Source: a virus. From it: 64,000 nt of DNA. This document shows positions 1-64,000 of the stretch, one piece after another. Below the pieces are notes generated by a model. It did not search any database, was not told the DNA's origin, and saw nothing but the letters and a program-made list of their open reading frames with translations. The stretch's first letter is position 1. Each line of letters starts with the position of its first letter. A program made the position numbers and the translations under genes. The DNA lies in IMG/VR virus record IMGVR_UViG_3300005529_000001, positions 272,882 to 336,881 of that record; one strand, 5' to 3'.

Positions 1-395
1 TGTGGGATACCCCTCGCTTGGCCTGCCCCGCCAGCGAGCTCAACAGCCGTTTGTCCTAGGCTACGATCACTGACGAGTTTGGGCAAGGTTGTTACTGCGG
101 TGTCGGCCAAGATCGATTCCATGATCGGGTTACCACCCGCGTTCGCTTTGATCCTGTCTTTTAGTTCTGCGGTCGCTTGGCGACCACCGGGCAAAGGAGT
201 ATCTAGTCGGGGATCAAAACCAGGCTGTCGTCGCCCGCCATTGGTCCTGGTCCTGTTTTCCCGCACTGAGCCTTGGGCCTGTGCGTGAGGGACCAGCCTA
301 GAAGCGCTTGCTTGCACGTTTCCAAGTCCTTCGCTAAGAACCTCGACGATCAGTTCTTTAACTAATGCTTTTAGCTCGCCCCGCGTCAACGGCAT
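1..395 (-). CDS. hypothetical protein, 5'-partial gene (start at 395, runs off window edge)
   Basis: Manual translation of minus strand from ATG at 395-393 is open to position 1 (MPLTRGELKALVKELIVEVLSEGLGNVQAS...); not in ORF track because incomplete. Confidence 0.4.
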   Translation of the reverse strand, partial: MPLTRGELKALVKELIVEVLSEGLGNVQASASRLVPHAQAQGSVRENRTRTNGGRRQPGFDPRLDTPLPGGRQATAELKDRIKANAGGNPIMESILADTAVTTLPKLVSDRSLGQTAVELAGGAGQARGIP

Positions 396-398
396 CTT

Positions 399-893
399 TC
401 ACCTGTTCTTACGTAGGTCTCTCAGAGCTAGTTGCCGTTGTAACGGCCCAACCCTGTCCAACATCAAGATACCGTTAAGATGATCGATCTCGTGTTGTAC
501 AATCCGTGCAGCCCAATCGACAAAAGCTTCTTTGTGAGGTTTGCCCTCAACATCAAGGTACTCCACAACGACCCAAGCATGCCTGGGAACAGCTAATTTG
601 ACCCCAGGTAACGACAAACAACCTTCATCATCTGTCGTCTTGTCGTGTGATGTATCAATGATTATCGGGTTGATTATTGCACGAAGTTCGTTTCCTTGTG
701 CACCTGCGGTCGGATCCATCACCAAGATCTGGATTGTTGAGTTCACTTGGGGTGCCGCGAGTCCCACGCCATCACCAGCGTACATTGCCAGCGTCATCTC
801 CTCAACGAGCTTCGCCAACGTAGCATCAAAACGCTCAACGGGAGCGCAGCTCCACTTGAGATCTGAGCTGGGATACTCAACGATGTTTAGCAT
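399..893 (-). CDS. def: peptide deformylase
   Basis: All three PDF motifs: GVGLAAPQV (motif I), EGCLSLPG (motif II), QHEIDHLNG (motif III). Confidence 0.9.
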   Translation of the reverse strand: MLNIVEYPSSDLKWSCAPVERFDATLAKLVEEMTLAMYAGDGVGLAAPQVNSTIQILVMDPTAGAQGNELRAIINPIIIDTSHDKTTDDEGCLSLPGVKLAVPRHAWVVVEYLDVEGKPHKEAFVDWAARIVQHEIDHLNGILMLDRVGPLQRQLALRDLRKNR

Positions 894-1654
894 CAGCCTG
901 GTCTCTTCTTCCGAGCAGCCAATCGTTCCTTAACATCAGGCTGCTGCATCGCTGCGCGAGTCCGCTCTTTGATCAGTTGCTTTCGCTCATCTGTCATGTT
1001 CGCACGAGCGGTTTGAGACTGCTTCTGACGGTACGCTGGATTGGTGTGGGCTGCTTTGATGTTGGCTCGTCCTTCTACGGACTGCAATCCCGCTAGTTGC
1101 TTCTCATGGACTTCAGGACGTTGCATTGCTTCCATGGTTCGTTCAGAGACCATCTTCCGACGTTCGTCAGATGACATCTGCTCGACAAATTTGGCGTAAC
1201 GCTCGGACTCGTACATTGCTTCAGACGTTCGTTTGGAGATCGTCTCGCGTACTTCGGGGCGTGACATTGCTTCACGTTGACGCTGCTTCCATGATGGATC
1301 AGCGAGGACCATGCCCTCACGGGTGCGCTGAGAGATGAGTTGACGGGTTGCTTCAGACTTAGGACCTGATCCGTTGCCACCCTTCGTCATGTTGTAGCCG
1401 TTTGGCTTCTGCGTGTTGAGTTCCTTGATGTAGTAACGTTCGAAAGACTTAGCCTCCTTGAGTGTTTCAATACCGTCAAGGATCACTTCATGTGTGAACG
1501 CGTCAGGACCGTGTTCACGAATTGCTTTCATGAAGTCTTGCTCACCACCCTTGAAAGCACACGAAACATGTCCATCCCAACGACGTGTCATCGTCTGTTT
1601 GGTATAGCCGATATAACGCATGTTTTCACGGGTGTGACAGTAGATCAGGTACAT
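893..1654 (-). CDS. GIY-YIG homing endonuclease (I-TevI-like) with C-terminal tandem DNA-binding repeats
   Basis: N-terminal YLIYCH..YIGYT..RW..H and YYIKELNTQKPNGYNMTKGG closely parallel I-TevI FWIKELNSKINGYN; C-terminal four repeats of ~SERTxEAMxRPEV. Confidence 0.85.
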   Translation of the reverse strand: MYLIYCHTRENMRYIGYTKQTMTRRWDGHVSCAFKGGEQDFMKAIREHGPDAFTHEVILDGIETLKEAKSFERYYIKELNTQKPNGYNMTKGGNGSGPKSEATRQLISQRTREGMVLADPSWKQRQREAMSRPEVRETISKRTSEAMYESERYAKFVEQMSSDERRKMVSERTMEAMQRPEVHEKQLAGLQSVEGRANIKAAHTNPAYRQKQSQTARANMTDERKQLIKERTRAAMQQPDVKERLAARKKRPG

Positions 1655-1691
1655 GTAATGATCTTACGTCATCTCAACACAAGTGTAACGA

Positions 1692-2108
1692 CTATCCTAC
1701 GCCCGGCCAGTTGGTACCATCGGGCGCCGAGCCCGTGATGTTGAAGAAGTTCTGGAGCGGGATCGTTGTCAAGCCTGCCGCAACAGAAAATGAGCACGGG
1801 CCCGAGGAGCTCTGCAAGAACAGCTGGGTGATCCTCCACTCAAGAGTCAATGTCTGACCCGGCAAGATCGTGGTGTAGTTGGTTGAGTGTGCAAGCCCGT
1901 TGTACGTCACCCCAACCTGAAGGTTGGGACCCTGGGCAATGGTGCCCGTCGAGAGGTTGGTGACACTGACGAACCGGGTCACCATCCCAAACTTGAGCGT
2001 CATCGGGGTGGGCGTTGCGGGCGCGATGGATGATGTCATCCATGGCAAAGCCGAAGACTGGAACTCTGCGGCGTACCCTGCTCCGCCGTATGGATTACCG
2101 AGGGGCAT
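1692..2108 (-). CDS. hypothetical protein (Thr/Gly/Ser-rich, likely virion-associated)
   Basis: 138 aa ORF immediately downstream of prohead protease in same orientation. Confidence 0.4.
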   Translation of the reverse strand: MPLGNPYGGAGYAAEFQSSALPWMTSSIAPATPTPMTLKFGMVTRFVSVTNLSTGTIAQGPNLQVGVTYNGLAHSTNYTTILPGQTLTLEWRITQLFLQSSSGPCSFSVAAGLTTIPLQNFFNITGSAPDGTNWPGVG

Positions 2109-2111
2109 CTG

Positions 2112-2771
2112 TCACCTCACCTTGCACGAAAGAATCTCATTGAGCACCCGGTCAATTCGATCACTACGCTTGAAGACTTCTCGCAGCTCTTCTTCGTCAA
2201 TGACCTTGCCTTCTGGGATCATGAAGGCACCGGGAGTTGAAGGCTCGGACACCATGTCCCAGCAGATCAGTTGGAAATCGTCTTGCACAACGTAGTACTC
2301 GCCCTGCTTCCGCGTAGACCCAACACCGCGAGAGCTGATGCCCAGCTTGATGCCAGACTCCACCAGTCCCTTCAGGATGGCACCAGAAGGCGTCTTGTCA
2401 AGCACTTCAATGGTTCCCACTACTGCACCATTGGCTTCCATGTACGCTTCCGTGACGACGTGTGACACGTTTTTCAGGTTCACCACGCTCGAGTCAGGAT
2501 GGTCCAGCTCGCCGACAGCACGGTGCTCGATGATAAACTTTTGGTAGTTTCTGACCTCACGATCAAGGACAGCTTTCGGATAGATGCGACCGTTCTGGTT
2601 CAACGTATCAGCTTTTTGCAGGATACCCTTCATCAAGATCTTGGGGGCTTGTGGGACCTCAACTGTCCTCCCATCAGCTTCTTTGATCAGCTTTGGGGGT
2701 TGTTCGACCCTCTCGATCTTGAAATCAAAGACATCATAGTTCTCTAGACGCCTTAGCTTAATGTCGCTCAT
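2112..2771 (-). CDS. prohead core protease (T4 gp21 / peptidase S77-like)
   Basis: NGRIYP, GELDHPD, GISSRGVGS and VVQDDF motifs typical of T4-type prohead proteases; positioned after portal/scaffold. Confidence 0.65.
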   Translation of the reverse strand: MSDIKLRRLENYDVFDFKIERVEQPPKLIKEADGRTVEVPQAPKILMKGILQKADTLNQNGRIYPKAVLDREVRNYQKFIIEHRAVGELDHPDSSVVNLKNVSHVVTEAYMEANGAVVGTIEVLDKTPSGAILKGLVESGIKLGISSRGVGSTRKQGEYYVVQDDFQLICWDMVSEPSTPGAFMIPEGKVIDEEELREVFKRSDRIDRVLNEILSCKVR

Positions 2772-3631
2772 GTTTCCTCCGATGTCAGTTCTGAACTGAG
2801 CTTAGTGTACAACATGAACCGAGTCACCGTTGCATCGTCTACGCTCTCAAGCGTCTCGCTCATGATGAGCTGTCGAGCTTCCATCAGCTTCTTGCTGACA
2901 TATTCTGTGTCATTGCTCTGACGAGCATAGTTGTCGATCTTGACCAACAAGTTGTCACGGATCTCTTCAAGCTTCAAATGAATTGACTTTGGATCGTCAT
3001 TGGCAGTTGAGAACGAATAAGCTCGCAGGAGTTGCTTCTGCTCAGAAGAGAGAACGCCAGCGTACTTCTCATTCAGCTTCTTCATCATCAGTTTCATCAA
3101 CAGACGCCCTGAGCCTGGCGTTTCGGCTTCCGTCAACTCCGCATCGGTGGGCTGAACCTTTTCGGACACAAGCCACTTGACAACCGCGTCTTCGTACTGA
3201 GCTAGCCGGCTTAAGTCAGCGCCGGGCGTGCGCCAATCGTTGATCAATGTCTGGATAGTTGCGATTATCTTGTACTCGTTGACGTGCGCATCATAGAAGT
3301 TCTCGTCATTGAGACCCTTGTTGATGGCGCCGATCAACAAAGACTTTTCTTTGTCAAGCAGCTTGACATCATGTGCACGAGCTGCGGACTTTGCTTCTTG
3401 TAGGATCGATGCAGCAACTGCCTCGCTCTTGACGGTCGTTTTCACCAATGAATTGATCAGACGATACTCTTTAAAGAGCTCAGAACCGGGCTTGAAGTGC
3501 CTGCGGATCAACCTCAAAGCCGCGTTAGAACGCCTGGAGTCATTACGAACCACCGCTTGTGAGATGCTGAGAACCAGAAACTCATAGAGGAGACCCGTGT
3601 TGCGCTTTTTGTTGTGACCCCTGCCGCTCAT
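2768..3631 (-). CDS. putative prohead scaffold protein
   Basis: 287 aa charged, predicted helical protein located between portal and prohead protease; no catalytic motifs. Confidence 0.35.
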   Translation of the reverse strand: MSGRGHNKKRNTGLLYEFLVLSISQAVVRNDSRRSNAALRLIRRHFKPGSELFKEYRLINSLVKTTVKSEAVAASILQEAKSAARAHDVKLLDKEKSLLIGAINKGLNDENFYDAHVNEYKIIATIQTLINDWRTPGADLSRLAQYEDAVVKWLVSEKVQPTDAELTEAETPGSGRLLMKLMMKKLNEKYAGVLSSEQKQLLRAYSFSTANDDPKSIHLKLEEIRDNLLVKIDNYARQSNDTEYVSKKLMEARQLIMSETLESVDDATVTRFMLYTKLSSELTSEET

Positions 3632-5778
3632 TCGTCTTCCCCGTCGTCGATGATAAATACATCGCTTTCATGAAGCTGGTGACCGCTCAACGATCCACTC
3701 TCAACAAGCTCTACATCAACTGATCCGTTATTGCCATCGATCTCATCCTGGACATCGCGACCCTCGGACAGGACCTGGTTTGTGTTGTTCCGGGCTGCTT
3801 CCCACGTCTTGGTCATCTTGCCCAGGATGCTAGCAACATCTGGGGGCAACCCCATCCTGTTACCGGCGCTAATGAACTGAGGCGTTTCGTTCAACGTCTG
3901 TTCAATCTGATCTTTGGCCTCAGCAAACGGGTTTGAGATAACGCTCTTCATCCAATCAGCGTCTGTTGGATCTTCCATGGCATGGTTGTCAATACCCGTC
4001 ATCTTGACGAAGTCTGGCAAGTGAGTCTTGCTGGCACCATGAGTCCTACGCCGTGAGCGGTTGTAAAGAGCACGTTGCAGCTGAGACTGTGGCTTGACGG
4101 GAGGATCTTTGCTGTTTCCCGCTACCTTCAATGCAAATGACTCGTTGTCATCACGGTCATCGCCACCCGTCAGGAGCTGATGGCTGGGGTTCTCTTCTTC
4201 TTCGGCTTCTTCCCCAGCGTTTTCTTCAGGCGGCGTTTCTCCGCCGGCTTCTTCTCCACCTGCTTCGCCTCCCTCAGGAGCAGCTCCGCCTCCACCACCT
4301 CCCCCAAAGATGTCGTCAGTGCCTCCGCCAGTGTCTTCACCACCCGCTCCGCCAGCGACTCCCTCGATCGTGTCATCGATTTGTTTCTCCGCCATCCGCT
4401 CTTCATCAAGCGCCTCGACCTGCTCATCGTTAAGGCCCATGATTTCTTTGCGGATGAATTTCTTGCTGACAACGCCCTCAGGGGCTGAGCCGCCGATCTC
4501 GAACTTAGCACGCCACAGCTCGAGCTTCTGCTGTTGAGCGACCGTTGACGGGTTGCTTAGCCGCAACGTAAAGTTCTGCAAATCCTCGCTGTCATAACCG
4601 TGCGCATACAGGTGGATGATCGCTAGCTTGTTCAGCTCAGCCATCATTGTCTTTTGGACAACGTTGATTGTCCGGCTGAAGCGGATGTCTTCCTGAGCAA
4701 GCGTTGCCTTGCTAGAGAGCATCTCATCGTATCCCAAGTAGGCTCTGGGGATCTTAAGAGCCGCAAAGAGCTTTTTCTGGATGTACGCTACGTCCTCGAC
4801 GGCGGCGGTGTTCTGCCCGCCGGCTAACGTGTCGATCTTGGTTCCCGACTCTCCACCACGGACTGGGATGAAGAAGTCCTCCTCGACCGACATTGGATTG
4901 TAACGTAGGTCAACTCGTCCCGTGTTCCGATCAACGACCGGGGTCGTCCTCATCTGTTGGCGTTGTTGCTCGATGTAGGTGTTGACTTCGTTGGCGGGGA
5001 TGTTTGCGACATCAATGTAAAAGACGCGGCGCTCGGGAGCACGAACGACACGGTAAACCAACATCGCGTCCTCGATCAAGATCAACTGGCGCCAGATGCG
5101 GCGCGCTGGCTCGATGATCGAAGAACCATAGGGCAGGAACATGTCGTTGCCCAACAACCGGAAGTGAGTGACTTCCCAGTTTTCAAGCGTTCGGTTACCG
5201 AGAGTCACCCACCGGTAACGGACAGCGAACGGATCGTCCCTATCATAGTTCTCTTCACGCTCAATCTCGTTGACCGGGATCGGGAAAGCATTGATGACAC
5301 CGTATTCAGGAGAAACGTCGTTGTAGAGGAAGAAATCACCATACTTGCAGAGGTTTCGAGCCCACGAACGGAGGTTGAACTCGACGTTCAGGACGTTGTA
5401 AAACAAGTCCTCAAGCAGCTCTTTGATCTTCTCGTTGTCCGAGTAGATGTGAAGGACACGGCCCTTCTCGTCTTGGGCACACGTCTCATCAGCATAGATG
5501 TCCATCGCTGCCGCGATCTCAGGAGTGTACTCCATCTCCTGGAAGTCTTGGTAGCGCATCAAGCGCTCGCTCAGGTTGTACGCATTGGACGTGATCGTCG
5601 CGTACGTTGGTGAGAGTGACTTCTGGAAGAGGAGGGTACCTGATGACTTTGTCTTGTCAGCGACGGCGATCGTCGTGTCAAGGGCGCGGATCTTTCGCTT
5701 GACGACAGGTCCTGAACGGAACAGCCGGGTCAGCCTGCGAAATAAGCTCTTTGGTTCTCTCCTTGCCATCTCGTTCAC
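3628..5778 (-). CDS. portal vertex protein (T4 gp20-like) with internal Gly/Glu low-complexity insertion
   Basis: 716 aa protein directly between large terminase and scaffold/protease; portal-sized, remembered gp20-like overall architecture; acidic G-rich insert ~aa 480-540. Confidence 0.6.
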   Translation of the reverse strand: MNEMARREPKSLFRRLTRLFRSGPVVKRKIRALDTTIAVADKTKSSGTLLFQKSLSPTYATITSNAYNLSERLMRYQDFQEMEYTPEIAAAMDIYADETCAQDEKGRVLHIYSDNEKIKELLEDLFYNVLNVEFNLRSWARNLCKYGDFFLYNDVSPEYGVINAFPIPVNEIEREENYDRDDPFAVRYRWVTLGNRTLENWEVTHFRLLGNDMFLPYGSSIIEPARRIWRQLILIEDAMLVYRVVRAPERRVFYIDVANIPANEVNTYIEQQRQQMRTTPVVDRNTGRVDLRYNPMSVEEDFFIPVRGGESGTKIDTLAGGQNTAAVEDVAYIQKKLFAALKIPRAYLGYDEMLSSKATLAQEDIRFSRTINVVQKTMMAELNKLAIIHLYAHGYDSEDLQNFTLRLSNPSTVAQQQKLELWRAKFEIGGSAPEGVVSKKFIRKEIMGLNDEQVEALDEERMAEKQIDDTIEGVAGGAGGEDTGGGTDDIFGGGGGGGAAPEGGEAGGEEAGGETPPEENAGEEAEEEENPSHQLLTGGDDRDDNESFALKVAGNSKDPPVKPQSQLQRALYNRSRRRTHGASKTHLPDFVKMTGIDNHAMEDPTDADWMKSVISNPFAEAKDQIEQTLNETPQFISAGNRMGLPPDVASILGKMTKTWEAARNNTNQVLSEGRDVQDEIDGNNGSVDVELVESGSLSGHQLHESDVFIIDDGEDE

Positions 5779-5824
5779 CCCTCCATTCTGTCGGGGCCTC
5801 TCTTACCGTATATCACCGGGAGTA

Positions 5825-6142
5825 TCAGGCGGCCTTTTTCTCACCCTTGGAACTGAGAGAAACCACCTTGGGTTCCTTCTTGACACGCGGAACGTAAGAA
5901 GCGGGGGTGCTCAGCATGTTCTCAAGAACCTTCTCAAGCTCACCGAGGTGAGGAGTACAGGCATTGATCGCTGCTGGAGGGGCTTTTTCCTTGAATGATT
6001 CGACGGCCGCCAGGAGCTTGCTAGCAACGCCGACGATGCTGTTGATCGTCTTGTGATCAACCTGCTCGTTCACCGTTCGAACCTCTTCGGCGATGATCTC
6101 CTTGAGCCTCTCGAGCGTCACCTTGGGGGTTTTAGTCGTCAT
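5825..6142 (-). CDS. hypothetical protein
   Basis: 105 aa ORF between terminase and portal, same strand. Confidence 0.4.
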   Translation of the reverse strand: MTTKTPKVTLERLKEIIAEEVRTVNEQVDHKTINSIVGVASKLLAAVESFKEKAPPAAINACTPHLGELEKVLENMLSTPASYVPRVKKEPKVVSLSSKGEKKAA

Positions 6143-6181
6143 CGTGTCATCCTTCTGTGGTTGTAAGTATCCACTCTCGGA

Positions 6182-7828
6182 TCACTTCCTGAGCCAGTCG
6201 AAGTCCGAGACAAAACGACCGTAGGGACTACGTTGCAATTCTTGTGGGTTTCGTGGCCGCATGACGCTGTACGCGTTGACGCCGGCGATGTTCGGGTCGA
6301 CAAGCGGTTGGGCTTCGTTGATGTTCCCGGGCATCTTGTTGATGTCTTTCCTGTCCACGTGGGTGGCAGCTAACATTGCGTATGCCATCTCGCGCGCTTG
6401 TTCGCTGACCTGACCACCACCTTCGATGAGCCATGTTCCGATCGCCAAGCTCAGGACCAGGTCATCCCACGAGTCCTTTCCCGCAAGAGCTTTGTTCCCT
6501 TCCCAGATGAACGACTGGAGCTGGTCAAACAGGCGTCGCGAATATGACCTCAGTTGCTTGTTCCTGATCAACTCTTCTAGCTTAGCCAAGATCTGTGTTC
6601 GGGTCTTCTGGTTTGTGTTTGGAAACCCAGGTAGCTCGTCCTTAGGATCGATGGGCATGTAGTTGAACGGGTCACCCGTGTGCTTGGGATAGTAGAGCTT
6701 TTTGTAGTTGATCTGGTCACGTAGTTTCACACAGACCAGGTATCCGAAGGTGTTTTGTTCTGGGATTATGAGGGCATCGCAGTACTTTTTGCCCCACTCC
6801 GCTAGCAAGTCTGCCAAGTGCTCTGGCGGGATCTTACCCATGTACTCAGCACACACCTCATTGTCAACGGTGTCAATGACATGGAACGCTGAGTAGTCAT
6901 GCGCATCACCACGGCTGACGTCCGCGCTCAACACATAACGGTGACCCGCGACAGGCGGGCTCCAAACCCAGACACCGCCCGCAGGCCCCTCTTTCGAGAT
7001 GGGTGGCATGATCATTTCACGCAGGTAATCGAGCTCTTCGGGCTGGAGGAATGTGTCACCTGATGCAATGAAGTCACACATGAACTCTTGCGCAATCTGA
7101 CGCTTGTTCATGCCCTTTGATTCGTTCTTGAACCATGCTTCATCGTGTTCAGGATGGACGGTCCAGTGAAGCCGGATGGGGTTGAAGCCGTTGAGTCCCG
7201 CTTCGGCTTCCGTCCACAAACGGTAATACTGCCCGCCGACGCCCTTGGGAGTCGATAGCACGATCGCCTTGCCACCCGTCGAGATCGTTGGTTTCAGACC
7301 CGTCCAGATCTCTTCAAAATCACGAATGATAGCAGCTTCATCAACTATCAGAAGCGACAATGCTTCTGATCGGCCCGCATCTTCAGATGTTGGGATGGCA
7401 ACAACCTGCGAGCCGTTGTCAAAAGTAATGGCTTGCTTGGTGGGCTCAAACTTGGGCAGCAACAACCACTTGGGCAAATTGTCAAGGATGACCTTGCACT
7501 TTTTGATCATGTTCATCGCGGTGGGAAGCTTGGTCGCGATGATGAGGATGTTCTGGTCCTTGTAAAAGATGGCGAGCCACGTTGCGTACGCTGCACATAA
7601 CGTAGACAGACCCAGCTGTCTTGACTTCAAGATGATGTTAAGACGGTGTTCTATGAACTGCCTGACGCAGTCATCCTGAAACGGGTACGTTTCAAATGGG
7701 AGCAAGCCTCGAGCGGGGTGCTGGATCTTGCAATACTTCTTCATGAAGTAGACAGGATCCTTGCCACACTTGATTATCTCCTCGATCTGCTCCTGCTTTG
7801 ACAGGGGTTTTGGAGCAGCTTTCGTCAT
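6182..7828 (-). CDS. terL: terminase large subunit (T4 gp17-like)
   Basis: Walker A-like KSRQLGLST (T4 SRQLGKT), Walker B LLIVDEAA, C-terminal RNaseH-like nuclease region (LSADVSRGDAHDYSAFHVID). Confidence 0.9.
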   Translation of the reverse strand: MTKAAPKPLSKQEQIEEIIKCGKDPVYFMKKYCKIQHPARGLLPFETYPFQDDCVRQFIEHRLNIILKSRQLGLSTLCAAYATWLAIFYKDQNILIIATKLPTAMNMIKKCKVILDNLPKWLLLPKFEPTKQAITFDNGSQVVAIPTSEDAGRSEALSLLIVDEAAIIRDFEEIWTGLKPTISTGGKAIVLSTPKGVGGQYYRLWTEAEAGLNGFNPIRLHWTVHPEHDEAWFKNESKGMNKRQIAQEFMCDFIASGDTFLQPEELDYLREMIMPPISKEGPAGGVWVWSPPVAGHRYVLSADVSRGDAHDYSAFHVIDTVDNEVCAEYMGKIPPEHLADLLAEWGKKYCDALIIPEQNTFGYLVCVKLRDQINYKKLYYPKHTGDPFNYMPIDPKDELPGFPNTNQKTRTQILAKLEELIRNKQLRSYSRRLFDQLQSFIWEGNKALAGKDSWDDLVLSLAIGTWLIEGGGQVSEQAREMAYAMLAATHVDRKDINKMPGNINEAQPLVDPNIAGVNAYSVMRPRNPQELQRSPYGRFVSDFDWLRK

Positions 7829-8208
7829 CAGCTGATCTCGAAGACAACCCTCCGGCGGTAGTAAGCAGTCCGCAGCGGGTTATGGACGTTCATGTTGATG
7901 ATCTCCAAGTTGTCTACGCTTGAAAGCTCGGAGACCTTGAGTGTCAACCCAGAGAGATCCTTGTAGCGTGATTTGATGCTTGCCACTTCAGCGTCCAAAA
8001 CCGACTCTGACTCTTGGACATGATCTCTTTTCGTCTGGATCATCTCTTTCTCAGTGACAAACTTTACGATGACAGCGTAAGAAGCCATCATCCGGTCGGG
8101 ACCCAACATGCTCCACTTGACAGAATACGCACAAGTTTTCGGAGTCGAAGACCGTCCCCAAGTCGTGTCTGTCGCCTGTCCGAGGGCGTTGTAATCGATG
8201 TCAGCCAT
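7828..8208 (-). CDS. hypothetical protein; positional candidate for small terminase subunit
   Basis: 126 aa ORF translationally coupled (ATGA overlap) to upstream side of terL; no recognisable motif. Confidence 0.3.
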   Translation of the reverse strand: MADIDYNALGQATDTTWGRSSTPKTCAYSVKWSMLGPDRMMASYAVIVKFVTEKEMIQTKRDHVQESESVLDAEVASIKSRYKDLSGLTLKVSELSSVDNLEIINMNVHNPLRTAYYRRRVVFEIS

Positions 8209-8241
8209 GTGGCGGTGCTCCCGCAGATAAGTATAACCTGC

Positions 8242-8544
8242 TCAGTCTACGTCAAAGGTGATTGCCAGAGGGGGTCTCTGGGCCTCCAGCTGGTTGACTT
8301 GCTCGGCGGTTGGTCTCCAGCCCTCTTTCCACTGCACGGACCTGGGCTGTGCCCAGAACAGAGCGCAACGTTCACAACAGCCCACAGCACGCCAGGAAGC
8401 CTCATCGTCACGCGTCCGCATCAAGCACTTGCAGACTGGACACGCTAGAGGAACGGGCGGCTCAGCGTCCGTTGGGACAATGACGACAAACCCCTCAGGT
8501 TGGTCTTCGATCAGACGGTCTCGGAGGTACGGTCTCCAGGCCAT
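8242..8544 (-). CDS. small Cys-rich (zinc-ribbon-like) protein
   Basis: CPVCKC...CCERC cysteine pairs in 100 aa ORF. Confidence 0.35.
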   Translation of the reverse strand: MAWRPYLRDRLIEDQPEGFVVIVPTDAEPPVPLACPVCKCLMRTRDDEASWRAVGCCERCALFWAQPRSVQWKEGWRPTAEQVNQLEAQRPPLAITFDVD

Positions 8545-11135
8545 GCTTCACTGTACACCACCCGTGCATCCTTCTCGACCTTGTTCACCTCGATGATGTG
8601 GTCAGCAACGTCCTTGACACCCTCGACATGAGTGATAACGATGATGGTCTTGAAGTACCTCTTCAGCGACATCAACAGCCGGTTGCACTGTTCGATCGAG
8701 GCTGGGTCCATCGGGCCAAACGCTTCGTCAATGATGAACATGTCTGTCTTGGGCAACGATGAGAGATTGATCAGGGCGACACGGAGGGCAATGGAGGCCA
8801 CTGTCTTCTCCATGCCCGAGCCTAGCTCGATCGGGCGGCGGCTGTCACCGTAGTTGATGTAAACTTCCATCGCATCGCTATCGTTGTCAACCTCAAGCTC
8901 GATGTTGAAATTGACAATGCCCGTGAGGATCTTGCTGATCTCCGCATTGATGACAGGTAACTGGCTGGTGATGATTAGGTTTGGTATTCCCTTCCGTGAG
9001 AAGGCTTGAGCGATCAACTCATGCGCTTTCATCAAGCCAAGCATCTTTTCACGTTGCTCGCGGTCCTGTTCCAGCTTATCATAGTTAGACTGTTCACGAC
9101 CCTTCTTTGAAGCCAAGTCAAGTCTCTCACTGTCAACCTGACGGAGACGGCGGAGTAGGTCATCTTTCCGGTGACGAAGCGCAACTGCTTCAGCGTTCTC
9201 CTCGTTCTTAAGCGCTTCCTCGAGCTCAATGAGCTTCTGGTTCGCTTCTTTCACCCGAGGATAGAGGACGCTGTTGAGCTCGAGCATCTTCTTGTCATAA
9301 TCACGTTGTTCGTCTGCTAACTTGGTCAACAGGTCACCACGCATGTTACGCAGCTGGAGCAGCTTCGTTACCCGGTTGGACAGGTCCTCGTGGCGTAGCT
9401 CCACGAGCGCGTCATCTGCTTTGTTCAGCTTCTCCAACGCTTTTTCGACACGTTCCTTCTGCGGTTCGACCTTGTCTTTGACTTTATGCGCGTCCTTAAT
9501 GAATCGGCAACCTGGGAACTGATCACCACAGGGCACATCATCCAAGATTTTAAGCGACCGTTGTTGTTGCTTCAACAGGGCAGCTTCCTTTTCATGAACA
9601 ACACGTAGCTGATCGACAGCGGCCTCAAGCGTCTTATAAGCCTCAAGCCTCTTCTTCAGTTCATCAACGTCATTGTCGCGGAGCAAAGCGTCAATGGTGC
9701 TGACCTTCTGTGACTTCTGGCTCATCGAGGTCACCAGGTCACTGATCTGTTCATTGACCTTGGCACCCTGGTCACGCAGTGACTGAAGATATGACCGTTG
9801 TTTCTCGACCTCCGTCGGGGTAACCATCACTACGTCCTTAAAGGACGATTCTTCTCGGGCAACATCGGTGAGCTGGACTTGGATGTCGTGCTTCTCGTGA
9901 TCCTTGATCCCGATCTGGGCATCGAGGCTCTCGAGCGTTTCTTCAAACTTCCGTTGCGCCTCGGGCCAATCACGATCGGGCAATGACTTCAAGGCGGTTT
10001 TGTTAACGTTGACGTCATCCTTGGCTAGGTCATACATCTTGTCAAAGATGTCGAGATCCAAGAATCGTGCCACGGTCTGGCGCCGTTTGGTCGAGCCTTG
10101 GTTGATGTACTGTTTGATGTCGTCCTGTGCAGCGATGCTCGTCAGCAAGGCATCCTCGCCGCTGCCAATCAGCTTCCTGATGACACGGTCAGTGTCCTTA
10201 CGTTCTTCACCACCCAAGTCTTCCAGTTCACCCCCATCGACAATTTTGAAGACATTAAGGTGAGTGTTAGCGTGCTGGCGGCCCCACTTGTCTTCGTGCT
10301 TAACGGTCTGGCGTTCGATGATGTAGTCGCTGCCGCCCGAGTTGATGATGGCTCGGGCGTAAGCGTAGTCGTGCCGCACGTTGACAACATGGAGGTTCTT
10401 GATGCTACCGCGGTCCGACGTGTTGAACAGGACGTACAGGATGGTACCCACCACTGACGACTTGCCCTGACGGTTGGGACCGAAGATGCCGACGATGCCA
10501 TTCAGAGCATCGAAGTTGATGATGTTCCCCTCACCGTACGCGAAACAGTTGTCCCACTTCAGGTTACGAAGTGTCCACTTGGTGTTCCGAGCCACCTCGT
10601 CGTTGCCCAGGACCTTGCCCAGGTAATGGATGATCTGATCACGAACAGCTTGCCATTCTGTCTCAGTAACGTGAGAAGACGTGTGATAGTCCTTCAGCAA
10701 CCGTAACAGGACGTCCGGGTTGCGCAAGTCGTCCTTTGCAAGCGTCGCGGTACCAGCGCTGATCAGCTCCCTATCGAGTTGGTGATCTGTCTTGAAAGTC
10801 ACCTCACTAGCTTTCAGCTGCTCTTGCAGCTGTGACATCAGCTTGGTCACTTCTTTTTGGGCCAGGATCTCTGTCTTGCTCCTGATGCGATACCGCGTAC
10901 CAGGCGGGTAGTTAGCTACCTTCTTCAGGGTCTTCTCAACGTCACCCGCCCAATCAACAGTCACAAACGGTTTCGGATTGGGCAGTTCTTCGAACTTGAC
11001 ATCAAACTTGTCCCTGTTCTCGATGTCCCACAACAGGTAACCGTGAACCAATGACTCGCCATAGTTTTGCTGGACCGGACTGCCGGGGTACGCGACCCAC
11101 GGCCGCTTGACGCGGATCTTGATACGCTTGCTCAA
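8511..11135 (-). CDS. Rad50/SbcC-like recombination ATPase (T4 gp46-like) carrying an N-terminal segment homologous to the C-terminal part of Mre11/SbcD; starts at TTG overlapping upstream TGA
   Basis: N-terminus VAYPGSPVQQNYGE resembles SbcD YxGSPxxxSF segment; then Walker A GPNRQGKSS, long coiled coil, signature LGSGMEKT (LSGGE), Walker B MFIIDEAFG, H-loop ITHVE; GAGGTG SD 5 nt upstream of TTG. Confidence 0.85.
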   Translation of the reverse strand: MSKRIKIRVKRPWVAYPGSPVQQNYGESLVHGYLLWDIENRDKFDVKFEELPNPKPFVTVDWAGDVEKTLKKVANYPPGTRYRIRSKTEILAQKEVTKLMSQLQEQLKASEVTFKTDHQLDRELISAGTATLAKDDLRNPDVLLRLLKDYHTSSHVTETEWQAVRDQIIHYLGKVLGNDEVARNTKWTLRNLKWDNCFAYGEGNIINFDALNGIVGIFGPNRQGKSSVVGTILYVLFNTSDRGSIKNLHVVNVRHDYAYARAIINSGGSDYIIERQTVKHEDKWGRQHANTHLNVFKIVDGGELEDLGGEERKDTDRVIRKLIGSGEDALLTSIAAQDDIKQYINQGSTKRRQTVARFLDLDIFDKMYDLAKDDVNVNKTALKSLPDRDWPEAQRKFEETLESLDAQIGIKDHEKHDIQVQLTDVAREESSFKDVVMVTPTEVEKQRSYLQSLRDQGAKVNEQISDLVTSMSQKSQKVSTIDALLRDNDVDELKKRLEAYKTLEAAVDQLRVVHEKEAALLKQQQRSLKILDDVPCGDQFPGCRFIKDAHKVKDKVEPQKERVEKALEKLNKADDALVELRHEDLSNRVTKLLQLRNMRGDLLTKLADEQRDYDKKMLELNSVLYPRVKEANQKLIELEEALKNEENAEAVALRHRKDDLLRRLRQVDSERLDLASKKGREQSNYDKLEQDREQREKMLGLMKAHELIAQAFSRKGIPNLIITSQLPVINAEISKILTGIVNFNIELEVDNDSDAMEVYINYGDSRRPIELGSGMEKTVASIALRVALINLSSLPKTDMFIIDEAFGPMDPASIEQCNRLLMSLKRYFKTIIVITHVEGVKDVADHIIEVNKVEKDARVVYSEAWPGDRTSETV

Positions 11136-11779
11136 GCAATCACCTCAGCTTCTGGGTATTTTGCGAGTTCGCTCTCGTCAATCTCGAGCTCAACGTCTCG
11201 ACCCGCTAGGAACTGCATCTTGTGAATGTCTCCAAGCAAGACAAAGTCCCAACCACGGAAGAACTCAACCGTGATGCCCTCTTCAACCAACCAGTCACTC
11301 TCGGTTGTTGCTCCCCACACGGGACCGTGATAACACGCGATGTTGATCTTGCCGGGTACGGGCTTTACGTTGTCCCAGTTCGGTTCATCGAACAAGCTGA
11401 AGATGCCCCAGATATATCCGGGCGAAAACTCATACGTACCACTTTCCTTGTAGACGTGAATACGTGGGTTCTTCAACGCTTTGACGATGGGCGTCACCGC
11501 ATCCAAACGTGACAGGTTGACAAGGTTACCGTCGTGGTTTCCGAGAGTAAGATGCAGTTCAGCTGTCTCTGACAACGTTTCAAGCCACCAAACCATCTGT
11601 TCGATATACTCAGGCGACAAGCCTGAGGTCTTGGTGTGAAAGATGTCGCCTCCTACAAAGACGTGGTCAACCTTCTGTTCTTTGACCTGACGTGCAAAAG
11701 CAGAAAACACCTCTCGGTATTCGTCGTGCCTCGATAGTCCTCGCCAGTGAACGTCGGCAGTGTGAGCGATCCTCAACAT
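11132..11779 (-). CDS. Mre11/SbcD nuclease, N-terminal phosphoesterase domain only (T4 gp47-like)
   Basis: Motifs I-V present: AHTADVHW, GGDIFH, GNHD, CYHGP, GDIH; ORF stops (TGA) right after motif V where homologues continue. Confidence 0.85.
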   Translation of the reverse strand: MLRIAHTADVHWRGLSRHDEYREVFSAFARQVKEQKVDHVFVGGDIFHTKTSGLSPEYIEQMVWWLETLSETAELHLTLGNHDGNLVNLSRLDAVTPIVKALKNPRIHVYKESGTYEFSPGYIWGIFSLFDEPNWDNVKPVPGKINIACYHGPVWGATTESDWLVEEGITVEFFRGWDFVLLGDIHKMQFLAGRDVELEIDESELAKYPEAEVIA

Positions 11780-11848
11780 CTGATCTACATCTGATCAGTA
11801 CCGTGCCACCGAAAGGCTGTACAAGATCAAACTCTAGCACGCAAGCGT

Positions 11849-12853
11849 TCAACGTGAAAGAACGGTTCTTGACACAAAATCGAGCTTATCTCGAAACGAT
11901 TCAAACCAAGAAAACGAAGGAGCGGAAGCAATCAGTTGCTTCATCTGTGCCTTCGTTAGGCTACCTGGATCGGCATCTTTGGGCAACCGAACAATTCTGA
12001 CGGGTACATCGTAATCTACTAGCTTCCTCGCAAGGACGGGTACCTTGGTGTACCTCATGTCATCATCCAGAGCTATCACGATGGGCGTGTTATGCGCAAC
12101 GATAGCGTTAAACAACGTGCTCTCTTCGTTAAGATCGCTGCCTAACAGTGGAACAGAATTGTCTGGACACTTCACCAGATCGAAAGGACCCTCACACAAG
12201 ACAAGCTCACGTGTCCAATCGATATTCAGTTCATTGAAGATGATGGGTAGCTTGTCTTCATCTGGGTTGTCATACCGCTGTTTGAACTTGTCGATCGCTC
12301 TCCCCACGAAATAGTTCAACTCCCCCTCGCCGTTGAAAGAGGGCATGATGACCCGTCGTTTCCACCTGGGATCATCGCTATATCCCAGCTTGAAATACCA
12401 GAGATCGCGTTCCGTCAAGCCACGACCCCTTGGCATCGGTTCCATCAAATACCGTCGCATCGCAAGGACATCAGGATCACGTAATGACGCAGTCGCCAGC
12501 AACTTGAAGTCCTTGGGTAAAGCCAGCTTTGGCTTCTCTTCCATGACGTCAATGATGAGACATCTCCGCCGGGGTCCCTCTTGGGCCGGCATGAACTTCT
12601 CAACGTACTCAAGCAGTTTGTCTCTGGTCGAGTATTTCTTCAGCAACGGTGCCAGGGTGTGAGCCTTGTACCCACACGACCAACAATGGCACCTGTCATC
12701 CTCGATCAGGATCGCTAGCTTCTTCTTGCTGTGATCTTTCGGAGCGCAGATGGGACAACGAACGTCAAAATTCTTGCCGTTCCTCGCTAGCTTTCCGCTG
12801 CCAAAACAGCTCTCGATGAACCGAACTTTGTCTGAGATTGTGATCAGACCCAC
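11849..12853 (-). CDS. DNA primase (DnaG/T4 gp61-like)
   Basis: Zinc finger CPICAPKDH...CHCWSCG and TOPRIM-like LCEGPFD. Confidence 0.8.
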   Translation of the reverse strand: MGLITISDKVRFIESCFGSGKLARNGKNFDVRCPICAPKDHSKKKLAILIEDDRCHCWSCGYKAHTLAPLLKKYSTRDKLLEYVEKFMPAQEGPRRRCLIIDVMEEKPKLALPKDFKLLATASLRDPDVLAMRRYLMEPMPRGRGLTERDLWYFKLGYSDDPRWKRRVIMPSFNGEGELNYFVGRAIDKFKQRYDNPDEDKLPIIFNELNIDWTRELVLCEGPFDLVKCPDNSVPLLGSDLNEESTLFNAIVAHNTPIVIALDDDMRYTKVPVLARKLVDYDVPVRIVRLPKDADPGSLTKAQMKQLIASAPSFSWFESFRDKLDFVSRTVLSR

Positions 12854-12868
12854 GCGTCAATCGTAACC

Positions 12869-13495
12869 CTAGTCGTCCTTCTTGGACTTCTTGGGCTTTT
12901 TGACTTGGATAATGGGACCATCGATCGCGGCCGCTCGAGCGATCACGTACGCATCCGTTGCATCACGTGACCAATCAACGATGAGACCGCTCTTCTTCAG
13001 AGGCCACTTAACTTCCTTGAGATCATGTTCCTGCATGTGCTTGAAGACCTGTTCCTTTTGCGACATGCCTGCCACAGAAGTTCGTTGGAGCTTGATCCCC
13101 ACGGCCTTGCGGGCATGGTTAGCACTGATGTATTCAGGAGTAACGTTGTAGATCTTCCGTGCCAAGTTGCTGACAATGCCGTTGAACCGAAGCAACATTG
13201 AGATCGTCTGCGCACTTGACATCCCGGGCCTAAAACCCATCAACGGCTCTTCCAAGACGACGCGGTCAATAACAACGTGATACTGCGCGTTCAGGGTTCC
13301 CTCGATCGCTTTAAGCGCGTGTTCAACCAGATCACACTTGTCCCAGAACGTTTTGCATTTCTTGAACTCGATCCTGTCTAACAGGTAGTGATCACCTGCA
13401 GGCCAATCGCTGTTAAGAACGCAGTACCCCGTACACGAGGTGCTGACGTCAAGGCCCAAGATGACTGCCATGCACAGATCGTGGCCCACAAACAC
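12869..13495 (-). CDS. RuvC-family Holliday junction resolvase-like protein
   Basis: N-terminal ILGLDVSTSCTGYCV resembles RuvC/YqgF catalytic start (IGIDPG..TG); basic C-terminal tail. Confidence 0.55.
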   Translation of the reverse strand: MFVGHDLCMAVILGLDVSTSCTGYCVLNSDWPAGDHYLLDRIEFKKCKTFWDKCDLVEHALKAIEGTLNAQYHVVIDRVVLEEPLMGFRPGMSSAQTISMLLRFNGIVSNLARKIYNVTPEYISANHARKAVGIKLQRTSVAGMSQKEQVFKHMQEHDLKEVKWPLKKSGLIVDWSRDATDAYVIARAAAIDGPIIQVKKPKKSKKDD

Positions 13496-13507
13496 TCACA
13501 GTAAACT

Positions 13508-13906
13508 TTACTTCAACAAGCCAAGGAGCTTCAGCTCCTTCTCGGTCATTATCACCAAAGTGACACCGTGGGCTTGACACCACCCTGCAGCCGCCTTCAG
13601 CTTCTTCTGGACCCGAGCTTGGTCCAACTTCCGTTGGGGCTTGATCTCGACCAAAAGTTGTTGGCCATCTCGTAGTTGGACAAGGAAGTCAGGCCAGTAT
13701 TGTCTGACTTTTCCCGTCTTTTTGTTCGAGATGTACTTGATCGACACATCTTCATACCGGTACCCCACGACGCTGTCATCAGCGTCTAGGTGTTGCATGT
13801 ACGCAAACTCCCATCCCGATCGGTAATGACACTCCTGGCCTGTCTTTGGAGACACATGGATGCCCGTGTGGTAACGCTTCTTCCGTTTTCGCTTTTTAGC
13901 TACCAT
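13508..13906 (-). CDS. PD-(D/E)xK nuclease, TnsA/endonuclease-like (possible freestanding homing endonuclease)
   Basis: YWPDF...LLVEIKP (D...E-x-K) core; same core as C-terminus of ORF 16791..17651. Confidence 0.5.
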   Translation of the reverse strand: MVAKKRKRKKRYHTGIHVSPKTGQECHYRSGWEFAYMQHLDADDSVVGYRYEDVSIKYISNKKTGKVRQYWPDFLVQLRDGQQLLVEIKPQRKLDQARVQKKLKAAAGWCQAHGVTLVIMTEKELKLLGLLK

Positions 13907-13913
13907 GATGTCA

Positions 13914-16772
13914 TCAAAAATCGTGCTTAATCTTGAACATCACACGATCACCCGTCCGTTTTTGGATCGGCTGCGCTAGTGTCGTCTTCATCACCACGTT
14001 CATATCGCTGTCGTGGAAGTTGATGTTGGTAACATAAGAAAAAGTGTTTTCAGGATCGTTTGGGTAACCTGTCGGTGGTACAGCCTTGAAGGCTGGGTTG
14101 CTCGATGAGTTCAGCTGGTTGTTGGGTGCGATGGCGTCAATCTTCATCACGTGGATGTGTTGCTCACCCCGCAAGTACATGCTGTACTGGTTGGCACCAT
14201 AGAAATAGAGGTGCGGGCTCTTGATGACGACCTCCCCCTCATCGTAATAGACATTACCCACGCTGTTCCACGTTGACTGGCTTGTCACGCAATCAGCGCG
14301 ATAGATGTTGCCACGACCATCATCAGCCAGGGTGATGCTGATGGGTCCTACAAAGCTGGCGGTGTTTGACAGAGCGCTAGCACCGTACAGGCTTGAAAAC
14401 AACAGATCAGGGTCGGTAAATGTCAATGTCGTGGGATTGATCCGAAACCCGTAAAACAAGTTGCTAACATCAAAGACAACAACTTCGTTTGATGATGGGT
14501 CTTGTGTCCGTTGGTAGACCGTCAGCGGAGCACCTGCCTCGACGTCCGAACCCGAGGGCACTGTGTTGATGAAGTTGAACATGGCTGGACCCGCCTTTTG
14601 GAAGGGGGTCTCAGGTGTAGCACCGATCTGTGTGTTAGCAAAAGCGTTAACCTGAACAGAGGGTTGCGTCCCATCATCAAATGCACCTGCTCCAAAGAGC
14701 AACGTGCTAGACATCACCATGTTATCAAGGTTGATGAAGCTAAGTTCATTAACACCCAAATCATCGACGGCGGTAACCAAGCTCTCCGATACCAACAACT
14801 GGAAACTGGGAACGAACAGCCCATCATCGCAGGGAAGGATTGTCAAGTTTCGTTTGATGACAAATGGCTGTGAATACAGGAAATCGTTACACGTTTCCGC
14901 GTTGGTTGATGTCTTGATCGCTACGCCAGTCAAATGATGAAGCAATGGGAAGTTTTCGCTAGCTAGGTCTTTGACAAAGTTCTCTAGGTTGATGTAATGA
15001 CCCGCTACTCCAAATGACAACGCAACGCTAAAGGGTTGGGTAGTTGAACCGTTGACCTCTTGGAAAGGTGTGACCAAGATACCACCGTGATCGATGACAA
15101 ACTGACGGTAGGGTGCCTGGTTTGCAAAGAAGGGTGGAACATAAAGGGCATACGTGTTGTCTAGGAATGTCGGACCCACGCTGGTGCTGGTTGCGATGTC
15201 AAGGTCTGACATGTAACACCGACGGATCGCAACGTCATGGAGCTCAGCATTCAACGGGTGATCAAATGCATAAGTTGCAGGTGTTTCAATGCCCGCAATG
15301 GGCCACATGTTGTTGAGGCCATCACGAAGGGCTGGCTGGTTTGCAAAGAACGCAGCCTGCGGGTTACTGCTGTTGTTTGGACCGTTGTAGTAGTTTCCCA
15401 AGACCAGCGTTGCAGGTTGGTCTTGGGTCACTCCCGGGATCTTTCCGTAAGAGTGTGAACCAAAGGTGACGATGTCCTGAAGAGATGGCGTGATCTGGTT
15501 TAGTGGCACCGTGAAAGTGCCAACATCTACGCCATCGACATTAAACGTTCCGACGCCGTTATTGGTGTATGTGGTCCCCCACCTGACGACAACGTGATGC
15601 CAGTGGTTTTGCCACAAGACGTTGTCGTTAGATTGGAAAACCAAGTATGCTGATGGGTGAGCGCTAGCTGACTGGTTTCCAAACGTTCCAGACGCAATGT
15701 ACCAGTCGCCTGACGATGGTTCTTGGTATAAGCTGCTGGGCGGTATGTCAGCAGATGATGATAGCTGCAATTGCAAGCGGAAACCAACAGGACGACCATT
15801 GGTGTCCTTGCTTGATCCAGTCACCAACGACAGACAGAACGTCGATGACAGGTGAAGGATGGTTCCTGCCTTGAACGTTCCGTTTGGGTTATCGGTGCTG
15901 TACCTGGGATTGATGTGGAAATCAAAACTGAACGAGCCCGACGGAGTGTAAGTGCCGCTACAGAAGCCATCGTGCCTGACCAGCAAGCCCTTTCCTCCAT
16001 CGATGTTGGGATACAAAATTGCGCTGTCGGATGGCACCACAGATGCTGTGAAGAAATTCAATGAGTTGTAGTTTGTGTAAGCCCAATGTGCGGTTGGGTA
16101 GACGCTGCGGTAGAAAGTGTTGAGTTGGTCTTTGATGACTAGCTTCCGCAGAGTGTTGCTGTTGAAATCGGGCGGGGGACTGAAGCGTTGTGGATCAAGA
16201 ACTTCTTTCAATCGTGCAGCTTGCGGTTGAGCTGCGCAAGCGTTCATGTATTGTTGCATGATCGCTGGAAAGCTAGCGACCAACTGAGCGTTAGAGATCG
16301 TTCCATGGATCAACGAGAGGTATGTCCCATCTCCTGGAAGCAACGTGCTTCCCGATTTCATGTAGATGGTCCCACTCACCGTCACAGAAGTTGGGTTTGA
16401 GAGAACGAAACTCGATGGCGTCAATGCAGGATCACCCGCGGAAGGAAACTGGATCCCAACGAGCTTTCCGTTCGCAAAGGTGCAATAAAAGTTGCCATTG
16501 AACGGAACCGAGACGGAGAAATACGGGTTCCGCAGGCTCTTTGCAACAAAGGTGACCTGGCGTAACAGCGATGATAAGTCAGCATCGTCATGAGCCGACT
16601 CAACAAACGAGGAATCAGGCTGGACGTCTTTCTGGATCAGCGAGTGTCTCGGAAAGAGGTAAACGGAACCCGTTGACCCGTGGAGCGATGAGGACGTGTA
16701 TGACCTGATCGGGTTAGTAACGACGGTGAATGTTTCAACGTCTGATGGGTCTACGGCGTAGATCGATGGCAT
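13914..16772 (-). CDS. large virion structural protein, paralog of ORF 17648..18892 at both termini (candidate contractile-sheath family member with insertion domains)
   Basis: N-terminal AVDPSDVETFTVV vs paralog EILPSDIKTA; C-terminal ENTFSYVTNINFHD...PIQK...DRVMFKIKHDF vs EQTFTYVTSVGMYD...PVQK...RDLTFRVRLDF; Ser/Thr/Asn-rich. Confidence 0.5.
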   Translation of the reverse strand: MPSIYAVDPSDVETFTVVTNPIRSYTSSSLHGSTGSVYLFPRHSLIQKDVQPDSSFVESAHDDADLSSLLRQVTFVAKSLRNPYFSVSVPFNGNFYCTFANGKLVGIQFPSAGDPALTPSSFVLSNPTSVTVSGTIYMKSGSTLLPGDGTYLSLIHGTISNAQLVASFPAIMQQYMNACAAQPQAARLKEVLDPQRFSPPPDFNSNTLRKLVIKDQLNTFYRSVYPTAHWAYTNYNSLNFFTASVVPSDSAILYPNIDGGKGLLVRHDGFCSGTYTPSGSFSFDFHINPRYSTDNPNGTFKAGTILHLSSTFCLSLVTGSSKDTNGRPVGFRLQLQLSSSADIPPSSLYQEPSSGDWYIASGTFGNQSASAHPSAYLVFQSNDNVLWQNHWHHVVVRWGTTYTNNGVGTFNVDGVDVGTFTVPLNQITPSLQDIVTFGSHSYGKIPGVTQDQPATLVLGNYYNGPNNSSNPQAAFFANQPALRDGLNNMWPIAGIETPATYAFDHPLNAELHDVAIRRCYMSDLDIATSTSVGPTFLDNTYALYVPPFFANQAPYRQFVIDHGGILVTPFQEVNGSTTQPFSVALSFGVAGHYINLENFVKDLASENFPLLHHLTGVAIKTSTNAETCNDFLYSQPFVIKRNLTILPCDDGLFVPSFQLLVSESLVTAVDDLGVNELSFINLDNMVMSSTLLFGAGAFDDGTQPSVQVNAFANTQIGATPETPFQKAGPAMFNFINTVPSGSDVEAGAPLTVYQRTQDPSSNEVVVFDVSNLFYGFRINPTTLTFTDPDLLFSSLYGASALSNTASFVGPISITLADDGRGNIYRADCVTSQSTWNSVGNVYYDEGEVVIKSPHLYFYGANQYSMYLRGEQHIHVMKIDAIAPNNQLNSSSNPAFKAVPPTGYPNDPENTFSYVTNINFHDSDMNVVMKTTLAQPIQKRTGDRVMFKIKHDF

Positions 16773-16790
16773 GATTCCTGTCTAACTACC

Positions 16791-17651
16791 CTACACCACG
16801 ATCCCAAGGTCCCTCATGACCTGTCGGGTGATGTGGCGGTAATCGTTGAACCCGTTGGCCCGACTGTACTCTCGACCCGCCGCAGCGGTGTTCATCACCC
16901 GCTCCGTCAGCAGGAACTCTTCTGGTTTGACCTCCCAGATCTCCTTTGAACCATCGGTAAAGTAGACGATGAAGTCGGGCACGTGCCATCGCTTGTTGTT
17001 GTTATAGTAGTATGGGATCTTCAGGCTCTCGTATTCCCAGCCCTCGACCGTCGGGCTGGCGTCAAGGAACTTCATCGCCGCTTCCTCCCAGCTCGACTTG
17101 AAGAAGTGTTCCTTGGTATTCTTCACCGACACGTAGGTTCCCTTCTTGTTCTGGGTGCCGTAGGACCGGAACCTGCCCTCAGTGATCGCCTGTGCCTTCT
17201 TCTCTGACATCTTGGCGCGCGTCTCTTCCGAGTGCTTGCGGCCGTACATGCCGTTGTTGGTGCCAGACCGCTTCTCACCCTTCGAGACCTCGCTCAGGTG
17301 GCGTTTCGTCTCCTCGGTGTGGCTCTTCCCCAGCCAGGGTCGCCATTCTCCTCGGGCTGCCTTTTCTTGGATCGTGGCTTTCGCTTTGGCGTGTGACGCA
17401 GGCGAGTTCAGTGCCTGGATCGACTTCTGCCACGTCTCCGGGTGATCGTGCTTGTACTTGCCACGACACTTGTTGTCGCAGAAGTGCATCACTCCGCGAT
17501 CCCTGGTCTTTGACCCTTCGATGATCGCTTCACAGGCATCACACTTGAAGCGATGGACAATGCTCTTGCGGTTGGTGACGAGAGATCGCCGCTCGATAAT
17601 CTCCAGGAGCATGGCAATAAGTACCACGCACACTGGCGTTAGCAACGTCAA
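16791..17651 (-). CDS. homing endonuclease-like protein: NUMOD3 DNA-binding repeats fused to PD-(D/E)xK nuclease domain
   Basis: Two GKSHTEETKRHLSEVSKG / GRKHSEETRAKMSEKK NUMOD3-type repeats; C-terminal WHVPDFIVYF..EIWEVKP nuclease core; sits between two paralogous structural genes. Confidence 0.65.
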   Translation of the reverse strand: MTLLTPVCVVLIAMLLEIIERRSLVTNRKSIVHRFKCDACEAIIEGSKTRDRGVMHFCDNKCRGKYKHDHPETWQKSIQALNSPASHAKAKATIQEKAARGEWRPWLGKSHTEETKRHLSEVSKGEKRSGTNNGMYGRKHSEETRAKMSEKKAQAITEGRFRSYGTQNKKGTYVSVKNTKEHFFKSSWEEAAMKFLDASPTVEGWEYESLKIPYYYNNNKRWHVPDFIVYFTDGSKEIWEVKPEEFLLTERVMNTAAAGREYSRANGFNDYRHITRQVMRDLGIVV

Positions 17652-18892
17652 AAATCGAGGCGAACCCTAAAGGTCAGATCCCTCTCAGGCGACTTCTGGA
17701 CGGGCCTGGACAACTTGGCGACCGCCAACAGGTTGTCGTTTGCGTCATACATGCCGACACTGGTGACGTACGTGAACGTCTGCTCGGTGTCTTCCTGACC
17801 CACATCGATGACAACGATGCGGTTTGTCGTGTCGGTGAACGTTGGGTTCGATGTGTAGTTGAACTCATCAGCTTCACACCTGCAGAAGATCAACGTTGAG
17901 TTGATGTTAGTGATGTTCTGAAACGTCAATGCTGTCTGTGATCCAGACCCCATGCGACAGGAAGCGATGTGATCAACGATGTTATCGATCGAGGCGCTGA
18001 CCATAAAGTCAGGGATGAACGCTGACTTGAACTGCGTCTGGGTACCCGAAGCTCCAAGGACTGTCGTTCCTGGCGGGGCCATCGCATCAATGGTTCCAGA
18101 AACGAATTGCGATCCTGACGTGATCTTTGACATGTCAAGGACCAGGACCCCGCGATCATAGAACATCAAGCCCACGTTACGGGCGGTGTTTGCGCTGTCA
18201 ACGACGTTGCCGACCTGCCCACCAAACGTCGACAGTTTGTTGGTCGCTGCTCCGATGTCAGTGTAGATAGCAGACCCTGACGTTGACGTGATAAATAGGT
18301 TGGGAACGCAGAGGTTGTTGGTCTCAGCTGGGTGAGTGCCGTCTCCAGTGCCAGCTGCTGATTCGTTGATCGACGCCGTCTGGAAGAAACGCATTGCGAA
18401 CGTTTCACGCTTGATGCTGTCACGTGCAAACAGACGCTTGAACGCAACGAACAACGTGACATCCATCTGATCAGCGGGGTTGCTCGAATCGATCGGTGAC
18501 GTGAACTTGCTTGTGGGTGAACCCAACAACGCGGTGGCAAACTGCCGGTAGACATCCATCTTCTCACGAACCATCAGCGATGAAGATGGGAACAGCTCCT
18601 TGCCAGCTGAGTCAACGCCAGTCTGGCTGGTCAGCTCAGTTGCTCCGCCCGGTTGCAAACCAACCGTCATGTCAAAGATGGAGTTGGCAGTTTGAAGGGT
18701 AAAATCCTGATCGTAAACAGTCTGGAACAGAGAGCTAGTGACTCCGGGACCGACGCCTCCCGTCACAAACACCTGGTACTTGCGACGAGAGACTGAACCG
18801 CTGATGTCCTGTTGAAGAACATCGATCAACTGGTTCAAGAACGATCTAGCGGTCTTGATATCGCTGGGAAGAATCTCTTTGAACGTTGCCAT
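17648..18892 (-). CDS. virion structural protein, shorter paralog of ORF 13914..16772 (candidate sheath-family)
   Basis: Shared N- and C-terminal motifs (see 13914..16772); 414 aa is minimal-sheath size. Confidence 0.5.
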   Translation of the reverse strand: MATFKEILPSDIKTARSFLNQLIDVLQQDISGSVSRRKYQVFVTGGVGPGVTSSLFQTVYDQDFTLQTANSIFDMTVGLQPGGATELTSQTGVDSAGKELFPSSSLMVREKMDVYRQFATALLGSPTSKFTSPIDSSNPADQMDVTLFVAFKRLFARDSIKRETFAMRFFQTASINESAAGTGDGTHPAETNNLCVPNLFITSTSGSAIYTDIGAATNKLSTFGGQVGNVVDSANTARNVGLMFYDRGVLVLDMSKITSGSQFVSGTIDAMAPPGTTVLGASGTQTQFKSAFIPDFMVSASIDNIVDHIASCRMGSGSQTALTFQNITNINSTLIFCRCEADEFNYTSNPTFTDTTNRIVVIDVGQEDTEQTFTYVTSVGMYDANDNLLAVAKLSRPVQKSPERDLTFRVRLDF

Positions 18893-18909
18893 GTATCAGG
18901 TCGCTCCGA

Positions 18910-19626
18910 TCACAGTTTCTGGTTGATGATGACAGCAATGTCTTGCACCGCGCCTGACTGGACGCCTGTCACCTTCATGTATGTCTTGATGAGCGTCTTA
19001 TCAGCGGTTGTCCCATAGACCTGAAACACTGCGTTAGACAGTGACTTGACGCTGATTGTGAACTGGACGCTGGATCCACCGAATGAGTTCTCAGCGGGTG
19101 ACCGGGTCAGGATGTACGTGGCACGCTGGTTACCGTCCACGTTCTCAGGAGTATTCTGCAAGATCTGAACGAACAGGTTGGGAACGTCGAGAATGAACGT
19201 CTGATCCCGAAGCTCAACATCGATCGTCGACTCATTCTGGATTGTCTGTTGGACGGTTACTGCAGCTGTCTTTTGGGTGTTGAGACCCAGGGTGATTGTC
19301 TCGTTGAGACCACTGACGTTGGCGTCGCCCGACAATGACAGCGCGGGCATGTATAGGAGGTTTGGGTTGCTGACACTGATCAACTTGTATTTTTGCGCGA
19401 TAGCCTGGTTCGTCAGAGCTTCAAAGATCGAGGTGTTCTTTTCGATCTTTTCTGCACCGACAGTGCGGCCGTACTTGGTGACGATGCCGTAGTTTACCTC
19501 GTCATCGCCGAGAGCAAACTTGTGAATCGAGAATGACCCGTCATTACGAGCCAAAAACTGTCGCCCGACGTCTGTCAGGACAGCGTCCAGAATGATGTTG
19601 TTGCTGCTGTTGTCGAGGAAGCCCAT
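18910..19626 (-). CDS. structural protein with tail-tube-like N-terminus; N-terminal paralog of ORF 28805..29827
   Basis: MGFLDNSSNNIILDAVLTDVGRQFLARNDGSFS vs MSGILDNKTRVLDTILTIEGRRQLSRGGVDISY; loosely resembles T4 gp19 FARPNLFQVEI start. Confidence 0.4.
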   Translation of the reverse strand: MGFLDNSSNNIILDAVLTDVGRQFLARNDGSFSIHKFALGDDEVNYGIVTKYGRTVGAEKIEKNTSIFEALTNQAIAQKYKLISVSNPNLLYMPALSLSGDANVSGLNETITLGLNTQKTAAVTVQQTIQNESTIDVELRDQTFILDVPNLFVQILQNTPENVDGNQRATYILTRSPAENSFGGSSVQFTISVKSLSNAVFQVYGTTADKTLIKTYMKVTGVQSGAVQDIAVIINQKL

Positions 19627-19637
19627 TTGCCTAGCCC

Positions 19638-20126
19638 TTACGTATTCCCCTCGTGAGCATCAACCGCCACATTCGGGGATGTCAAAAGCCTGACCTTCAA
19701 GTACTTGCGGTTTGGTGAACCATCGTGTAGTTCCACACTCTCGGGCACGATGGGCCAATACATGAACGTCGTCCGGACCCCGGGTTGATCGATGTGTCCC
19801 AGGAGCAATTCAACCGCTAGTTCGACTCGATCTTCGAATTTTCCTTCTGGTATGACGAGACGATACGTGTTGACCATCCCAGTCAGTCGGTTCCTGATCT
19901 TCCTGGGCCCATCATCATCTATGACTTCGTCCTCAACTTCATAAGCAAACGTAGGTGCAGATAGAGCTCGAACCTGGACGTGCTCGGGAACTCGTTTTTC
20001 AAGCTGTGCAAAGACAGCTTGGTTCAGCTCGTTGATCCATGGCATCTGGTCAACAAAGTCTTGCGAGATGTAAGGTCGTTCAGCCCAGTTTTTCCAGAGC
20101 TGCTGGAACAGGTTCATGCCATCCAT
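19638..20126 (-). CDS. hypothetical structural-module protein
   Basis: 162 aa ORF in structural operon. Confidence 0.4.
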   Translation of the reverse strand: MDGMNLFQQLWKNWAERPYISQDFVDQMPWINELNQAVFAQLEKRVPEHVQVRALSAPTFAYEVEDEVIDDDGPRKIRNRLTGMVNTYRLVIPEGKFEDRVELAVELLLGHIDQPGVRTTFMYWPIVPESVELHDGSPNRKYLKVRLLTSPNVAVDAHEGNT

Positions 20127-20178
20127 CCTACTCCCCCGACACGATCTTGAAACTTGAGCTTGCTACGTTGTGCTGTCT

Positions 20179-22155
20179 TTACCTGGGCTTCAACTCGAGC
20201 GCGGTGTTTGTCCGCCGCTGTCCAAAGAAGAATTGCGGGCTTGACAACGTTTTTGTCAAGCCCATCTTTAGCTGATCATCGATTGTGATGTCGATGTCTT
20301 GGCTCTTCCCGTTGTCAAGGTTGATGAACTGCAACTTGTAGGAGCCACCCTTTTGTTTGGTGGCGATCACGTGTTCCATGCGGTTTTGATCATCATACAA
20401 GTAGTAGTACTCGGGATTGAAATAGAGCTTGCACGTCGTTGACTGTTGGCCTTGCACTTTGATCGTGTTGGTAAACACATCCCCGTCAAGATACAAGTTC
20501 GGGTAAGGTTTGGGAGCTCCCAAGTGAGAGACATGTTCTTTTTGCAACACGTTTTTGAATGGGTCCCACCACACCCGGTACTGGGCGCCTAGTGCTGATG
20601 TCTGTCCGTGAGCATCAATGCACGCTACGGTGTAGATGAAACCCTTTTCTTTGGTAATCTGTGTTTGCCAGTTGAAATCATCATCTGTGTAAAACTGACA
20701 GGGTGATGTCAGGTATTCAATCAGGTGTGGGTCAGGGTTTTCGTTGTCTGGGAATTTGACATCGCTATCATCGAAATTGTACTGCTTTTGCAACTGGAAC
20801 GGGTGATTTACCGTGTTTCGCCTGAAGACCTGGAACTGTTTGACATCGCGTTGAGACCAGACCGGGAACGCCCACACGACAGTCAACTTGTTCGTTTCGT
20901 AGTTCCAGATGAAATCTACGTCGGGTGGAGGAGGAGGGGGATCAAGAACTGTCGTGCTAACATAGACCTTGTTGGATGGCTTGCTTGACACAAGAACCTT
21001 GACAGTTGCGATATCACCGCTAACATCATCCACTGCGGGTAACGTTAGCTGAGCAATAGTGCGGATCTGGTAGCTGTAACGAGTGTGAAACTTGACCTTG
21101 AAGTCAGCTGACGTGCTAACGTGAGAAGACTCGATGATGATCGGATCACACTTGACTGATGTTCCATCTGCTTTGATCTCAACCTTGTCTATGATGAAAC
21201 CCACAAGCTCAGCTGAGTATTTCTCATGATGTGCTGCCGTTGAACGGCGCTTGACTTCAATGAAAGGAACGAACGTCTTGTAGTCTTGTTCAGACACCGC
21301 TGGGTTAAACCGTTGGTTCACAGCGTGTTTTACTTGCTTGGCATATGTGTGCATGTTTGACACATCAGCAGCTGACGTTGAAGTGGGATCGCTGATTGTC
21401 TTTTGCACCAGATCTTGCATCAGCTTGCTGTTGATCTGAGCGTTTATGCCCACTCTCTTCAAACGCTCAAAGTAGTTGTTGATGACTCGTGATTGAACCT
21501 TGGGTCGAGCTAACGGCGCCGCAGCACGAGAAGTTGCTTGTTTTGACGTCTTGGGCGGCGTGTAAAACGTCGCACCGTATGCCTGATTTGGTTGTGCCAG
21601 CGCCCTTGATATGAAATGAGGTTGGATCGTCTTGGGTAACGTTACCGTCATCTGTTGCGCAGCTTTGTAATGACTGGTGTTCTGTGCTGACTCGTTTTCT
21701 AGAGTCGCTGTCGCAAGAGTTCCTGACACGAGATAGTGAACCTTGTTGTCGATCTCACCATCATGGAAGCTAACTGCAACGAACCCATCAATTGAGAAGT
21801 AATCTTCATCAACGATCTTGTTGATGTTGTCTTGGATCAACGTCCCATATTGAGCACCTGTGGTTCGATTCTTGTTGTTTCGTTGTTCTAGGTCACTAAC
21901 CGCGTTTCCAACCGTGGCCAGTTTTGGGAGAGAGAACGCGAAGTTGACCTCACGAGGCACACGAGTCAATGACCACTGGATGAACTGGGCATCAATCGTA
22001 GCCGCTGGACGAGCAAGCGCCTCGGAAGGGACTCCTCCGCTGTCATTGACGCACTCATCCGTGGTGAAGAAGTTGTACTTGTAATCAGCCGTCAGGTTTT
22101 TGACCCGAGGTACCTCTACAACGTAGACAAGTTTAGAAGGTTGACTTATGCTCAT
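20179..22155 (-). CDS. virion structural protein (baseplate/tail-associated, function unknown)
   Basis: 658 aa ORF, poly-Pro linker PPPPPP, in structural operon. Confidence 0.5.
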   Translation of the reverse strand: MSISQPSKLVYVVEVPRVKNLTADYKYNFFTTDECVNDSGGVPSEALARPAATIDAQFIQWSLTRVPREVNFAFSLPKLATVGNAVSDLEQRNNKNRTTGAQYGTLIQDNINKIVDEDYFSIDGFVAVSFHDGEIDNKVHYLVSGTLATATLENESAQNTSHYKAAQQMTVTLPKTIQPHFISRALAQPNQAYGATFYTPPKTSKQATSRAAAPLARPKVQSRVINNYFERLKRVGINAQINSKLMQDLVQKTISDPTSTSAADVSNMHTYAKQVKHAVNQRFNPAVSEQDYKTFVPFIEVKRRSTAAHHEKYSAELVGFIIDKVEIKADGTSVKCDPIIIESSHVSTSADFKVKFHTRYSYQIRTIAQLTLPAVDDVSGDIATVKVLVSSKPSNKVYVSTTVLDPPPPPPDVDFIWNYETNKLTVVWAFPVWSQRDVKQFQVFRRNTVNHPFQLQKQYNFDDSDVKFPDNENPDPHLIEYLTSPCQFYTDDDFNWQTQITKEKGFIYTVACIDAHGQTSALGAQYRVWWDPFKNVLQKEHVSHLGAPKPYPNLYLDGDVFTNTIKVQGQQSTTCKLYFNPEYYYLYDDQNRMEHVIATKQKGGSYKLQFINLDNGKSQDIDITIDDQLKMGLTKTLSSPQFFFGQRRTNTALELKPR

Positions 22156-25100
22156 GTCCCCTCATCAAATGTTTCGATCGTGATAAAGTACTTGTCAGCG
22201 ATCAGATCGCCCTCTGAAATATCACGATCTCGGTAACGGAACCTGTTGACGTTGGATGCTGCGCGGCCTTGGGTAAAGGGACGAGAACCCGGGGTTATGG
22301 TGCGATCAGCGATGGGATTAGCGTTGAACGCTGCGTCATCATTTTCAGTCATTGAAATGATCTCTCCGTTCCCAACCATCAGGCTCAACGCTTCACGTCC
22401 ATATGGTGTCTGGGTTGTTTGCTCAACATCCACTTCAAAATCAGCTGGATCTACGATCAAATTGAAGACCCTATCAAACTGTTTCGGAACGACAACTTTT
22501 TGATTCAAAGCACTTGGATCAGATGCTGACGTCAATGTATATGAGAGCCCGCTGATCGTTCGCATGTTTTCTAGAACGAGCGGCACGTTTCGAGGAGTAA
22601 TGGTTGCTAAGTTTGTCTCTAGGTTACCAACAACTGCTGATTGTGCAAGCGTTTTGATTGTGGTGGTTGCCGGTTGTATTGATCTGACTTGTGATGACAA
22701 GCTACTAAAGCCTGCAACGCCAGCCGGGTTACTTAGTTTTGGTTGTGAAATAGCCAGGGGTGCAACGCTGCCCTTTGGGGCGACAGACGAAGCAAGAGCA
22801 GTCGTAGAAAACAAGAGACCACCCACGGGAGCCGTTGGGTGCGTTGAGTTGGTCGCGGGAACGACTGCTTTAGCTTGCACCATGTCCGCGATGTGCGCAA
22901 CAACGTGTTCCGTCAGGGTCTTGACAAAGCTCGCGTCCAGAGGACGTGGGATGTTTGCCATGTCAAAATTGTACTCGGCGACGTTGATTCCCGTCATCAG
23001 CTTGATGTAAGCCTCAAGGATCTGGCTCACAACATGGTTCTGAAGCAACTCTGCTTTCTGTTGTGTCGTCATGAATGAATATGAGTCATCGTTCAGAGCA
23101 ACGCTGACATTCTTCAAACCATCATTTTGTGCAACAACTGCCGATGCATACTCAACGCCCTTGACAATTGATTGGGAGGTACTGGTATTGGCGTTCTGAC
23201 TGAAATCCATCGTAGGAATTGAGTTGACAATGTCATGCAATGAGGGCCTGTCAGGCAAGGGCAACCAGTTGCCAGTCGCTGACCTAACAGAAAACCTTGA
23301 CATCTCAAACAGAAAACGTTGCGGCTTGTAGATGATGTCGCCATTCACCATGTCTACCTTATAGACACAGACTTGTACGATGTCATTCCGCCTGTTCGTA
23401 AATGATGCTCGGTTTTGTTGTTGGATGTTTACTTTCTGCTTGATTCTTTGGGTGAAGCCTTGCGGGATACCGACGGTCAATATCCGTTTGTTTTGACCCC
23501 TCGCTGAGGAAAACTCAGCCGTTCCAAGGTATCCGTAAATGGCGCTGCGCATGGCTGGTGGCACATCAGACTCATCCAAGATCTTTAGCTCATGTGTGCT
23601 ATCCACGTCAGCCTGTGCAATTCTTTGCAGGGGTGGAATGTCTTGTGTTGCAGCCCGAATCAGGTTTGTCGTGGTCGCAGCCAACATCATGATCTGCTGC
23701 TCGCTAAGGAGCATGCTCAACAACTGTTTACGATCGCCCAAAATACCTGCTACTTGTTGCAATGTTTGGGTTGCAACCGGCGTCTTCAAGTAGTTGCTGA
23801 TTCCCTTTAGGCTTCCGCTAAGCGTCTGCATGATGTTAAGAATGCACATTACCAGACGTTGAATCCGAACGTTCTCCTGCGATGCTCGACTCATCAATTC
23901 ATTGACTGAATCTAGGTGATCGATCGACGTTTGTGAAACAACATAGCTTGTTGAATCCTGAAAGAAAAGATTGAATCCCGAATATGTGACACCAGTCAAG
24001 CTAAGGTTGCCGTAACGAGCAATGGCAGAAATGACAAGATCAAAAGCAACCATCGCAACGACCGTGTCGAGGTAACCCCCGTACACAGAAACCCCACCGT
24101 TAAATGCTTGCGTTGATCTAAACCTGTCAATGATCTCACCCATGATTGTGATGACGTAATTTGTCAAGGGTGTTCCAGCCTTAAGAGCCGTGGCTATGCC
24201 CGATGGGTTAAGAGCGCTGGAGTTGTTTACACGAAACGGATCAAACCCAGGTTCGCTAAGAGACTGGACGTTGGTACGACTCCTAGGCAATGCGTTCTGA
24301 AGTGCAATATTGATCTGTATGACTAGTGCATCGACCAAGGGTGTATTATCTGCGGTCACTGGTGAGCTAAAGAACGGCACCAGCATGTTATAGGACCGCG
24401 AGATCTTTGATATGACATACAAGAACAGCGCTGATTTTACGTTGTTGTCTTGTCGAGCAAGTGAAAAGACAGACGCCAGTCTATCGTCTTGGAGCATTTT
24501 TGACGTCTGCCCACTTGCATCAACCAGGGGTGACTTGATTGAGTTCAATAGATCGACGGTTGTGTTGAGAATACTGCCCTCGACAAGCTTTGCAGCGTCA
24601 GCTGAAACGACATCTACATAGGGCTTTTGCAACAGATTCATTGCATCGCTAACGATATTAAAGGAACTGAATGCGTTATCAAGAACACCGACCAGCTGAT
24701 CAATGTTGCCCGTGTTAAAAGCCTGTCCATCAGTCTGCAGCAACTGATCAAAGTAGAAATCACCGCCAGGTGTCAACGTTCCCGTATCACCTTCCACATA
24801 CTTGGACTCAAACGTCAAGACTCCAGTTGAACCTGCTACCTGTTGAGCGACAGACGTCAGAGCCGAATTGGCTTGTGACGGGAAATCAGTGATGTTGTTT
24901 CCAAACTGTCCCAAGACGCTATCAAACAACGTCGTGTTTGCTTGACCAGAAGTCACAGTGTAGTTGTAAACGCCCTGAAGCATCCTCTTCAAGGGAAGCC
25001 CCGTCAACCCAAAAGAGTACCTAAACTCCATTGACAACAGGTTGGCTAGAGCGGCGATCCGGGCTTCCTCATCCTTGAACAGGACATTCTGGTAGATGGA

Positions 25101-26318
25101 CGTAAAGGCTGGATTTATGGCATTGATCGTTTGCGCAATCAGGCTAGGTTGCAAGGCAACCAGCTCCGACAATGGTGGAAGATTGGGAAGGTTCGTTGAC
25201 AGAGCAAACCTAGTCACGTTAGGGTTGAGAATCGTTGTCGGGTTGGTATCATTTCTTTGGTATGATGGATCGATGTCAAGAAATGGCAATGTATGAAACT
25301 TCAAAGCATACGAAAGCTCCAGAACCAACTGCATCCAAATTTTAGAAGAAGAGTAGATGTTCCGCAAGTTTTCAGCTTTGTAACCTAACTCAGACAACGA
25401 ATCAACCGCGTTGAATTGCAATGGATGAAAGTTGGATAGGTGAAGTGGAATCACCTTCTTCATCTTAGATGTGGTCGGTTTGGCTGACACTGTTGCTTGT
25501 GTGTAGTTCGCTTGCAACAAGCTGCCGACCTGGCTGGGATCGACCGTATAGATGTCATGTCGAAGATCGAGTTGTGATTTTTGGGCCTCGATTATCCTAA
25601 CAAGGTTCAACAAAAACGAGGAGTTCTCTGATAGGCTGTTCAGCGCATTTTGAAGCGTGTTTGTACGACTGGAAAACTCTTGTTCGATCTTAGCGTAACG
25701 ACTCTTGAGCGTTTTTACCAGAGCTTGGCTGTTGTGTGATCGCAGATTACGCATCTGCATCTGAGCGTCAAGGAACCTGCCCGCGTCAGTCATGTAGGGA
25801 TCGAGCCCAGCAGCATCAAATGCTGTGATGTAATGCGGGGCGGTGTGAATGACATCGCGGTTAAACAGAGGTTCAAAATTGGTCATCATGATGACCTCTG
25901 GTCGTTCTTGCGCAATGCCAGTCAGCTGTTCATACGGCTGGAATTTAGCGGTGGTAGTCGTAAACCCACTGTTGAGTCTAGGATCATACGCTTTCCCAGC
26001 GTCCAGTTGCAACTGGTATGTTGGTAGAACGGTGTTGAAACGAGTCAACAACGGAAGAACGATCGGATTCCCACTGATCAGGTGTTGGCCTATTTCCAAC
26101 AAACTTGGCGTTGAAAACCGTTCGATGTTGTTCAGGCTGGGCAACAGGATCGGGTGTAACAGGCTGACTTCGTGCGTTGGCAGAACGCCTAGTGAAGACG
26201 GGTGGGTCGTCGTTGTTTGGTTTGTTGCTTGGGTTACAACAGATTGCACTAGGGGTTGAACGTGAACGCTTCCCAGGTTTGCAAATGAACTGTTGTTGAC
26301 ACGTAAGGTCGCAATCAT
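22152..26318 (-). CDS. very large virion structural protein (1388 aa; baseplate/tape-measure-like candidate)
   Basis: Uninterrupted 4.2 kb ORF, helical N-terminal region, Ser/Thr/Asn-rich. Confidence 0.5.
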   Translation of the reverse strand: MIATLRVNNSSFANLGSVHVQPLVQSVVTQATNQTTTTHPSSLGVLPTHEVSLLHPILLPSLNNIERFSTPSLLEIGQHLISGNPIVLPLLTRFNTVLPTYQLQLDAGKAYDPRLNSGFTTTTAKFQPYEQLTGIAQERPEVIMMTNFEPLFNRDVIHTAPHYITAFDAAGLDPYMTDAGRFLDAQMQMRNLRSHNSQALVKTLKSRYAKIEQEFSSRTNTLQNALNSLSENSSFLLNLVRIIEAQKSQLDLRHDIYTVDPSQVGSLLQANYTQATVSAKPTTSKMKKVIPLHLSNFHPLQFNAVDSLSELGYKAENLRNIYSSSKIWMQLVLELSYALKFHTLPFLDIDPSYQRNDTNPTTILNPNVTRFALSTNLPNLPPLSELVALQPSLIAQTINAINPAFTSIYQNVLFKDEEARIAALANLLSMEFRYSFGLTGLPLKRMLQGVYNYTVTSGQANTTLFDSVLGQFGNNITDFPSQANSALTSVAQQVAGSTGVLTFESKYVEGDTGTLTPGGDFYFDQLLQTDGQAFNTGNIDQLVGVLDNAFSSFNIVSDAMNLLQKPYVDVVSADAAKLVEGSILNTTVDLLNSIKSPLVDASGQTSKMLQDDRLASVFSLARQDNNVKSALFLYVISKISRSYNMLVPFFSSPVTADNTPLVDALVIQINIALQNALPRSRTNVQSLSEPGFDPFRVNNSSALNPSGIATALKAGTPLTNYVITIMGEIIDRFRSTQAFNGGVSVYGGYLDTVVAMVAFDLVISAIARYGNLSLTGVTYSGFNLFFQDSTSYVVSQTSIDHLDSVNELMSRASQENVRIQRLVMCILNIMQTLSGSLKGISNYLKTPVATQTLQQVAGILGDRKQLLSMLLSEQQIMMLAATTTNLIRAATQDIPPLQRIAQADVDSTHELKILDESDVPPAMRSAIYGYLGTAEFSSARGQNKRILTVGIPQGFTQRIKQKVNIQQQNRASFTNRRNDIVQVCVYKVDMVNGDIIYKPQRFLFEMSRFSVRSATGNWLPLPDRPSLHDIVNSIPTMDFSQNANTSTSQSIVKGVEYASAVVAQNDGLKNVSVALNDDSYSFMTTQQKAELLQNHVVSQILEAYIKLMTGINVAEYNFDMANIPRPLDASFVKTLTEHVVAHIADMVQAKAVVPATNSTHPTAPVGGLLFSTTALASSVAPKGSVAPLAISQPKLSNPAGVAGFSSLSSQVRSIQPATTTIKTLAQSAVVGNLETNLATITPRNVPLVLENMRTISGLSYTLTSASDPSALNQKVVVPKQFDRVFNLIVDPADFEVDVEQTTQTPYGREALSLMVGNGEIISMTENDDAAFNANPIADRTITPGSRPFTQGRAASNVNRFRYRDRDISEGDLIADKYFITIETFDEGT

Positions 26319-28795
26319 GGTGCATCTACAATTACGGTGTTGGTCGTCACCGCGGTACCTACTTTGTAGTCATTCATCACAGGAATGATGACATAACTAA
26401 TGGGACCATTGTCCAGGTGTGAGATGGTGTGGAAAAACTGACATGCACCATACGGAAAATCAGAGTGCGCTTTGCCCAAAACGGAGCGCACTCCATTCAC
26501 GATCTTCAAGATGATGAAATGATCAACTTGAGTGATGTCACCCTGGACTTGCCAGGTCAATATGTTAAGAGCTCGATTGAATGGCGTAGCGGTTTGCTTT
26601 ACGATTTTTGCAGCATCATTGTCGAATGACACATCAACCGTTGTTACCGCGCCCACGATCCCGAATGACATCGGGTCTTTTGCATAACGTTTTGCTGCGC
26701 CAGTGGATGAAACGATCACTCCACGCGTTAGAGTCAATGGGTGCAGGAACTTTGCTGGACTCCATGCATATGATTTTCTCGTGATTGGATCGGTTGAGAT
26801 TTTGGTGAAGTTATCAAACAACGTTTCAGCCGCTCTCAGAAGCGGATAGATTTCATATCTGTAGACGTGACCGTATTGTAACGCTGACACAGCTTGCGCT
26901 TTCCTGAGAAGGCTATCACTAAAATTGGGTGTTGTCACAGTACCAAAGCTCTCACGGATGCCTGTCGTTAGATCAACACGTTGGATTTGGTATGCTATCA
27001 GATTGGATAACTGGTCACGTTGGTTGGCGATATCTCCGCTGAAGAACTGAGATAGGTCCTGGTTCGATAACATCTGTTTGATGTTATCCATGTTTGTGTT
27101 TACCGTCGATGTGTTGATGACGAAGGACACGTCGGGTGTGGTGTCATGCTGAACCAGCAGGTCAGTTACCGACGTATCAACTTGCCCCGGAGCGGGTTTG
27201 ATGAACTCAATTGTCACATCACCAAAATCCTCAATGTCACCGTCCAGATAGATCAAACGAGCAACGTATCGGTAAACGTTTCTCTCCTTGACATCAGTGT
27301 CCAACGTTATCACGAGGTTTGCTTGCCTTGCTGCATCATCAACAAACCCGACATCACCATTGACAATGTCATACTGTCCGGCTGGTTGGTGGGTGGTCAG
27401 GTTCCACTTGAGAAATTGAATCGCAATGCAACGAGTTGGAATGCTTCGAGCCTCGAGTTGGATACCCTTGTCAACCTGAAGACCTGTTAGAGCAACGCTT
27501 CGGAGCGGAGTATAGCGCGGTGGACGGAGAACGACGTTAGAATAATCGAAACCCTGAGCATTCTGTGCACCAACAGAAATTGCACGATAAATTGCTGCTG
27601 ACGAGAGCGGTACGTCAACTTTGACCTGAAGGGCTTTTTGCTTTGATGTTAGAGAATACGTTCCGATCAACGAATAGTTGTCAACGTCTTGTGCCGCAGC
27701 AAAGATAGTCTTCTTGTAGATCTGAACTGACGTTGCCCCCGGATCAGTCTGGTTTATCTGGAGCGTACCGTATGTTGAGTTGGGTGCAAGAGACGCCTTC
27801 AAGATGGGTGGCGTTTTGGGAGTGTTGTAAATTTGCAACTCTCTTGAGATGTTTAGTGTTTTTACGACTGAGTTCACTGGTTCATTGCTATCAGCATTGA
27901 TCAGGTCAAACTGAACAAATGCATTGGTTAGATCAGCATTTTCTAGCCTGAGCAACGCCGCTGGGACGACAATGTATTCAGTGATTTCTTGGATCGTTTG
28001 GGTGACGTTTTGGATCACCCGAACTAAGTCTTGATCAGCAAGATCATCAGTCGTTGTGGGAGGTATGTTTGTCGTCGGCGGGAACAAGTAAAAATTCAGC
28101 AGCTGAGAAACAGGATCGGTGATTGACTCAAGAGCACGTTGGGTGTTAGAGAAGCCCTGTCTTGTTGCAGTCGAAGACTGGCTCCTCGGTGTCAAGTCCA
28201 TGATGTACGAAGGATCAATTCCCTGTCTGACAACCATGTCCTGCATCACTTGTTGCGGGCTCAGAGCGGCGCTGCCCGACAGCGCGACCGACACATCAGG
28301 AACAAGTAATGAGTTAGCGACCCGTTGTAGGATTGGCTGTGGGTTCGCGCTTTGCTTGACATCACTAGCTAACACAGTCTGGAGTTGTGGACCATTCAGT
28401 TGTGGGATTGTGGTCGGATCAACCTGAGCTAGCAACTGTTGGATCACTTCGTTGTTTACGTACGATAGGATGTTGCTGTTGGTCTGAGCGACAACATATC
28501 CCAAACGTTGTTGAGCTGCTTGTTTAGCGTTCAACAACAAACCGCGGATGTTATCAACCAGAGCTTGGGTGTCAACAATTCCACGTTGGGTCAACCCTAA
28601 CAATGGCAATCGTGGGATGAATCTGCTGATGACCTGAATGTTCACGACTCGGGCGTGATTGTTCATCGCCTGGCTTGGGTTTACAGAATACGTGAAAGCA
28701 AACTCGAGATCGCCGTTCGCATGGACGTTCACAAGCTGAGCATAATCATCAGCTACAGTCACCAGATTTGCTGTCTGTTGGTACCTGAAGAACAT
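26315..28795 (-). CDS. large virion structural protein (826 aa)
   Basis: Long ORF overlapping neighbours by 4 nt in structural operon. Confidence 0.5.
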   Translation of the reverse strand: MFFRYQQTANLVTVADDYAQLVNVHANGDLEFAFTYSVNPSQAMNNHARVVNIQVISRFIPRLPLLGLTQRGIVDTQALVDNIRGLLLNAKQAAQQRLGYVVAQTNSNILSYVNNEVIQQLLAQVDPTTIPQLNGPQLQTVLASDVKQSANPQPILQRVANSLLVPDVSVALSGSAALSPQQVMQDMVVRQGIDPSYIMDLTPRSQSSTATRQGFSNTQRALESITDPVSQLLNFYLFPPTTNIPPTTTDDLADQDLVRVIQNVTQTIQEITEYIVVPAALLRLENADLTNAFVQFDLINADSNEPVNSVVKTLNISRELQIYNTPKTPPILKASLAPNSTYGTLQINQTDPGATSVQIYKKTIFAAAQDVDNYSLIGTYSLTSKQKALQVKVDVPLSSAAIYRAISVGAQNAQGFDYSNVVLRPPRYTPLRSVALTGLQVDKGIQLEARSIPTRCIAIQFLKWNLTTHQPAGQYDIVNGDVGFVDDAARQANLVITLDTDVKERNVYRYVARLIYLDGDIEDFGDVTIEFIKPAPGQVDTSVTDLLVQHDTTPDVSFVINTSTVNTNMDNIKQMLSNQDLSQFFSGDIANQRDQLSNLIAYQIQRVDLTTGIRESFGTVTTPNFSDSLLRKAQAVSALQYGHVYRYEIYPLLRAAETLFDNFTKISTDPITRKSYAWSPAKFLHPLTLTRGVIVSSTGAAKRYAKDPMSFGIVGAVTTVDVSFDNDAAKIVKQTATPFNRALNILTWQVQGDITQVDHFIILKIVNGVRSVLGKAHSDFPYGACQFFHTISHLDNGPISYVIIPVMNDYKVGTAVTTNTVIVDAP

Positions 28796-28804
28796 CTGAT
28801 TACC

Positions 28805-29827
28805 TCACTGAAAGACCAAAGTGAACAGGTGAATGAACGTGTCAGTTCCTTTTTCATCAACAGTCACTTTGCCAACGAAATAGATGTGTGCAGTTGAGTG
28901 TTCGGGATCTCCTGTCCGGTGCCTACCGTAGTCAACGATGTCGAGCTTTTTGAGAGTGTCATAGTTCTGTTCAAAGAACTGTCCGACTAGGTTGTTTGTT
29001 GTTGACGTGGGGTCAAAATTGATCTGCTTCATGTAACCCCAAGCTTCGTAACACCGAAGCTCAAAAGCGATTTGCTCATATCGCAATGCAGAAAACCAGA
29101 ACCAAGTGTAGATGCCCCAGGGAACATACGATCCCAAAAAGCTAACCTTGTTGACGTCCTGGATGCCCCAATCACCCAATGATGATTCGTCAATAACCTT
29201 GTTGATTGGTGGCAAGTACTTGAAGTTGGGCAAGTGACTGAACCGAGGATCGCTAAAAATGCTGTCTAACGTGTTGACATGCGTTGTGTATTGAGCTGGG
29301 TTCCTGATGGGTCTTTGATCGTTGATTTGGAACGTGATCGATGATGGACCTGCCAAAAACTGATCGTCTTCAAAGAATGAATCGACAGTCGACAAGACAC
29401 GCAACTTAGAGAAGTTGTCTGCTGAAGCTCCCAACAAGTCATTGGCCGCGGCGATGAAGGCTGTACCTTTGACCGCAGACGTTCCCTCACCGACCCCACC
29501 AATGAGCGAGCTCGTTACGCCCGTGTACGTGTAATCGATGATCTTTCCAAAACCCGTGTTGACCCCTGATGAATTCCTAAATGGCAAGACATTGCCCGAG
29601 TCATCAGCCTGGAACGTGATGTCATCCTGGGGCAGTTGACAAGACTCGAGGTAGATCCTTTGGGTCGCGTCCTGGCTACCGCTCGCAACATCAGCTGCGT
29701 AGTGCGTCAAGCCATCGGAAAATGACACGTACGAGATGTCAACACCGCCTCGTGACAGCTGTCGCCTGCCCTCGATCGTCAGGATGGTGTCAAGGACACG
29801 TGTCTTGTTGTCTAGGATTCCCGACAT
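28805..29827 (-). CDS. structural protein, N-terminal paralog of ORF 18910..19626 (tube/baseplate-tube-like candidate)
   Basis: Shared N-terminal LDN..LD..LT..GRRQL motif; first gene of structural operon with purine-rich RBS. Confidence 0.45.
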   Translation of the reverse strand: MSGILDNKTRVLDTILTIEGRRQLSRGGVDISYVSFSDGLTHYAADVASGSQDATQRIYLESCQLPQDDITFQADDSGNVLPFRNSSGVNTGFGKIIDYTYTGVTSSLIGGVGEGTSAVKGTAFIAAANDLLGASADNFSKLRVLSTVDSFFEDDQFLAGPSSITFQINDQRPIRNPAQYTTHVNTLDSIFSDPRFSHLPNFKYLPPINKVIDESSLGDWGIQDVNKVSFLGSYVPWGIYTWFWFSALRYEQIAFELRCYEAWGYMKQINFDPTSTTNNLVGQFFEQNYDTLKKLDIVDYGRHRTGDPEHSTAHIYFVGKVTVDEKGTDTFIHLFTLVFQ

Positions 29828-29853
29828 CTTTCTCTACGACAAATATACCCCGA

Positions 29854-29868
29854 GCCCCATCCAGGGGC
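29854..29868 (-). terminator. GC-rich hairpin (GCCCC-ATCCA-GGGGC) between phoH-like gene and structural operon
   Basis: Perfect 5-bp GC stem with 5-nt loop, followed on minus strand by TATATTT; 27 nt upstream of structural operon start. Confidence 0.3.
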
Positions 29869-29916
29869 CGACTCGAGGCTTCACGAGATCAGATGTTGAG
29901 CATCATTTGGTTGCCG

Positions 29917-31377
29917 TCAGAGGATCTTAGACGCAAGAGTGGCAAGCTCCGATCTCTCGCCCTTGATGAGGGTGACATGGCCGGCGATAGGGTAATCTTT
30001 GAACCGCTCGACGGCGTAAGTCAACCCGTTAGTGAAAACATCCACATGAACGTTGTCAATCTGCTCAATATCACCCGTCAAGATGATTTTGGTGCCATCT
30101 CCCACACGAGTAATGATCGTCTTCAGCTCGTGCATCGACAGGTTCTGGGCTTCGTCGATGACAATGAAGGCGTTCGGGATCGACCTTCCCCTGATGAAAG
30201 TGATCGCTTCAATCTCAATGAGACCACGCTCCTGCATCAGGTTCAGGTACATGTTATCGTCAAACGCTTGCTTTTCGTTGCCTGCACGCCGCTGTCTCTT
30301 GGGACGGTTCCTCTTGGTGTCCATCAGGAAGTTGAGGTTGTCACGGACGGGAGCGATCCACGGTTCCATCTTCTCCTCAAGGGTCCCTGGCAAAAAGCCA
30401 ATGTCCTTACCAACGGGCTGGACTGGACGGGTGACGATCAGCTTGTCATACCGTGCAACAGCTGGGTTTCCTAACGTCTTCAGTTGCTCGAGACCTGCCG
30501 CAAGCGCGAGCAGCGTCTTGCCCGTGCCAGACGGGCCCACCAGCGTCAACAGCTTGATCTTTTCATCAAACAACAAATCAAGCGAGAACTGCTGTTCTTT
30601 GTTCCTGGGAGTCAAGCCAAACGCTTGTTCGATTTTCTCGACGGGAACAAGTGGCTTCTTGGGATCAATGCACTTCGCCAGGGCTGACTTGGTAGGTCGG
30701 CCATCGTCAAAAGCGTGCTTGATGACAACGATCTGGTTTGGGTACAGCTGATGATTACTTGTCAGGTCAAGCTCACCATGCTTGTAGAAGTGATCAATTC
30801 GTTCTTCTTCGAGCTCAATCACTTCAACGCCACGGTAAAATTTCTGCGGGCTGTCAACAGCCACACGCATCTTTTTGTAGTCTTCACACTTGACACCGAT
30901 GCTGTCACACTTGATCCTGACGTTGATGTCCTTTGACACCAAGATAGAACCATCGACGTGTTTGGCATAAGCGATGATCATGTTGTCAGGCTTGCCCAGT
31001 TCTAGCCCAGGCAACTGGACGTCTTTGATGGCGTCCATTCGCCCTACCTTTAGGGTCCCACCCTCGTGCAGCTGGACACCTGCGTAGAGACCGCCTCGTT
31101 CTCGAAGAGTGTCGAGCGATCGGGTCACTTGACGCGCATTACGTCCGACTTCATCGGGTCGGCTCTTGTGACGATCTAGCTCTTCTAAGACAATCATCGG
31201 GATGATGACGTCATTTTCTTCAAATGAAAAGATCGAGTTCGGATCGCTTAGAAGGACGTTGGTATCAAGGACGTACGTCTTCTTCTGGCTCATGAGATTT
31301 ATTGTTCTTTCTGTTGGTGCGTTGTGCACTGTTGGTTCTTTCCCTTTGGTTTCTTGAACATAGAAAGGGCCAACCAT
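29917..31377 (-). CDS. phoH: PIN-domain PhoH-like ATPase (PhoH2/YlaK-type)
   Basis: N-terminal PIN (YVLDTNVLL..D..E), C-terminal P-loop GPSGTGKT and PhoH-like DEAQN box (VIDEAQNLS). Confidence 0.85.
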   Translation of the reverse strand: MVGPFYVQETKGKEPTVHNAPTERTINLMSQKKTYVLDTNVLLSDPNSIFSFEENDVIIPMIVLEELDRHKSRPDEVGRNARQVTRSLDTLRERGGLYAGVQLHEGGTLKVGRMDAIKDVQLPGLELGKPDNMIIAYAKHVDGSILVSKDINVRIKCDSIGVKCEDYKKMRVAVDSPQKFYRGVEVIELEEERIDHFYKHGELDLTSNHQLYPNQIVVIKHAFDDGRPTKSALAKCIDPKKPLVPVEKIEQAFGLTPRNKEQQFSLDLLFDEKIKLLTLVGPSGTGKTLLALAAGLEQLKTLGNPAVARYDKLIVTRPVQPVGKDIGFLPGTLEEKMEPWIAPVRDNLNFLMDTKRNRPKRQRRAGNEKQAFDDNMYLNLMQERGLIEIEAITFIRGRSIPNAFIVIDEAQNLSMHELKTIITRVGDGTKIILTGDIEQIDNVHVDVFTNGLTYAVERFKDYPIAGHVTLIKGERSELATLASKIL

Positions 31378-31405
31378 TACATTCTAATCATCTGGTGGGT
31401 TATCC

Positions 31406-31693
31406 ATGCAAGAAGGCAAGAAACGTCTGAAGATCATTCAGCCCAACGTTACGGGCAACCGCGTCGTTGATGGGACAACGTGTTTTGCAGTACAAGCCAA
31501 GGCCGGGATAGACTGCCAGCGAAAACGATGTCCGCATTGGATCCAGTTCAAGGAGGGTCACAATTGCGTTCACATCGCTTCTCAAAACGGCCCACACACT
31601 CTTCAACGAATCGGACAGATCTATGGGCTAACTCGCATGCGTATCTGTCAGATCGAGAAGGCCATTTTTGAAAAGATCCGCCGCGTCAGCTGA
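31406..31693 (+). CDS. small protein with sigma-70 region 4.2-like HTH and N-terminal Cys/His cluster
   Basis: TLQRIGQIYGLTRMRICQIEKAIFEKIRR parallels sigma70 TLEEVGxxFxVTRERIRQIEAKALRKLR; upstream C..C..C.H...H.C.H. Confidence 0.55.
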   Translation: MQEGKKRLKIIQPNVTGNRVVDGTTCFAVQAKAGIDCQRKRCPHWIQFKEGHNCVHIASQNGPHTLQRIGQIYGLTRMRICQIEKAIFEKIRRVS

Positions 31694-32219
31694 CGGGCTC
31701 TTCTTTTTCACCAGGCTTCTCTTCGACTTTCGGCTCGTTCTTGGCCGCTTCGACAACGGGTGCCAGTTTTACTTCGTCAGTTGGTTTCTCAACTGGCTTG
31801 GAAGCTTCGACTGTTGGAACAGGCTTCGCTTCAAGCTTGACAACATCAACGGACTTAGCGGTTTCTTTGTTGCTCTCAGAGACGACAGGAGCCGGCTTAG
31901 AAATTACGACTTTCTTGGGTAGCTCGACCTTCTTTGTGGGCATCGAAACAACTGGAGCTACCGTTGTTGGGGTCTCGACAGCCTCCAGAGAGGCCGCCTG
32001 ATGGAAACCCATGTGATATTGGTTACCTGCCGGCTTGGCTCCCGCCTTGGGATTTGGGGTGATGCGCCCAGCCTTGTCGGTGATGGACCAAGCTTTGGTT
32101 GGGTCAAGGTTGAGATCGTGAATGTCGGCTAGGACTGCGCGAGGTGCGGGCATCTGTTGTCTCCGCCTGTAAATAGGCTTCAGAGACGACGAAGCCCCAG
32201 CGATCACCGCCAGGGCCAA
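31686..32219 (-). CDS. low-complexity KPV/PVV-repeat protein
   Basis: 177 aa, C-terminal repeats of K-P-V/E-x motifs; lysine-rich. Confidence 0.4.
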   Translation of the reverse strand: MALAVIAGASSSLKPIYRRRQQMPAPRAVLADIHDLNLDPTKAWSITDKAGRITPNPKAGAKPAGNQYHMGFHQAASLEAVETPTTVAPVVSMPTKKVELPKKVVISKPAPVVSESNKETAKSVDVVKLEAKPVPTVEASKPVEKPTDEVKLAPVVEAAKNEPKVEEKPGEKEEPVS

Positions 32220-32251
32220 GCCACAGTAGGTATCCGAGAGATCGAAGCTGT

Positions 32252-32482
32252 TTAAGCAGCCTTCTTGTCCTTCTTCGGTTTCGAAGCCTTCGAAGCCTTG
32301 TCTGTCTCGACCGTCATCTTGACAAGCGAAGCCGCAAGGCTCTTCAGCTCACGCAGGCCCTTACGAGCACGGACGCCTGCAGCAGCTGTGCCCCGAGCGT
32401 TCTTGACCACGTCAAGCTCAAGCTCTTCAACGAGCTTCTTCAGTTCAGTCCACTTCTCGAGAACGAGATTGGTGCCTTCCAT
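32252..32482 (-). CDS. histone H1-like (Hc1-family) DNA-binding protein
   Basis: NARGTAAAGVRARKGLRELKSL matches Hc1 core NKAAAQRVRTESIKLEK; Lys-rich tail KASKASKPKKDKKAA. Confidence 0.6.
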   Translation of the reverse strand: MEGTNLVLEKWTELKKLVEELELDVVKNARGTAAAGVRARKGLRELKSLAASLVKMTVETDKASKASKPKKDKKAA

Positions 32483-32528
32483 TGGTAGTGTCCTCCAGCC
32501 ATAAGTATACAGCCTGACGACTAGCCGT

Positions 32529-32572
32529 AAAACAAATGGCGGCTTCAGCGCGCGCGAGAGCCCTACTGAAGC
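32529..32572 (-). terminator. putative intrinsic terminator downstream of helicase gene
   Basis: Inverted repeat GCTTCAG...CTGAAGC (minus-sense) followed by ATTTGTTTT. Confidence 0.35.
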
Positions 32573-34248
32573 GCTGAGGAAAACTCCGCCGGAAACATCT
32601 TAGCGTTGGTCCGGAAGAACCGCTCCCAATCACTGTCAAGGATGTATGACGTGGCATGGTCGGTGTCATTGCGGATCGATCTCCCAAAGGCTTGGATGAC
32701 TGCTCGGGCCGTCATCATCGCGTACCAGTTGGAGTTCTTGGCTTTTCGCAACTGGATGACTCGGTCACCCAAGTATGGGAACGGAACCTTGCAGAGGATC
32801 TGGAACCTGCTTGCGTCATCGGCGAGGTCAACGCCCTCAGTCATCGACGGGCTGATGAGGACAGTGGGCTCATCGCTAGCCATGTGTCGTTCAATGGTTT
32901 CATCGCGGTTCTCGCTGTTGTGTAACAACAACCGTTTGTTCTTCAGTTTCTCGACCAGGTACTGAGCGATCCGGTAGTTGACACAGTGGATGATGCCTTT
33001 TTCCTTGGCATGGAGGTCGAGCAAGTCCTTCACAGTCGACGCCAATACGGGCAATGTCGCATCGATCTGGTTCATCGACATGCTACCAACACCAAGGTAG
33101 TGGATGGGACGGTTCTCTTTCGGGAACGGTGAGGGTAGTTGTAAGTACGCCGCGTCGTTTGGGTCAATGCCCACCGACTTGCAGAAAGTGTCCTTGTCAA
33201 CAACGGTCGCTGACATCAGGAGAGTTCGAGTCCCATAGTGATACAGGTGACTCTCACCGAAAGCGGCGACGTCGACAGGCTTGAATTCAAACTTGCGGCC
33301 GCCACGAGTCCCCTCAGGGGCCTTCACGAAATTCATGACCCAACTGTCTGGGGAATACGACTCAATGAAGCGATTGACTTTACAGATGTGCTTGTCAAGC
33401 ATCTCGTACCGCTTGCTCATCTCGCCAAGGCCTGACGTGACGTTACCGCTAAAGTGTTTGGAGAGCTCTTTCTCGAGCCCCTTCATCTGCCTTGCGACGG
33501 TGTTCTTGTATGGTCCTTTCACCCACTCGAAGACCCGTTCAGGCGAGTCGAGCCTGGGGACTTTGCAACCCAGGGCCTTGGCGAACTTCTCAGAAAAGGT
33601 GACCTCGACGAACTTACCAAGCTCGCTTTCGATATTGTGACACTCGTCAATGACCAGCAATGCACGTGGTTGGAGCTGCTTGGCATACATCGTCTCAGCC
33701 AAAAAGTACGAGTTGTTGGTGATTCCGATCGGGTGCTCAAGGAACTCTGACTTGTCGATCATGTATGGGCACGAACCCCGGCAACACTTGTGGAAGTCGG
33801 TCCCCTCCAGCTGCTTACCCAGCTGCTTGAGCAGGCGTCGGCTCTCGGCACACGATTGGTCGCTGTAGAATCTGCACTCGTAGTTAGAAGCCGACTTCAG
33901 AGACCGCATTAGGTTCCGGCCGCTGCTCGGGCCAAAGTCCTTCATGTATTGCTCTTGCAAAATCTTCTGGGTCGTCAGGACGTATGCACCCGACGTCTCA
34001 ACATCGTCCCCATCTTCAAAACCCGGGAGAGGAGGCGCGAATGTGCGTTCGCCCTGTGCTTCAAGAACACGAGCTAACGTGATGCCGATGGCACTCTTTC
34101 CGCAGCCGGTACCCAGCTCTAAAATAACAAACCGCTTCTTCTGGTTCAAGAAGGCATCCAGGGCGAACTCGATCGCTTGGTGTTGCTCTTGCCTTACCGA
34201 TGAGAAGGGAAAGTATGGGCGGTAATCGGGCACTGGCATGTCAGCCAC
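32563..34248 (-). CDS. DinG/XPD (Rad3)-family Fe-S helicase
   Basis: Walker A GTGCGKS, DEAH-type VIDECHN, four Cys (CRFY..QSC..KCCRGSCPY) at Fe-S position. Confidence 0.8.
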   Translation of the reverse strand: MADMPVPDYRPYFPFSSVRQEQHQAIEFALDAFLNQKKRFVILELGTGCGKSAIGITLARVLEAQGERTFAPPLPGFEDGDDVETSGAYVLTTQKILQEQYMKDFGPSSGRNLMRSLKSASNYECRFYSDQSCAESRRLLKQLGKQLEGTDFHKCCRGSCPYMIDKSEFLEHPIGITNNSYFLAETMYAKQLQPRALLVIDECHNIESELGKFVEVTFSEKFAKALGCKVPRLDSPERVFEWVKGPYKNTVARQMKGLEKELSKHFSGNVTSGLGEMSKRYEMLDKHICKVNRFIESYSPDSWVMNFVKAPEGTRGGRKFEFKPVDVAAFGESHLYHYGTRTLLMSATVVDKDTFCKSVGIDPNDAAYLQLPSPFPKENRPIHYLGVGSMSMNQIDATLPVLASTVKDLLDLHAKEKGIIHCVNYRIAQYLVEKLKNKRLLLHNSENRDETIERHMASDEPTVLISPSMTEGVDLADDASRFQILCKVPFPYLGDRVIQLRKAKNSNWYAMMTARAVIQAFGRSIRNDTDHATSYILDSDWERFFRTNAKMFPAEFSSALQ

Positions 34249-34279
34249 ACCATACCCAACGCTGTGTGGTTTCTACAAC

Positions 34280-34885
34280 TCAGGCACCGATGATCTTGTC
34301 AACAATGCCTAGCTTGATCGCGTCTTCGGGTGTCAAAAAGTAGTCAAGCATCGGGCGCATAAAGTCCTTCTCTACTTTCTCCTTTGACATCTTTGTCTCT
34401 TTCACGAGAGCGCTGACCATCAGCTCCTGGAGCCGGCGCGCTTCTTTTGTCTCGTTTTCCATCTCAAAGATGTTTCCCATGACGCCTCCTGAGATCGGGT
34501 GGATCATGATGCGTGCAGATGCACCGATCAACCGCTTGCCCTTGACTCCAGATGCCAGCAAGAGCACGCCTGCCGACATCACCTTTCCCAAACCCACCGT
34601 GTGAACGGGACACGGCAAAAACTTGAGGATGTCATAGAGAGAAAACATCTCGTCAACGCTGCCACCGTAGGTTGACACAACAAGATAGATCGGGTTCCGA
34701 TTCAGGTTAGCGAGGTGTAGTAATTGCGCGATAACATTCGCAATCGAGTGTTCGCTGACCTCGCTATGCAAGTACACGATCCGAGTGTTGTCTACTTGCG
34801 ACGCTAGAGCACGAGTGAGATGCTCGATCTGATCTTCTTCTTCCGCAGTGACACGGTTCCGGTTTTCAAGCGTCGCTCGACCCAT
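34280..34885 (-). CDS. clpP: ClpP-family serine protease
   Basis: GKVMSAG (Ser), IMIHP (His), downstream Asp region; ClpP-sized (201 aa). Confidence 0.8.
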   Translation of the reverse strand: MGRATLENRNRVTAEEEDQIEHLTRALASQVDNTRIVYLHSEVSEHSIANVIAQLLHLANLNRNPIYLVVSTYGGSVDEMFSLYDILKFLPCPVHTVGLGKVMSAGVLLLASGVKGKRLIGASARIMIHPISGGVMGNIFEMENETKEARRLQELMVSALVKETKMSKEKVEKDFMRPMLDYFLTPEDAIKLGIVDKIIGA

Positions 34886-35120
34886 CTGGACCTCCCATTA
34901 CAAACAGATCTTCGCCACCCAACTCACGAACGAGCTTGGTGATCGCCTTCATCTGTTCAACATTCTCGAGTTCTGAGCTCAACAGGTAGACAAGAAACAA
35001 CGTCTGACGTTGTGTCAAGCCTCCTTGCAAGTTGATTTCACGCACAATCTGGCGACAGTGCTCGTTTTCTTCGGCACGTTTTTCAGATTGCATCTGCCCA
35101 TAGCGCACCGCGTCAGTCAC
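34866..35120 (-). CDS. hypothetical protein
   Basis: 84 aa ORF coupled to clpP. Confidence 0.35.
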   Translation of the reverse strand: MTDAVRYGQMQSEKRAEENEHCRQIVREINLQGGLTQRQTLFLVYLLSSELENVEQMKAITKLVRELGGEDLFVMGGPDGSSDA

Positions 35121-35587
35121 TTGACGACCTCTTCTTCACGTTCAAACCCGGCAACATCAAACATGTTTTCACCCAAGATACGAACGTACTTACCGGAACG
35201 GGTTCCAGCATCAGTGTCAGATGCCAAAACCACGAACTCTCCCCACTTCTTGTTGTCATAGATGTGTTTAGCCATCTCCCACGTTGGAAGGTCACAATCA
35301 CTGCCCTCCAAGATGTCAGCCAACCTGGGTGCAAGCGATGCTTTGATATCAGCGATCGTCACAATTGAGTTCATCGATTCCTTGCCGCTGATGATCTCTG
35401 AACGGTTGATCTCCACCACACGGTGGACGATGCCACAGTTATTGCACTGAGCATACTTTGGGATCACAGTATCATCGTCAGCAACGACAGAAAACACGGT
35501 GAACTGGTGCAAGGGTGGCGAGGCTGCCCGTTTGAACTGCGGCAACGTGCAACGACACGTCACCAGGTGCTTCAAGCCCATTGACAT
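35117..35587 (-). CDS. hypothetical zinc-ribbon-containing protein
   Basis: CRC...CNNC cysteine pairs; 156 aa. Confidence 0.4.
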   Translation of the reverse strand: MSMGLKHLVTCRCTLPQFKRAASPPLHQFTVFSVVADDDTVIPKYAQCNNCGIVHRVVEINRSEIISGKESMNSIVTIADIKASLAPRLADILEGSDCDLPTWEMAKHIYDNKKWGEFVVLASDTDAGTRSGKYVRILGENMFDVAGFEREEEVVK

Positions 35588-35616
35588 CAGTTCACCCTCT
35601 CAGGGCGTGCCATGCT

Positions 35617-35656
35617 GCCGCCAGCCTGGTTTTCAGGGGCGGCCTGCGTTTTTTTT
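35617..35656 (+). terminator. strong intrinsic-terminator-like hairpin + T8 tract on plus strand
   Basis: GCCGCC..CCTG-GTTTT-CAGG..GGCGGC 10-bp GC-rich stem with 2-nt bulge then CTGCG + TTTTTTTT (35649-35656). Confidence 0.45.
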
Positions 35657-35923
35657 CGCTGTTGACTGTTCACGAGCAAGGGCGGCGGGAGCCGCAACGA
35701 CGGCCTGGTCAACAACCTTGCAGTATGACCGGAACCCACGATGGTAGCCTTCCTCAAGGGAGGCGTTGATGATCGCCATCAACTTTGTGACTTCCTCGGG
35801 CTTGATGTCAAGCTGCGAAGCTCGCAATGCTTGCGTCACGTTCGTTGACACGGCGTCTTTCATGCCCTCCATCAACGTCCAAGAGGCTTTGCTCAGCATG
35901 TCGCGCGGGTTCTTCTCTCCCAT
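35633..35923 (-). CDS. hypothetical protein
   Basis: 96 aa ORF; 3' end overlaps plus-strand terminator-like hairpin. Confidence 0.35.
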   Translation of the reverse strand: MGEKNPRDMLSKASWTLMEGMKDAVSTNVTQALRASQLDIKPEEVTKLMAIINASLEEGYHRGFRSYCKVVDQAVVAAPAALAREQSTAKKNAGRP

Positions 35924-35985
35924 GGTGCACCTTCCAACATTCTAGCTGCCTACTTAGAGCCAGTAAACCAGCAGAGGGGATCTCG

Positions 35986-37416
35986 ATGGCACCATCGCTC
36001 AAAGAACGGTACGACCAACGCCAGCTGCAACTGCTCCAGGAACACACCAGAGCAGCTGACGCGCAACTGTTGCAAGAACAACAAACCGCTGAGTTGTTGC
36101 TCGAAGCGATGGATCCTGAAGACTTGCAAAAAGTCACCGCGATCGTTCAGAAACTAGACACGATCAAATCTCCAGAGCTTCCTCACCTGTCACAAGCGAT
36201 CGAACAAGCCCAGGCTGAACTAAACAAGTACACGGGTGGTGGGCCCATTGCTGCGGCTTGGTCCAAGCTAAAGACCAAGGTCGGTATCGATAACCCGGTC
36301 GTCAAGGTCACCACGTTTGCCGACGCTCTCGAGCGTGGGTTTTCACAGATCCCAACGATCTTGAAAAACAATGGGGTTGACCTCGCAAAAACGGATCTCA
36401 ACAAGAGCTTGTCGACCACGTTACAAACACAACAGCCCACTGGTGCTGGTGATGGTGAAGGCGGGACCAAGTCAAACGTTACAGGCAAAGCGAATGACAA
36501 GGAAGACCTTGAATACAAGCCCACGCCCAAGAAGATCGGGGCCAAGAGCGATGAAGAGCTGGGCAAAGCTCGCTTTGGTGACAACAGGAAGAACGACGAG
36601 ACCCACTACGACATTCCAGGTCCATCTGGGACCCAACCCGGGACCAAGCCAGGAACTGCCCCTGCAACGGCAAAGAAACCGCCGCCAGCACAGCGCACAG
36701 GAGGCCAGGACCAGCCACCAAAACCCGCTCCTGGGGTGAAAAAACCGCTAGCAGCTAGCAGGAAGATCTCATCGGCTGACGAGGGACACAACCTTGATGA
36801 GGCAGGGCCGAGCGCGAGCGTTTCGGGTGATCAAAAGCTGAAGAACATTGTCGCTCAAATACGCAAAGCCCTAGCGCCGGGAGGCTTGTTTGGGGCATTC
36901 AAACGAATCCCATACATCGATAGCGCTGCGCTTGCTCAAGAGCTTGTCCAAGCGCCAATCAAGGTCTTTTCGAACGTTGCAAAACGCATCCAAGCAGGAG
37001 CAAAAGCATCTGAGATCGCGCCTGACATGCGTAACCAGATCCAGGGCCAGGGTGACCAACAGACAAAGCACGCGAACACAGCGACTCCCACCAAACAAGC
37101 TGGGCAATCGCAACCCGGACAGCCAGCCAAGCCGACCACGGCTACGACTGACACGACGAGCACCGGACAGCAGCCTCCCAAGGGTCCGGGTGAAAAACGT
37201 GGTGGTGGAGCCGAAGCGAAAAGCCCGAGCGAAGCGGGCGGAACATCTCCCTCTCAAAAAGCCCAGCAGTTTCGTTCGGGTCTTGACAAGATCTACAAGG
37301 GAGCCGGCGTTGATGCCAACATGGGCCAGAAGCTCTTGAAGTACCTCATCAACAACAAACTCCTGGACCGCGGTGCCGTTGAAACACACGGTGCTGGTGA
37401 ACCAAAAGCAGCCTAG
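35986..37416 (+). CDS. intrinsically disordered Pro/Lys/Thr/Gly/Gln-rich protein with N-terminal coiled coil
   Basis: ATG 35986 with AGAGGGGA RBS; 1.4 kb stop-free frame in ~52% GC DNA; opposing-strand ORFs fragmented. Confidence 0.5.
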   Translation: MAPSLKERYDQRQLQLLQEHTRAADAQLLQEQQTAELLLEAMDPEDLQKVTAIVQKLDTIKSPELPHLSQAIEQAQAELNKYTGGGPIAAAWSKLKTKVGIDNPVVKVTTFADALERGFSQIPTILKNNGVDLAKTDLNKSLSTTLQTQQPTGAGDGEGGTKSNVTGKANDKEDLEYKPTPKKIGAKSDEELGKARFGDNRKNDETHYDIPGPSGTQPGTKPGTAPATAKKPPPAQRTGGQDQPPKPAPGVKKPLAASRKISSADEGHNLDEAGPSASVSGDQKLKNIVAQIRKALAPGGLFGAFKRIPYIDSAALAQELVQAPIKVFSNVAKRIQAGAKASEIAPDMRNQIQGQGDQQTKHANTATPTKQAGQSQPGQPAKPTTATTDTTSTGQQPPKGPGEKRGGGAEAKSPSEAGGTSPSQKAQQFRSGLDKIYKGAGVDANMGQKLLKYLINNKLLDRGAVETHGAGEPKAA

Positions 37417-38609
37417 GACAGGTAAGCACCGAGCTGAGACAGGGTCTTGATGCACCTGTCGGCATGCACGCGCGCTGACATCTCAGTCGCCACAAGCTCA
37501 CCTGTTTCAGTCACGCCAAAATCTACGGCAGACTTGATGGCACGAAGCGCGTTGTCGATGGCTTGCGAACAGACAACATAGTCTCTGTCATCAGGCAACC
37601 TGATGATGACATGGTTTGGGCTCAATGACTTGATCCGCTTGTCAAGGAGCTTTCCCTTGTCATCGACTTGTTCGTCTTCACGGCGCTTACGTAAGTTAGC
37701 GACATGTACAGCGACCTGGGCATGGGTGGAGGTGTTTGCAACGATCGTCCGGCCCTTGAAAACAGTGACCTGTTCAACGTAAGGTGCATCATGAAACTTG
37801 ATCGAACTGATCAGATCACCCTTGAGGCTTGACACTAGGTCAGCCCCACAAACAACCGAGAGATCGACCAAAGAGTTCATCCCGTCAAGATCAAACGGGG
37901 CGCTGATGGGCAACATCCTCAAGCTACCACGGTCATAGTTGACCTTCAAGGTGTGCTTGACATCATTGCTCATCCCACGAAGGAAAACAACGACGGGTTC
38001 TTTTGCTGTAGCAGCAGCTTCAAGCAAGTGATGGATCTCGGACACTTCTTCAACATACCCGTCGATGCAAACCACTCGCGGATGGACAAAGCTGGCGTCG
38101 ATGGGCAAGATCGGGACCAAATCAAACGTGTAACCCCTCACAAGCTCAACGGAAGGAGTGAGGGAGTGTGTCTTCTCGATGATGATGCGGCCGCCGTAAC
38201 CAGCTAGCTCGAGAGCACGTTCTAACATCTTTGTGGTACGAACTCCCGCTCGAGAAGCATGGGCGTTGACGAGGCTTCTCACGTCAGCGGCAGTGGCTGA
38301 CCTGGGTTCCAATTGGGTGGGACGCGGGGGTACTTCAAGTGCACCCAATTTTTCAAGAACGAGGTCAACGGTGCGGTCAAAGCCCCCGGGACCCAATTTT
38401 TCTGCATGGAGGGCGTGGGTCATGATAGTTTCATGGACCGACCTGTCAAACTCAGAAGACATCTTCGAGTTGAAAACGACCTGCATGTGAGAGTGGACCA
38501 GCAAGCGGTCTTTCTCACGGACCAACGCCGCCCTGACATCCTTCATGGCAACAAGCCGAGCACGCACTCTCCTGAGCGTTGCTGCTGAATCAATGTTGAC
38601 GTCTCCCAC
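37413..38609 (-). CDS. GroEL-like chaperonin homolog, truncated (no C-terminal equatorial segment) with degenerate ATP-binding motif
   Basis: Apical region KEPVVVFLRGMSNDVKHTLKVNYDRGSLRMLPISAPFDLDGMNSLVDLSVVCGADLVS aligns to GroEL [59 protein letters not shown]; intermediate-domain match; DGTTT position reads AADVRS; ends near GroEL ~415. Confidence 0.65.
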   Translation of the reverse strand: MGDVNIDSAATLRRVRARLVAMKDVRAALVREKDRLLVHSHMQVVFNSKMSSEFDRSVHETIMTHALHAEKLGPGGFDRTVDLVLEKLGALEVPPRPTQLEPRSATAADVRSLVNAHASRAGVRTTKMLERALELAGYGGRIIIEKTHSLTPSVELVRGYTFDLVPILPIDASFVHPRVVCIDGYVEEVSEIHHLLEAAATAKEPVVVFLRGMSNDVKHTLKVNYDRGSLRMLPISAPFDLDGMNSLVDLSVVCGADLVSSLKGDLISSIKFHDAPYVEQVTVFKGRTIVANTSTHAQVAVHVANLRKRREDEQVDDKGKLLDKRIKSLSPNHVIIRLPDDRDYVVCSQAIDNALRAIKSAVDFGVTETGELVATEMSARVHADRCIKTLSQLGAYLS

Positions 38610-38626
38610 CTGGAGACTCTACACCC

Positions 38627-39058
38627 TTACTGTGTGTAGTGGATAAGAAGGTGACCGGTGAGGATATCAAAAACGAGCTTCCCAGCTCCCGTAAGAGCAG
38701 CCGTTCCCGCGAGACCCAAGAGCCCCTTGATGACCCAGTTTGCGGTGTTGATCCAGTTCAACGCACCCTTGACCTTCTGGTAAAGGCCCTCGTCCTTGTC
38801 ATAGATCGCTTTGTGAACCTCATCCAGCTTTTTCACCTGGGTGTCCTGGCCCATCTTGACGTCTTTGAGATCGGTCTCAATCGTGTCGATCTTGCTGATT
38901 TTTTCCATGAGGTGATCGAAACCACCGTTCAGGACATGGGCGTCTTCGAGCTTCCTGTCAAGCTTGGCCAGGACATCATCCTGTGCCGCAAGACGCTCAA
39001 CGATCTCCGACGTTGTTGGCTTTCTACCCGGGACTAGTGCAGCTTTCTTGGTGGCCAT
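38627..39058 (-). CDS. coiled-coil protein with C-terminal transmembrane anchor
   Basis: C-terminal hydrophobic NWVIKGLLGLAGTAALTGAGKLVFDIL. Confidence 0.45.
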   Translation of the reverse strand: MATKKAALVPGRKPTTSEIVERLAAQDDVLAKLDRKLEDAHVLNGGFDHLMEKISKIDTIETDLKDVKMGQDTQVKKLDEVHKAIYDKDEGLYQKVKGALNWINTANWVIKGLLGLAGTAALTGAGKLVFDILTGHLLIHYTQ

Positions 39059-39286
39059 GCTCTCTCGCGACGCGCGTTAAAGACCCTGATCCCTAGAGAT
39101 CTTTACCACTCTGACCACTTAATCCTCTGATCCGCTTTCCGCTAAGATCCTCAGATCTACATGGAGGAGTGACAGTTGGACACCGAACCGCGGGGTCCTA
39201 CGCTAAGTATTGCAACATATTGAAGATCTGTAGAGACTACTGACAACCTGAACAGACACGCATGGGAGAGCTACAATCTGCTCACC
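39059..39286. promoter_or_regulatory. divergent intergenic region with repeated AGATCT/GATCC motifs
   Basis: 228 bp non-coding gap between divergently oriented genes; AGATCT x3, GATCC x3. Confidence 0.3.
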
Positions 39287-41197
39287 GTGTTTGATTTCAA
39301 CCAAAGCATCTTCGGGTCCGAAATAACCATCCCACATACTGCAAGGGTGATCTTTGTCTCTGACATGTTCGTAGAAGACTATGTCGGGGGTGCAGAGCTG
39401 ACAAGCCAAGCCTTGCTTGACGCAGCGCCTTTCGAGGTTTTCAAGCTGCATTCCAAAGATGTCAGCATGCAACTGTTGCAAGCGGGTGCTGACAAGTTCT
39501 GGATCTTTGGAAATTTCTCACAGATGAACCCGCAACTGATCCCAACCATCGTTGGGAACCTGAGATATTCCATCCTCGAGTACGACTTCAAGTACTGCCG
39601 CGCTAGGTCACCCGAAAAGCACTTCGCTGAGCATGGCATGCCCTGTGATTGCCACGATCAGATAAATGGGAAGATCATCAGCGCCTTCTACTACGGTAGC
39701 ATGGGACTCTGGTGGATGTCTCAAAAGCAGAAAGAGCGATACCTCCAGCTGTTCCCATTCCTTGCAGAGCGAAGCAACACCGTCCTGTCCAGCGTCTTCG
39801 ACGCCAAGACGCTTGGCATGCTCAAGGCATTGCGGGTCCAGCGTGAAAAGTGTGGAGACAAAAACGGGTGGGTCGTCCTGGGCAGCGAGTCATGGATCAA
39901 GGGCGCTGATGACGCAAAAGCTTGGTGCGAAGCAAACGGGAAAGACTACCAAGTCCTGTGGGGCGAGCCTTACGCCCTTGTTCTCAAGAAGTTGTCGATG
40001 GCCGAGGGCTTCGTCTACCTGCCCAAGGGAGGCGATACCTGTCCCCGGATGGTCATCGAAGCAAAGCTGCTCGGTTGCAAGCTGCAGCTGAATGACAACG
40101 TGATGCACAAGGATGAAGAGTGGTTTGACACTGATGATCTTGACAGCATCAGCGACTACCTTTTCGTCTCTCCCCAGACGTTTTGGAACGGCATCCGTGA
40201 GATGATGAACTACCAGCCCAAGATCTCGGGCTACACCACGACATACAACTGCATCAAGCAAGCGTACCCGTTCGAGCAGTGCATCCAATCGATGCTCGCT
40301 TTCTGTAACGAGGTCTGCGTCATGGACGGTGGTTCAAGCGATGGAACGTACGAGAAACTCAGCGAGATGGCTGAGAAAGAACCTCGTTTGAAGATCAAGA
40401 CCCGCCAGCTTGACTGGTCTACCAAACGTCACCCGGTCTTCGATGGCATACAAAAAGCTGAAGCTCGTAAGATGTGTACGGGTGAGTTCTGTTGGCAGAT
40501 GGACAGCGATGAGGTTGTTCACGAGAGCGACGGAAAGAAGATCAGCGACCTGTGCCGGATGTTGCCCAAGGGTGTTGACGTCATGTGCTTGCCCGTCATT
40601 GAATATTGGGGTGGCTATGACAAGGTTCGCATGGACATCCAACCCTGGAAGTGGCGTTTGAGCCGTAACCTTCCTCACATCACCCACGGCATCCCGGTAG
40701 AACTGAGAGCCACAGACGCCGAAGGCCAGCTCTATGCCAAGCCGGGTACCGACGGTTGTGACATGATTGACCAGGATGGCAACAGATTGCCCGTTCTCAA
40801 CTTCTATACTCCTGACGTCGAACAGGTTCGCCAGGTTGGCATGCTGGGAAATGCAGAAGCCCAACGCCAGTACGAAGCTTGGCTGAACAACGTTGCGCTC
40901 AACCTTCCATGCGTTTACCACTACTCTTGGTTCGATCTGCCCCGGAAGATCCGGCTTTACCGTGACTACTGGCAGAACCACTGGAACGCCCTGTGGGACC
41001 GCGACACTTCAGACACCGCAGCGAACAACATGATGTTTGGCAAGCCCTGGAGCGAAGTTACCGATGAAGACATTGCCCAACGTGCCGCTGAGATGAAAGA
41101 GAAGCTGGGCGGTTGGATCTGGCACAAGCCGTGGGATGGGAAAGCGATGACGCCCCACGTGACCATTCACAAGACACCACCTAGGATCATGCAATGA
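39287..41197 (+). CDS. two-domain glycosyltransferase (N-terminal GT4/GT-B, C-terminal GT2/GT-A)
   Basis: N-term RVIFVSD...GGAE and GGDTCPRMVIEAKLLGC; C-term MDGGSSDGT and DSDE (DxD); start uncertain (GTG 39287 vs TTG 39176 with GGAGGA RBS). Confidence 0.7.
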   Translation: MFDFNQSIFGSEITIPHTARVIFVSDMFVEDYVGGAELTSQALLDAAPFEVFKLHSKDVSMQLLQAGADKFWIFGNFSQMNPQLIPTIVGNLRYSILEYDFKYCRARSPEKHFAEHGMPCDCHDQINGKIISAFYYGSMGLWWMSQKQKERYLQLFPFLAERSNTVLSSVFDAKTLGMLKALRVQREKCGDKNGWVVLGSESWIKGADDAKAWCEANGKDYQVLWGEPYALVLKKLSMAEGFVYLPKGGDTCPRMVIEAKLLGCKLQLNDNVMHKDEEWFDTDDLDSISDYLFVSPQTFWNGIREMMNYQPKISGYTTTYNCIKQAYPFEQCIQSMLAFCNEVCVMDGGSSDGTYEKLSEMAEKEPRLKIKTRQLDWSTKRHPVFDGIQKAEARKMCTGEFCWQMDSDEVVHESDGKKISDLCRMLPKGVDVMCLPVIEYWGGYDKVRMDIQPWKWRLSRNLPHITHGIPVELRATDAEGQLYAKPGTDGCDMIDQDGNRLPVLNFYTPDVEQVRQVGMLGNAEAQRQYEAWLNNVALNLPCVYHYSWFDLPRKIRLYRDYWQNHWNALWDRDTSDTAANNMMFGKPWSEVTDEDIAQRAAEMKEKLGGWIWHKPWDGKAMTPHVTIHKTPPRIMQ

Positions 41198-41538
41198 GAG
41201 AAATGACCCCTGTTGTCGTCGAGTCCCCGTACGCAGGTGACATCGAAAAGAACATGCGCTATCTACGTGCATGCATGCGTGACTGCCTGGTCAACCACCA
41301 GGAAGCTCCTTATGCCAGCCACGCTCTGTACACCCAGCCAGGAGTGCTGCGTGATGAGGTGCCAGAAGAGCGCCAGCACGGCATTGAAGCGGGTTTCGCT
41401 TTCCGACCGCTGATGAAAAAGACCGTCGTCTACACCGACCTTGGGTACAGCTCTGGCATGAAGTATGGCATCAAGCATGCTGAAGAGATCGGTCATCCAA
41501 TCGAGTATCGCACCCTGGGTGGCGAGTGGGCACAATGA
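41194..41538 (+). CDS. DUF4406-like / nucleoside 2-deoxyribosyltransferase-fold protein
   Basis: VVVESPYAGD...N...VVYTDLGYSSGMKYGIKHAEEIGHPIEY. Confidence 0.4.
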   Translation: MREMTPVVVESPYAGDIEKNMRYLRACMRDCLVNHQEAPYASHALYTQPGVLRDEVPEERQHGIEAGFAFRPLMKKTVVYTDLGYSSGMKYGIKHAEEIGHPIEYRTLGGEWAQ

Positions 41539-41747
41539 ACTCATCGCTCTCTTATGAGAAGCTGGTCATGTTCTTGTATCTGCTGATGCGTGACGTAGCA
41601 CCAACAGGCTTTGTCGTCAGCGCTCTCAGGGAAACGGTGAAAGCTGTCGCAGAGACTGAAGTCACGCCCGAGAGCCCAAATACATACTCCAGCAAGGAGT
41701 TACAAGCATATGCTGAGAGGTTGGCAACGGAAATGGTGACGGGATGA
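41526..41747 (+). CDS. hypothetical protein
   Basis: 73 aa ORF in plus-strand operon. Confidence 0.35.
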   Translation: MGTMNSSLSYEKLVMFLYLLMRDVAPTGFVVSALRETVKAVAETEVTPESPNTYSSKELQAYAERLATEMVTG

Positions 41748-41956
41748 CGATCCGTCAACGTGTCATCCATGTGTTGCTCGACTCAAGCACGCCACGAACT
41801 GCATCAGACATCTACCACGTCCTGAACAACAGCGGGTATGTCAAGCTGTCATCCTTGTCCGGCATCTTGAAGAGGATGTATGATGCTGGAGAGCTACGAC
41901 GAGTTGATGAATACGGCCCCCGCGGTGGGTACGGCTACTTGGTGAATCACTCATGA
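41744..41956 (+). CDS. small winged-helix DNA-binding protein
   Basis: 70 aa; TASDIYHVL..SSLSGILKRMYDAGEL helix-turn-helix-like. Confidence 0.4.
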   Translation: MTIRQRVIHVLLDSSTPRTASDIYHVLNNSGYVKLSSLSGILKRMYDAGELRRVDEYGPRGGYGYLVNHS

Positions 41957-42681
41957 GACACGTCAACATCAAACAAAAGCTTGAGGAAATCGGCGTCTCG
42001 CTTGATTCGATCATGATGGGTGACTTCGATTACATCGGAGAATACACTGCCAAACGTGATAGGAAGCCGAACGATGCCAACTACAAGAAGTACGGCGCGT
42101 ATTACCGCTCCAACTATGAACGGGGGATTCTAATCTACTACCTAATCCGCCAGTTCAACCTAAGGTCATTCCTTGAGGTTGGTTTTGGTCGCGGTTATGG
42201 GACGTTTTGTGCTGCACGAGCTTTCCATGACGCAGGAATCGAGGGAAAAGTCCTAACCATCGACCCCGCTCTTGACGAGAAATACCTGACTGCACTCCAA
42301 CAGGTCTTTCCCAAAGAGTGGTTCAAGTGCATCCAGTTTGCCAAGGGCACGTCACAAGCGATACTTCCTCAGGTCAAAGATCACTATGATCTTGTCTATG
42401 TTGATGGCGACCATTCGTATGACGGCACCAAACATGACTGGGAGAAGACCAAAGACTTGTGGGACAAGTTCTTGCTGTTTGACGATTACCACCTCCCCAC
42501 GAAAGACGACCCAGGCATCCAGTGCTCACGACTGATCGATGAGATCGACGATCCATCAAAGGAACTCATCATCATGGACCGCCGGATGTTTTTCGATGAC
42601 CGCCGCTTCACCGATGATCAGATCGATTACGGTCAGGTGTTATTGAGCAAACCAGGAACGGGCCGTGATGATTGGGAATGA
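41953..42681 (+). CDS. class I SAM-dependent methyltransferase (O-methyltransferase/Methyltransf_24-like)
   Basis: Motif I LEVGFGRGYGT; LVYVDGDHSYD. Confidence 0.65.
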   Translation: MRHVNIKQKLEEIGVSLDSIMMGDFDYIGEYTAKRDRKPNDANYKKYGAYYRSNYERGILIYYLIRQFNLRSFLEVGFGRGYGTFCAARAFHDAGIEGKVLTIDPALDEKYLTALQQVFPKEWFKCIQFAKGTSQAILPQVKDHYDLVYVDGDHSYDGTKHDWEKTKDLWDKFLLFDDYHLPTKDDPGIQCSRLIDEIDDPSKELIIMDRRMFFDDRRFTDDQIDYGQVLLSKPGTGRDDWE

Positions 42682-43033
42682 TAAATGCGTAGTCCCACCT
42701 GATGGGTGGTATTGCACTCGCAAAGCGGGTCATGACGGTCCCTGCGCTGCGTTGCCTGTCGTTGACGTTGAGAAACCTAATGATGTTGCGTTCTCGTATT
42801 CGGTCACCAAAAAGCAAGTCGCGCAAGCCAAGGTGTGGGTGGAGAAACATGACCTTGAGAAGCACGCAAAGGCAATGAAACCCTACGGCGAGGGTGGCAA
42901 GCTGATCCGTTACAGCGGAGCTATCGGCGGGGCATATACGTGGGAGTTCACTCCAACCAGCTTGGGAATCGCCGTAAACCTTCGATGTTCATGCGGAGAG
43001 AAGTTTGATGTCACGGACTATGATCTCTGGTGA
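42665..43033 (+). CDS. hypothetical Cys-rich protein
   Basis: 122 aa. Confidence 0.35.
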   Translation: MMIGNDKCVVPPDGWYCTRKAGHDGPCAALPVVDVEKPNDVAFSYSVTKKQVAQAKVWVEKHDLEKHAKAMKPYGEGGKLIRYSGAIGGAYTWEFTPTSLGIAVNLRCSCGEKFDVTDYDLW

Positions 43034-43760
43034 GAATCGCTTTGTCTTTGTTGCGCCGATGTACAATGCATCGGCAACACTAGACCAGTGTCTCGCTAGC
43101 TTGGTGGGCCAGTCTTACAAGAACTGGAAGATCATTCTTATTGATGACGTGTCTGACCAACACGAGGTGATGAAAGAAGCTGAGATCATCCGTCGGTGGC
43201 GACCCATGTGTTATAGCGGTGGCATGCAGATCGTGGATGTCTGGAACGATGAGAAGAAATGGGAGGTTGCCAACGTCCTACATGGCATCAGCATGTGTGA
43301 ACCCAATGACATCGTCTGTCGCATGGACGCCGATGACTGGTTGACGGAGCTTGATGCGCTGTGCATGCTTAACGCAGCATACACCCAGATGAAGTGTGAC
43401 TGCTTATGGACTGCACACAGGTGGGGTTTTAGCGACAAGAACATCAGCGGGCCCATGTCAGACGGCACCGATCCCTACAAACACCCTTGGGTATCAAGCC
43501 ACCTGAAAACGTTCCGAAAGAGCCTCATCGATGGTGTCAATGACCAGAACTTTAGGGGTGAGGACGGGAGTTACATCCGACGTGCTGGTGACCAGGCAAT
43601 CTACTTGCCGGTCTTGCAACATGCCCAAAAGAGACTGTTTGTCCCCAGGGTCATGTACCACTACACGATAGACGATGTTCCAGAAACGTACCAGACTGAT
43701 GATGCACGCTTCCAGCGTGATGAAGCATTGTTTCTTCGAGCGAGGGGCTATGTACAGTGA
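43005..43760 (+). CDS. GT2-family glycosyltransferase
   Basis: FVFVAPMYNASATLDQCLASLVGQSYKNWKIILIDDVSD. Confidence 0.7.
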   Translation: MMSRTMISGENRFVFVAPMYNASATLDQCLASLVGQSYKNWKIILIDDVSDQHEVMKEAEIIRRWRPMCYSGGMQIVDVWNDEKKWEVANVLHGISMCEPNDIVCRMDADDWLTELDALCMLNAAYTQMKCDCLWTAHRWGFSDKNISGPMSDGTDPYKHPWVSSHLKTFRKSLIDGVNDQNFRGEDGSYIRRAGDQAIYLPVLQHAQKRLFVPRVMYHYTIDDVPETYQTDDARFQRDEALFLRARGYVQ

Positions 43761-44334
43761 TGATTTCTTCAAGGCTTATGCGGATTACCTGAAAGAGCCC
43801 ATTGTCCGTAAGAACCACGACCGCATCTTCCGTGATTGGTTCGAAGAGACGTGCCCATGTCAGCTCAAGGTCGTCGACATTGGTTGTGGTTTAGGTGAGT
43901 TCCACCAACATGGTTTCAAGTTGCAGTATGTAGGACTTGATCTCAACCCACGTGTCAACGCTGATACTTTGAAGGTCGACTACACTAAGCGTGAATGGGT
44001 GAAGGACCTGCCCTTCCTACCCAATGCATTCGTCAGCTTGTTCTCGTTGGAGCCCATGCTCGATGTAAGCGAACGGTATTCCTACTACGACTGGCTTTTT
44101 GATGCCATTCCAACGCTTCAATTCGGTCTGTCAGCCGGTTTCTACTACGCCAGCAAGGCCGATCACTTCATGGTCGGTGAGGCAGGCGATATCACCAGCT
44201 ACCAGACTATTGAGAAGCTCGGCGAGCACGGCAAGGGCTCATACCACGAGGAATGGACGGTCATGCACACGCCATCTGTCATGTTCGGACAAGATGTGGT
44301 CGAGATCTGGAAAAAATTCACGAGGAAAGTATGA
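43750..44334 (+). CDS. SAM-dependent methyltransferase
   Basis: Motif I VVDIGCGLGEF; start re-set to ATG 43750. Confidence 0.6.
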   Translation: MYSDDFFKAYADYLKEPIVRKNHDRIFRDWFEETCPCQLKVVDIGCGLGEFHQHGFKLQYVGLDLNPRVNADTLKVDYTKREWVKDLPFLPNAFVSLFSLEPMLDVSERYSYYDWLFDAIPTLQFGLSAGFYYASKADHFMVGEAGDITSYQTIEKLGEHGKGSYHEEWTVMHTPSVMFGQDVVEIWKKFTRKV

Positions 44335-44567
44335 GAAGGTTCTACCTACAACGCAACCAGGACGCCTCGGGCGTCTCGGGCCTGGGTAAGGTCGCTGAGG
44401 GTTGCCAGTTTGACACGGGTTGGTGTGCGTTGATCTGGCTGACGGGTAAGTCAGCGATGAGTTACTATCCAGACATCGAAACAATCATCATGATCCACGG
44501 TCATAATGGGATGACACAGGTCACTTGGGTCGATGACGAAAGCTCGAACGTTGTCATTGAACGTTGA
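44331..44567 (+). CDS. hypothetical protein
   Basis: ATGA-coupled 78 aa ORF. Confidence 0.3.
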   Translation: MRRFYLQRNQDASGVSGLGKVAEGCQFDTGWCALIWLTGKSAMSYYPDIETIIMIHGHNGMTQVTWVDDESSNVVIER

Positions 44568-44797
44568 ATGGTCCAGTGAAAATGAATCTAAAAGTGATCT
44601 TCGAAGCAGCAAACGGTGAACGTGTAGAACGTGAGCTCAAGACGGCGTGGTCTACCGAAGTGATGCGTGACCTAAAGTCGTACAAGGGGATCACGGTGGG
44701 GGAGGACATGAAACAGATCCTCGCAAATACGATCGCAGAATGTATCAACCCTGAGTTCGTCATGAGCGTGCTGACTGAGTTTGAAAACAAGACGTAG
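44564..44797 (+). CDS. hypothetical protein
   Basis: 77 aa. Confidence 0.3.
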   Translation: MNGPVKMNLKVIFEAANGERVERELKTAWSTEVMRDLKSYKGITVGEDMKQILANTIAECINPEFVMSVLTEFENKT

Positions 44798-44835
44798 TGA
44801 ACCCATCCACTTTAGAGTGGTATGGTAAGGGAAAC

Positions 44836-45060
44836 ATGCTACGAATCGTTGTGACGGGACACCCAGCTGAGGGCAAGACGACGATCGCGATGATCATCGA
44901 GAAAGCTCTCAAAGACCACGGTATCTTGGTCAAGAACCTAGACCCCGACGTCGTCTACGGGTCAAGCAATCCCGACCTCCAGTCCAACCGAATCGAAACA
45001 CTTCGAGTTCGTTCTAGGGCTGAAAACGTTCACATCGAGACCGACCAGGTTCACAAATGA
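44836..45060 (+). CDS. small P-loop NTPase-like protein
   Basis: VVTGHPAEGKTT Walker A; start at ATG 44836 with AAGGGA RBS. Confidence 0.4.
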   Translation: MLRIVVTGHPAEGKTTIAMIIEKALKDHGILVKNLDPDVVYGSSNPDLQSNRIETLRVRSRAENVHIETDQVHK

Positions 45061-46013
45061 GAATGTATATCAACCGTTTGCCTGTCAGCGGGCCCTGGGG
45101 AGGTGGCAACCTTTTTGTCAGCGCGTTTCACAAGCGTGCTCCTGCCCTGGGCGAGAACAGGGACATTGAGCTGGTCATGGACGAAACTGGGCGCACGCCC
45201 ATTGACGTCATCCTGCTCGCGGGCTTGGATAACGACGGCACGGGCATCAGCGTTGACCAAGCGGTGATGTACCAGATGTACGTGAAACCCGACTGCAAAA
45301 TCGTCCTCCGCGTCAACGAAAATGACGCTCGGAAGGGCACCACGCACATGGATGACATGTTGGTCAGGGTGTCAGAGCACCTGGATGGGACAGTCTTTGT
45401 CTCTCATTACTTGCAAGACTACTTCAACGAACGTGGGTGGAAGTGTCCAAACCAGGCTGTCATCTACAACGGCGTTGCTCACGATGTCTTTTCGCCACAA
45501 CCCAAGTTTGACGACAACAAGCTCCACATCGTGGCACATCACTGGAGCGATAACCGGATGAAGGGTGCCGACATCTACGAGCAGCTCGACGTTTTCGTGG
45601 GAGAGCGGCCTGACAAGTTTGCTTTCACCTACATCGGTCGGCACCAGTGTGACTTCAAGAACACCACCGTGGTGAAGCCGCTTGCGGGCAAGGCTCTTGG
45701 CCAGGAGTTGGGAAAGCATGACGTGTACGTCAGCGCTAGCCGGTTTGATCCGGGCCCGAATCACATCCTCGAGGCGTTGTCATGTGGTTTGCCCACCTGG
45801 GTCCATCGTGACGGTGGTGGATGCGTTGAGTTCGCTGGTGATGACCATGCCTATGAAAACTGGGATCGGTTGCAGGAGATCTTGCGAGCTCCAAACCCAG
45901 TGGCGCCCAACTCAAACGCGGTGAAGCTTCGAACGTGGCAGGAGTGCGTCCAGGAGTATATTGACTACCTGGAGACCACATGGAAGGCCACATCAGGTTC
46001 GCAGAGCTCCTAG
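45057..46013 (+). CDS. GT-B (GT1/GT4-like) glycosyltransferase
   Basis: C-terminal DPGPNHILEALSCGLP resembling E-x7-E donor-binding motif. Confidence 0.55.
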   Translation: MRMYINRLPVSGPWGGGNLFVSAFHKRAPALGENRDIELVMDETGRTPIDVILLAGLDNDGTGISVDQAVMYQMYVKPDCKIVLRVNENDARKGTTHMDDMLVRVSEHLDGTVFVSHYLQDYFNERGWKCPNQAVIYNGVAHDVFSPQPKFDDNKLHIVAHHWSDNRMKGADIYEQLDVFVGERPDKFAFTYIGRHQCDFKNTTVVKPLAGKALGQELGKHDVYVSASRFDPGPNHILEALSCGLPTWVHRDGGGCVEFAGDDHAYENWDRLQEILRAPNPVAPNSNAVKLRTWQECVQEYIDYLETTWKATSGSQSS

Positions 46014-46378
46014 AGCTCCACATCACCAACCAGATCAACAAGAAGTTCGTTAATGCAACCGCTGATAACAAGACGCTGCACGAGATGCGAGACGTGGTCA
46101 AGGACCAGGTCTTCACCGTGTTTGGCAAGTCATCACACAAAGTGACTGAAGCGGGTCTCAACTGGCTTGTCAACCAGATCTTCAAGAACTTGCAACTCAG
46201 CAGCAAAGACGCTGATGGCAAGACAACCAAGACAGCCGTCTATGAGCTCGTCATCTTCAACGAGTACAACCTGGCTGATCTGCCGTACAGTGACATCCAA
46301 CTCTTGCGAAACCTCTTCAGCCAAGCTCCGTACGGGCAGCAACTTGAAGAAGAATACAAGAGCCGGAGCGCAGCATGA
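45980..46378 (+). CDS. hypothetical protein (possible tandem paralog of next ORF)
   Basis: 132 aa; shares SKD..GK-containing segment with 46375..46767. Confidence 0.3.
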   Translation: MEGHIRFAELLELHITNQINKKFVNATADNKTLHEMRDVVKDQVFTVFGKSSHKVTEAGLNWLVNQIFKNLQLSSKDADGKTTKTAVYELVIFNEYNLADLPYSDIQLLRNLFSQAPYGQQLEEEYKSRSAA

Positions 46379-46767
46379 GCGAGTCAAAGATCAAGCCCGG
46401 CCAGTTTCACCAGGTGTTTTCCCAGCTCTTGGGCCAAAAGCTGAAACGCTTTGAGTCCAAAGATGGCGCGAAGGTTGACCTCAACCTTGTCACTTGTGTT
46501 GAGATCTACACAGAGATTTTCGAGACCTGTGTTGAAGTCATCACCACATCAGAGATCGAGCTGACCAATGAGGGGATGAACTACCTCGCACAACAGTACT
46601 ATGACGGCGTCCTGATCAACGGTCACCAAGAGCTCGATCCTGAGATCTTTAGCCAACGGGCAAAGGTCGAGAACATGGAGACAGAAGAGCTGACATTGTT
46701 GGCCGTCTTGCTGTCTGCTACTGACTTTGCTCTGCCCGTCCTTGAGGAGATCAGGAAGCGACAATGA
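46375..46767 (+). CDS. hypothetical protein
   Basis: 130 aa. Confidence 0.3.
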   Translation: MSESKIKPGQFHQVFSQLLGQKLKRFESKDGAKVDLNLVTCVEIYTEIFETCVEVITTSEIELTNEGMNYLAQQYYDGVLINGHQELDPEIFSQRAKVENMETEELTLLAVLLSATDFALPVLEEIRKRQ

Positions 46768-47066
46768 ACGATCACTTGCCCGGCATCCATTACGCGTGTC
46801 CTGTGTCGAGCTCGACAGACGTCGATCGGGTCTATAACTCCATCGATGACATGCTCCTGACTGGACATGCTAACAAGGTGGACGAACTGCTGACACAGGT
46901 TGACGTCACCAAGTGTTCGATCACCATCATGCTGTCTTACCTGACCATCACTCTTGTGTGGAAAGACGCACTAAAGAACCGTGCAGCTCTCTATGATCGG
47001 ATCTATGACCGCATCGGATTGGTTGACCTTACACGACGGGAGAGCTTGCTACAGGGACTCAAGTGA
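46764..47066 (+). CDS. hypothetical protein
   Basis: 100 aa. Confidence 0.3.
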   Translation: MNDHLPGIHYACPVSSSTDVDRVYNSIDDMLLTGHANKVDELLTQVDVTKCSITIMLSYLTITLVWKDALKNRAALYDRIYDRIGLVDLTRRESLLQGLK

Positions 47067-47998
47067 AGATACACTTCGATAACGTCAACTTAGACGCTCG
47101 AACAGGCCCGAACACGTTTGCTAGTCGACTAGCAAGAAAACTGTTCGAGATGGGACATTCTTGCCAGTTTGATGCCAAAGATGCCGACCTGAGCCTTGTT
47201 TTCATCGAACCCTCAGGAGCTTCCTTAGCAGCCAAAGTCGTCCAGCGGTTAGATGGTCTGTGGTTCAAGCCTTGGGAATTTGAGACAAAGAATGCTCGCA
47301 TCAAAGAGCTGTACCAAAAAGCCGACGCCATAGTCTTCCAGTCGGAGTTTGACCGTCAGTTCACCGAAAAACACTGGGGTTTGCAAGCGGCAACAGTCAT
47401 TCACAACGGCATTGAGCTAAACCCAGTCAAGCAGCTAACGATCCCGAAGCTAGTCGAGATGCGAGAAGCTTACGACCAGATCTATGTCTGTTCCAGCAAC
47501 TGGCACGCTCAAAAACGCCTTGAGACCAACGTCAGGCTGTTCAATCACCTGCGTAGCAAACACCCGAACTCGTGTCTCATCATTATGGGTGACCATCCTG
47601 ACTATCGAGCAACGGGCCCCCATACCTTCTACACCGGTCCGGTGGGCCCCGAAGTCTACAACCAGATCTACTCAGCAGCAAACTGGATGCTTCACCTAGC
47701 CTGGGCTGATCACTGTCCAAACGTGGTAGTTGAAGCTTTGGCCCAGGGCACGCCCGTTGTTTGCAGCAACGTGGGTGGAACCCAAGAACTGGTTGGCAAG
47801 TATGGCAAGGTTCTCGTAGACCAACCTTATGATTACGAGCTTTCTGATTATGATAACCCGCCGACCATCAACATTGAACAGGTCGATGACCTCCCCGACC
47901 GACAGAAGCTGGATTACACGGGCGTCGCCAACCTGATCGACATCAACACGGTGGCGAGGCAGTACGAGCTGATGTTTGAGGAGGTGGTTTCTCGCTGA
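47063..47998 (+). CDS. GT4-family glycosyltransferase
   Basis: HCPNVVVEALAQGTPVVCSNVGGTQELV (EX7E-type motif). Confidence 0.7.
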   Translation: MKIHFDNVNLDARTGPNTFASRLARKLFEMGHSCQFDAKDADLSLVFIEPSGASLAAKVVQRLDGLWFKPWEFETKNARIKELYQKADAIVFQSEFDRQFTEKHWGLQAATVIHNGIELNPVKQLTIPKLVEMREAYDQIYVCSSNWHAQKRLETNVRLFNHLRSKHPNSCLIIMGDHPDYRATGPHTFYTGPVGPEVYNQIYSAANWMLHLAWADHCPNVVVEALAQGTPVVCSNVGGTQELVGKYGKVLVDQPYDYELSDYDNPPTINIEQVDDLPDRQKLDYTGVANLIDINTVARQYELMFEEVVSR

Positions 47999-48601
47999 TT
48001 GGTGTACATTTGTTCTATGGGCAAGACGCGAAACGGCTTTGCGACGTGTACAGATTGCGGAGACGTTCGCTTCATGAAACGTCTAAGCTCGTCTGGATTT
48101 CGACTCTGTCGTAAGTGTGCTGCCAAACTGACAAATGCTCGAAGCAACTCTGCCTCGAAAGGCGGAAAAGTAGGCGGGAAACGAACGGCTGATCTGGGAA
48201 AATTGCAGGTTGCTGGACAGTTTGCTCACACTCCAGAAGCGGAGCGTAAGCGACACGAAACGTTGAAACGCATGGGCAAACTCTTTTCTTCCAAACCAGA
48301 AGAACATCTTCATAAATTGCTCATTGATCGGTTCGGTCCAGAAGATGTCGACCACCACATAATCGTGGCAGGGTTTCGGATCGACTTTTACGTCAAAAGT
48401 ATCAATACTTACATCCAGTTGGATGGCGCTTACTGGCACGGACTTCAACAACCCTACGATCAGTTGAAAGGTACACCCAAAGCGAAGTACGATCGAGACA
48501 GACGATGTGATGCCTACTTCACCGAAGTTGGAGTCCGTCTCGTCAGGATCATTGATACTGAGCTAGCGAAGGACGCTCAACATGCCCTCCAACGGATCTG
48601 A
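47999..48601 (+). CDS. DUF559/Vsr-like endonuclease domain protein with N-terminal zinc ribbon (homing endonuclease-like insertion)
   Basis: CTDCG...CRKC plus FRIDFYV...IQLDGAYWHG core. Confidence 0.5.
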   Translation: MVYICSMGKTRNGFATCTDCGDVRFMKRLSSSGFRLCRKCAAKLTNARSNSASKGGKVGGKRTADLGKLQVAGQFAHTPEAERKRHETLKRMGKLFSSKPEEHLHKLLIDRFGPEDVDHHIIVAGFRIDFYVKSINTYIQLDGAYWHGLQQPYDQLKGTPKAKYDRDRRCDAYFTEVGVRLVRIIDTELAKDAQHALQRI

Positions 48602-49637
48602 AAAAATTTACGTTCTCCCGCCCCAAGAGGACTGGATTGTGGATCGTATGACTGATGAGTGGTATACACACAACGCTGACATCAGCACCAGGAGTCCCCA
48701 AAAAGCTGATGTCATTTGGTTGATGGCAGATTGGGCTTGGCAGGCGTTGTGGCACGTCGGTCTTCTCAAAAACAAGAAGGTGTTGACGACTGTCCATCAC
48801 ATTGTGCCCGAGAAGTTCGGTCCTATGGAACGGGCTGACTTCGAACTTCGCGACACTGTTACTACTGCCTACCATGTCTTCAACCAGTACACCCACGATT
48901 TCATCCGGCCTCTGACCCTGAAACCCATCCACCTCATCAAGTACTGGGCAAATCAGGATCTGTGGAGACCTACTGGGACGAAGGAAGAATTCAGGAAAAA
49001 GTACAAACTTCCGCTAGATGTCTTTCTAGTAGGATCGTTCCAGAGAGATACTGAGGGTTCAAGTTTGGTGCTACTTGATCCAAAGCCTAAACTTGAAAAG
49101 GGCCCTGACAAATTTGTCGATTACGTGAAGATGCTTTCACAATATCGTGCTCAACACCAGATGTCGCCCGTTGCTGTCTTGTTGGGTGGATGGAGACGGC
49201 AATACATCACGACTCGTCTGCGCACGGAAGCTCCACACATCATGGTGTTTTCAACGGCTCCTGAAGATCGTATGCAGAAATGGTTTGAATACCCACAACC
49301 CGTTCCAGTTGTATGGACCTCGGCGAAATTGGTGCAGTCTCAACCTGTACCTCTGAAAGATTTTTTGCCCCCTCTCGAAACCATCAACGAGCTGTACCAG
49401 TGTCTTGACCAGTACGCGGTGACCGCGCGCCAAGAGGGCGGTCCCCAAGCCTTGATCGAGTGTGGCTTGCTGGGAGTGCCCACCGTGTCCACGCCAGTGG
49501 GCATTGCGGAGCAGGTGTTGCCACCATCAGCGATCTGTGAAAACGTTTTCTCCGCCTCACCTGCGGTCCCCAACGTCGAGAACTGGAAGCTACCGGGCGG
49601 GTTTGAACTATATAGGGAGTTGTTGCAGTCGTTATGA
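48582..49637 (+). CDS. GT-B (GT4-like) glycosyltransferase
   Basis: EGGPQALIECGLLGVPTVSTPVG. Confidence 0.55.
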   Translation: MPSNGSEKIYVLPPQEDWIVDRMTDEWYTHNADISTRSPQKADVIWLMADWAWQALWHVGLLKNKKVLTTVHHIVPEKFGPMERADFELRDTVTTAYHVFNQYTHDFIRPLTLKPIHLIKYWANQDLWRPTGTKEEFRKKYKLPLDVFLVGSFQRDTEGSSLVLLDPKPKLEKGPDKFVDYVKMLSQYRAQHQMSPVAVLLGGWRRQYITTRLRTEAPHIMVFSTAPEDRMQKWFEYPQPVPVVWTSAKLVQSQPVPLKDFLPPLETINELYQCLDQYAVTARQEGGPQALIECGLLGVPTVSTPVGIAEQVLPPSAICENVFSASPAVPNVENWKLPGGFELYRELLQSL

Positions 49638-50449
49638 GCGTAGCTTTTTTGCTTGTCACCTGCTGTCTTGAGCAGTCTCGTGCCGATCTCCTCGACAGGG
49701 TGGTCGAGAACCTGTGCGAACAAGCGCCTGAACTGCGAGAGACGATGCTTGTTTTTGACAACGCATCGACTGTCCCTGGCGTCAGGACCTTGCTGACATC
49801 AAACTTCCGTCATGTCCGTCAAGCTGACAGGAACGTCGGCTACTGGTCTGCGGTCGACTGGTGGCTCACGGTGCTCGATTCGGCACCCAAGAAGCCCGAC
49901 TTCACGTACATCATTGAGAGCGACATGATCCACTACAACTTCAATAAGCTGTGGGAATGTGCCGTCTACCTCGAACGAAACCCAGATGTGGGTTCGTGCC
50001 GGCTGCACCAGTACTCAGTCGTAGACAGGCACCTCTACAACAAAGACAGACCCCTGCCTGACAGCAAGCGCAATCTGTGGCAATCGCATCAAAACAAAGT
50101 GACGGGCGAGCAAGTCATCTTTTCACAATCAGAGGGTGACATCTGGACATCAACGTTCTTGACACAGCTCCCGGCACTGAACCGTTTTGAGACGATGAAA
50201 GAAGTCTTCCAAACGCTCCGAAGCTCTCCGATGTTTTCTGAGCTCGATTTCCAGATGAATTACTGGAAACGTTACCATCGAACAGCTATCCTCGACGGCG
50301 GGATCTTTCACTGTGATCTGAACCCACATGATGCTGGGACGCTAACTGGTTCGTGGTCATCGCCTGAACAACTAAAGCAGATCGGGTACAAGACCACGAG
50401 GATCGCAACAATCACTCCGCAAGACCAGTACACCGTTTGCTCGCTGTGA
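49634..50449 (+). CDS. putative GT-A (GT2-like) glycosyltransferase
   Basis: MLVFDNAST and ESDM acidic motif. Confidence 0.4.
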   Translation: MSVAFLLVTCCLEQSRADLLDRVVENLCEQAPELRETMLVFDNASTVPGVRTLLTSNFRHVRQADRNVGYWSAVDWWLTVLDSAPKKPDFTYIIESDMIHYNFNKLWECAVYLERNPDVGSCRLHQYSVVDRHLYNKDRPLPDSKRNLWQSHQNKVTGEQVIFSQSEGDIWTSTFLTQLPALNRFETMKEVFQTLRSSPMFSELDFQMNYWKRYHRTAILDGGIFHCDLNPHDAGTLTGSWSSPEQLKQIGYKTTRIATITPQDQYTVCSL

Positions 50450-50462
50450 TACAGTTCACAGG

Positions 50463-51503
50463 ATGTCTGGGACCCTTATCTTTGGCGGCACTGGTTCGCT
50501 CGGTCGCAAGCTGATTGAACGTCTCCTTCCCAAGGGAGACGTTGCTGTCTACTCACGTGATGAAGCGAAACACTGGACTATTCGAAATGAACTTTCGGGG
50601 TTCATTGAGAAAAGCTTGCCCTGGAAGCTTCAGTTCTTTGTGGGTGACGTCAGGGACAAAACTCGAGTCGAAGACGTCATTCGTCAGTACAACCCTGATA
50701 CGATCATCATTGCTGCGGCGCTGAAACAAGTAGACACTTGTGAGCTCAGCCCCAACGAAAGCGTGTTGACAAACCTGATTGGGACTCAGAACGTCATCGA
50801 CGCAGTCAACAAGTCACGGTTCTCCCCTGGTGTCTCAGTCATGTTCGTCAGCACCGACAAAGCTTGCGCACCTGTCAACGTCTATGGAATGTGCAAAGCA
50901 ATCTCAGAACGCGTCGTGACAAGCCAGGCTCGTACGGGGCTATCAAACGTCAGGTACCTAGCGGTCCGTTATGGCAACGTTCTCGAGTCTAGAGGTAGCA
51001 TCATACCGTTGTTCAAACACCAGTGTGAGAAAGGCGAGTTCTTGACGGTCACCGATCCCGAGATGACGCGGTACGTGATGACGCTAGATGACAGCGTGGA
51101 TCTTATCCAAAAAGCAATAGAGTTTGGAATCTCAGGTGAGACGTGGATCCCGTGTCTTCCAGCAATGAAGATCGGTGACCTTGCTGACATTTTTTCTCAA
51201 CGATATAACAAACCCGTCAAGGTCATTGGTTTACGGCCGGGAGAGAAGAAACACGAAGACCTGGTCAACGAGTCGGAGTCAGTTAGGACGCGTAAAATCA
51301 ATCCACCCGTGGGATTTAACTACGTCATCGACCCCGCGTTTCGTTCCGGCAATGGTCAACGGTTCACTTACTCTAGCTCGGACCTGGTCATGAATCGTGA
51401 AGATCTAGAGGTGTACCTCAACAAGCTTGGCATCTTTGACAAGCCGTTAGACCAGTTCAAGGGCCTTGCCATCGAAGAGATCGTCACCAACCGAAAGGAA
51501 TGA
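50463..51503 (+). CDS. UDP-GlcNAc 4,6-dehydratase-like protein (PseB/FlaA1/PglF/CapD family)
   Basis: GGTGSLGRKL Rossmann motif, YSRDEAK, YxxxK region. Confidence 0.7.
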   Translation: MSGTLIFGGTGSLGRKLIERLLPKGDVAVYSRDEAKHWTIRNELSGFIEKSLPWKLQFFVGDVRDKTRVEDVIRQYNPDTIIIAAALKQVDTCELSPNESVLTNLIGTQNVIDAVNKSRFSPGVSVMFVSTDKACAPVNVYGMCKAISERVVTSQARTGLSNVRYLAVRYGNVLESRGSIIPLFKHQCEKGEFLTVTDPEMTRYVMTLDDSVDLIQKAIEFGISGETWIPCLPAMKIGDLADIFSQRYNKPVKVIGLRPGEKKHEDLVNESESVRTRKINPPVGFNYVIDPAFRSGNGQRFTYSSSDLVMNREDLEVYLNKLGIFDKPLDQFKGLAIEEIVTNRKE

Positions 51504-52650
51504 CATGAAGACGTACCCGCTGTTCAAAGTCCACGTTCCCAAAGAGGAAGCTTTGGCCCAGTTGGGTCAGGTCTTCGACTCGGGTTTCATCAACGAAGGT
51601 ACGCAGGTCACCGCCCTGACCAGCCAGCTGTCTGAGTACCTAGAAAGCAATCACCTCATCCTGGTGAACAGCTGCACTAGCGCCTTGTTCATGGCGCTAA
51701 AACTCGCTGGGGTCGGTCCTGGAGACGAGGTCATCAGCACGGCGATGACGTGTGTGGCAACCAACGCTGCCATCGCAATGACAGGCGCTAAGATTGTCTG
51801 GGCTGACGTAGATCCTGAGAGCGGGATGCTTGATCCTTACAGCATCATGGAGAAGATCACTCCTCACACCAAAGCAGTCATGGCGGTGGCTTGGGCGGGA
51901 ACCCCACCTCACATGTTCATGTTGAAAAACACGTGCAAGGCATTTCATGTCAAGCTGATCTTGGATGCTGCACACGCGTTCGGCGCCTATTACAAAAATG
52001 CTCCCGTTCACGAGTGGGCTGACTACACTTGTTACTCATTCCAGGCTATCAAACACTTCACTACGGGGGACGGCGGCGCTCTTATCTGTACCGACAAGGC
52101 TGATTACCAGCGATCTAAGTCGATGAAATGGTTCGGGCTTGACCGTGACAAAACCAAGGATGCTGCGGGCAACTGGAAAGGCCAGCAGTGGGACACCGAC
52201 ATCGAGGAGATCGGCTACAAGTTTAACATGAACAACGTTTGTGCAGCCATCGGTCTGTCGCAGATGAAGCACGTTGACATGATCGTGGACGGCCACGTCA
52301 GGAACGGGGGCCGATATGACATGCTGTTCCTCGACTACGAGCCCGTTAGGCCAATCACGCGGCCAGACGGTAGCATCTCGGCACACTGGGTCTACACCAT
52401 GAAGGTGAACCCCGACAAGTGCAAGCTGTCACGTGACGATCTGTTGAAAGCTCTCAACGCTGAGAAGATCATGGCGGGAGTGGTACACGTTCCGAACGAC
52501 GATTACACCTGCTTTCAGGACATCAAAGACCATAACCTGAAGGGTCTCAAGCAGTTTGCACCCCACCAGTTCTCATTACCGTGTGGGTGGTGGCTTGAAG
52601 AGGAAGACATCCGTCACATCGCCAAGCGTGTCAAGGAACTCACACAATGA
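51504..52650 (+). CDS. DegT/DnrJ/EryC1-family PLP-dependent sugar aminotransferase (PseC/PglE-like)
   Basis: SFQAIKHFTTGDGGALI with conserved Lys; start re-set to ATG 51504. Confidence 0.7.
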
Positions 52651-53171
52651 GAGTTGATGTCCCGGACCAATATTACTTGCGTCCCGTTGAAAACGATGAT
52701 CACCCATTTCTTGTTGACTTGCACAATGATGAGCTGGTCCTCAGGAACTTGACACATCCAGAAGCCATCACTATGGAACAACACATGAAGTGGTGGGAGA
52801 AAACCAAAGCCGATCGGAAACAGCTTAGGTTGATCTTTGTGACAGACGGTCACCGGACGGGTGTTGCCAAGTTCTATGATTATGATGCCATCAACCGGAC
52901 GATTGTCCTGGGAGGCGACATCCACAAAGCACACAGGGGTCATGGGCTCGCTAAGTACATGTGGACGTTGATGCTTGAACGTTGTTTCGAGAGCTTCCAC
53001 GTTCACCGCGTTGGCCTGACGACCGCCGAATACAACGTGATCGGTCAAAGCGTCTACAAAAACTTGGGCTTCATGGAAGAGGGCCGGATCAAAGAATCGT
53101 TGTACCGTGATGGAAAGTTCTATGATCAGATCTGCATGTACCTAACAGAACACGATTGGGCGCTTCAGTGA
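52647..53171 (+). CDS. GNAT-family N-acetyltransferase (PseH-like candidate)
   Basis: GNAT motif A RGHGLAKYMW; follows dehydratase + aminotransferase. Confidence 0.6.
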   Translation: MRVDVPDQYYLRPVENDDHPFLVDLHNDELVLRNLTHPEAITMEQHMKWWEKTKADRKQLRLIFVTDGHRTGVAKFYDYDAINRTIVLGGDIHKAHRGHGLAKYMWTLMLERCFESFHVHRVGLTTAEYNVIGQSVYKNLGFMEEGRIKESLYRDGKFYDQICMYLTEHDWALQ

Positions 53172-53902
53172 ACGAACTGCCTCGTATCTTTGTGGGTACC
53201 ATGTACACCCAAGAGGGTGAGTTTGAGGGCTGTCTCAAACAGATCCGTGCGCAACAGGACGTCGTTGTTGCGCATGTCATCATTGCTAACATGCGTGAGA
53301 AAGAGGCACACAACGCTCTGTGGCACGCCTGGCGTCACCAGGGCTCAAGCCACGATCTCTTTGTTAAGGTCGATGCTGACACCATCCTAGCTTCACCACA
53401 CACGCTAAGGCTGATCTGGGAACAGTTCAATAACAACCCACGAGTCACGGGTCTCCAGGCACCGTTACATGATTACATGACTGATGGCCTGATCAACGGG
53501 CTCAATGCATTCTCAACCAAGGTCGTCTTCAATGATACCCAAGACGAACTGTACTGCGACAGGCAAGTGGACACGAACCATGATGTCGTCCTACGAGAGA
53601 AAGACCTACCATCAACGTTGATCCCGGCAGGTTTTCACTGTTGGAACTCGACTGACTCACAAGCTTTTCATTATGGCCTCCATCGGATGTTGAAGGGGCA
53701 ACGAACAACCATCGACAAAGTCAGAATGGCTTGGAACCGTGACCATGACAGACCAAGAGCTTGGGCTCTGATCGGCGCAAAGATGGCGGACCAGTTTACC
53801 ATCAATCGTCAGTTCAACTACAACGATCCGACGTTCAAAACAGCATTCGCTGAGGCAAATACACGTTATGATGAGCTCACCCAGAATCTTGCAGTTGGTT
53901 GA
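53156..53902 (+). CDS. hypothetical protein, possible GT-A-like glycosyltransferase
   Basis: VKVDADT acidic motif. Confidence 0.3.
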   Translation: MGASVNELPRIFVGTMYTQEGEFEGCLKQIRAQQDVVVAHVIIANMREKEAHNALWHAWRHQGSSHDLFVKVDADTILASPHTLRLIWEQFNNNPRVTGLQAPLHDYMTDGLINGLNAFSTKVVFNDTQDELYCDRQVDTNHDVVLREKDLPSTLIPAGFHCWNSTDSQAFHYGLHRMLKGQRTTIDKVRMAWNRDHDRPRAWALIGAKMADQFTINRQFNYNDPTFKTAFAEANTRYDELTQNLAVG

Positions 53903-54809
53903 CACCCTCGAGTACGCCAAGACCAACTGCTTCCAACACCAGTTGCTAAAGAGCCTACGAGGCATTGCACAAACAGAAACGTGTGCCTTGCCAGCGCTGG
54001 AACGTGCCCTGGACATGGATGACCGTCCTGTCATCGTTTGCCTGAAACAACGAACCCTGGCACAAAATCTGGACGTGCTCAAAGATCATTTAGGAGACAC
54101 GCCCATTGTCATATACGATCAGGACCCGTGGCAAGCCTACATGGATGATCCTGGTTATGTTGGCAAGGGAGTCTATGAACGCGCTGTCGAGCAACTAAAT
54201 GTCAAAGCGATCTGCGTTACCACCCAATGGTGGGCTGATTTCTTAGCGCACCGCGGTTTACCTGGCATTTTCGTCAACATGTGGATGTTACCCGAGTATT
54301 GCACCGAAACGCCAACATACGAAGACAGATCAATATCTGTAGGTTTCGTCGGCAGCCTGCATCCGCACCGTCAAAAGCTGTTTGACCAGCTCGAAGACAT
54401 GGGCATCATCGTCAACGTCCAAGGGGGAGGTCTGTCTTACCAGAGCTATTTGAACGAGCTATCAAAGATCCGTGTCTTCATCCATAGCGAAGATTGCCCA
54501 ATCATGTGTGAAAAGCAAGAACTCAACCTGAAAGACGCCCTGTGGATCAAAGACATTGAAGCCGCGGCTCGGGGTTGTTTCACCATTCGTAATGCGGGCG
54601 CGGGTTTCTTATCGTATTATGATGGGTGTTTGACGTCGTTTCTCTACGAAAACGTCGAAGACATCCCAAACATCCTGAGTGACATCCAGAAAATGGATCC
54701 CACGTCAAGGCAGTTGCTAATCAACAGCGCCGTCAGGTACATCCGTGAGTCAAACAAGTGGGAAGAAACGGCACGCACGTTGGTTACTTTGGCAACAGAG
54801 GGAACATGA
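53868..54809 (+). CDS. hypothetical GT-B-fold-like protein
   Basis: 313 aa; size/position compatible with PseG-type UDP-sugar hydrolase. Confidence 0.3.
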   Translation: MMSSPRILQLVDTLEYAKTNCFQHQLLKSLRGIAQTETCALPALERALDMDDRPVIVCLKQRTLAQNLDVLKDHLGDTPIVIYDQDPWQAYMDDPGYVGKGVYERAVEQLNVKAICVTTQWWADFLAHRGLPGIFVNMWMLPEYCTETPTYEDRSISVGFVGSLHPHRQKLFDQLEDMGIIVNVQGGGLSYQSYLNELSKIRVFIHSEDCPIMCEKQELNLKDALWIKDIEAAARGCFTIRNAGAGFLSYYDGCLTSFLYENVEDIPNILSDIQKMDPTSRQLLINSAVRYIRESNKWEETARTLVTLATEGT

Positions 54810-56083
54810 AAATAGGGTTCATGGGTCTGGGCAAGCTCGGGTTACCCGTTGCCCTGGCGGTGGAAGCCGCGGGCCACGAGGTGATGGGTTATGATCCTGG
54901 CGCTCAAGTTGTTGACATCATATCGACAAAGAAGCTACCGTATGTCGAAGAGAACGCCCAACCGTTGCTCGACAACACCAAGCTCCGGCTAGTAGGTCCC
55001 GGTGACCTGGTCGAACAGTGCGACTTGATCTTCGTAGCTGTCCAGACGCCCCACCACCCACGTTATGAGGGAGTCAGTCGCCTTCCGACCAAGCGAGTCG
55101 ATTTTGATTACACCTGGCTAAAGCAGTCGATCACCCAGCTCGCTGATGCTGCGGCCCAGAAAGCGAAGACGACCCGTGTTGTTGTCATCTCAACGGTGCT
55201 TCCCGGGACGATCGAACGTGAGATCTTCCCAATCATGCATGCGTACGGAAACTTCATCAAGCTGTGTTACAACCCGTTTTTCATCGCGATGGGAACCACG
55301 ATCCGTGACTTCACCAACCCAGAATTTGTTCTCTTTGGGGTAGACGATCACGAAACAGCAACCCTTGCTGAAACGTTTTACAAGACCATCCACGCTCGTC
55401 CCTTCTACAAGACGGGAATCAAGGAAGCTGAGCTGATCAAGGTTGCTTACAACACATTCATCAGCACAAAGATCGGGTTTGTCAACACGTTGATGGAGAT
55501 CTGTCACAAGACGGGTGTCAATGTCGATGCGGTCACAGACGGCTTGAAGCTAGCTAACGAACGTCTGATCAGCACCCGCTACATGACGGCTGGCATGGGC
55601 GATGGTGGCGGGTGTCACCCTCGCGATAACATCGCGTTGTCTTGGCTCGCTCGTAAGCTTGAATTGGGCTTTGATTTCTTTGAAGCGATCATGCTTTCCA
55701 GAGAACGACAGACGGATTGGTTTGCTGATGTGCTTGAAGAGCAGATCGAACAATGCCGGAAGATGGGCTGGAACCCGCCCGTTGTCATCCTCGGTCTATC
55801 TTTCAAACCGGAGACAAACCTGGTCACGGGCAGCCCGGCAATCTTGCTTGCAAACGTCATAGCGGAGCGTGGCATCACTCCCATGTTCTATGATCCCATT
55901 GTCAACCCCAATGACCGGACCCGGACGCTTCCCCCACCACCTGCTCTGTTTTTTGTGGGTACCAAGCACGCTGAGTTTGCAAACATAAAGTTTAGCGTAG
56001 GATCGATCGTTATCGACCCACACCGGTACATCCCCGATCAGCAAGGCGTCACTGTCATCAGGTTGGGTGATGGGACCAAGTGA
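54806..56083 (+). CDS. UDP-sugar 6-dehydrogenase family protein
   Basis: KIGFMGLGKLGLPVA NAD-binding motif; catalytic Cys GGGCHPRDN. Confidence 0.7.
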   Translation: MKIGFMGLGKLGLPVALAVEAAGHEVMGYDPGAQVVDIISTKKLPYVEENAQPLLDNTKLRLVGPGDLVEQCDLIFVAVQTPHHPRYEGVSRLPTKRVDFDYTWLKQSITQLADAAAQKAKTTRVVVISTVLPGTIEREIFPIMHAYGNFIKLCYNPFFIAMGTTIRDFTNPEFVLFGVDDHETATLAETFYKTIHARPFYKTGIKEAELIKVAYNTFISTKIGFVNTLMEICHKTGVNVDAVTDGLKLANERLISTRYMTAGMGDGGGCHPRDNIALSWLARKLELGFDFFEAIMLSRERQTDWFADVLEEQIEQCRKMGWNPPVVILGLSFKPETNLVTGSPAILLANVIAERGITPMFYDPIVNPNDRTRTLPPPPALFFVGTKHAEFANIKFSVGSIVIDPHRYIPDQQGVTVIRLGDGTK

Positions 56084-56774
56084 GTTTTTGGTCTCAGTCC
56101 TTGTCCCAACTCGAAACAGGGTCAAGTTGTTAGAGAAATCGTTGCGTTCGTTAAAAGACAACGCTCGGCTTGATTTCAAGCAGAAAATTGAGATCATCAT
56201 AAAGCTCGATGAAGATGATGTAGCGACCCAAAACTGGGTGATACAAAACAACGCCGAGCTGTGGACAACGCTGTTACCTGGGCCGCGCGGGCGCGGTTAC
56301 GCTGACCTCCACGTCTACTACAATGACATGTGTCGTTTGGCTCGGGGCGAGTTCTTGTTCCTCTGGAACGATGATGCTGAGATGTTGACGCCGGGCTGGG
56401 ACCTGGAGATCAACCGACAACTTGATGGCAAGCCGTGTTACTTGCAATCTGAAGTCAGCGACATTCGTGGACGTGACGCTTTCTTGTTTCCTATCGTTCA
56501 CAGGTCATGGTACGACAGCTGCGGTCACTTCTCGATGTCACCGCACAATGACACGTACGTGTTTAACGCATTCATCAAGTACCCGCAGCTGTTCCGTAAA
56601 ACGGCGATCGTGGTGCGACACGCCGCGTTACAAAATTTGCATGACATCACCAGCTTAGAAGCACGAGGGTGGTGGCCGACAACCAAGAGAGGTTGGGGCA
56701 GCCCGGAAGTCCAGGACTCGCTAGCGTCTGACATCAAACGCTTGGGAGAGCTGGTGAAACAGTATAAGCTGTAA
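56067..56774 (+). CDS. GT2-family glycosyltransferase
   Basis: VLVPTRNR and NDDAEM (DxD). Confidence 0.6.
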   Translation: MMGPSEFLVSVLVPTRNRVKLLEKSLRSLKDNARLDFKQKIEIIIKLDEDDVATQNWVIQNNAELWTTLLPGPRGRGYADLHVYYNDMCRLARGEFLFLWNDDAEMLTPGWDLEINRQLDGKPCYLQSEVSDIRGRDAFLFPIVHRSWYDSCGHFSMSPHNDTYVFNAFIKYPQLFRKTAIVVRHAALQNLHDITSLEARGWWPTTKRGWGSPEVQDSLASDIKRLGELVKQYKL

Positions 56775-56790
56775 AGATTACATTCTACGC

Positions 56791-57771
56791 ATGAAGAGCA
56801 TCGCCGTCGTGGGCCAGGGTTTCGTTGGTGGATCGCTAACGACAGTTTTTGCAGAGCGTGGCTTTGACGTGTATGCTTATGACAAAGCGGGCAAGATCGC
56901 TACGGGTGCTAAGGTTCCTCGCTTCCATGGCCACGGAACTGGGCCTGATGGAATCGAAGCTACATCTGTCAAGGGCTTGGTCTTTGCGATGGATGAATTG
57001 GGTAAGGCTTTCAGCAACGTCTACTTCGTGTGCTTGCCGACCCCCATGTTCGAGGACGGCGAGGCTGACCTGTCGATCGTTGAGGGCGTCCTCGCTGAGC
57101 TCGCCGAAGCGCACAAGGTCCTGGAGCGTTGGGGGATCGCGGTCGTCAAATCGACGGTCCCGCCGGGCTCAGTCGAGCGATGGAACAAGGCTTTCAACTC
57201 ACAGGGTCTCTACATCGTCTTCAATCCAGAATTCCTGACAGAGGCCAACGCCCTGGACGACATGCGCAACCAGGATCGGATCATCCTGGGCGGGCCCCGC
57301 CCCTACATCAACATTGTCAAGCTGCTGTTTCAGACGGCGTTCAAGGGCGTCCCCGTCATCAAGACCTCATCGACGACGGCGGAGATGGTGAAGTACACCA
57401 TCAACTGCTTCCTGGCGACCAAGGTCGCCTTCGCCAACGAGATCGCGCAGATCACTGAAGCGCTGGACGCTGACGGTCTTAACGTCGACTATGACAAAGT
57501 GGTTGAGTACGCCAAGCTCGACAAGAGGTTGGGCAACAGCCATTGGGCAGTACCAGGGCCCGTGCCCACGCACGATGGGCGATACGTGCGCGGTTTCGGA
57601 GGGCACTGTTTCCCCAAAGACTTGAATGCGCTTGTTTTCGTTGCGAAACAACTCGGGGTTGACCCGAAAGTCCTCACCAGTGTCTGGGCCAAGAACCTTG
57701 AGGTCCGCGGGCCCGAAGACCGCGACTGGGAACACATGCAAGGCCGAGCTGTCAGCAAGAAAAAGAAGTGA
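56791..57771 (+). CDS. UDP-glucose/GDP-mannose dehydrogenase family protein (second copy, shorter)
   Basis: VVGQGFVGG and catalytic Cys GGHCFPKD. Confidence 0.65.
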   Translation: MKSIAVVGQGFVGGSLTTVFAERGFDVYAYDKAGKIATGAKVPRFHGHGTGPDGIEATSVKGLVFAMDELGKAFSNVYFVCLPTPMFEDGEADLSIVEGVLAELAEAHKVLERWGIAVVKSTVPPGSVERWNKAFNSQGLYIVFNPEFLTEANALDDMRNQDRIILGGPRPYINIVKLLFQTAFKGVPVIKTSSTTAEMVKYTINCFLATKVAFANEIAQITEALDADGLNVDYDKVVEYAKLDKRLGNSHWAVPGPVPTHDGRYVRGFGGHCFPKDLNALVFVAKQLGVDPKVLTSVWAKNLEVRGPEDRDWEHMQGRAVSKKKK

Positions 57772-57877
57772 AACATTCAGTTTGGGCTGAATAGGGTATG
57801 CTCAAGACGGGAATCCCACCGTCGCCTTGACGTTGAAGCCAGTGAGGCTGAGTCAGGGACTCAACACGGAGAGTGTC

Positions 57878-58885
57878 ATGAGCGAGTTTGGAATTGTCAT
57901 CATGCGGGCACAGCCCTTTCACAATGCGCACCTGGAATTGGTGCGTTTTGCGCTTAAGGAAGCGCAAAAAGTAGTCATCATCCTGGGAAGTGCCAACGCG
58001 CCCCGGGACACAATGAACCCCTTCACCGCCGACCAACGGCGTGACATGGTCAGGAGTTGCCTGACTGCCGACGAGCTCTCTCGTGTCGAGATCATCTCCG
58101 CGAAAGACTACCTCTCAAACAACATGTGGATCGCAGCGGTCCAAAACTCGGTCGATGCTGTCACGGGCGGGTCCAGTGATATCAAGCTGATCGGTCACAA
58201 GAAAGACGCCTCAAGCTTCTACTTGAAGCTGTTTCCACAGTGGAGCTTCCATGAGACGGGAGCTTTCTCTGAGCTCAATGCGACGAGCGTCAGGGAGAAC
58301 CTGTTCCGACAGGATAAGATCACCATCAAGACGCAGGTGCCGAAGCCGGTCTACGACTACCTGTGCTCTTGGATGGAGAGCGCTGAGTACAAGCGCCTCC
58401 ATGGTGAGTACAAGAACGTACAAGAAGAACATGCCGCTTGGGAGGAGAGCCCTTACGTCCCCACCTTCGTGACGACAGACGCCATCGTCATCTGCAGCGG
58501 TCACATCCTCATCGGCCGCCGGGGTGGAGCTTACGGCAAGGACCTGCTGGCTTGGCCAGGTGGGTACCTAGAGCAAGACAAGTCAATCCTGGACTCTTGC
58601 ATCCGTGAGCTCCGGGAGGAGACGAAGCTCAAGGTCTCGACCGAAGACCTGAAGAAGGCGGTCATCGATAAGGACGTTTTCGATGACCCCCGGCGCGACC
58701 AACGCGGGCGTGTCATCACCCATGCCTTCTGTTTCAAGCTGCCCGATGGGCGGCTACCTGAGGTCCAGGGTGCGGACGACATGGCCAAGGCATGGTGGAT
58801 GACCATCAACGAGTTCTACACCCGAGAGCTCGAGTTCTTCGCAGACCATTTCAAGATGGGCTGCCGTTTCATCAATCGATTTTAA
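57878..58885 (+). CDS. nadM: bifunctional NMN adenylyltransferase / Nudix hydrolase (NadM-Nudix)
   Basis: H-x-G-H type PFHNAHL; Nudix box PGGYLEQDKSILDSCIRELREETKL. Confidence 0.85.
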   Translation: MSEFGIVIMRAQPFHNAHLELVRFALKEAQKVVIILGSANAPRDTMNPFTADQRRDMVRSCLTADELSRVEIISAKDYLSNNMWIAAVQNSVDAVTGGSSDIKLIGHKKDASSFYLKLFPQWSFHETGAFSELNATSVRENLFRQDKITIKTQVPKPVYDYLCSWMESAEYKRLHGEYKNVQEEHAAWEESPYVPTFVTTDAIVICSGHILIGRRGGAYGKDLLAWPGGYLEQDKSILDSCIRELREETKLKVSTEDLKKAVIDKDVFDDPRRDQRGRVITHAFCFKLPDGRLPEVQGADDMAKAWWMTINEFYTRELEFFADHFKMGCRFINRF

Positions 58886-58941
58886 AAAGTTCCGCCCGAT
58901 CGAGCCAGAGAGGCCCGCGAGGCGCATCACGGAGAGTGAAT

Positions 58942-60393
58942 ATGAGAACCACATACATCAGGACGTACCTTAGAAAACCCGACCTCGAGCTCAGCGCGAT
59001 CGAGGACACTGACTCGTATAAATTCAGCCACTTCCCCATGTACCCGGGCATGTCGTACATGGAGAGTTATCTCGAGGCTCGGGGCGGCGAGTTCGACACC
59101 TGTACCCTGTTTGGGTTGCAGTACGTCATCCACAAGTACATCGCCAAGCGTGTGACAGCAGCTGATGTCGAACGTGCTGAAGCCTTCGCCCTGGCACACG
59201 GTGAGCCGTTCAACCGCAAAGGTTGGATGCACATCGTCACGAAGTACCACGGTTACCTTCCCATCACCATCCGCGCCATCCCAGAGGGCATGGTGGTGCC
59301 CGTCAAGAACGCCGTGATGATTGTCAGGAGCCCGGTCGATCCCGAGTGTGCCTGGATCACTAACTGGTTGGAGACGTTGCTGTCCAGGGTCTGGTACCCG
59401 TCGACGGTCGCCATCGCGAGTCGCGAGATCAAGAAGGTCTGGAAGCATTACCTCGACCTGACCAGCGACACCCCCGAGGAGATCAGCTTTAAACACCATG
59501 ACTTCGGTTCGCGTGGCGTCACCAGCCAGGAGCAGGCGATGCTCGGCGGCGCGGCCCACCTGCTTAACTTCCTCGGTAGCGATACCATCGCGGGCATCCG
59601 CATGGCGAATCACTATTACGACGAAGCCATGGCGGGTTTCAGCATCCCAGCCACCGAGCACTCGACGATCACCATCTTCGGTCGTGACCACGAACGTGAT
59701 GCCCTCAAGCTCTGGATCCAGAAGATGCTGGTCGAGCGTCAGGTCCCCGAAGGGCTGCCCAAGCTCGCTGCTTGCGTTGGCGACTCTTACGACATTTACC
59801 GTTTCACGGAGATGGTTTGCGAACCCGAGATCTACGCCATGATTAAGGGTTCGGGCGGCACCCTGGTCGAGCGCCCCGATTCGGGCGACCCGATCGAGGT
59901 GCTTCTCAGGATCCTCGGCATCATGGAGGATCGCCTCCCAAAGGGTGAGATCACTGTCAACTCTAAGGGTTTCAAGGTGTTGCCTGCGTGCCTCCGTCTC
60001 ATCTGGGGCGATGGCATCAACCGTCGCAGCATGAAGACGATCCTGAAGGCAATCACAGACGCAGGATGGAGCGCCTCAAACCTGGCTTTCGGTTCGGGCG
60101 GTGGCCTGCTGATGGATTTCAACCGCGACACCCAGAAATGGGCGTTCAAGCTGTGCTACGCCATCGTGGACGGCACACCGCGCAAGGTGTCGAAGGACCC
60201 GATCACCGACCCGGGCAAGCGCTCGAAAGAGGGTCACCTCGATTTGATCGTCACCCCAAATGGCGTCGAAACGGTCACTATTCCAGACAATGTTGCAGCT
60301 CATCACAACAGCGTCATGGTGACCTACTACGATGGTGGTGACATCACATTCCACACCGACATGACCGCCTGCCGGACAAGGATGGCGATCTGA
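58942..60393 (+). CDS. nadV: nicotinamide phosphoribosyltransferase (NadV/NAMPT)
   Basis: NAMPT-like regions GSDTIAG, HSTITIFG, GSGGGLLMD; ATG 58942 with GGAGAG RBS. Confidence 0.8.
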   Translation: MRTTYIRTYLRKPDLELSAIEDTDSYKFSHFPMYPGMSYMESYLEARGGEFDTCTLFGLQYVIHKYIAKRVTAADVERAEAFALAHGEPFNRKGWMHIVTKYHGYLPITIRAIPEGMVVPVKNAVMIVRSPVDPECAWITNWLETLLSRVWYPSTVAIASREIKKVWKHYLDLTSDTPEEISFKHHDFGSRGVTSQEQAMLGGAAHLLNFLGSDTIAGIRMANHYYDEAMAGFSIPATEHSTITIFGRDHERDALKLWIQKMLVERQVPEGLPKLAACVGDSYDIYRFTEMVCEPEIYAMIKGSGGTLVERPDSGDPIEVLLRILGIMEDRLPKGEITVNSKGFKVLPACLRLIWGDGINRRSMKTILKAITDAGWSASNLAFGSGGGLLMDFNRDTQKWAFKLCYAIVDGTPRKVSKDPITDPGKRSKEGHLDLIVTPNGVETVTIPDNVAAHHNSVMVTYYDGGDITFHTDMTACRTRMAI

Positions 60394-60412
60394 GGTGTTG
60401 TAGAATCTATGG

Positions 60413-60847
60413 ATGGATTACACCGCAAGCAAGATCGCCGATCACCTGTTCCAAGGCGGACGACCACCCCCGGGTGACGGCCTGAAAAACGCCGGGGTAG
60501 ACGTCCTAGTCCTCTGTGCCAGAGAGTGGCAAGAGAGCGCGCTCTACCCCGGACTCATCGTCATCAAAGCTCCTGGTGATGATGATCGACGTGAACATCG
60601 GTTAATGCAGTCCATCGACAAGTGGAAGCTCGCCGCAGAACTCTCAGCCGAACATGTCATGGCAGGTCGCAACGTCTTGATCACTTGCATGCAGGGACTC
60701 AATCGTTCAGGACTAGTCATGGCTATGACGTTACGGATTCTGACGGGATGGTCGGGAAAGAAGATCGTCGAGCACATCCAGAATCACCGCGAGCATGCCT
60801 TGTTCAACGATACGTTCGTTCGTTACATTGAGACCAACTACCCATGA
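60413..60847 (+). CDS. dual-specificity/tyrosine protein phosphatase
   Basis: CX5R catalytic loop CMQGLNRSG. Confidence 0.7.
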   Translation: MDYTASKIADHLFQGGRPPPGDGLKNAGVDVLVLCAREWQESALYPGLIVIKAPGDDDRREHRLMQSIDKWKLAAELSAEHVMAGRNVLITCMQGLNRSGLVMAMTLRILTGWSGKKIVEHIQNHREHALFNDTFVRYIETNYP

Positions 60848-61350
60848 TCAACTACCTTGTCGGAGACGCAACTGATCCACGGGTTACGGGCAACAAGATC
60901 ATCGCTCATGTCTGCAATGACATTGGTGGCTGGGGCAGAGGGTTCGTCTTGTCGGTGTCCAAGAAGTGGTCCGAGCCCGAAGCGGTTTACCGTCAAGGGA
61001 AAGACCTGACCTTGGGATCTGTCATGTTTGTCCCGGTATCCCACACCGATACAACCATCCAGGAGACGATCTACGTCGCAAACATGATTGGCCAGCGCGG
61101 TGTCATTGCAGCCGAAGACGGCACCCCACCCATCCGTTACGAAGCCATCGAAACGTGCTTGGGACGCGTCAGAGCGTTTGCGTTGCAGCTCGGTGGAGCA
61201 AGCGTCCACATGCCCCGGATCGGTTGCGGCCTGGCAGGAGGTAAATGGAGCAAGATGGAACCCATCATCGAGCGAGCGCTTGATGGCATCGACACATACG
61301 TGTATGATTTTGACACGAAAGACTCCCGGACTGTTTCCTGGAACAAGTGA
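60844..61350 (+). CDS. macro domain protein (ADP-ribose binding / mono-ADP-ribosylhydrolase-like)
   Basis: IIAHVCNDIGGWGRGFV and VHMPRIGCGLAGG. Confidence 0.75.
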   Translation: MINYLVGDATDPRVTGNKIIAHVCNDIGGWGRGFVLSVSKKWSEPEAVYRQGKDLTLGSVMFVPVSHTDTTIQETIYVANMIGQRGVIAAEDGTPPIRYEAIETCLGRVRAFALQLGGASVHMPRIGCGLAGGKWSKMEPIIERALDGIDTYVYDFDTKDSRTVSWNK

Positions 61351-61503
61351 CACGGGATGAATAGAGTATGACCATGAGCACCGAGAAACTCGTCCGAGTC
61401 CTCTGAATGCAAGGCGGTTGAACCGCGGACACGAGGACCTCCTCTGTTGAAACAACTCCGAATTTTCGTTGAGAGTTTCGACATTGTCAAGTAGAGGTTC
61501 ATC

Positions 61504-61986
61504 ATGTCATATCACATCGGCCTGCGGGTGCTGCGGGCAAAAATCAGGGGCTTTCAGGCCGCTGGTAGCACCATCGCGTCACGCATCTCGAAGTCCGAGA
61601 AGGACCGCAAGAACCGTCTCTGGAACGAGAAGCGGCTCCTCGGCGTTCACTGTCGTGCTCACCTGGTTGCATATGGGCTGCTCCGTGGGGTACCGTATGA
61701 CCAGATCGAGAAATGCGCACCAAACAACAAGCTAAACCCACAGCTCGTCCTCGACATCATGCTGGCTCACAACGGCTGGGACGCAAAACGAGGGTACGTC
61801 AAGTACGACCTAGCGGTGGTCGAAAAGCTGCTGGCTCCTGCTTCAAACGAGACTGGGAGCGTGCAGGAAAGCCCAACGGTTGTTGCTGCCCCAGCTGCCT
61901 CGCCGAACTCGGGCGTAGTCCACGTGGTCAAGAGCTTGCTAGGCTTGTCCGCGAGGTCTCAAACCGCCCCAAGAAGCGCCCAGTGA
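61504..61986 (+). CDS. hypothetical protein
   Basis: 160 aa. Confidence 0.35.
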   Translation: MSYHIGLRVLRAKIRGFQAAGSTIASRISKSEKDRKNRLWNEKRLLGVHCRAHLVAYGLLRGVPYDQIEKCAPNNKLNPQLVLDIMLAHNGWDAKRGYVKYDLAVVEKLLAPASNETGSVQESPTVVAAPAASPNSGVVHVVKSLLGLSARSQTAPRSAQ

Positions 61987-61994
61987 GACAGGCC

Positions 61995-62351
61995 ATGGCC
62001 ACCATCAAAGAGGGTGACAAGCTTTACGTGGTGACCCGGAGAGACATCTCTCCAGGCTATCAGGGCGTCCAATCACAACATGCAGCCATCCAGTTTGCGT
62101 TTGACCATCCCGAACGTGGGACGGAGTGGTTCAAGAACTCGAACTACTTGGCATGGCTGTCGGTCGAGAATGAGGTTGAGCTGATGAAGCTCATCACTGA
62201 TGCTGCGGACGTCGGGCTCAAATGGTCAGCGTTCAGGGAGCCCGACGTGGGTGGCCAGATCACTGCGATCGCGCTCGAGCCCCACCCACGGACTGCCGCG
62301 CTGTGCAAAGCATTGCCGCTTGCGCTTAGAGAACTGGAACAGGTGAAGTGA
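61995..62351 (+). CDS. peptidyl-tRNA hydrolase, PTH2 family
   Basis: KLYVVTRRDISPGYQGVQSQHAAIQFA parallels PTH2 [25 protein letters not shown]. Confidence 0.6.
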   Translation: MATIKEGDKLYVVTRRDISPGYQGVQSQHAAIQFAFDHPERGTEWFKNSNYLAWLSVENEVELMKLITDAADVGLKWSAFREPDVGGQITAIALEPHPRTAALCKALPLALRELEQVK

Positions 62352-62352
62352 C

Positions 62353-62712
62353 ATGGACCAAGCACTTAATACCATCGTCTATGACGATTTCGCCAGAGTT
62401 GACATGCGTGCGGGCCTCATCACAGCCGCAGAGGCTTTGCCAAAGTCAGAGTTGCTGAAGCTCCAGGTTGACTTCGGTGAGCTAGGAACTCGGCAGGTCC
62501 TTGCTCGTCTCGGCAAGAGCTACGAGCCAGCAACTCTTGTCAACCTCACCGCAGCGTTCGTCGTCAACTTGCCCCCACGTACCATGAAGGATCTTGAGAG
62601 TAACGGCATGATCCTTGCGGCAGAAGTCAAGGATTCTGATGTTCCTGCTCCACACCGCGTTGCCGTGGTGTTGCTCCCCGGGACAGTCCGACCAGGAACG
62701 AGGTTGGGATGA
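62353..62712 (+). CDS. tRNA-binding domain protein (Trbp111/CsaA/MetRS C-terminal 'Myf' domain)
   Basis: VDMRAGLITAAE...LKLQVDFGELGTRQVLARLGKSY...NLPPRTMKDLESNGMILAAE. Confidence 0.75.
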   Translation: MDQALNTIVYDDFARVDMRAGLITAAEALPKSELLKLQVDFGELGTRQVLARLGKSYEPATLVNLTAAFVVNLPPRTMKDLESNGMILAAEVKDSDVPAPHRVAVVLLPGTVRPGTRLG

Positions 62713-63335
62713 CAGAGAACCGCGCGACGTTCTTCGCTAGGTTGGAACCTGTGTTGGCTCCGAGCGACCTGCTCGATGTCCAACTCGCTTACACCCTGGC
62801 GAAATTCGGCCATCGGGCTCAGGCTCGCAAGGAGCTGGGGCCTGCAGGCAAAGCAGTGCGTTATTTCGAGCACTGCCGTCGTGTCGCGCTCATCCTCATT
62901 GATGAGGTCAAGATCGTCGAACCTGGGCTTGTCATCACCGCCCTTCTACATGATTGTCCGGAAGACACTAAGGATGTCAATCCCGCCATCATTGAGCACT
63001 GCTTTGGGCACAAGGTCGTCACCAGTGTCAAGGTCCTGAGCAAGACGCCCAAGGAAGGCTACAACGAGCGATTTTGGGCTTGTTCGCTTTGGCAGCCCTA
63101 CATCATCAAGGGATGTGATAGGCTTGACAACCTGAGGTCACTGTACTGCTGCCCGGATGACTTCCGAGCCAAACAGGTGGCTGAGACACGGGAGAAGTAC
63201 TTCCCGCTGTTCGACCGGATGATGCACCTGGTCCCCATCAAACACCGCGAACGAGCGGCATGGCTTCGCGACGCGGTGCGTCGCGAGACCGAACGCCAAG
63301 CAACGTTACTGGAGGCGTCACATGAAGAAGTCTGA
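62709..63335 (+). CDS. HD-domain small alarmone hydrolase (SpoT/Mesh1-like (p)ppGpp hydrolase)
   Basis: HCRRVALIL...LLHDCPEDT and CDRLDNLRS (cf. ADRLHNMRT). Confidence 0.7.
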   Translation: MTENRATFFARLEPVLAPSDLLDVQLAYTLAKFGHRAQARKELGPAGKAVRYFEHCRRVALILIDEVKIVEPGLVITALLHDCPEDTKDVNPAIIEHCFGHKVVTSVKVLSKTPKEGYNERFWACSLWQPYIIKGCDRLDNLRSLYCCPDDFRAKQVAETREKYFPLFDRMMHLVPIKHRERAAWLRDAVRRETERQATLLEASHEEV

Positions 63336-63750
63336 GCTGGAACACTTCATCACCCTGACCCTGGGTGACTGGTCACATGACGGTCACAGCCAGACTGACG
63401 TCATCACCGTCAGGTGTAACGTCGACAAGAAGGACCTCGAGAAAGCATATAAAAAGGGCACCAAGAAATTAGGTTTCGATCTCACCGAAGATGTCTGCGC
63501 CGACTACGAAGACATGTCGGCATCAGCCGACGTCATCGAAAAGCTCAAAACTGCTGGTATCAAGCCCGAAGATTTCATCGAGAACGAAGATGAAGATGAC
63601 GAGGGATGGTCATTCGCCTACAATGTCGAAGCCTTCGCCAGTCTCTGGCTGCGTATCGCTCAGTTGGGCGATCCCGATCTCAAGTACGAGCTCGTCGAAA
63701 CCAACCCGAACAATATTAACATCGGAGGTTACGGCCTATTTGGATCTTGA
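63322..63750 (+). CDS. hypothetical acidic protein
   Basis: 142 aa. Confidence 0.35.
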   Translation: MKKSELEHFITLTLGDWSHDGHSQTDVITVRCNVDKKDLEKAYKKGTKKLGFDLTEDVCADYEDMSASADVIEKLKTAGIKPEDFIENEDEDDEGWSFAYNVEAFASLWLRIAQLGDPDLKYELVETNPNNINIGGYGLFGS

Positions 63751-63757
63751 ACATAAC

Positions 63758-63830
63758 GGGTCCGTAGCTCAATGGCAGAGCAGCTCGATTTCAACCGAGT
63801 GTGTTGCGGGTTCAAGTCCCGTCGGGCCCC
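63758..63830 (+). tRNA. tRNA-like gene, 73 nt, 8-nt anticodon loop AUUUCAAC; anticodon ambiguous (UUC/Glu or UCA register)
   Basis: Acceptor GGGUCCG/CGGGCCC, D-arm GCUC-AAUGGCA-GAGC, T-arm GCGGG-UUCAAGU-CCCGU; only good anticodon stem GCUCG/CGAGU forces 8-nt loop. Confidence 0.6.
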
Positions 63831-63836
63831 CAAAAA

Positions 63837-63910
63837 GCTCCCGTAGCTCAGAGGCAGAGCAGCCGGATTTCAACCCGATGCGGTCGTGGGTTCGATCCCC
63901 ACCAGGAGCG
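63837..63910 (+). tRNA. tRNA-like gene, 74 nt, same AUUUCAAC anticodon-loop, weaker stems
   Basis: D-arm GCUC-AGAGGCA-GAGC, T-arm GUGGG-UUCGAUC-CCCAC, acceptor with one C-A mismatch; anticodon stem imperfect. Confidence 0.45.
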
Positions 63911-63913
63911 CAA

Positions 63914-64000
63914 ATGAGGATCAGGGGACCACAACCCGGAAAACAAGTCATTCGCTGTAGCGGTTGTGATCGTGAATGTGATGCAGTTGATCTCATCGTG
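63914..64000 (+). CDS. 3'-partial ORF (MRIRGPQPGKQVIRCSGCDRECD...), zinc-ribbon-like start
   Basis: ATG at 63914 open to window end. Confidence 0.25.
   Translation, partial: MRIRGPQPGKQVIRCSGCDRECDAVDLIV

What the first reader, a model, noticed from the sequence alone, without database searches (positions are those of the whole stretch)
63758..63910. Two tandem tRNA-like genes sharing an identical 8-nucleotide anticodon loop (AUUUCAAC)
Both have canonical acceptor, D and T arms. The only well-paired anticodon stem in the first (GCUCG/CGAGU) forces an 8-nt loop; a 7-nt loop also breaks the 5-nt variable-loop spacing. The same loop sequence recurs in the second gene despite a different body. 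Expanded anticodon loops are the hallmark of +1 frameshift/quadruplet-decoding suppressor tRNAs. Depending on register the anticodon is UUC (Glu), UCA (opal) or 4-base UUCA. TGA is the prevalent stop codon here, so a UGA-reading tRNA would be remarkable. A single-base sequencing error is the alternative.
Basis: seen in the sequence. Interest (0 to 1): 0.6.

Follow-up and report, generated by a model that had tools for sequence, protein, structure and literature searches.

The report
Phage stop-codon tRNAs with enlarged loops
Two neighbouring transfer RNA genes of a giant phage carry a conserved eight-base anticodon loop that presents the anticodon for the UGA stop codon, and they belong to a widespread, undescribed phage cassette that pairs such stop-codon tRNAs with a small protein of unknown function.

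Summary
ARAGORN and Rfam both find two tRNAs, at 63758-63830 and 63837-63910, each with the 8-nt loop AUUUCAAC. A sequencing error is excluded. I collected 47 distinct relatives from viral and metagenomic contigs. Their anticodon stems co-vary in the 8-nt register (80% paired, against 60% and 52% when slid by one base).

Loop variants are N-Y-U-UCA-A-N, which matches the canonical Y32-U33-anticodon-A37 pattern. Sister tRNAs carry CUA or UUA at the same position. The best reading is therefore an opal (UGA) suppressor tRNA with one extra 5' loop base. Four-base (UGAA) decoding is not excluded, and tRNA-Glu is unlikely.

The main new result is a partner gene. A roughly 110-aa helical protein (61504-61986) has no Pfam, PHROG or NCBIfam match. 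It sits next to stop-anticodon tRNAs in 25 of 25 loci and about 43 of 73 loci found by searching with the protein. These include the cultured phages DLP5 and OLIVR1.

The phage itself uses the standard code. TGA ends 55 of 72 genes, and the terminase, portal and capsid genes are intact. The target of suppression is therefore unknown, as it is for other orphan phage suppressor tRNAs.

The parts
63758..63830 (+). tRNA 1 ('type A' body). Acceptor stem GGGUCCG/CGGGCCC, discriminator C, no encoded CCA. Anticodon stem GCUCG/CGAGU, 5 bp including a G.U pair.
   Evidence: ARAGORN. Rfam tRNA 52.2 bits. Minimum-energy cloverleaf. Close relative in L287 with a fully co-varied stem, GCCAG/CUGGU.
63788..63795 (+). 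8-nt anticodon loop AUUUCAAC of tRNA 1. The inferred anticodon UCA is at 63791-63793, preceded by U63790 (U33) and followed by A63794 (A37). A63788 is the extra 5' base.
   Evidence: Sequence. Register inferred from loop variants and from amber and ochre homologues. Covariation.
63837..63910 (+). tRNA 2 ('type B' body). Acceptor stem GCUCCCG/CAGGAGC with one A.C mismatch, discriminator G73. Anticodon stem GCCGG/CCGAU with one C.A mismatch.
   Evidence: ARAGORN. Rfam tRNA 46.9 bits. The same body type recurs as the second tRNA of the pair in at least 9 lineages, and with a CUA anticodon in L318.
63867..63874 (+). 8-nt anticodon loop AUUUCAAC of tRNA 2. The inferred anticodon UCA is at 63870-63872.
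   Evidence: Sequence. Same arguments as for tRNA 1.
61504..61986 (+). Gene for a small helical protein (160 aa, conserved core about 110 aa). Across phages it is the most conserved partner of these tRNAs. Its function is unknown.
   Evidence: Present in 32 of about 47 loci found by searching for the tRNA. Searches with the protein recover stop-anticodon tRNAs next to it. No Pfam, PHROG or NCBIfam match. AlphaFold2 pLDDT 82.5, helical hairpin. 715 representatives at the 50%-identity clustering level.
61995..63750 (+). Context genes between the small protein and the tRNAs: PTH2-like peptidyl-tRNA hydrolase (61995-62351), tRNA-binding domain protein PF01588 (62353-62712), HD_4 phosphohydrolase (62709-63335) and a 142-aa protein of unknown function (63322-63750). 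These are syntenic only within the related jumbo phages, not across the whole cassette.
   Evidence: Pfam hits. Neighbour clustering.

Best explanation
The two genes are functional, phage-encoded opal (UGA-pairing) suppressor-type tRNAs. Their anticodon loop is enlarged to eight bases by one extra nucleotide on the 5' side: A + U32 U33 U34 C35 A36 A37 C38. They are co-transcribed with the flanking genes. Only 7 nt, 6 nt and about 4 nt separate them from the upstream gene, from each other and from the next ORF, and no terminator is present. They would then be cut out by host RNase P and 3' processing and given a CCA end by the host enzyme. Inferred steps: they are charged by a host aminoacyl-tRNA synthetase (amino acid unknown) and enter the ribosomal A site at UGA in competition with release factor 2 (RF2), causing readthrough. 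They form one version of a mobile two-part cassette found in many unrelated phages. The cassette pairs a small, basic, helical protein, which often ends in -Ala-Ala, with one or two tRNAs whose only invariant feature is a stop-codon anticodon (UCA, CUA or UUA). This phage uses the standard code and ends most of its genes with TGA. Suppression is therefore probably weak, timed or context-dependent. The enlarged loop is seen almost only in the opal versions, and the partner protein travels with the tRNA, so both are inferred to tune or control the activity. What is shown: the tRNA structure, loop size, loop register, conservation, apparent restriction to viruses, and linkage to the protein. What is inferred: charging, decoding of UGA, and any role of the protein.
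For: - **Real tRNAs with a selected 8-nt loop:**
- **Loop variants:** tRNAs found without selecting on the loop keep N-Y-U-UCA-A-N, which fits Y32/U33/A37 only if UCA is the anticodon.
- **First search with the protein (IMG/VR viral contigs):** 25 of 25 loci have 1-2 tRNAs downstream and all are suppressor-like. 21 have a UUCAA core in an 8-nt loop and 4 have CUA.
- **Second search with the protein:** the tRNA next to the protein gene is CUA in 21 loci, UCA-type in 13 and UUA in 1. Eight further cases were rescued with Rfam or a motif search, giving about 43 of 73.
- **Exact amber counterpart:** AUUCUAAC in L365 matches AUUUCAAC position for position.
- **Anticodon swapping:** the same tRNA body (GCUCCCG...G73) occurs with UCA here and with CUA in L318.
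- **Cultured phages:** in DLP5 the protein homologue DLP05_071 is followed 8 nt later by an annotated tRNA-Sup-CTA. In OLIVR1 the homologue gp84 follows a tRNA with the 8-nt loop GCCCUAAC.
- **Not the phage's Glu tRNA:** L134 and DLP5 also carry canonical tRNA-Glu(UUC).
- **Orphan suppressors are a recognised phenomenon:** suppressor tRNAs with no identifiable target genes are reported for standard-code phages XacN1 (PMC5852040) and Summit (PMC9022506).
- **Translation-related neighbours:** PTH2, a tRNA-binding protein and peptide deformylase.
Against: - TGA terminates 55 of 72 genes in the window, with no sign of adaptation. There is no excess of TAA/TAG back-up stops, and TGAA is not avoided. 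An efficient opal suppressor would damage the phage's own proteome.
- No gene in the window plus 20 kb of flanks needs UGA readthrough. Terminase, portal, protease and gp23-like capsid genes are intact in the standard code.
- Nothing here shows aminoacylation. The discriminator base of type A varies (A, C, U), and a few family members have degenerate D arms. Both are unusual for translational tRNAs in bacteria.
- RNAfold prefers a non-canonical fold for the anticodon arm of tRNA 2.
- The family was first collected with patterns that contain the loop sequence. Only partner tRNAs and loci found with the protein give an unbiased view of the loop.
Confidence: 0.55

Rival explanations
1. The tRNAs are natural +1 frameshift or quadruplet decoders. 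The four bases UUCA pair with UGAA, or the tRNA reads UGA and then slips, so ribosomes pass a UGA-A stop into the +1 frame at one or a few programmed sites.
For: The loop has the classic layout of engineered and sufD-type quadruplet tRNAs: two bases, four anticodon bases, two bases, with U before and A after in most members. ARAGORN calls it ttca. The 8-nt loop is under selection. OLIVR1 and L365 have 8-nt loops with CCUA and UCUA. Expanded loops are the hallmark of frameshift suppressors (established knowledge; reviewed in PMC5009743).
Against: In this register the base at the U33 position is C in several lineages (ACUUCAAG/A, CCUUCAAC). Cassette members with canonical 7-nt loops exist (CUCUAAA in DLP5, UUUCAAA in L378), so three-base stop anticodons are the common feature. 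No ORF pair in the window requires a +1 shift at TGAA, and TGAA is not avoided (11 of 55 TGA stops). Natural tRNAs with 8-nt loops can decode triplets normally, as yeast mitochondrial tRNA-Thr does (PMC3113583, listed). The review states that the odd-loop tRNAs known from a phage are not known to mediate frameshifting.
Confidence: 0.15
2. The RNAs are tRNA-shaped but do not act as adaptors in translation. They would be the RNA ligand or partner of the small protein, for example a decoy for a host tRNA-targeting or release-factor-related defence, or the RNA half of a toxin-antidote-like pair. In this view the anticodon loop is a protein-recognition element.
For: The tRNA is tightly linked to a small, basic helical protein, often only 8-400 nt away, and the pair moves as a unit between unrelated phages. 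The protein often ends in -AA, like a degradation tag, as labile antidotes do. Some members have degenerate D arms. Acceptor stems and discriminator bases are not conserved. No suppression target was found. The surrounding genes look like a counter-defence island: NAD+ salvage, a weak macro-domain hit, a phosphatase, an HD hydrolase and PTH2.
Against: The only invariant element across the cassette is a stop-codon anticodon in correct tRNA context, in three flavours (UCA, CUA, UUA). This is hard to explain other than by pairing with stop codons on the ribosome. Most members keep full canonical tRNA features: G18G19, the T loop and a 7-bp acceptor stem. No known defence family matched the protein, although the PADLOC defence-system library was not searched.
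Confidence: 0.2
3. They are variant tRNA-Glu(UUC) genes. An extra base 3' of A37 would make them resistant to a host anticodon nuclease, while they still read GAA/GAG.
For: ARAGORN labels many relatives tRNA-Glu (ttc). Type B bodies often have a Glu-like D arm, GCCUAGAGGYCAGGC (the resemblance to E. coli tRNA-Glu is from memory). One relative, L131, is a true 7-nt AUUUCAA tRNA. Phage tRNAs that evade anticodon nucleases through loop changes are known (my own knowledge, not checked here).
Against: The Glu register pairs worse: 59.6% of stem cells against 80.4%, and a covariation score of 0.126 against 0.546. The U33 position is not conserved in that register. Canonical tRNA-Glu genes coexist with family members (L134, DLP5). 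Homologous positions in sister cassettes carry CUA or UUA, not sense anticodons.
Confidence: 0.07
4. The loop is an assembly or sequencing indel, or the genes are decaying tRNA pseudogenes.
For: A single extra base in a short T/C-rich stretch could in principle be an error.
Against: The same 8-nt loop is found in two genes here and in dozens of independent assemblies from different samples, with compensatory stem changes. The same contig was seen in three data sets.
Confidence: 0.01

Closest known systems
Orphan suppressor tRNAs of standard-code phages (XacN1 tRNA-Sup-CUA x2; Stenotrophomonas phages Summit and DLP5 tRNA-Sup-CTA)
   Same: They are phage-encoded tRNAs with a stop-codon anticodon in genomes that otherwise use the standard code, and no target genes have been identified (PMC5852040; PMC9022506). 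DLP5 carries the same partner protein directly upstream of its suppressor.
   Different: Those are amber suppressors with ordinary 7-nt loops. Here the anticodon is opal, the loop has 8 nt, there are two tandem paralogues, and TGA is the phage's main stop codon. As far as my searches show, the linkage to the small protein has not been described.
Suppressor tRNAs of stop-codon-recoded phages (code 15 TAG->Gln, code 4 TGA->Trp; crAss-like, Lak and jumbo phages)
   Same: A phage brings its own tRNA that reads a stop codon while infecting a standard-code host (abstracts listed).
   Different: Recoded phages have many in-frame stop codons in late genes. Here terminase, portal, protease and capsid genes are intact, and TGA ends 76% of genes.
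Frameshift-suppressor tRNAs with 8-nt anticodon loops (sufD, sufJ, sufA6/sufB2; engineered quadruplet tRNAs)
   Same: Both have an eight-membered anticodon loop on an otherwise normal tRNA (PMC5009743; PMC9094753).
   Different: Those are laboratory mutants or engineered molecules derived from sense tRNAs. This is a wild-type family under purifying selection, built around a stop anticodon, and no frameshift site is known for it.
Yeast mitochondrial tRNA-Thr(UAG) with an 8-nt loop
   Same: It is a natural, conserved tRNA with an enlarged 8-nt loop that nevertheless decodes triplets and is tied to a change in codon meaning (PMC3113583; PMC7609411).
   Different: It is organellar, reassigns a sense codon, and has a dedicated synthetase. 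It has no partner protein of the kind seen here.
tRNAs with shortened (4-bp) anticodon stems that read UGA (Blastocrithidia and Condylostoma tRNA-Trp; bacterial survey, NAR 2026)
   Same: A change in anticodon-arm geometry, rather than in the anticodon alone, is linked to decoding of UGA (PMC13092985). Many cassette members have only 3-4 paired stem positions, or an A31.N39 mismatch.
   Different: Those keep a CCA anticodon and a 7-nt loop. Here the anticodon is UCA and the loop itself carries an inserted base. tRNA 1 has a full 5-bp stem.

Membership tests
tRNA (Rfam RF00005) | Cloverleaf with acceptor, D, anticodon and T arms, scoring above the family's gathering threshold | tested here: met
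   52.2 and 46.9 bits against a threshold of 29. ARAGORN calls both.
tRNA (Rfam RF00005) | Seven-membered anticodon loop | tested here: not met
   The 8-nt loop is supported by stem covariation in 47 sequences.
Opal (UGA) suppressor tRNA | UCA anticodon flanked by U33 on the 5' side and a purine at 37 on the 3' side | tested here: met
   U-UCA-A is invariant, and the base before U33 is always a pyrimidine. Amber and ochre counterparts sit at the same position.
Opal (UGA) suppressor tRNA | Aminoacylated, and inserts an amino acid at UGA | not testable with these tools
   Needs charged-tRNA assays and reporters.
+1 frameshift / quadruplet-decoding tRNA | Expanded (8-nt or larger) anticodon loop | tested here: met
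+1 frameshift / quadruplet-decoding tRNA | A cognate four-base site where a +1 shift yields a functional product | tested here: not met
   No ORF pair in the 64 kb window requires a shift at TGAA, and TGAA is not depleted. Only about 84 kb of the 369.5 kb genome was examined.
tRNA-Glu(UUC) | UUC at positions 34-36 of a loop closed by a paired 31-39 | tested here: not met
   The register slid by -1 gives 59.6% pairing and a covariation score of 0.126, against 80.4% and 0.546. Canonical tRNA-Glu genes coexist in L134 and DLP5.
tRNA-Sec | Long variable arm and an extended acceptor/T helix (8+5 bp) | tested here: not met
   Both have a 7-bp acceptor stem and a 5-6 nt variable region. ARAGORN's 'SeC' labels on relatives reflect the tca anticodon only.
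Stop-codon-recoded phage (code 4-type) | Many in-frame TGA codons in genes, especially late genes, and fragmented ORFs under the standard code | tested here: not met
   ORFs are dense and long under the standard code. Terminase, T4-type portal, S77 protease and gp23-like capsid genes are intact. TGA is the stop of 55 of 72 genes.
tmRNA-SmpB | tRNA-like domain plus an internal tag ORF, with a beta-barrel SmpB partner | tested here: not met
   ARAGORN and Rfam find no tmRNA here. The partner protein is an all-helical hairpin.

The most novel reading that the evidence does not exclude
The small -AA-tailed helical protein and the stop-anticodon tRNA(s) together form a previously unrecognised, horizontally mobile phage system that acts at stop codons in standard-code infections. 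It could be a regulated readthrough switch, a way to counter or exploit release-factor activity, or a counter-defence device. In this reading the eight-base loop is a natural design that makes a UGA-reading tRNA tolerable, or context-dependent, in genomes where UGA is the main stop. If so, it would explain the long-standing puzzle of 'orphan' suppressor tRNAs in phages.
Probability: 0.4. Interest if true: 0.85.

Novelty: new variant of a known kind. Interest (0 to 1): 0.78.

Why it matters
Wild-type tRNAs with enlarged anticodon loops are extremely rare. The textbook cases are laboratory frameshift suppressors and a few organellar oddities. This work shows a large family that so far looks virus-restricted and keeps an eight-base loop under purifying selection around a stop-codon anticodon.

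It also links phage suppressor tRNAs to a conserved partner protein. Several papers have reported being unable to find targets for such tRNAs. The cassette occurs in cultured phages (Stenotrophomonas DLP5, DLP3 and Summit; Agrobacterium OLIVR1-3), so the open question becomes directly testable by knock-outs, reporters and tRNA sequencing.

It may also offer natural scaffolds for genetic-code expansion: UGA or four-base decoding that tolerates a genome full of UGA stops.

Tried and rejected
- **Close relatives among cultured phages.** Megablast of 61-64 kb against cultured phages found no match. BLAST of each tRNA, and of a type A relative's sequence, against cultured phages hit a mixture of isotypes (Lys, Met, His, Asn, Gly, Arg, Val). 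The amino-acid identity could not be assigned from overall similarity. Erythrobacter phage XM05, followed up from those hits, has only an ordinary tRNA array.
- **Scan of bacterial genomes with the loop plus T-arm pattern.** More than 120 matches were returned, but none of those inspected is an ARAGORN-called tRNA. They are chance or protein-coding matches, apart from one possible tRNA-like sequence in a Peribacteria MAG, L179.
- **Search for recoding targets.** I looked for in-frame and +1 extensions after every stop and ran Pfam on candidate neighbours. I found ordinary adjacent genes (glycosyltransferases, an MTES_1575-like ORF, PseB/PseC-like enzymes) and no fused domains. A crude comparison of the standard code with TGA-sense and TAG-sense codes gave no sign of recoding.
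- **Does the partner gene's own stop codon match the suppressor?** It does not. The conserved 15-codon 'extension' after its TGA in jumbo relatives probably reflects conservation of the adjacent PTH2 gene's start region read in another frame. This is an inference; I did not check the frames in those relatives.
- **Literature.** Searches for 8-nt loops, four-base anticodons or UUCA in phages found no description of this family. The phage with odd-loop tRNAs cited in the Atkins review (refs 435/436) could not be identified because the stored reference list is truncated.
- **Failed tool call.** The search for related loci with the diverse alignment A1 failed for lack of a conserved stretch. The closer alignments A2 and A4 worked.
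Full report
**1. What is there**

The window comes from a 369.5 kb metagenomic contig, ENA ERZ27279688 k141_1055159. It is a T4-like jumbo phage. Its genes include a terminase, a T4-type portal, an S77 prohead protease and, just outside the window, a gp23-like capsid protein. It also carries a helicase about 33% identical to those of Tunturiibacter phage Tunturi_5, Bacillus phage G and XacN1.

ARAGORN finds exactly two tRNA genes in the 64 kb, at 63758-63831 and 63837-63911. Both are called 'tRNA-???' with a four-base anticodon ttca, which means an eight-membered loop. No further tRNA lies in the next 10 kb. Rfam's tRNA model scores the two at 52.2 and 46.9 bits, against a threshold of 29. The loops AUUUCAAC lie at 63788-63795 and 63867-63874.

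tRNA 1 folds into a textbook cloverleaf with a 5-bp anticodon stem (GCUCG/CGAGU) and an 8-nt loop as its minimum-energy structure. tRNA 2 has one C.A mismatch in the 8-nt register and two mismatches in the 7-nt register. The two genes are paralogues, identical at 53 of 73 positions with the same D arm.

They are packed into an operon-like row. The upstream gene ends at 63750 and the next ORF starts at about 63915. No terminator-like site was found between 61.3 and 64 kb.

**2. Not an error, and not chance**

Three IMG/VR contigs share the upstream 142-aa protein at 62% identity. Each carries a syntenic tRNA with the same loop on a different, fully paired stem, GUCCG/CGGAU.

Pattern scans of viral and metagenomic collections gave 47 distinct relatives. 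In 43 of them the 8-nt register pairs best.

| Register | Stem cells paired | Covariation score |
|---|---|---|
| 8-nt loop | 80.4% | 0.546 |
| Slid by -1 (Glu register) | 59.6% | 0.126 |
| Slid by +1 | 51.9% | 0.225 |

In the 8-nt register, 46 cells change on both sides, and 0 of 500 shuffles reach the observed values.

In all loci fetched, loops that are not 7 nt occur in 3 of 153 ordinary tRNAs, against 39 of 94 tRNAs with a stop anticodon.

The same pattern run on 185,579 bacterial and archaeal genomes returned only chance or protein-coding matches among the 120 rows delivered. None was called a tRNA by ARAGORN, though one sequence in a Peribacteria MAG (L179) looks tRNA-like.

**3. Which bases are the anticodon**

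The pattern scans fixed the loop sequence, so they cannot show how the loop varies. The informative sequences are the tandem partners of pattern hits and the tRNAs found by searching with a neighbouring protein (section 4). Their loops are AUUUCAAC, ACUUCAAG, ACUUCAAA, CUUUCAAU, CCUUCAAC and UUUUCAAC.

- The invariant part is UUCAA.
- The base before it is always a pyrimidine.
- The first and last loop bases never form a Watson-Crick pair.

Read as N + Y32-U33-[U34 C35 A36]-A37-N38, every universal rule for anticodon loops holds. Read as UUC or UUCA, the U33 position would be C in several lineages.

Homologous tRNAs in sister cassettes carry CUA, or once UUA, at the same place. They include AUUCUAAC in L365, the exact amber counterpart of AUUUCAAC, and the same 'GCUCCCG...G73' body as tRNA 2 with a CUA anticodon in L318.

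A phage with an 8-nt member also has ordinary tRNA-Glu(UUC) and tRNA-Trp(CCA) genes (L134). The tRNAs are therefore best described as opal-suppressor-type tRNAs with one extra 5' loop nucleotide.

Nearly all opal-type members have the enlarged loop, whereas most amber-type members have a canonical CUCUAAA loop. The automated tally is contaminated by ordinary tRNAs, so it is only indicative.

**4. A conserved partner**

I clustered ORFs within 6 kb of the family tRNAs. One small protein is present in 32 of about 47 loci, far more than any other neighbour. These loci include phages with otherwise unrelated contexts, next to terminase, portal or PhoH genes.

In the window this protein is encoded at 61504-61986. 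It is 160 aa long, with a conserved core of about 110 aa containing the motif ..LKVKIKSLAxEAxIIR..HR...VR.E.R..LLAYGFLRG..Y...E.

- It has no Pfam, PHROG, NCBIfam or PDB-sequence match.
- AlphaFold2 predicts a confident long helical hairpin plus short helices, with pLDDT 82.5 overall and above 90 for most of residues 10-110.
- A profile search finds 715 representatives at the 50%-identity clustering level, none of them with a name.

Searching from the protein, which removes any bias towards the loop sequence, gave two results.

- **First scan.** All 25 loci have one or two tRNAs within roughly 0.4-2.4 kb downstream, and every one is suppressor-like. In 21 loci they are UUCAA-core tRNAs with 8-nt loops. 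In 4 loci they are CUA.
- **Second scan, with the more divergent subfamily.** Of 73 loci, the tRNA immediately next to the gene is CUA in 21, UCA-type in 13 and UUA in 1. Eight more cases were recovered with Rfam or a motif search, two of them with degenerate D arms.

The cassette also occurs in cultured phages. In Stenotrophomonas phage DLP5 the homologue DLP05_071 is followed 8 nt later by an annotated tRNA-Sup-CTA. In Agrobacterium phage OLIVR1 the homologue gp84 is preceded by a tRNA with the 8-nt loop GCCCUAAC, which the record annotates as tRNA-Val.

Within the jumbo-phage relatives, the tRNAs come as a fixed pair. Type A (GGKYCYG..., with a variable discriminator) comes first, followed 1-7 nt later (6 nt in this window) by type B (GCUYCCG..., G73, often with a Glu-like D arm). 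This arrangement is seen in at least nine lineages.

**5. How it probably works, and the paradox**

The only feature shared by all cassette tRNAs is a stop-codon anticodon in proper tRNA context. The simplest mechanism is pairing with stop codons in the ribosomal A site, which means suppression. That step is inferred, as are charging and the inserted amino acid. G73 with C35 A36 in type B would suit TrpRS, but that is my own inference from E. coli identity rules and was not tested.

Against an efficient suppressor, the phage uses the standard code:

- ORFs are long and dense.
- Late genes are intact.
- TGA ends 55 of 72 genes, many of them in ATGA overlaps.
- The base after TGA is A 11, C 12, G 19 and T 13 times, so TGAA is not avoided.
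- No readthrough or +1 target is evident in the window.

The same puzzle is on record for the amber suppressors of XacN1 and Summit, where no target genes could be identified.

My reading is that activity is weak, timed or context-dependent. The extra loop base (nearly specific to opal versions, where the conflict with the phage's own stop codons is greatest) and the partner protein are the likely means of control.

The partner protein very often ends in -Ala-Ala (28 of 73 loci) or in -Ala.

The genes between the partner and the tRNAs encode a PTH2-like peptidyl-tRNA hydrolase, a tRNA-binding-domain protein and an HD_4 hydrolase. They lie next to NAD+ salvage genes, a phosphatase gene and a gene with a weak macro-domain hit. 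This looks like an island for translation upkeep and counter-defence.

**6. Rivals**

- **Quadruplet or +1 decoding of UGAA.** The loop size keeps this possible, but loop variation, the canonical 7-nt cassette members and the lack of target sites disfavour it.
- **A non-translational role as ligand of the partner protein.** The tight linkage, the degenerate D arms and the missing targets keep this alive.
- **tRNA-Glu variant.** Unlikely.
- **Sequencing error.** Excluded.

**7. Comparison with what is known, and novelty**

Phage suppressor tRNAs, both in recoded phages and as orphans, are known. So are 8-nt-loop frameshift suppressors and the 8-nt yeast mitochondrial tRNA-Thr. The Atkins et al. 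review mentions 'tRNAs in a phage' with non-standard loop size that are not known to frameshift, but I could not resolve which phage it means.

Nine literature searches found no description of a conserved UCA 8-nt-loop family or of the partner protein. I therefore rate it a new variant of a known kind (phage suppressor tRNA). There is a substantial chance that the two-part cassette is a new system.

**8. Limits**

- Only about 84 kb of the 369.5 kb genome could be read.
- The host is unknown.
- All functional statements are inferences from sequence.
- The first family collection was biased by the search pattern. The scans with the protein correct this.
- About 40% of loci in the divergent protein subfamily show no detectable tRNA within 2.5 kb.

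Noticed in passing
window 61504-61986; loci L326-L398 (protein match at about 2501-2830): The small partner proteins very often end in -Ala-Ala (28 of 73 loci, for example ...KKAA, ...LAA) or in -Ala. This resembles the ssrA/ClpXP C-terminal degron. The window copy is an exception: it ends ...SAQ after a low-complexity tail.
   Followed up: partly
L339 3832-3944 (+): One phage contig that carries the cassette (small protein plus a CUUUCAAU tRNA) also has an Rfam tmRNA hit about 1 kb downstream (51.9 bits, gathering score 47).
   Followed up: no
L357 2320-2387; L335 2352-2418: Two cassette tRNAs with the loop CUUUCAAU have a shortened or degenerate D arm. ARAGORN missed them, and Rfam scored them only just above threshold.
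   Followed up: partly
window 399-893 (-): The phage encodes a peptide deformylase (PF01327) next to GIY-YIG, S77 prohead protease, T4-type portal and terminase genes. This is another translation-related gene in this phage.
   Followed up: no
window 57827-60393 (+): An NAD+ salvage pair (NMNAT-Nudix, then NAMPT) is followed by a dual-specificity phosphatase-like gene (60413-60847) and a gene with a weak macro-domain hit (60844-61350). This looks like a counter-defence island just upstream of the tRNA-related genes.
   Followed up: partly
window about 39300-57800 (+): A large sugar-modification cluster: several GT1/GT2/GT4 glycosyltransferases, a PseB-like dehydratase (50463-51503), a DegT/PseC-like aminotransferase (51466-52650), two UDP-glucose dehydrogenase-like genes and methyltransferases.
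   Followed up: no
window 47999-48601 (+): An ORF with a weak MTES_1575 restriction-endonuclease-like domain starts in frame directly after the TGA of a glycosyltransferase gene (47063-47998). I judged it a separate inserted gene rather than a readthrough product.
   Followed up: partly
whole window: TGA is the stop codon of 55 of 72 roughly called genes at only about 52% G+C. Many of these stops are four-base ATGA/GTGA start-stop overlaps between consecutive genes.
   Followed up: partly
window 63799-63863 (+): A sub-threshold Rfam hit to the Y RNA-like family YrlA (30.8 bits, gathering score 69) spans the T arm of tRNA 1 and the D arm of tRNA 2. It is most likely a by-product of two adjacent tRNAs.
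   Followed up: no
L325 2572-2648 (Agrobacterium phage OLIVR1, MT234338.1 40274-40350): The tRNA annotated as tRNA-Val in the GenBank record has an 8-nt loop, GCCCUAAC (ARAGORN anticodon ccta), on a perfect 5-bp stem. The annotation is probably wrong. The adjacent gp84 is annotated 'putative structural protein'.
   Followed up: partly
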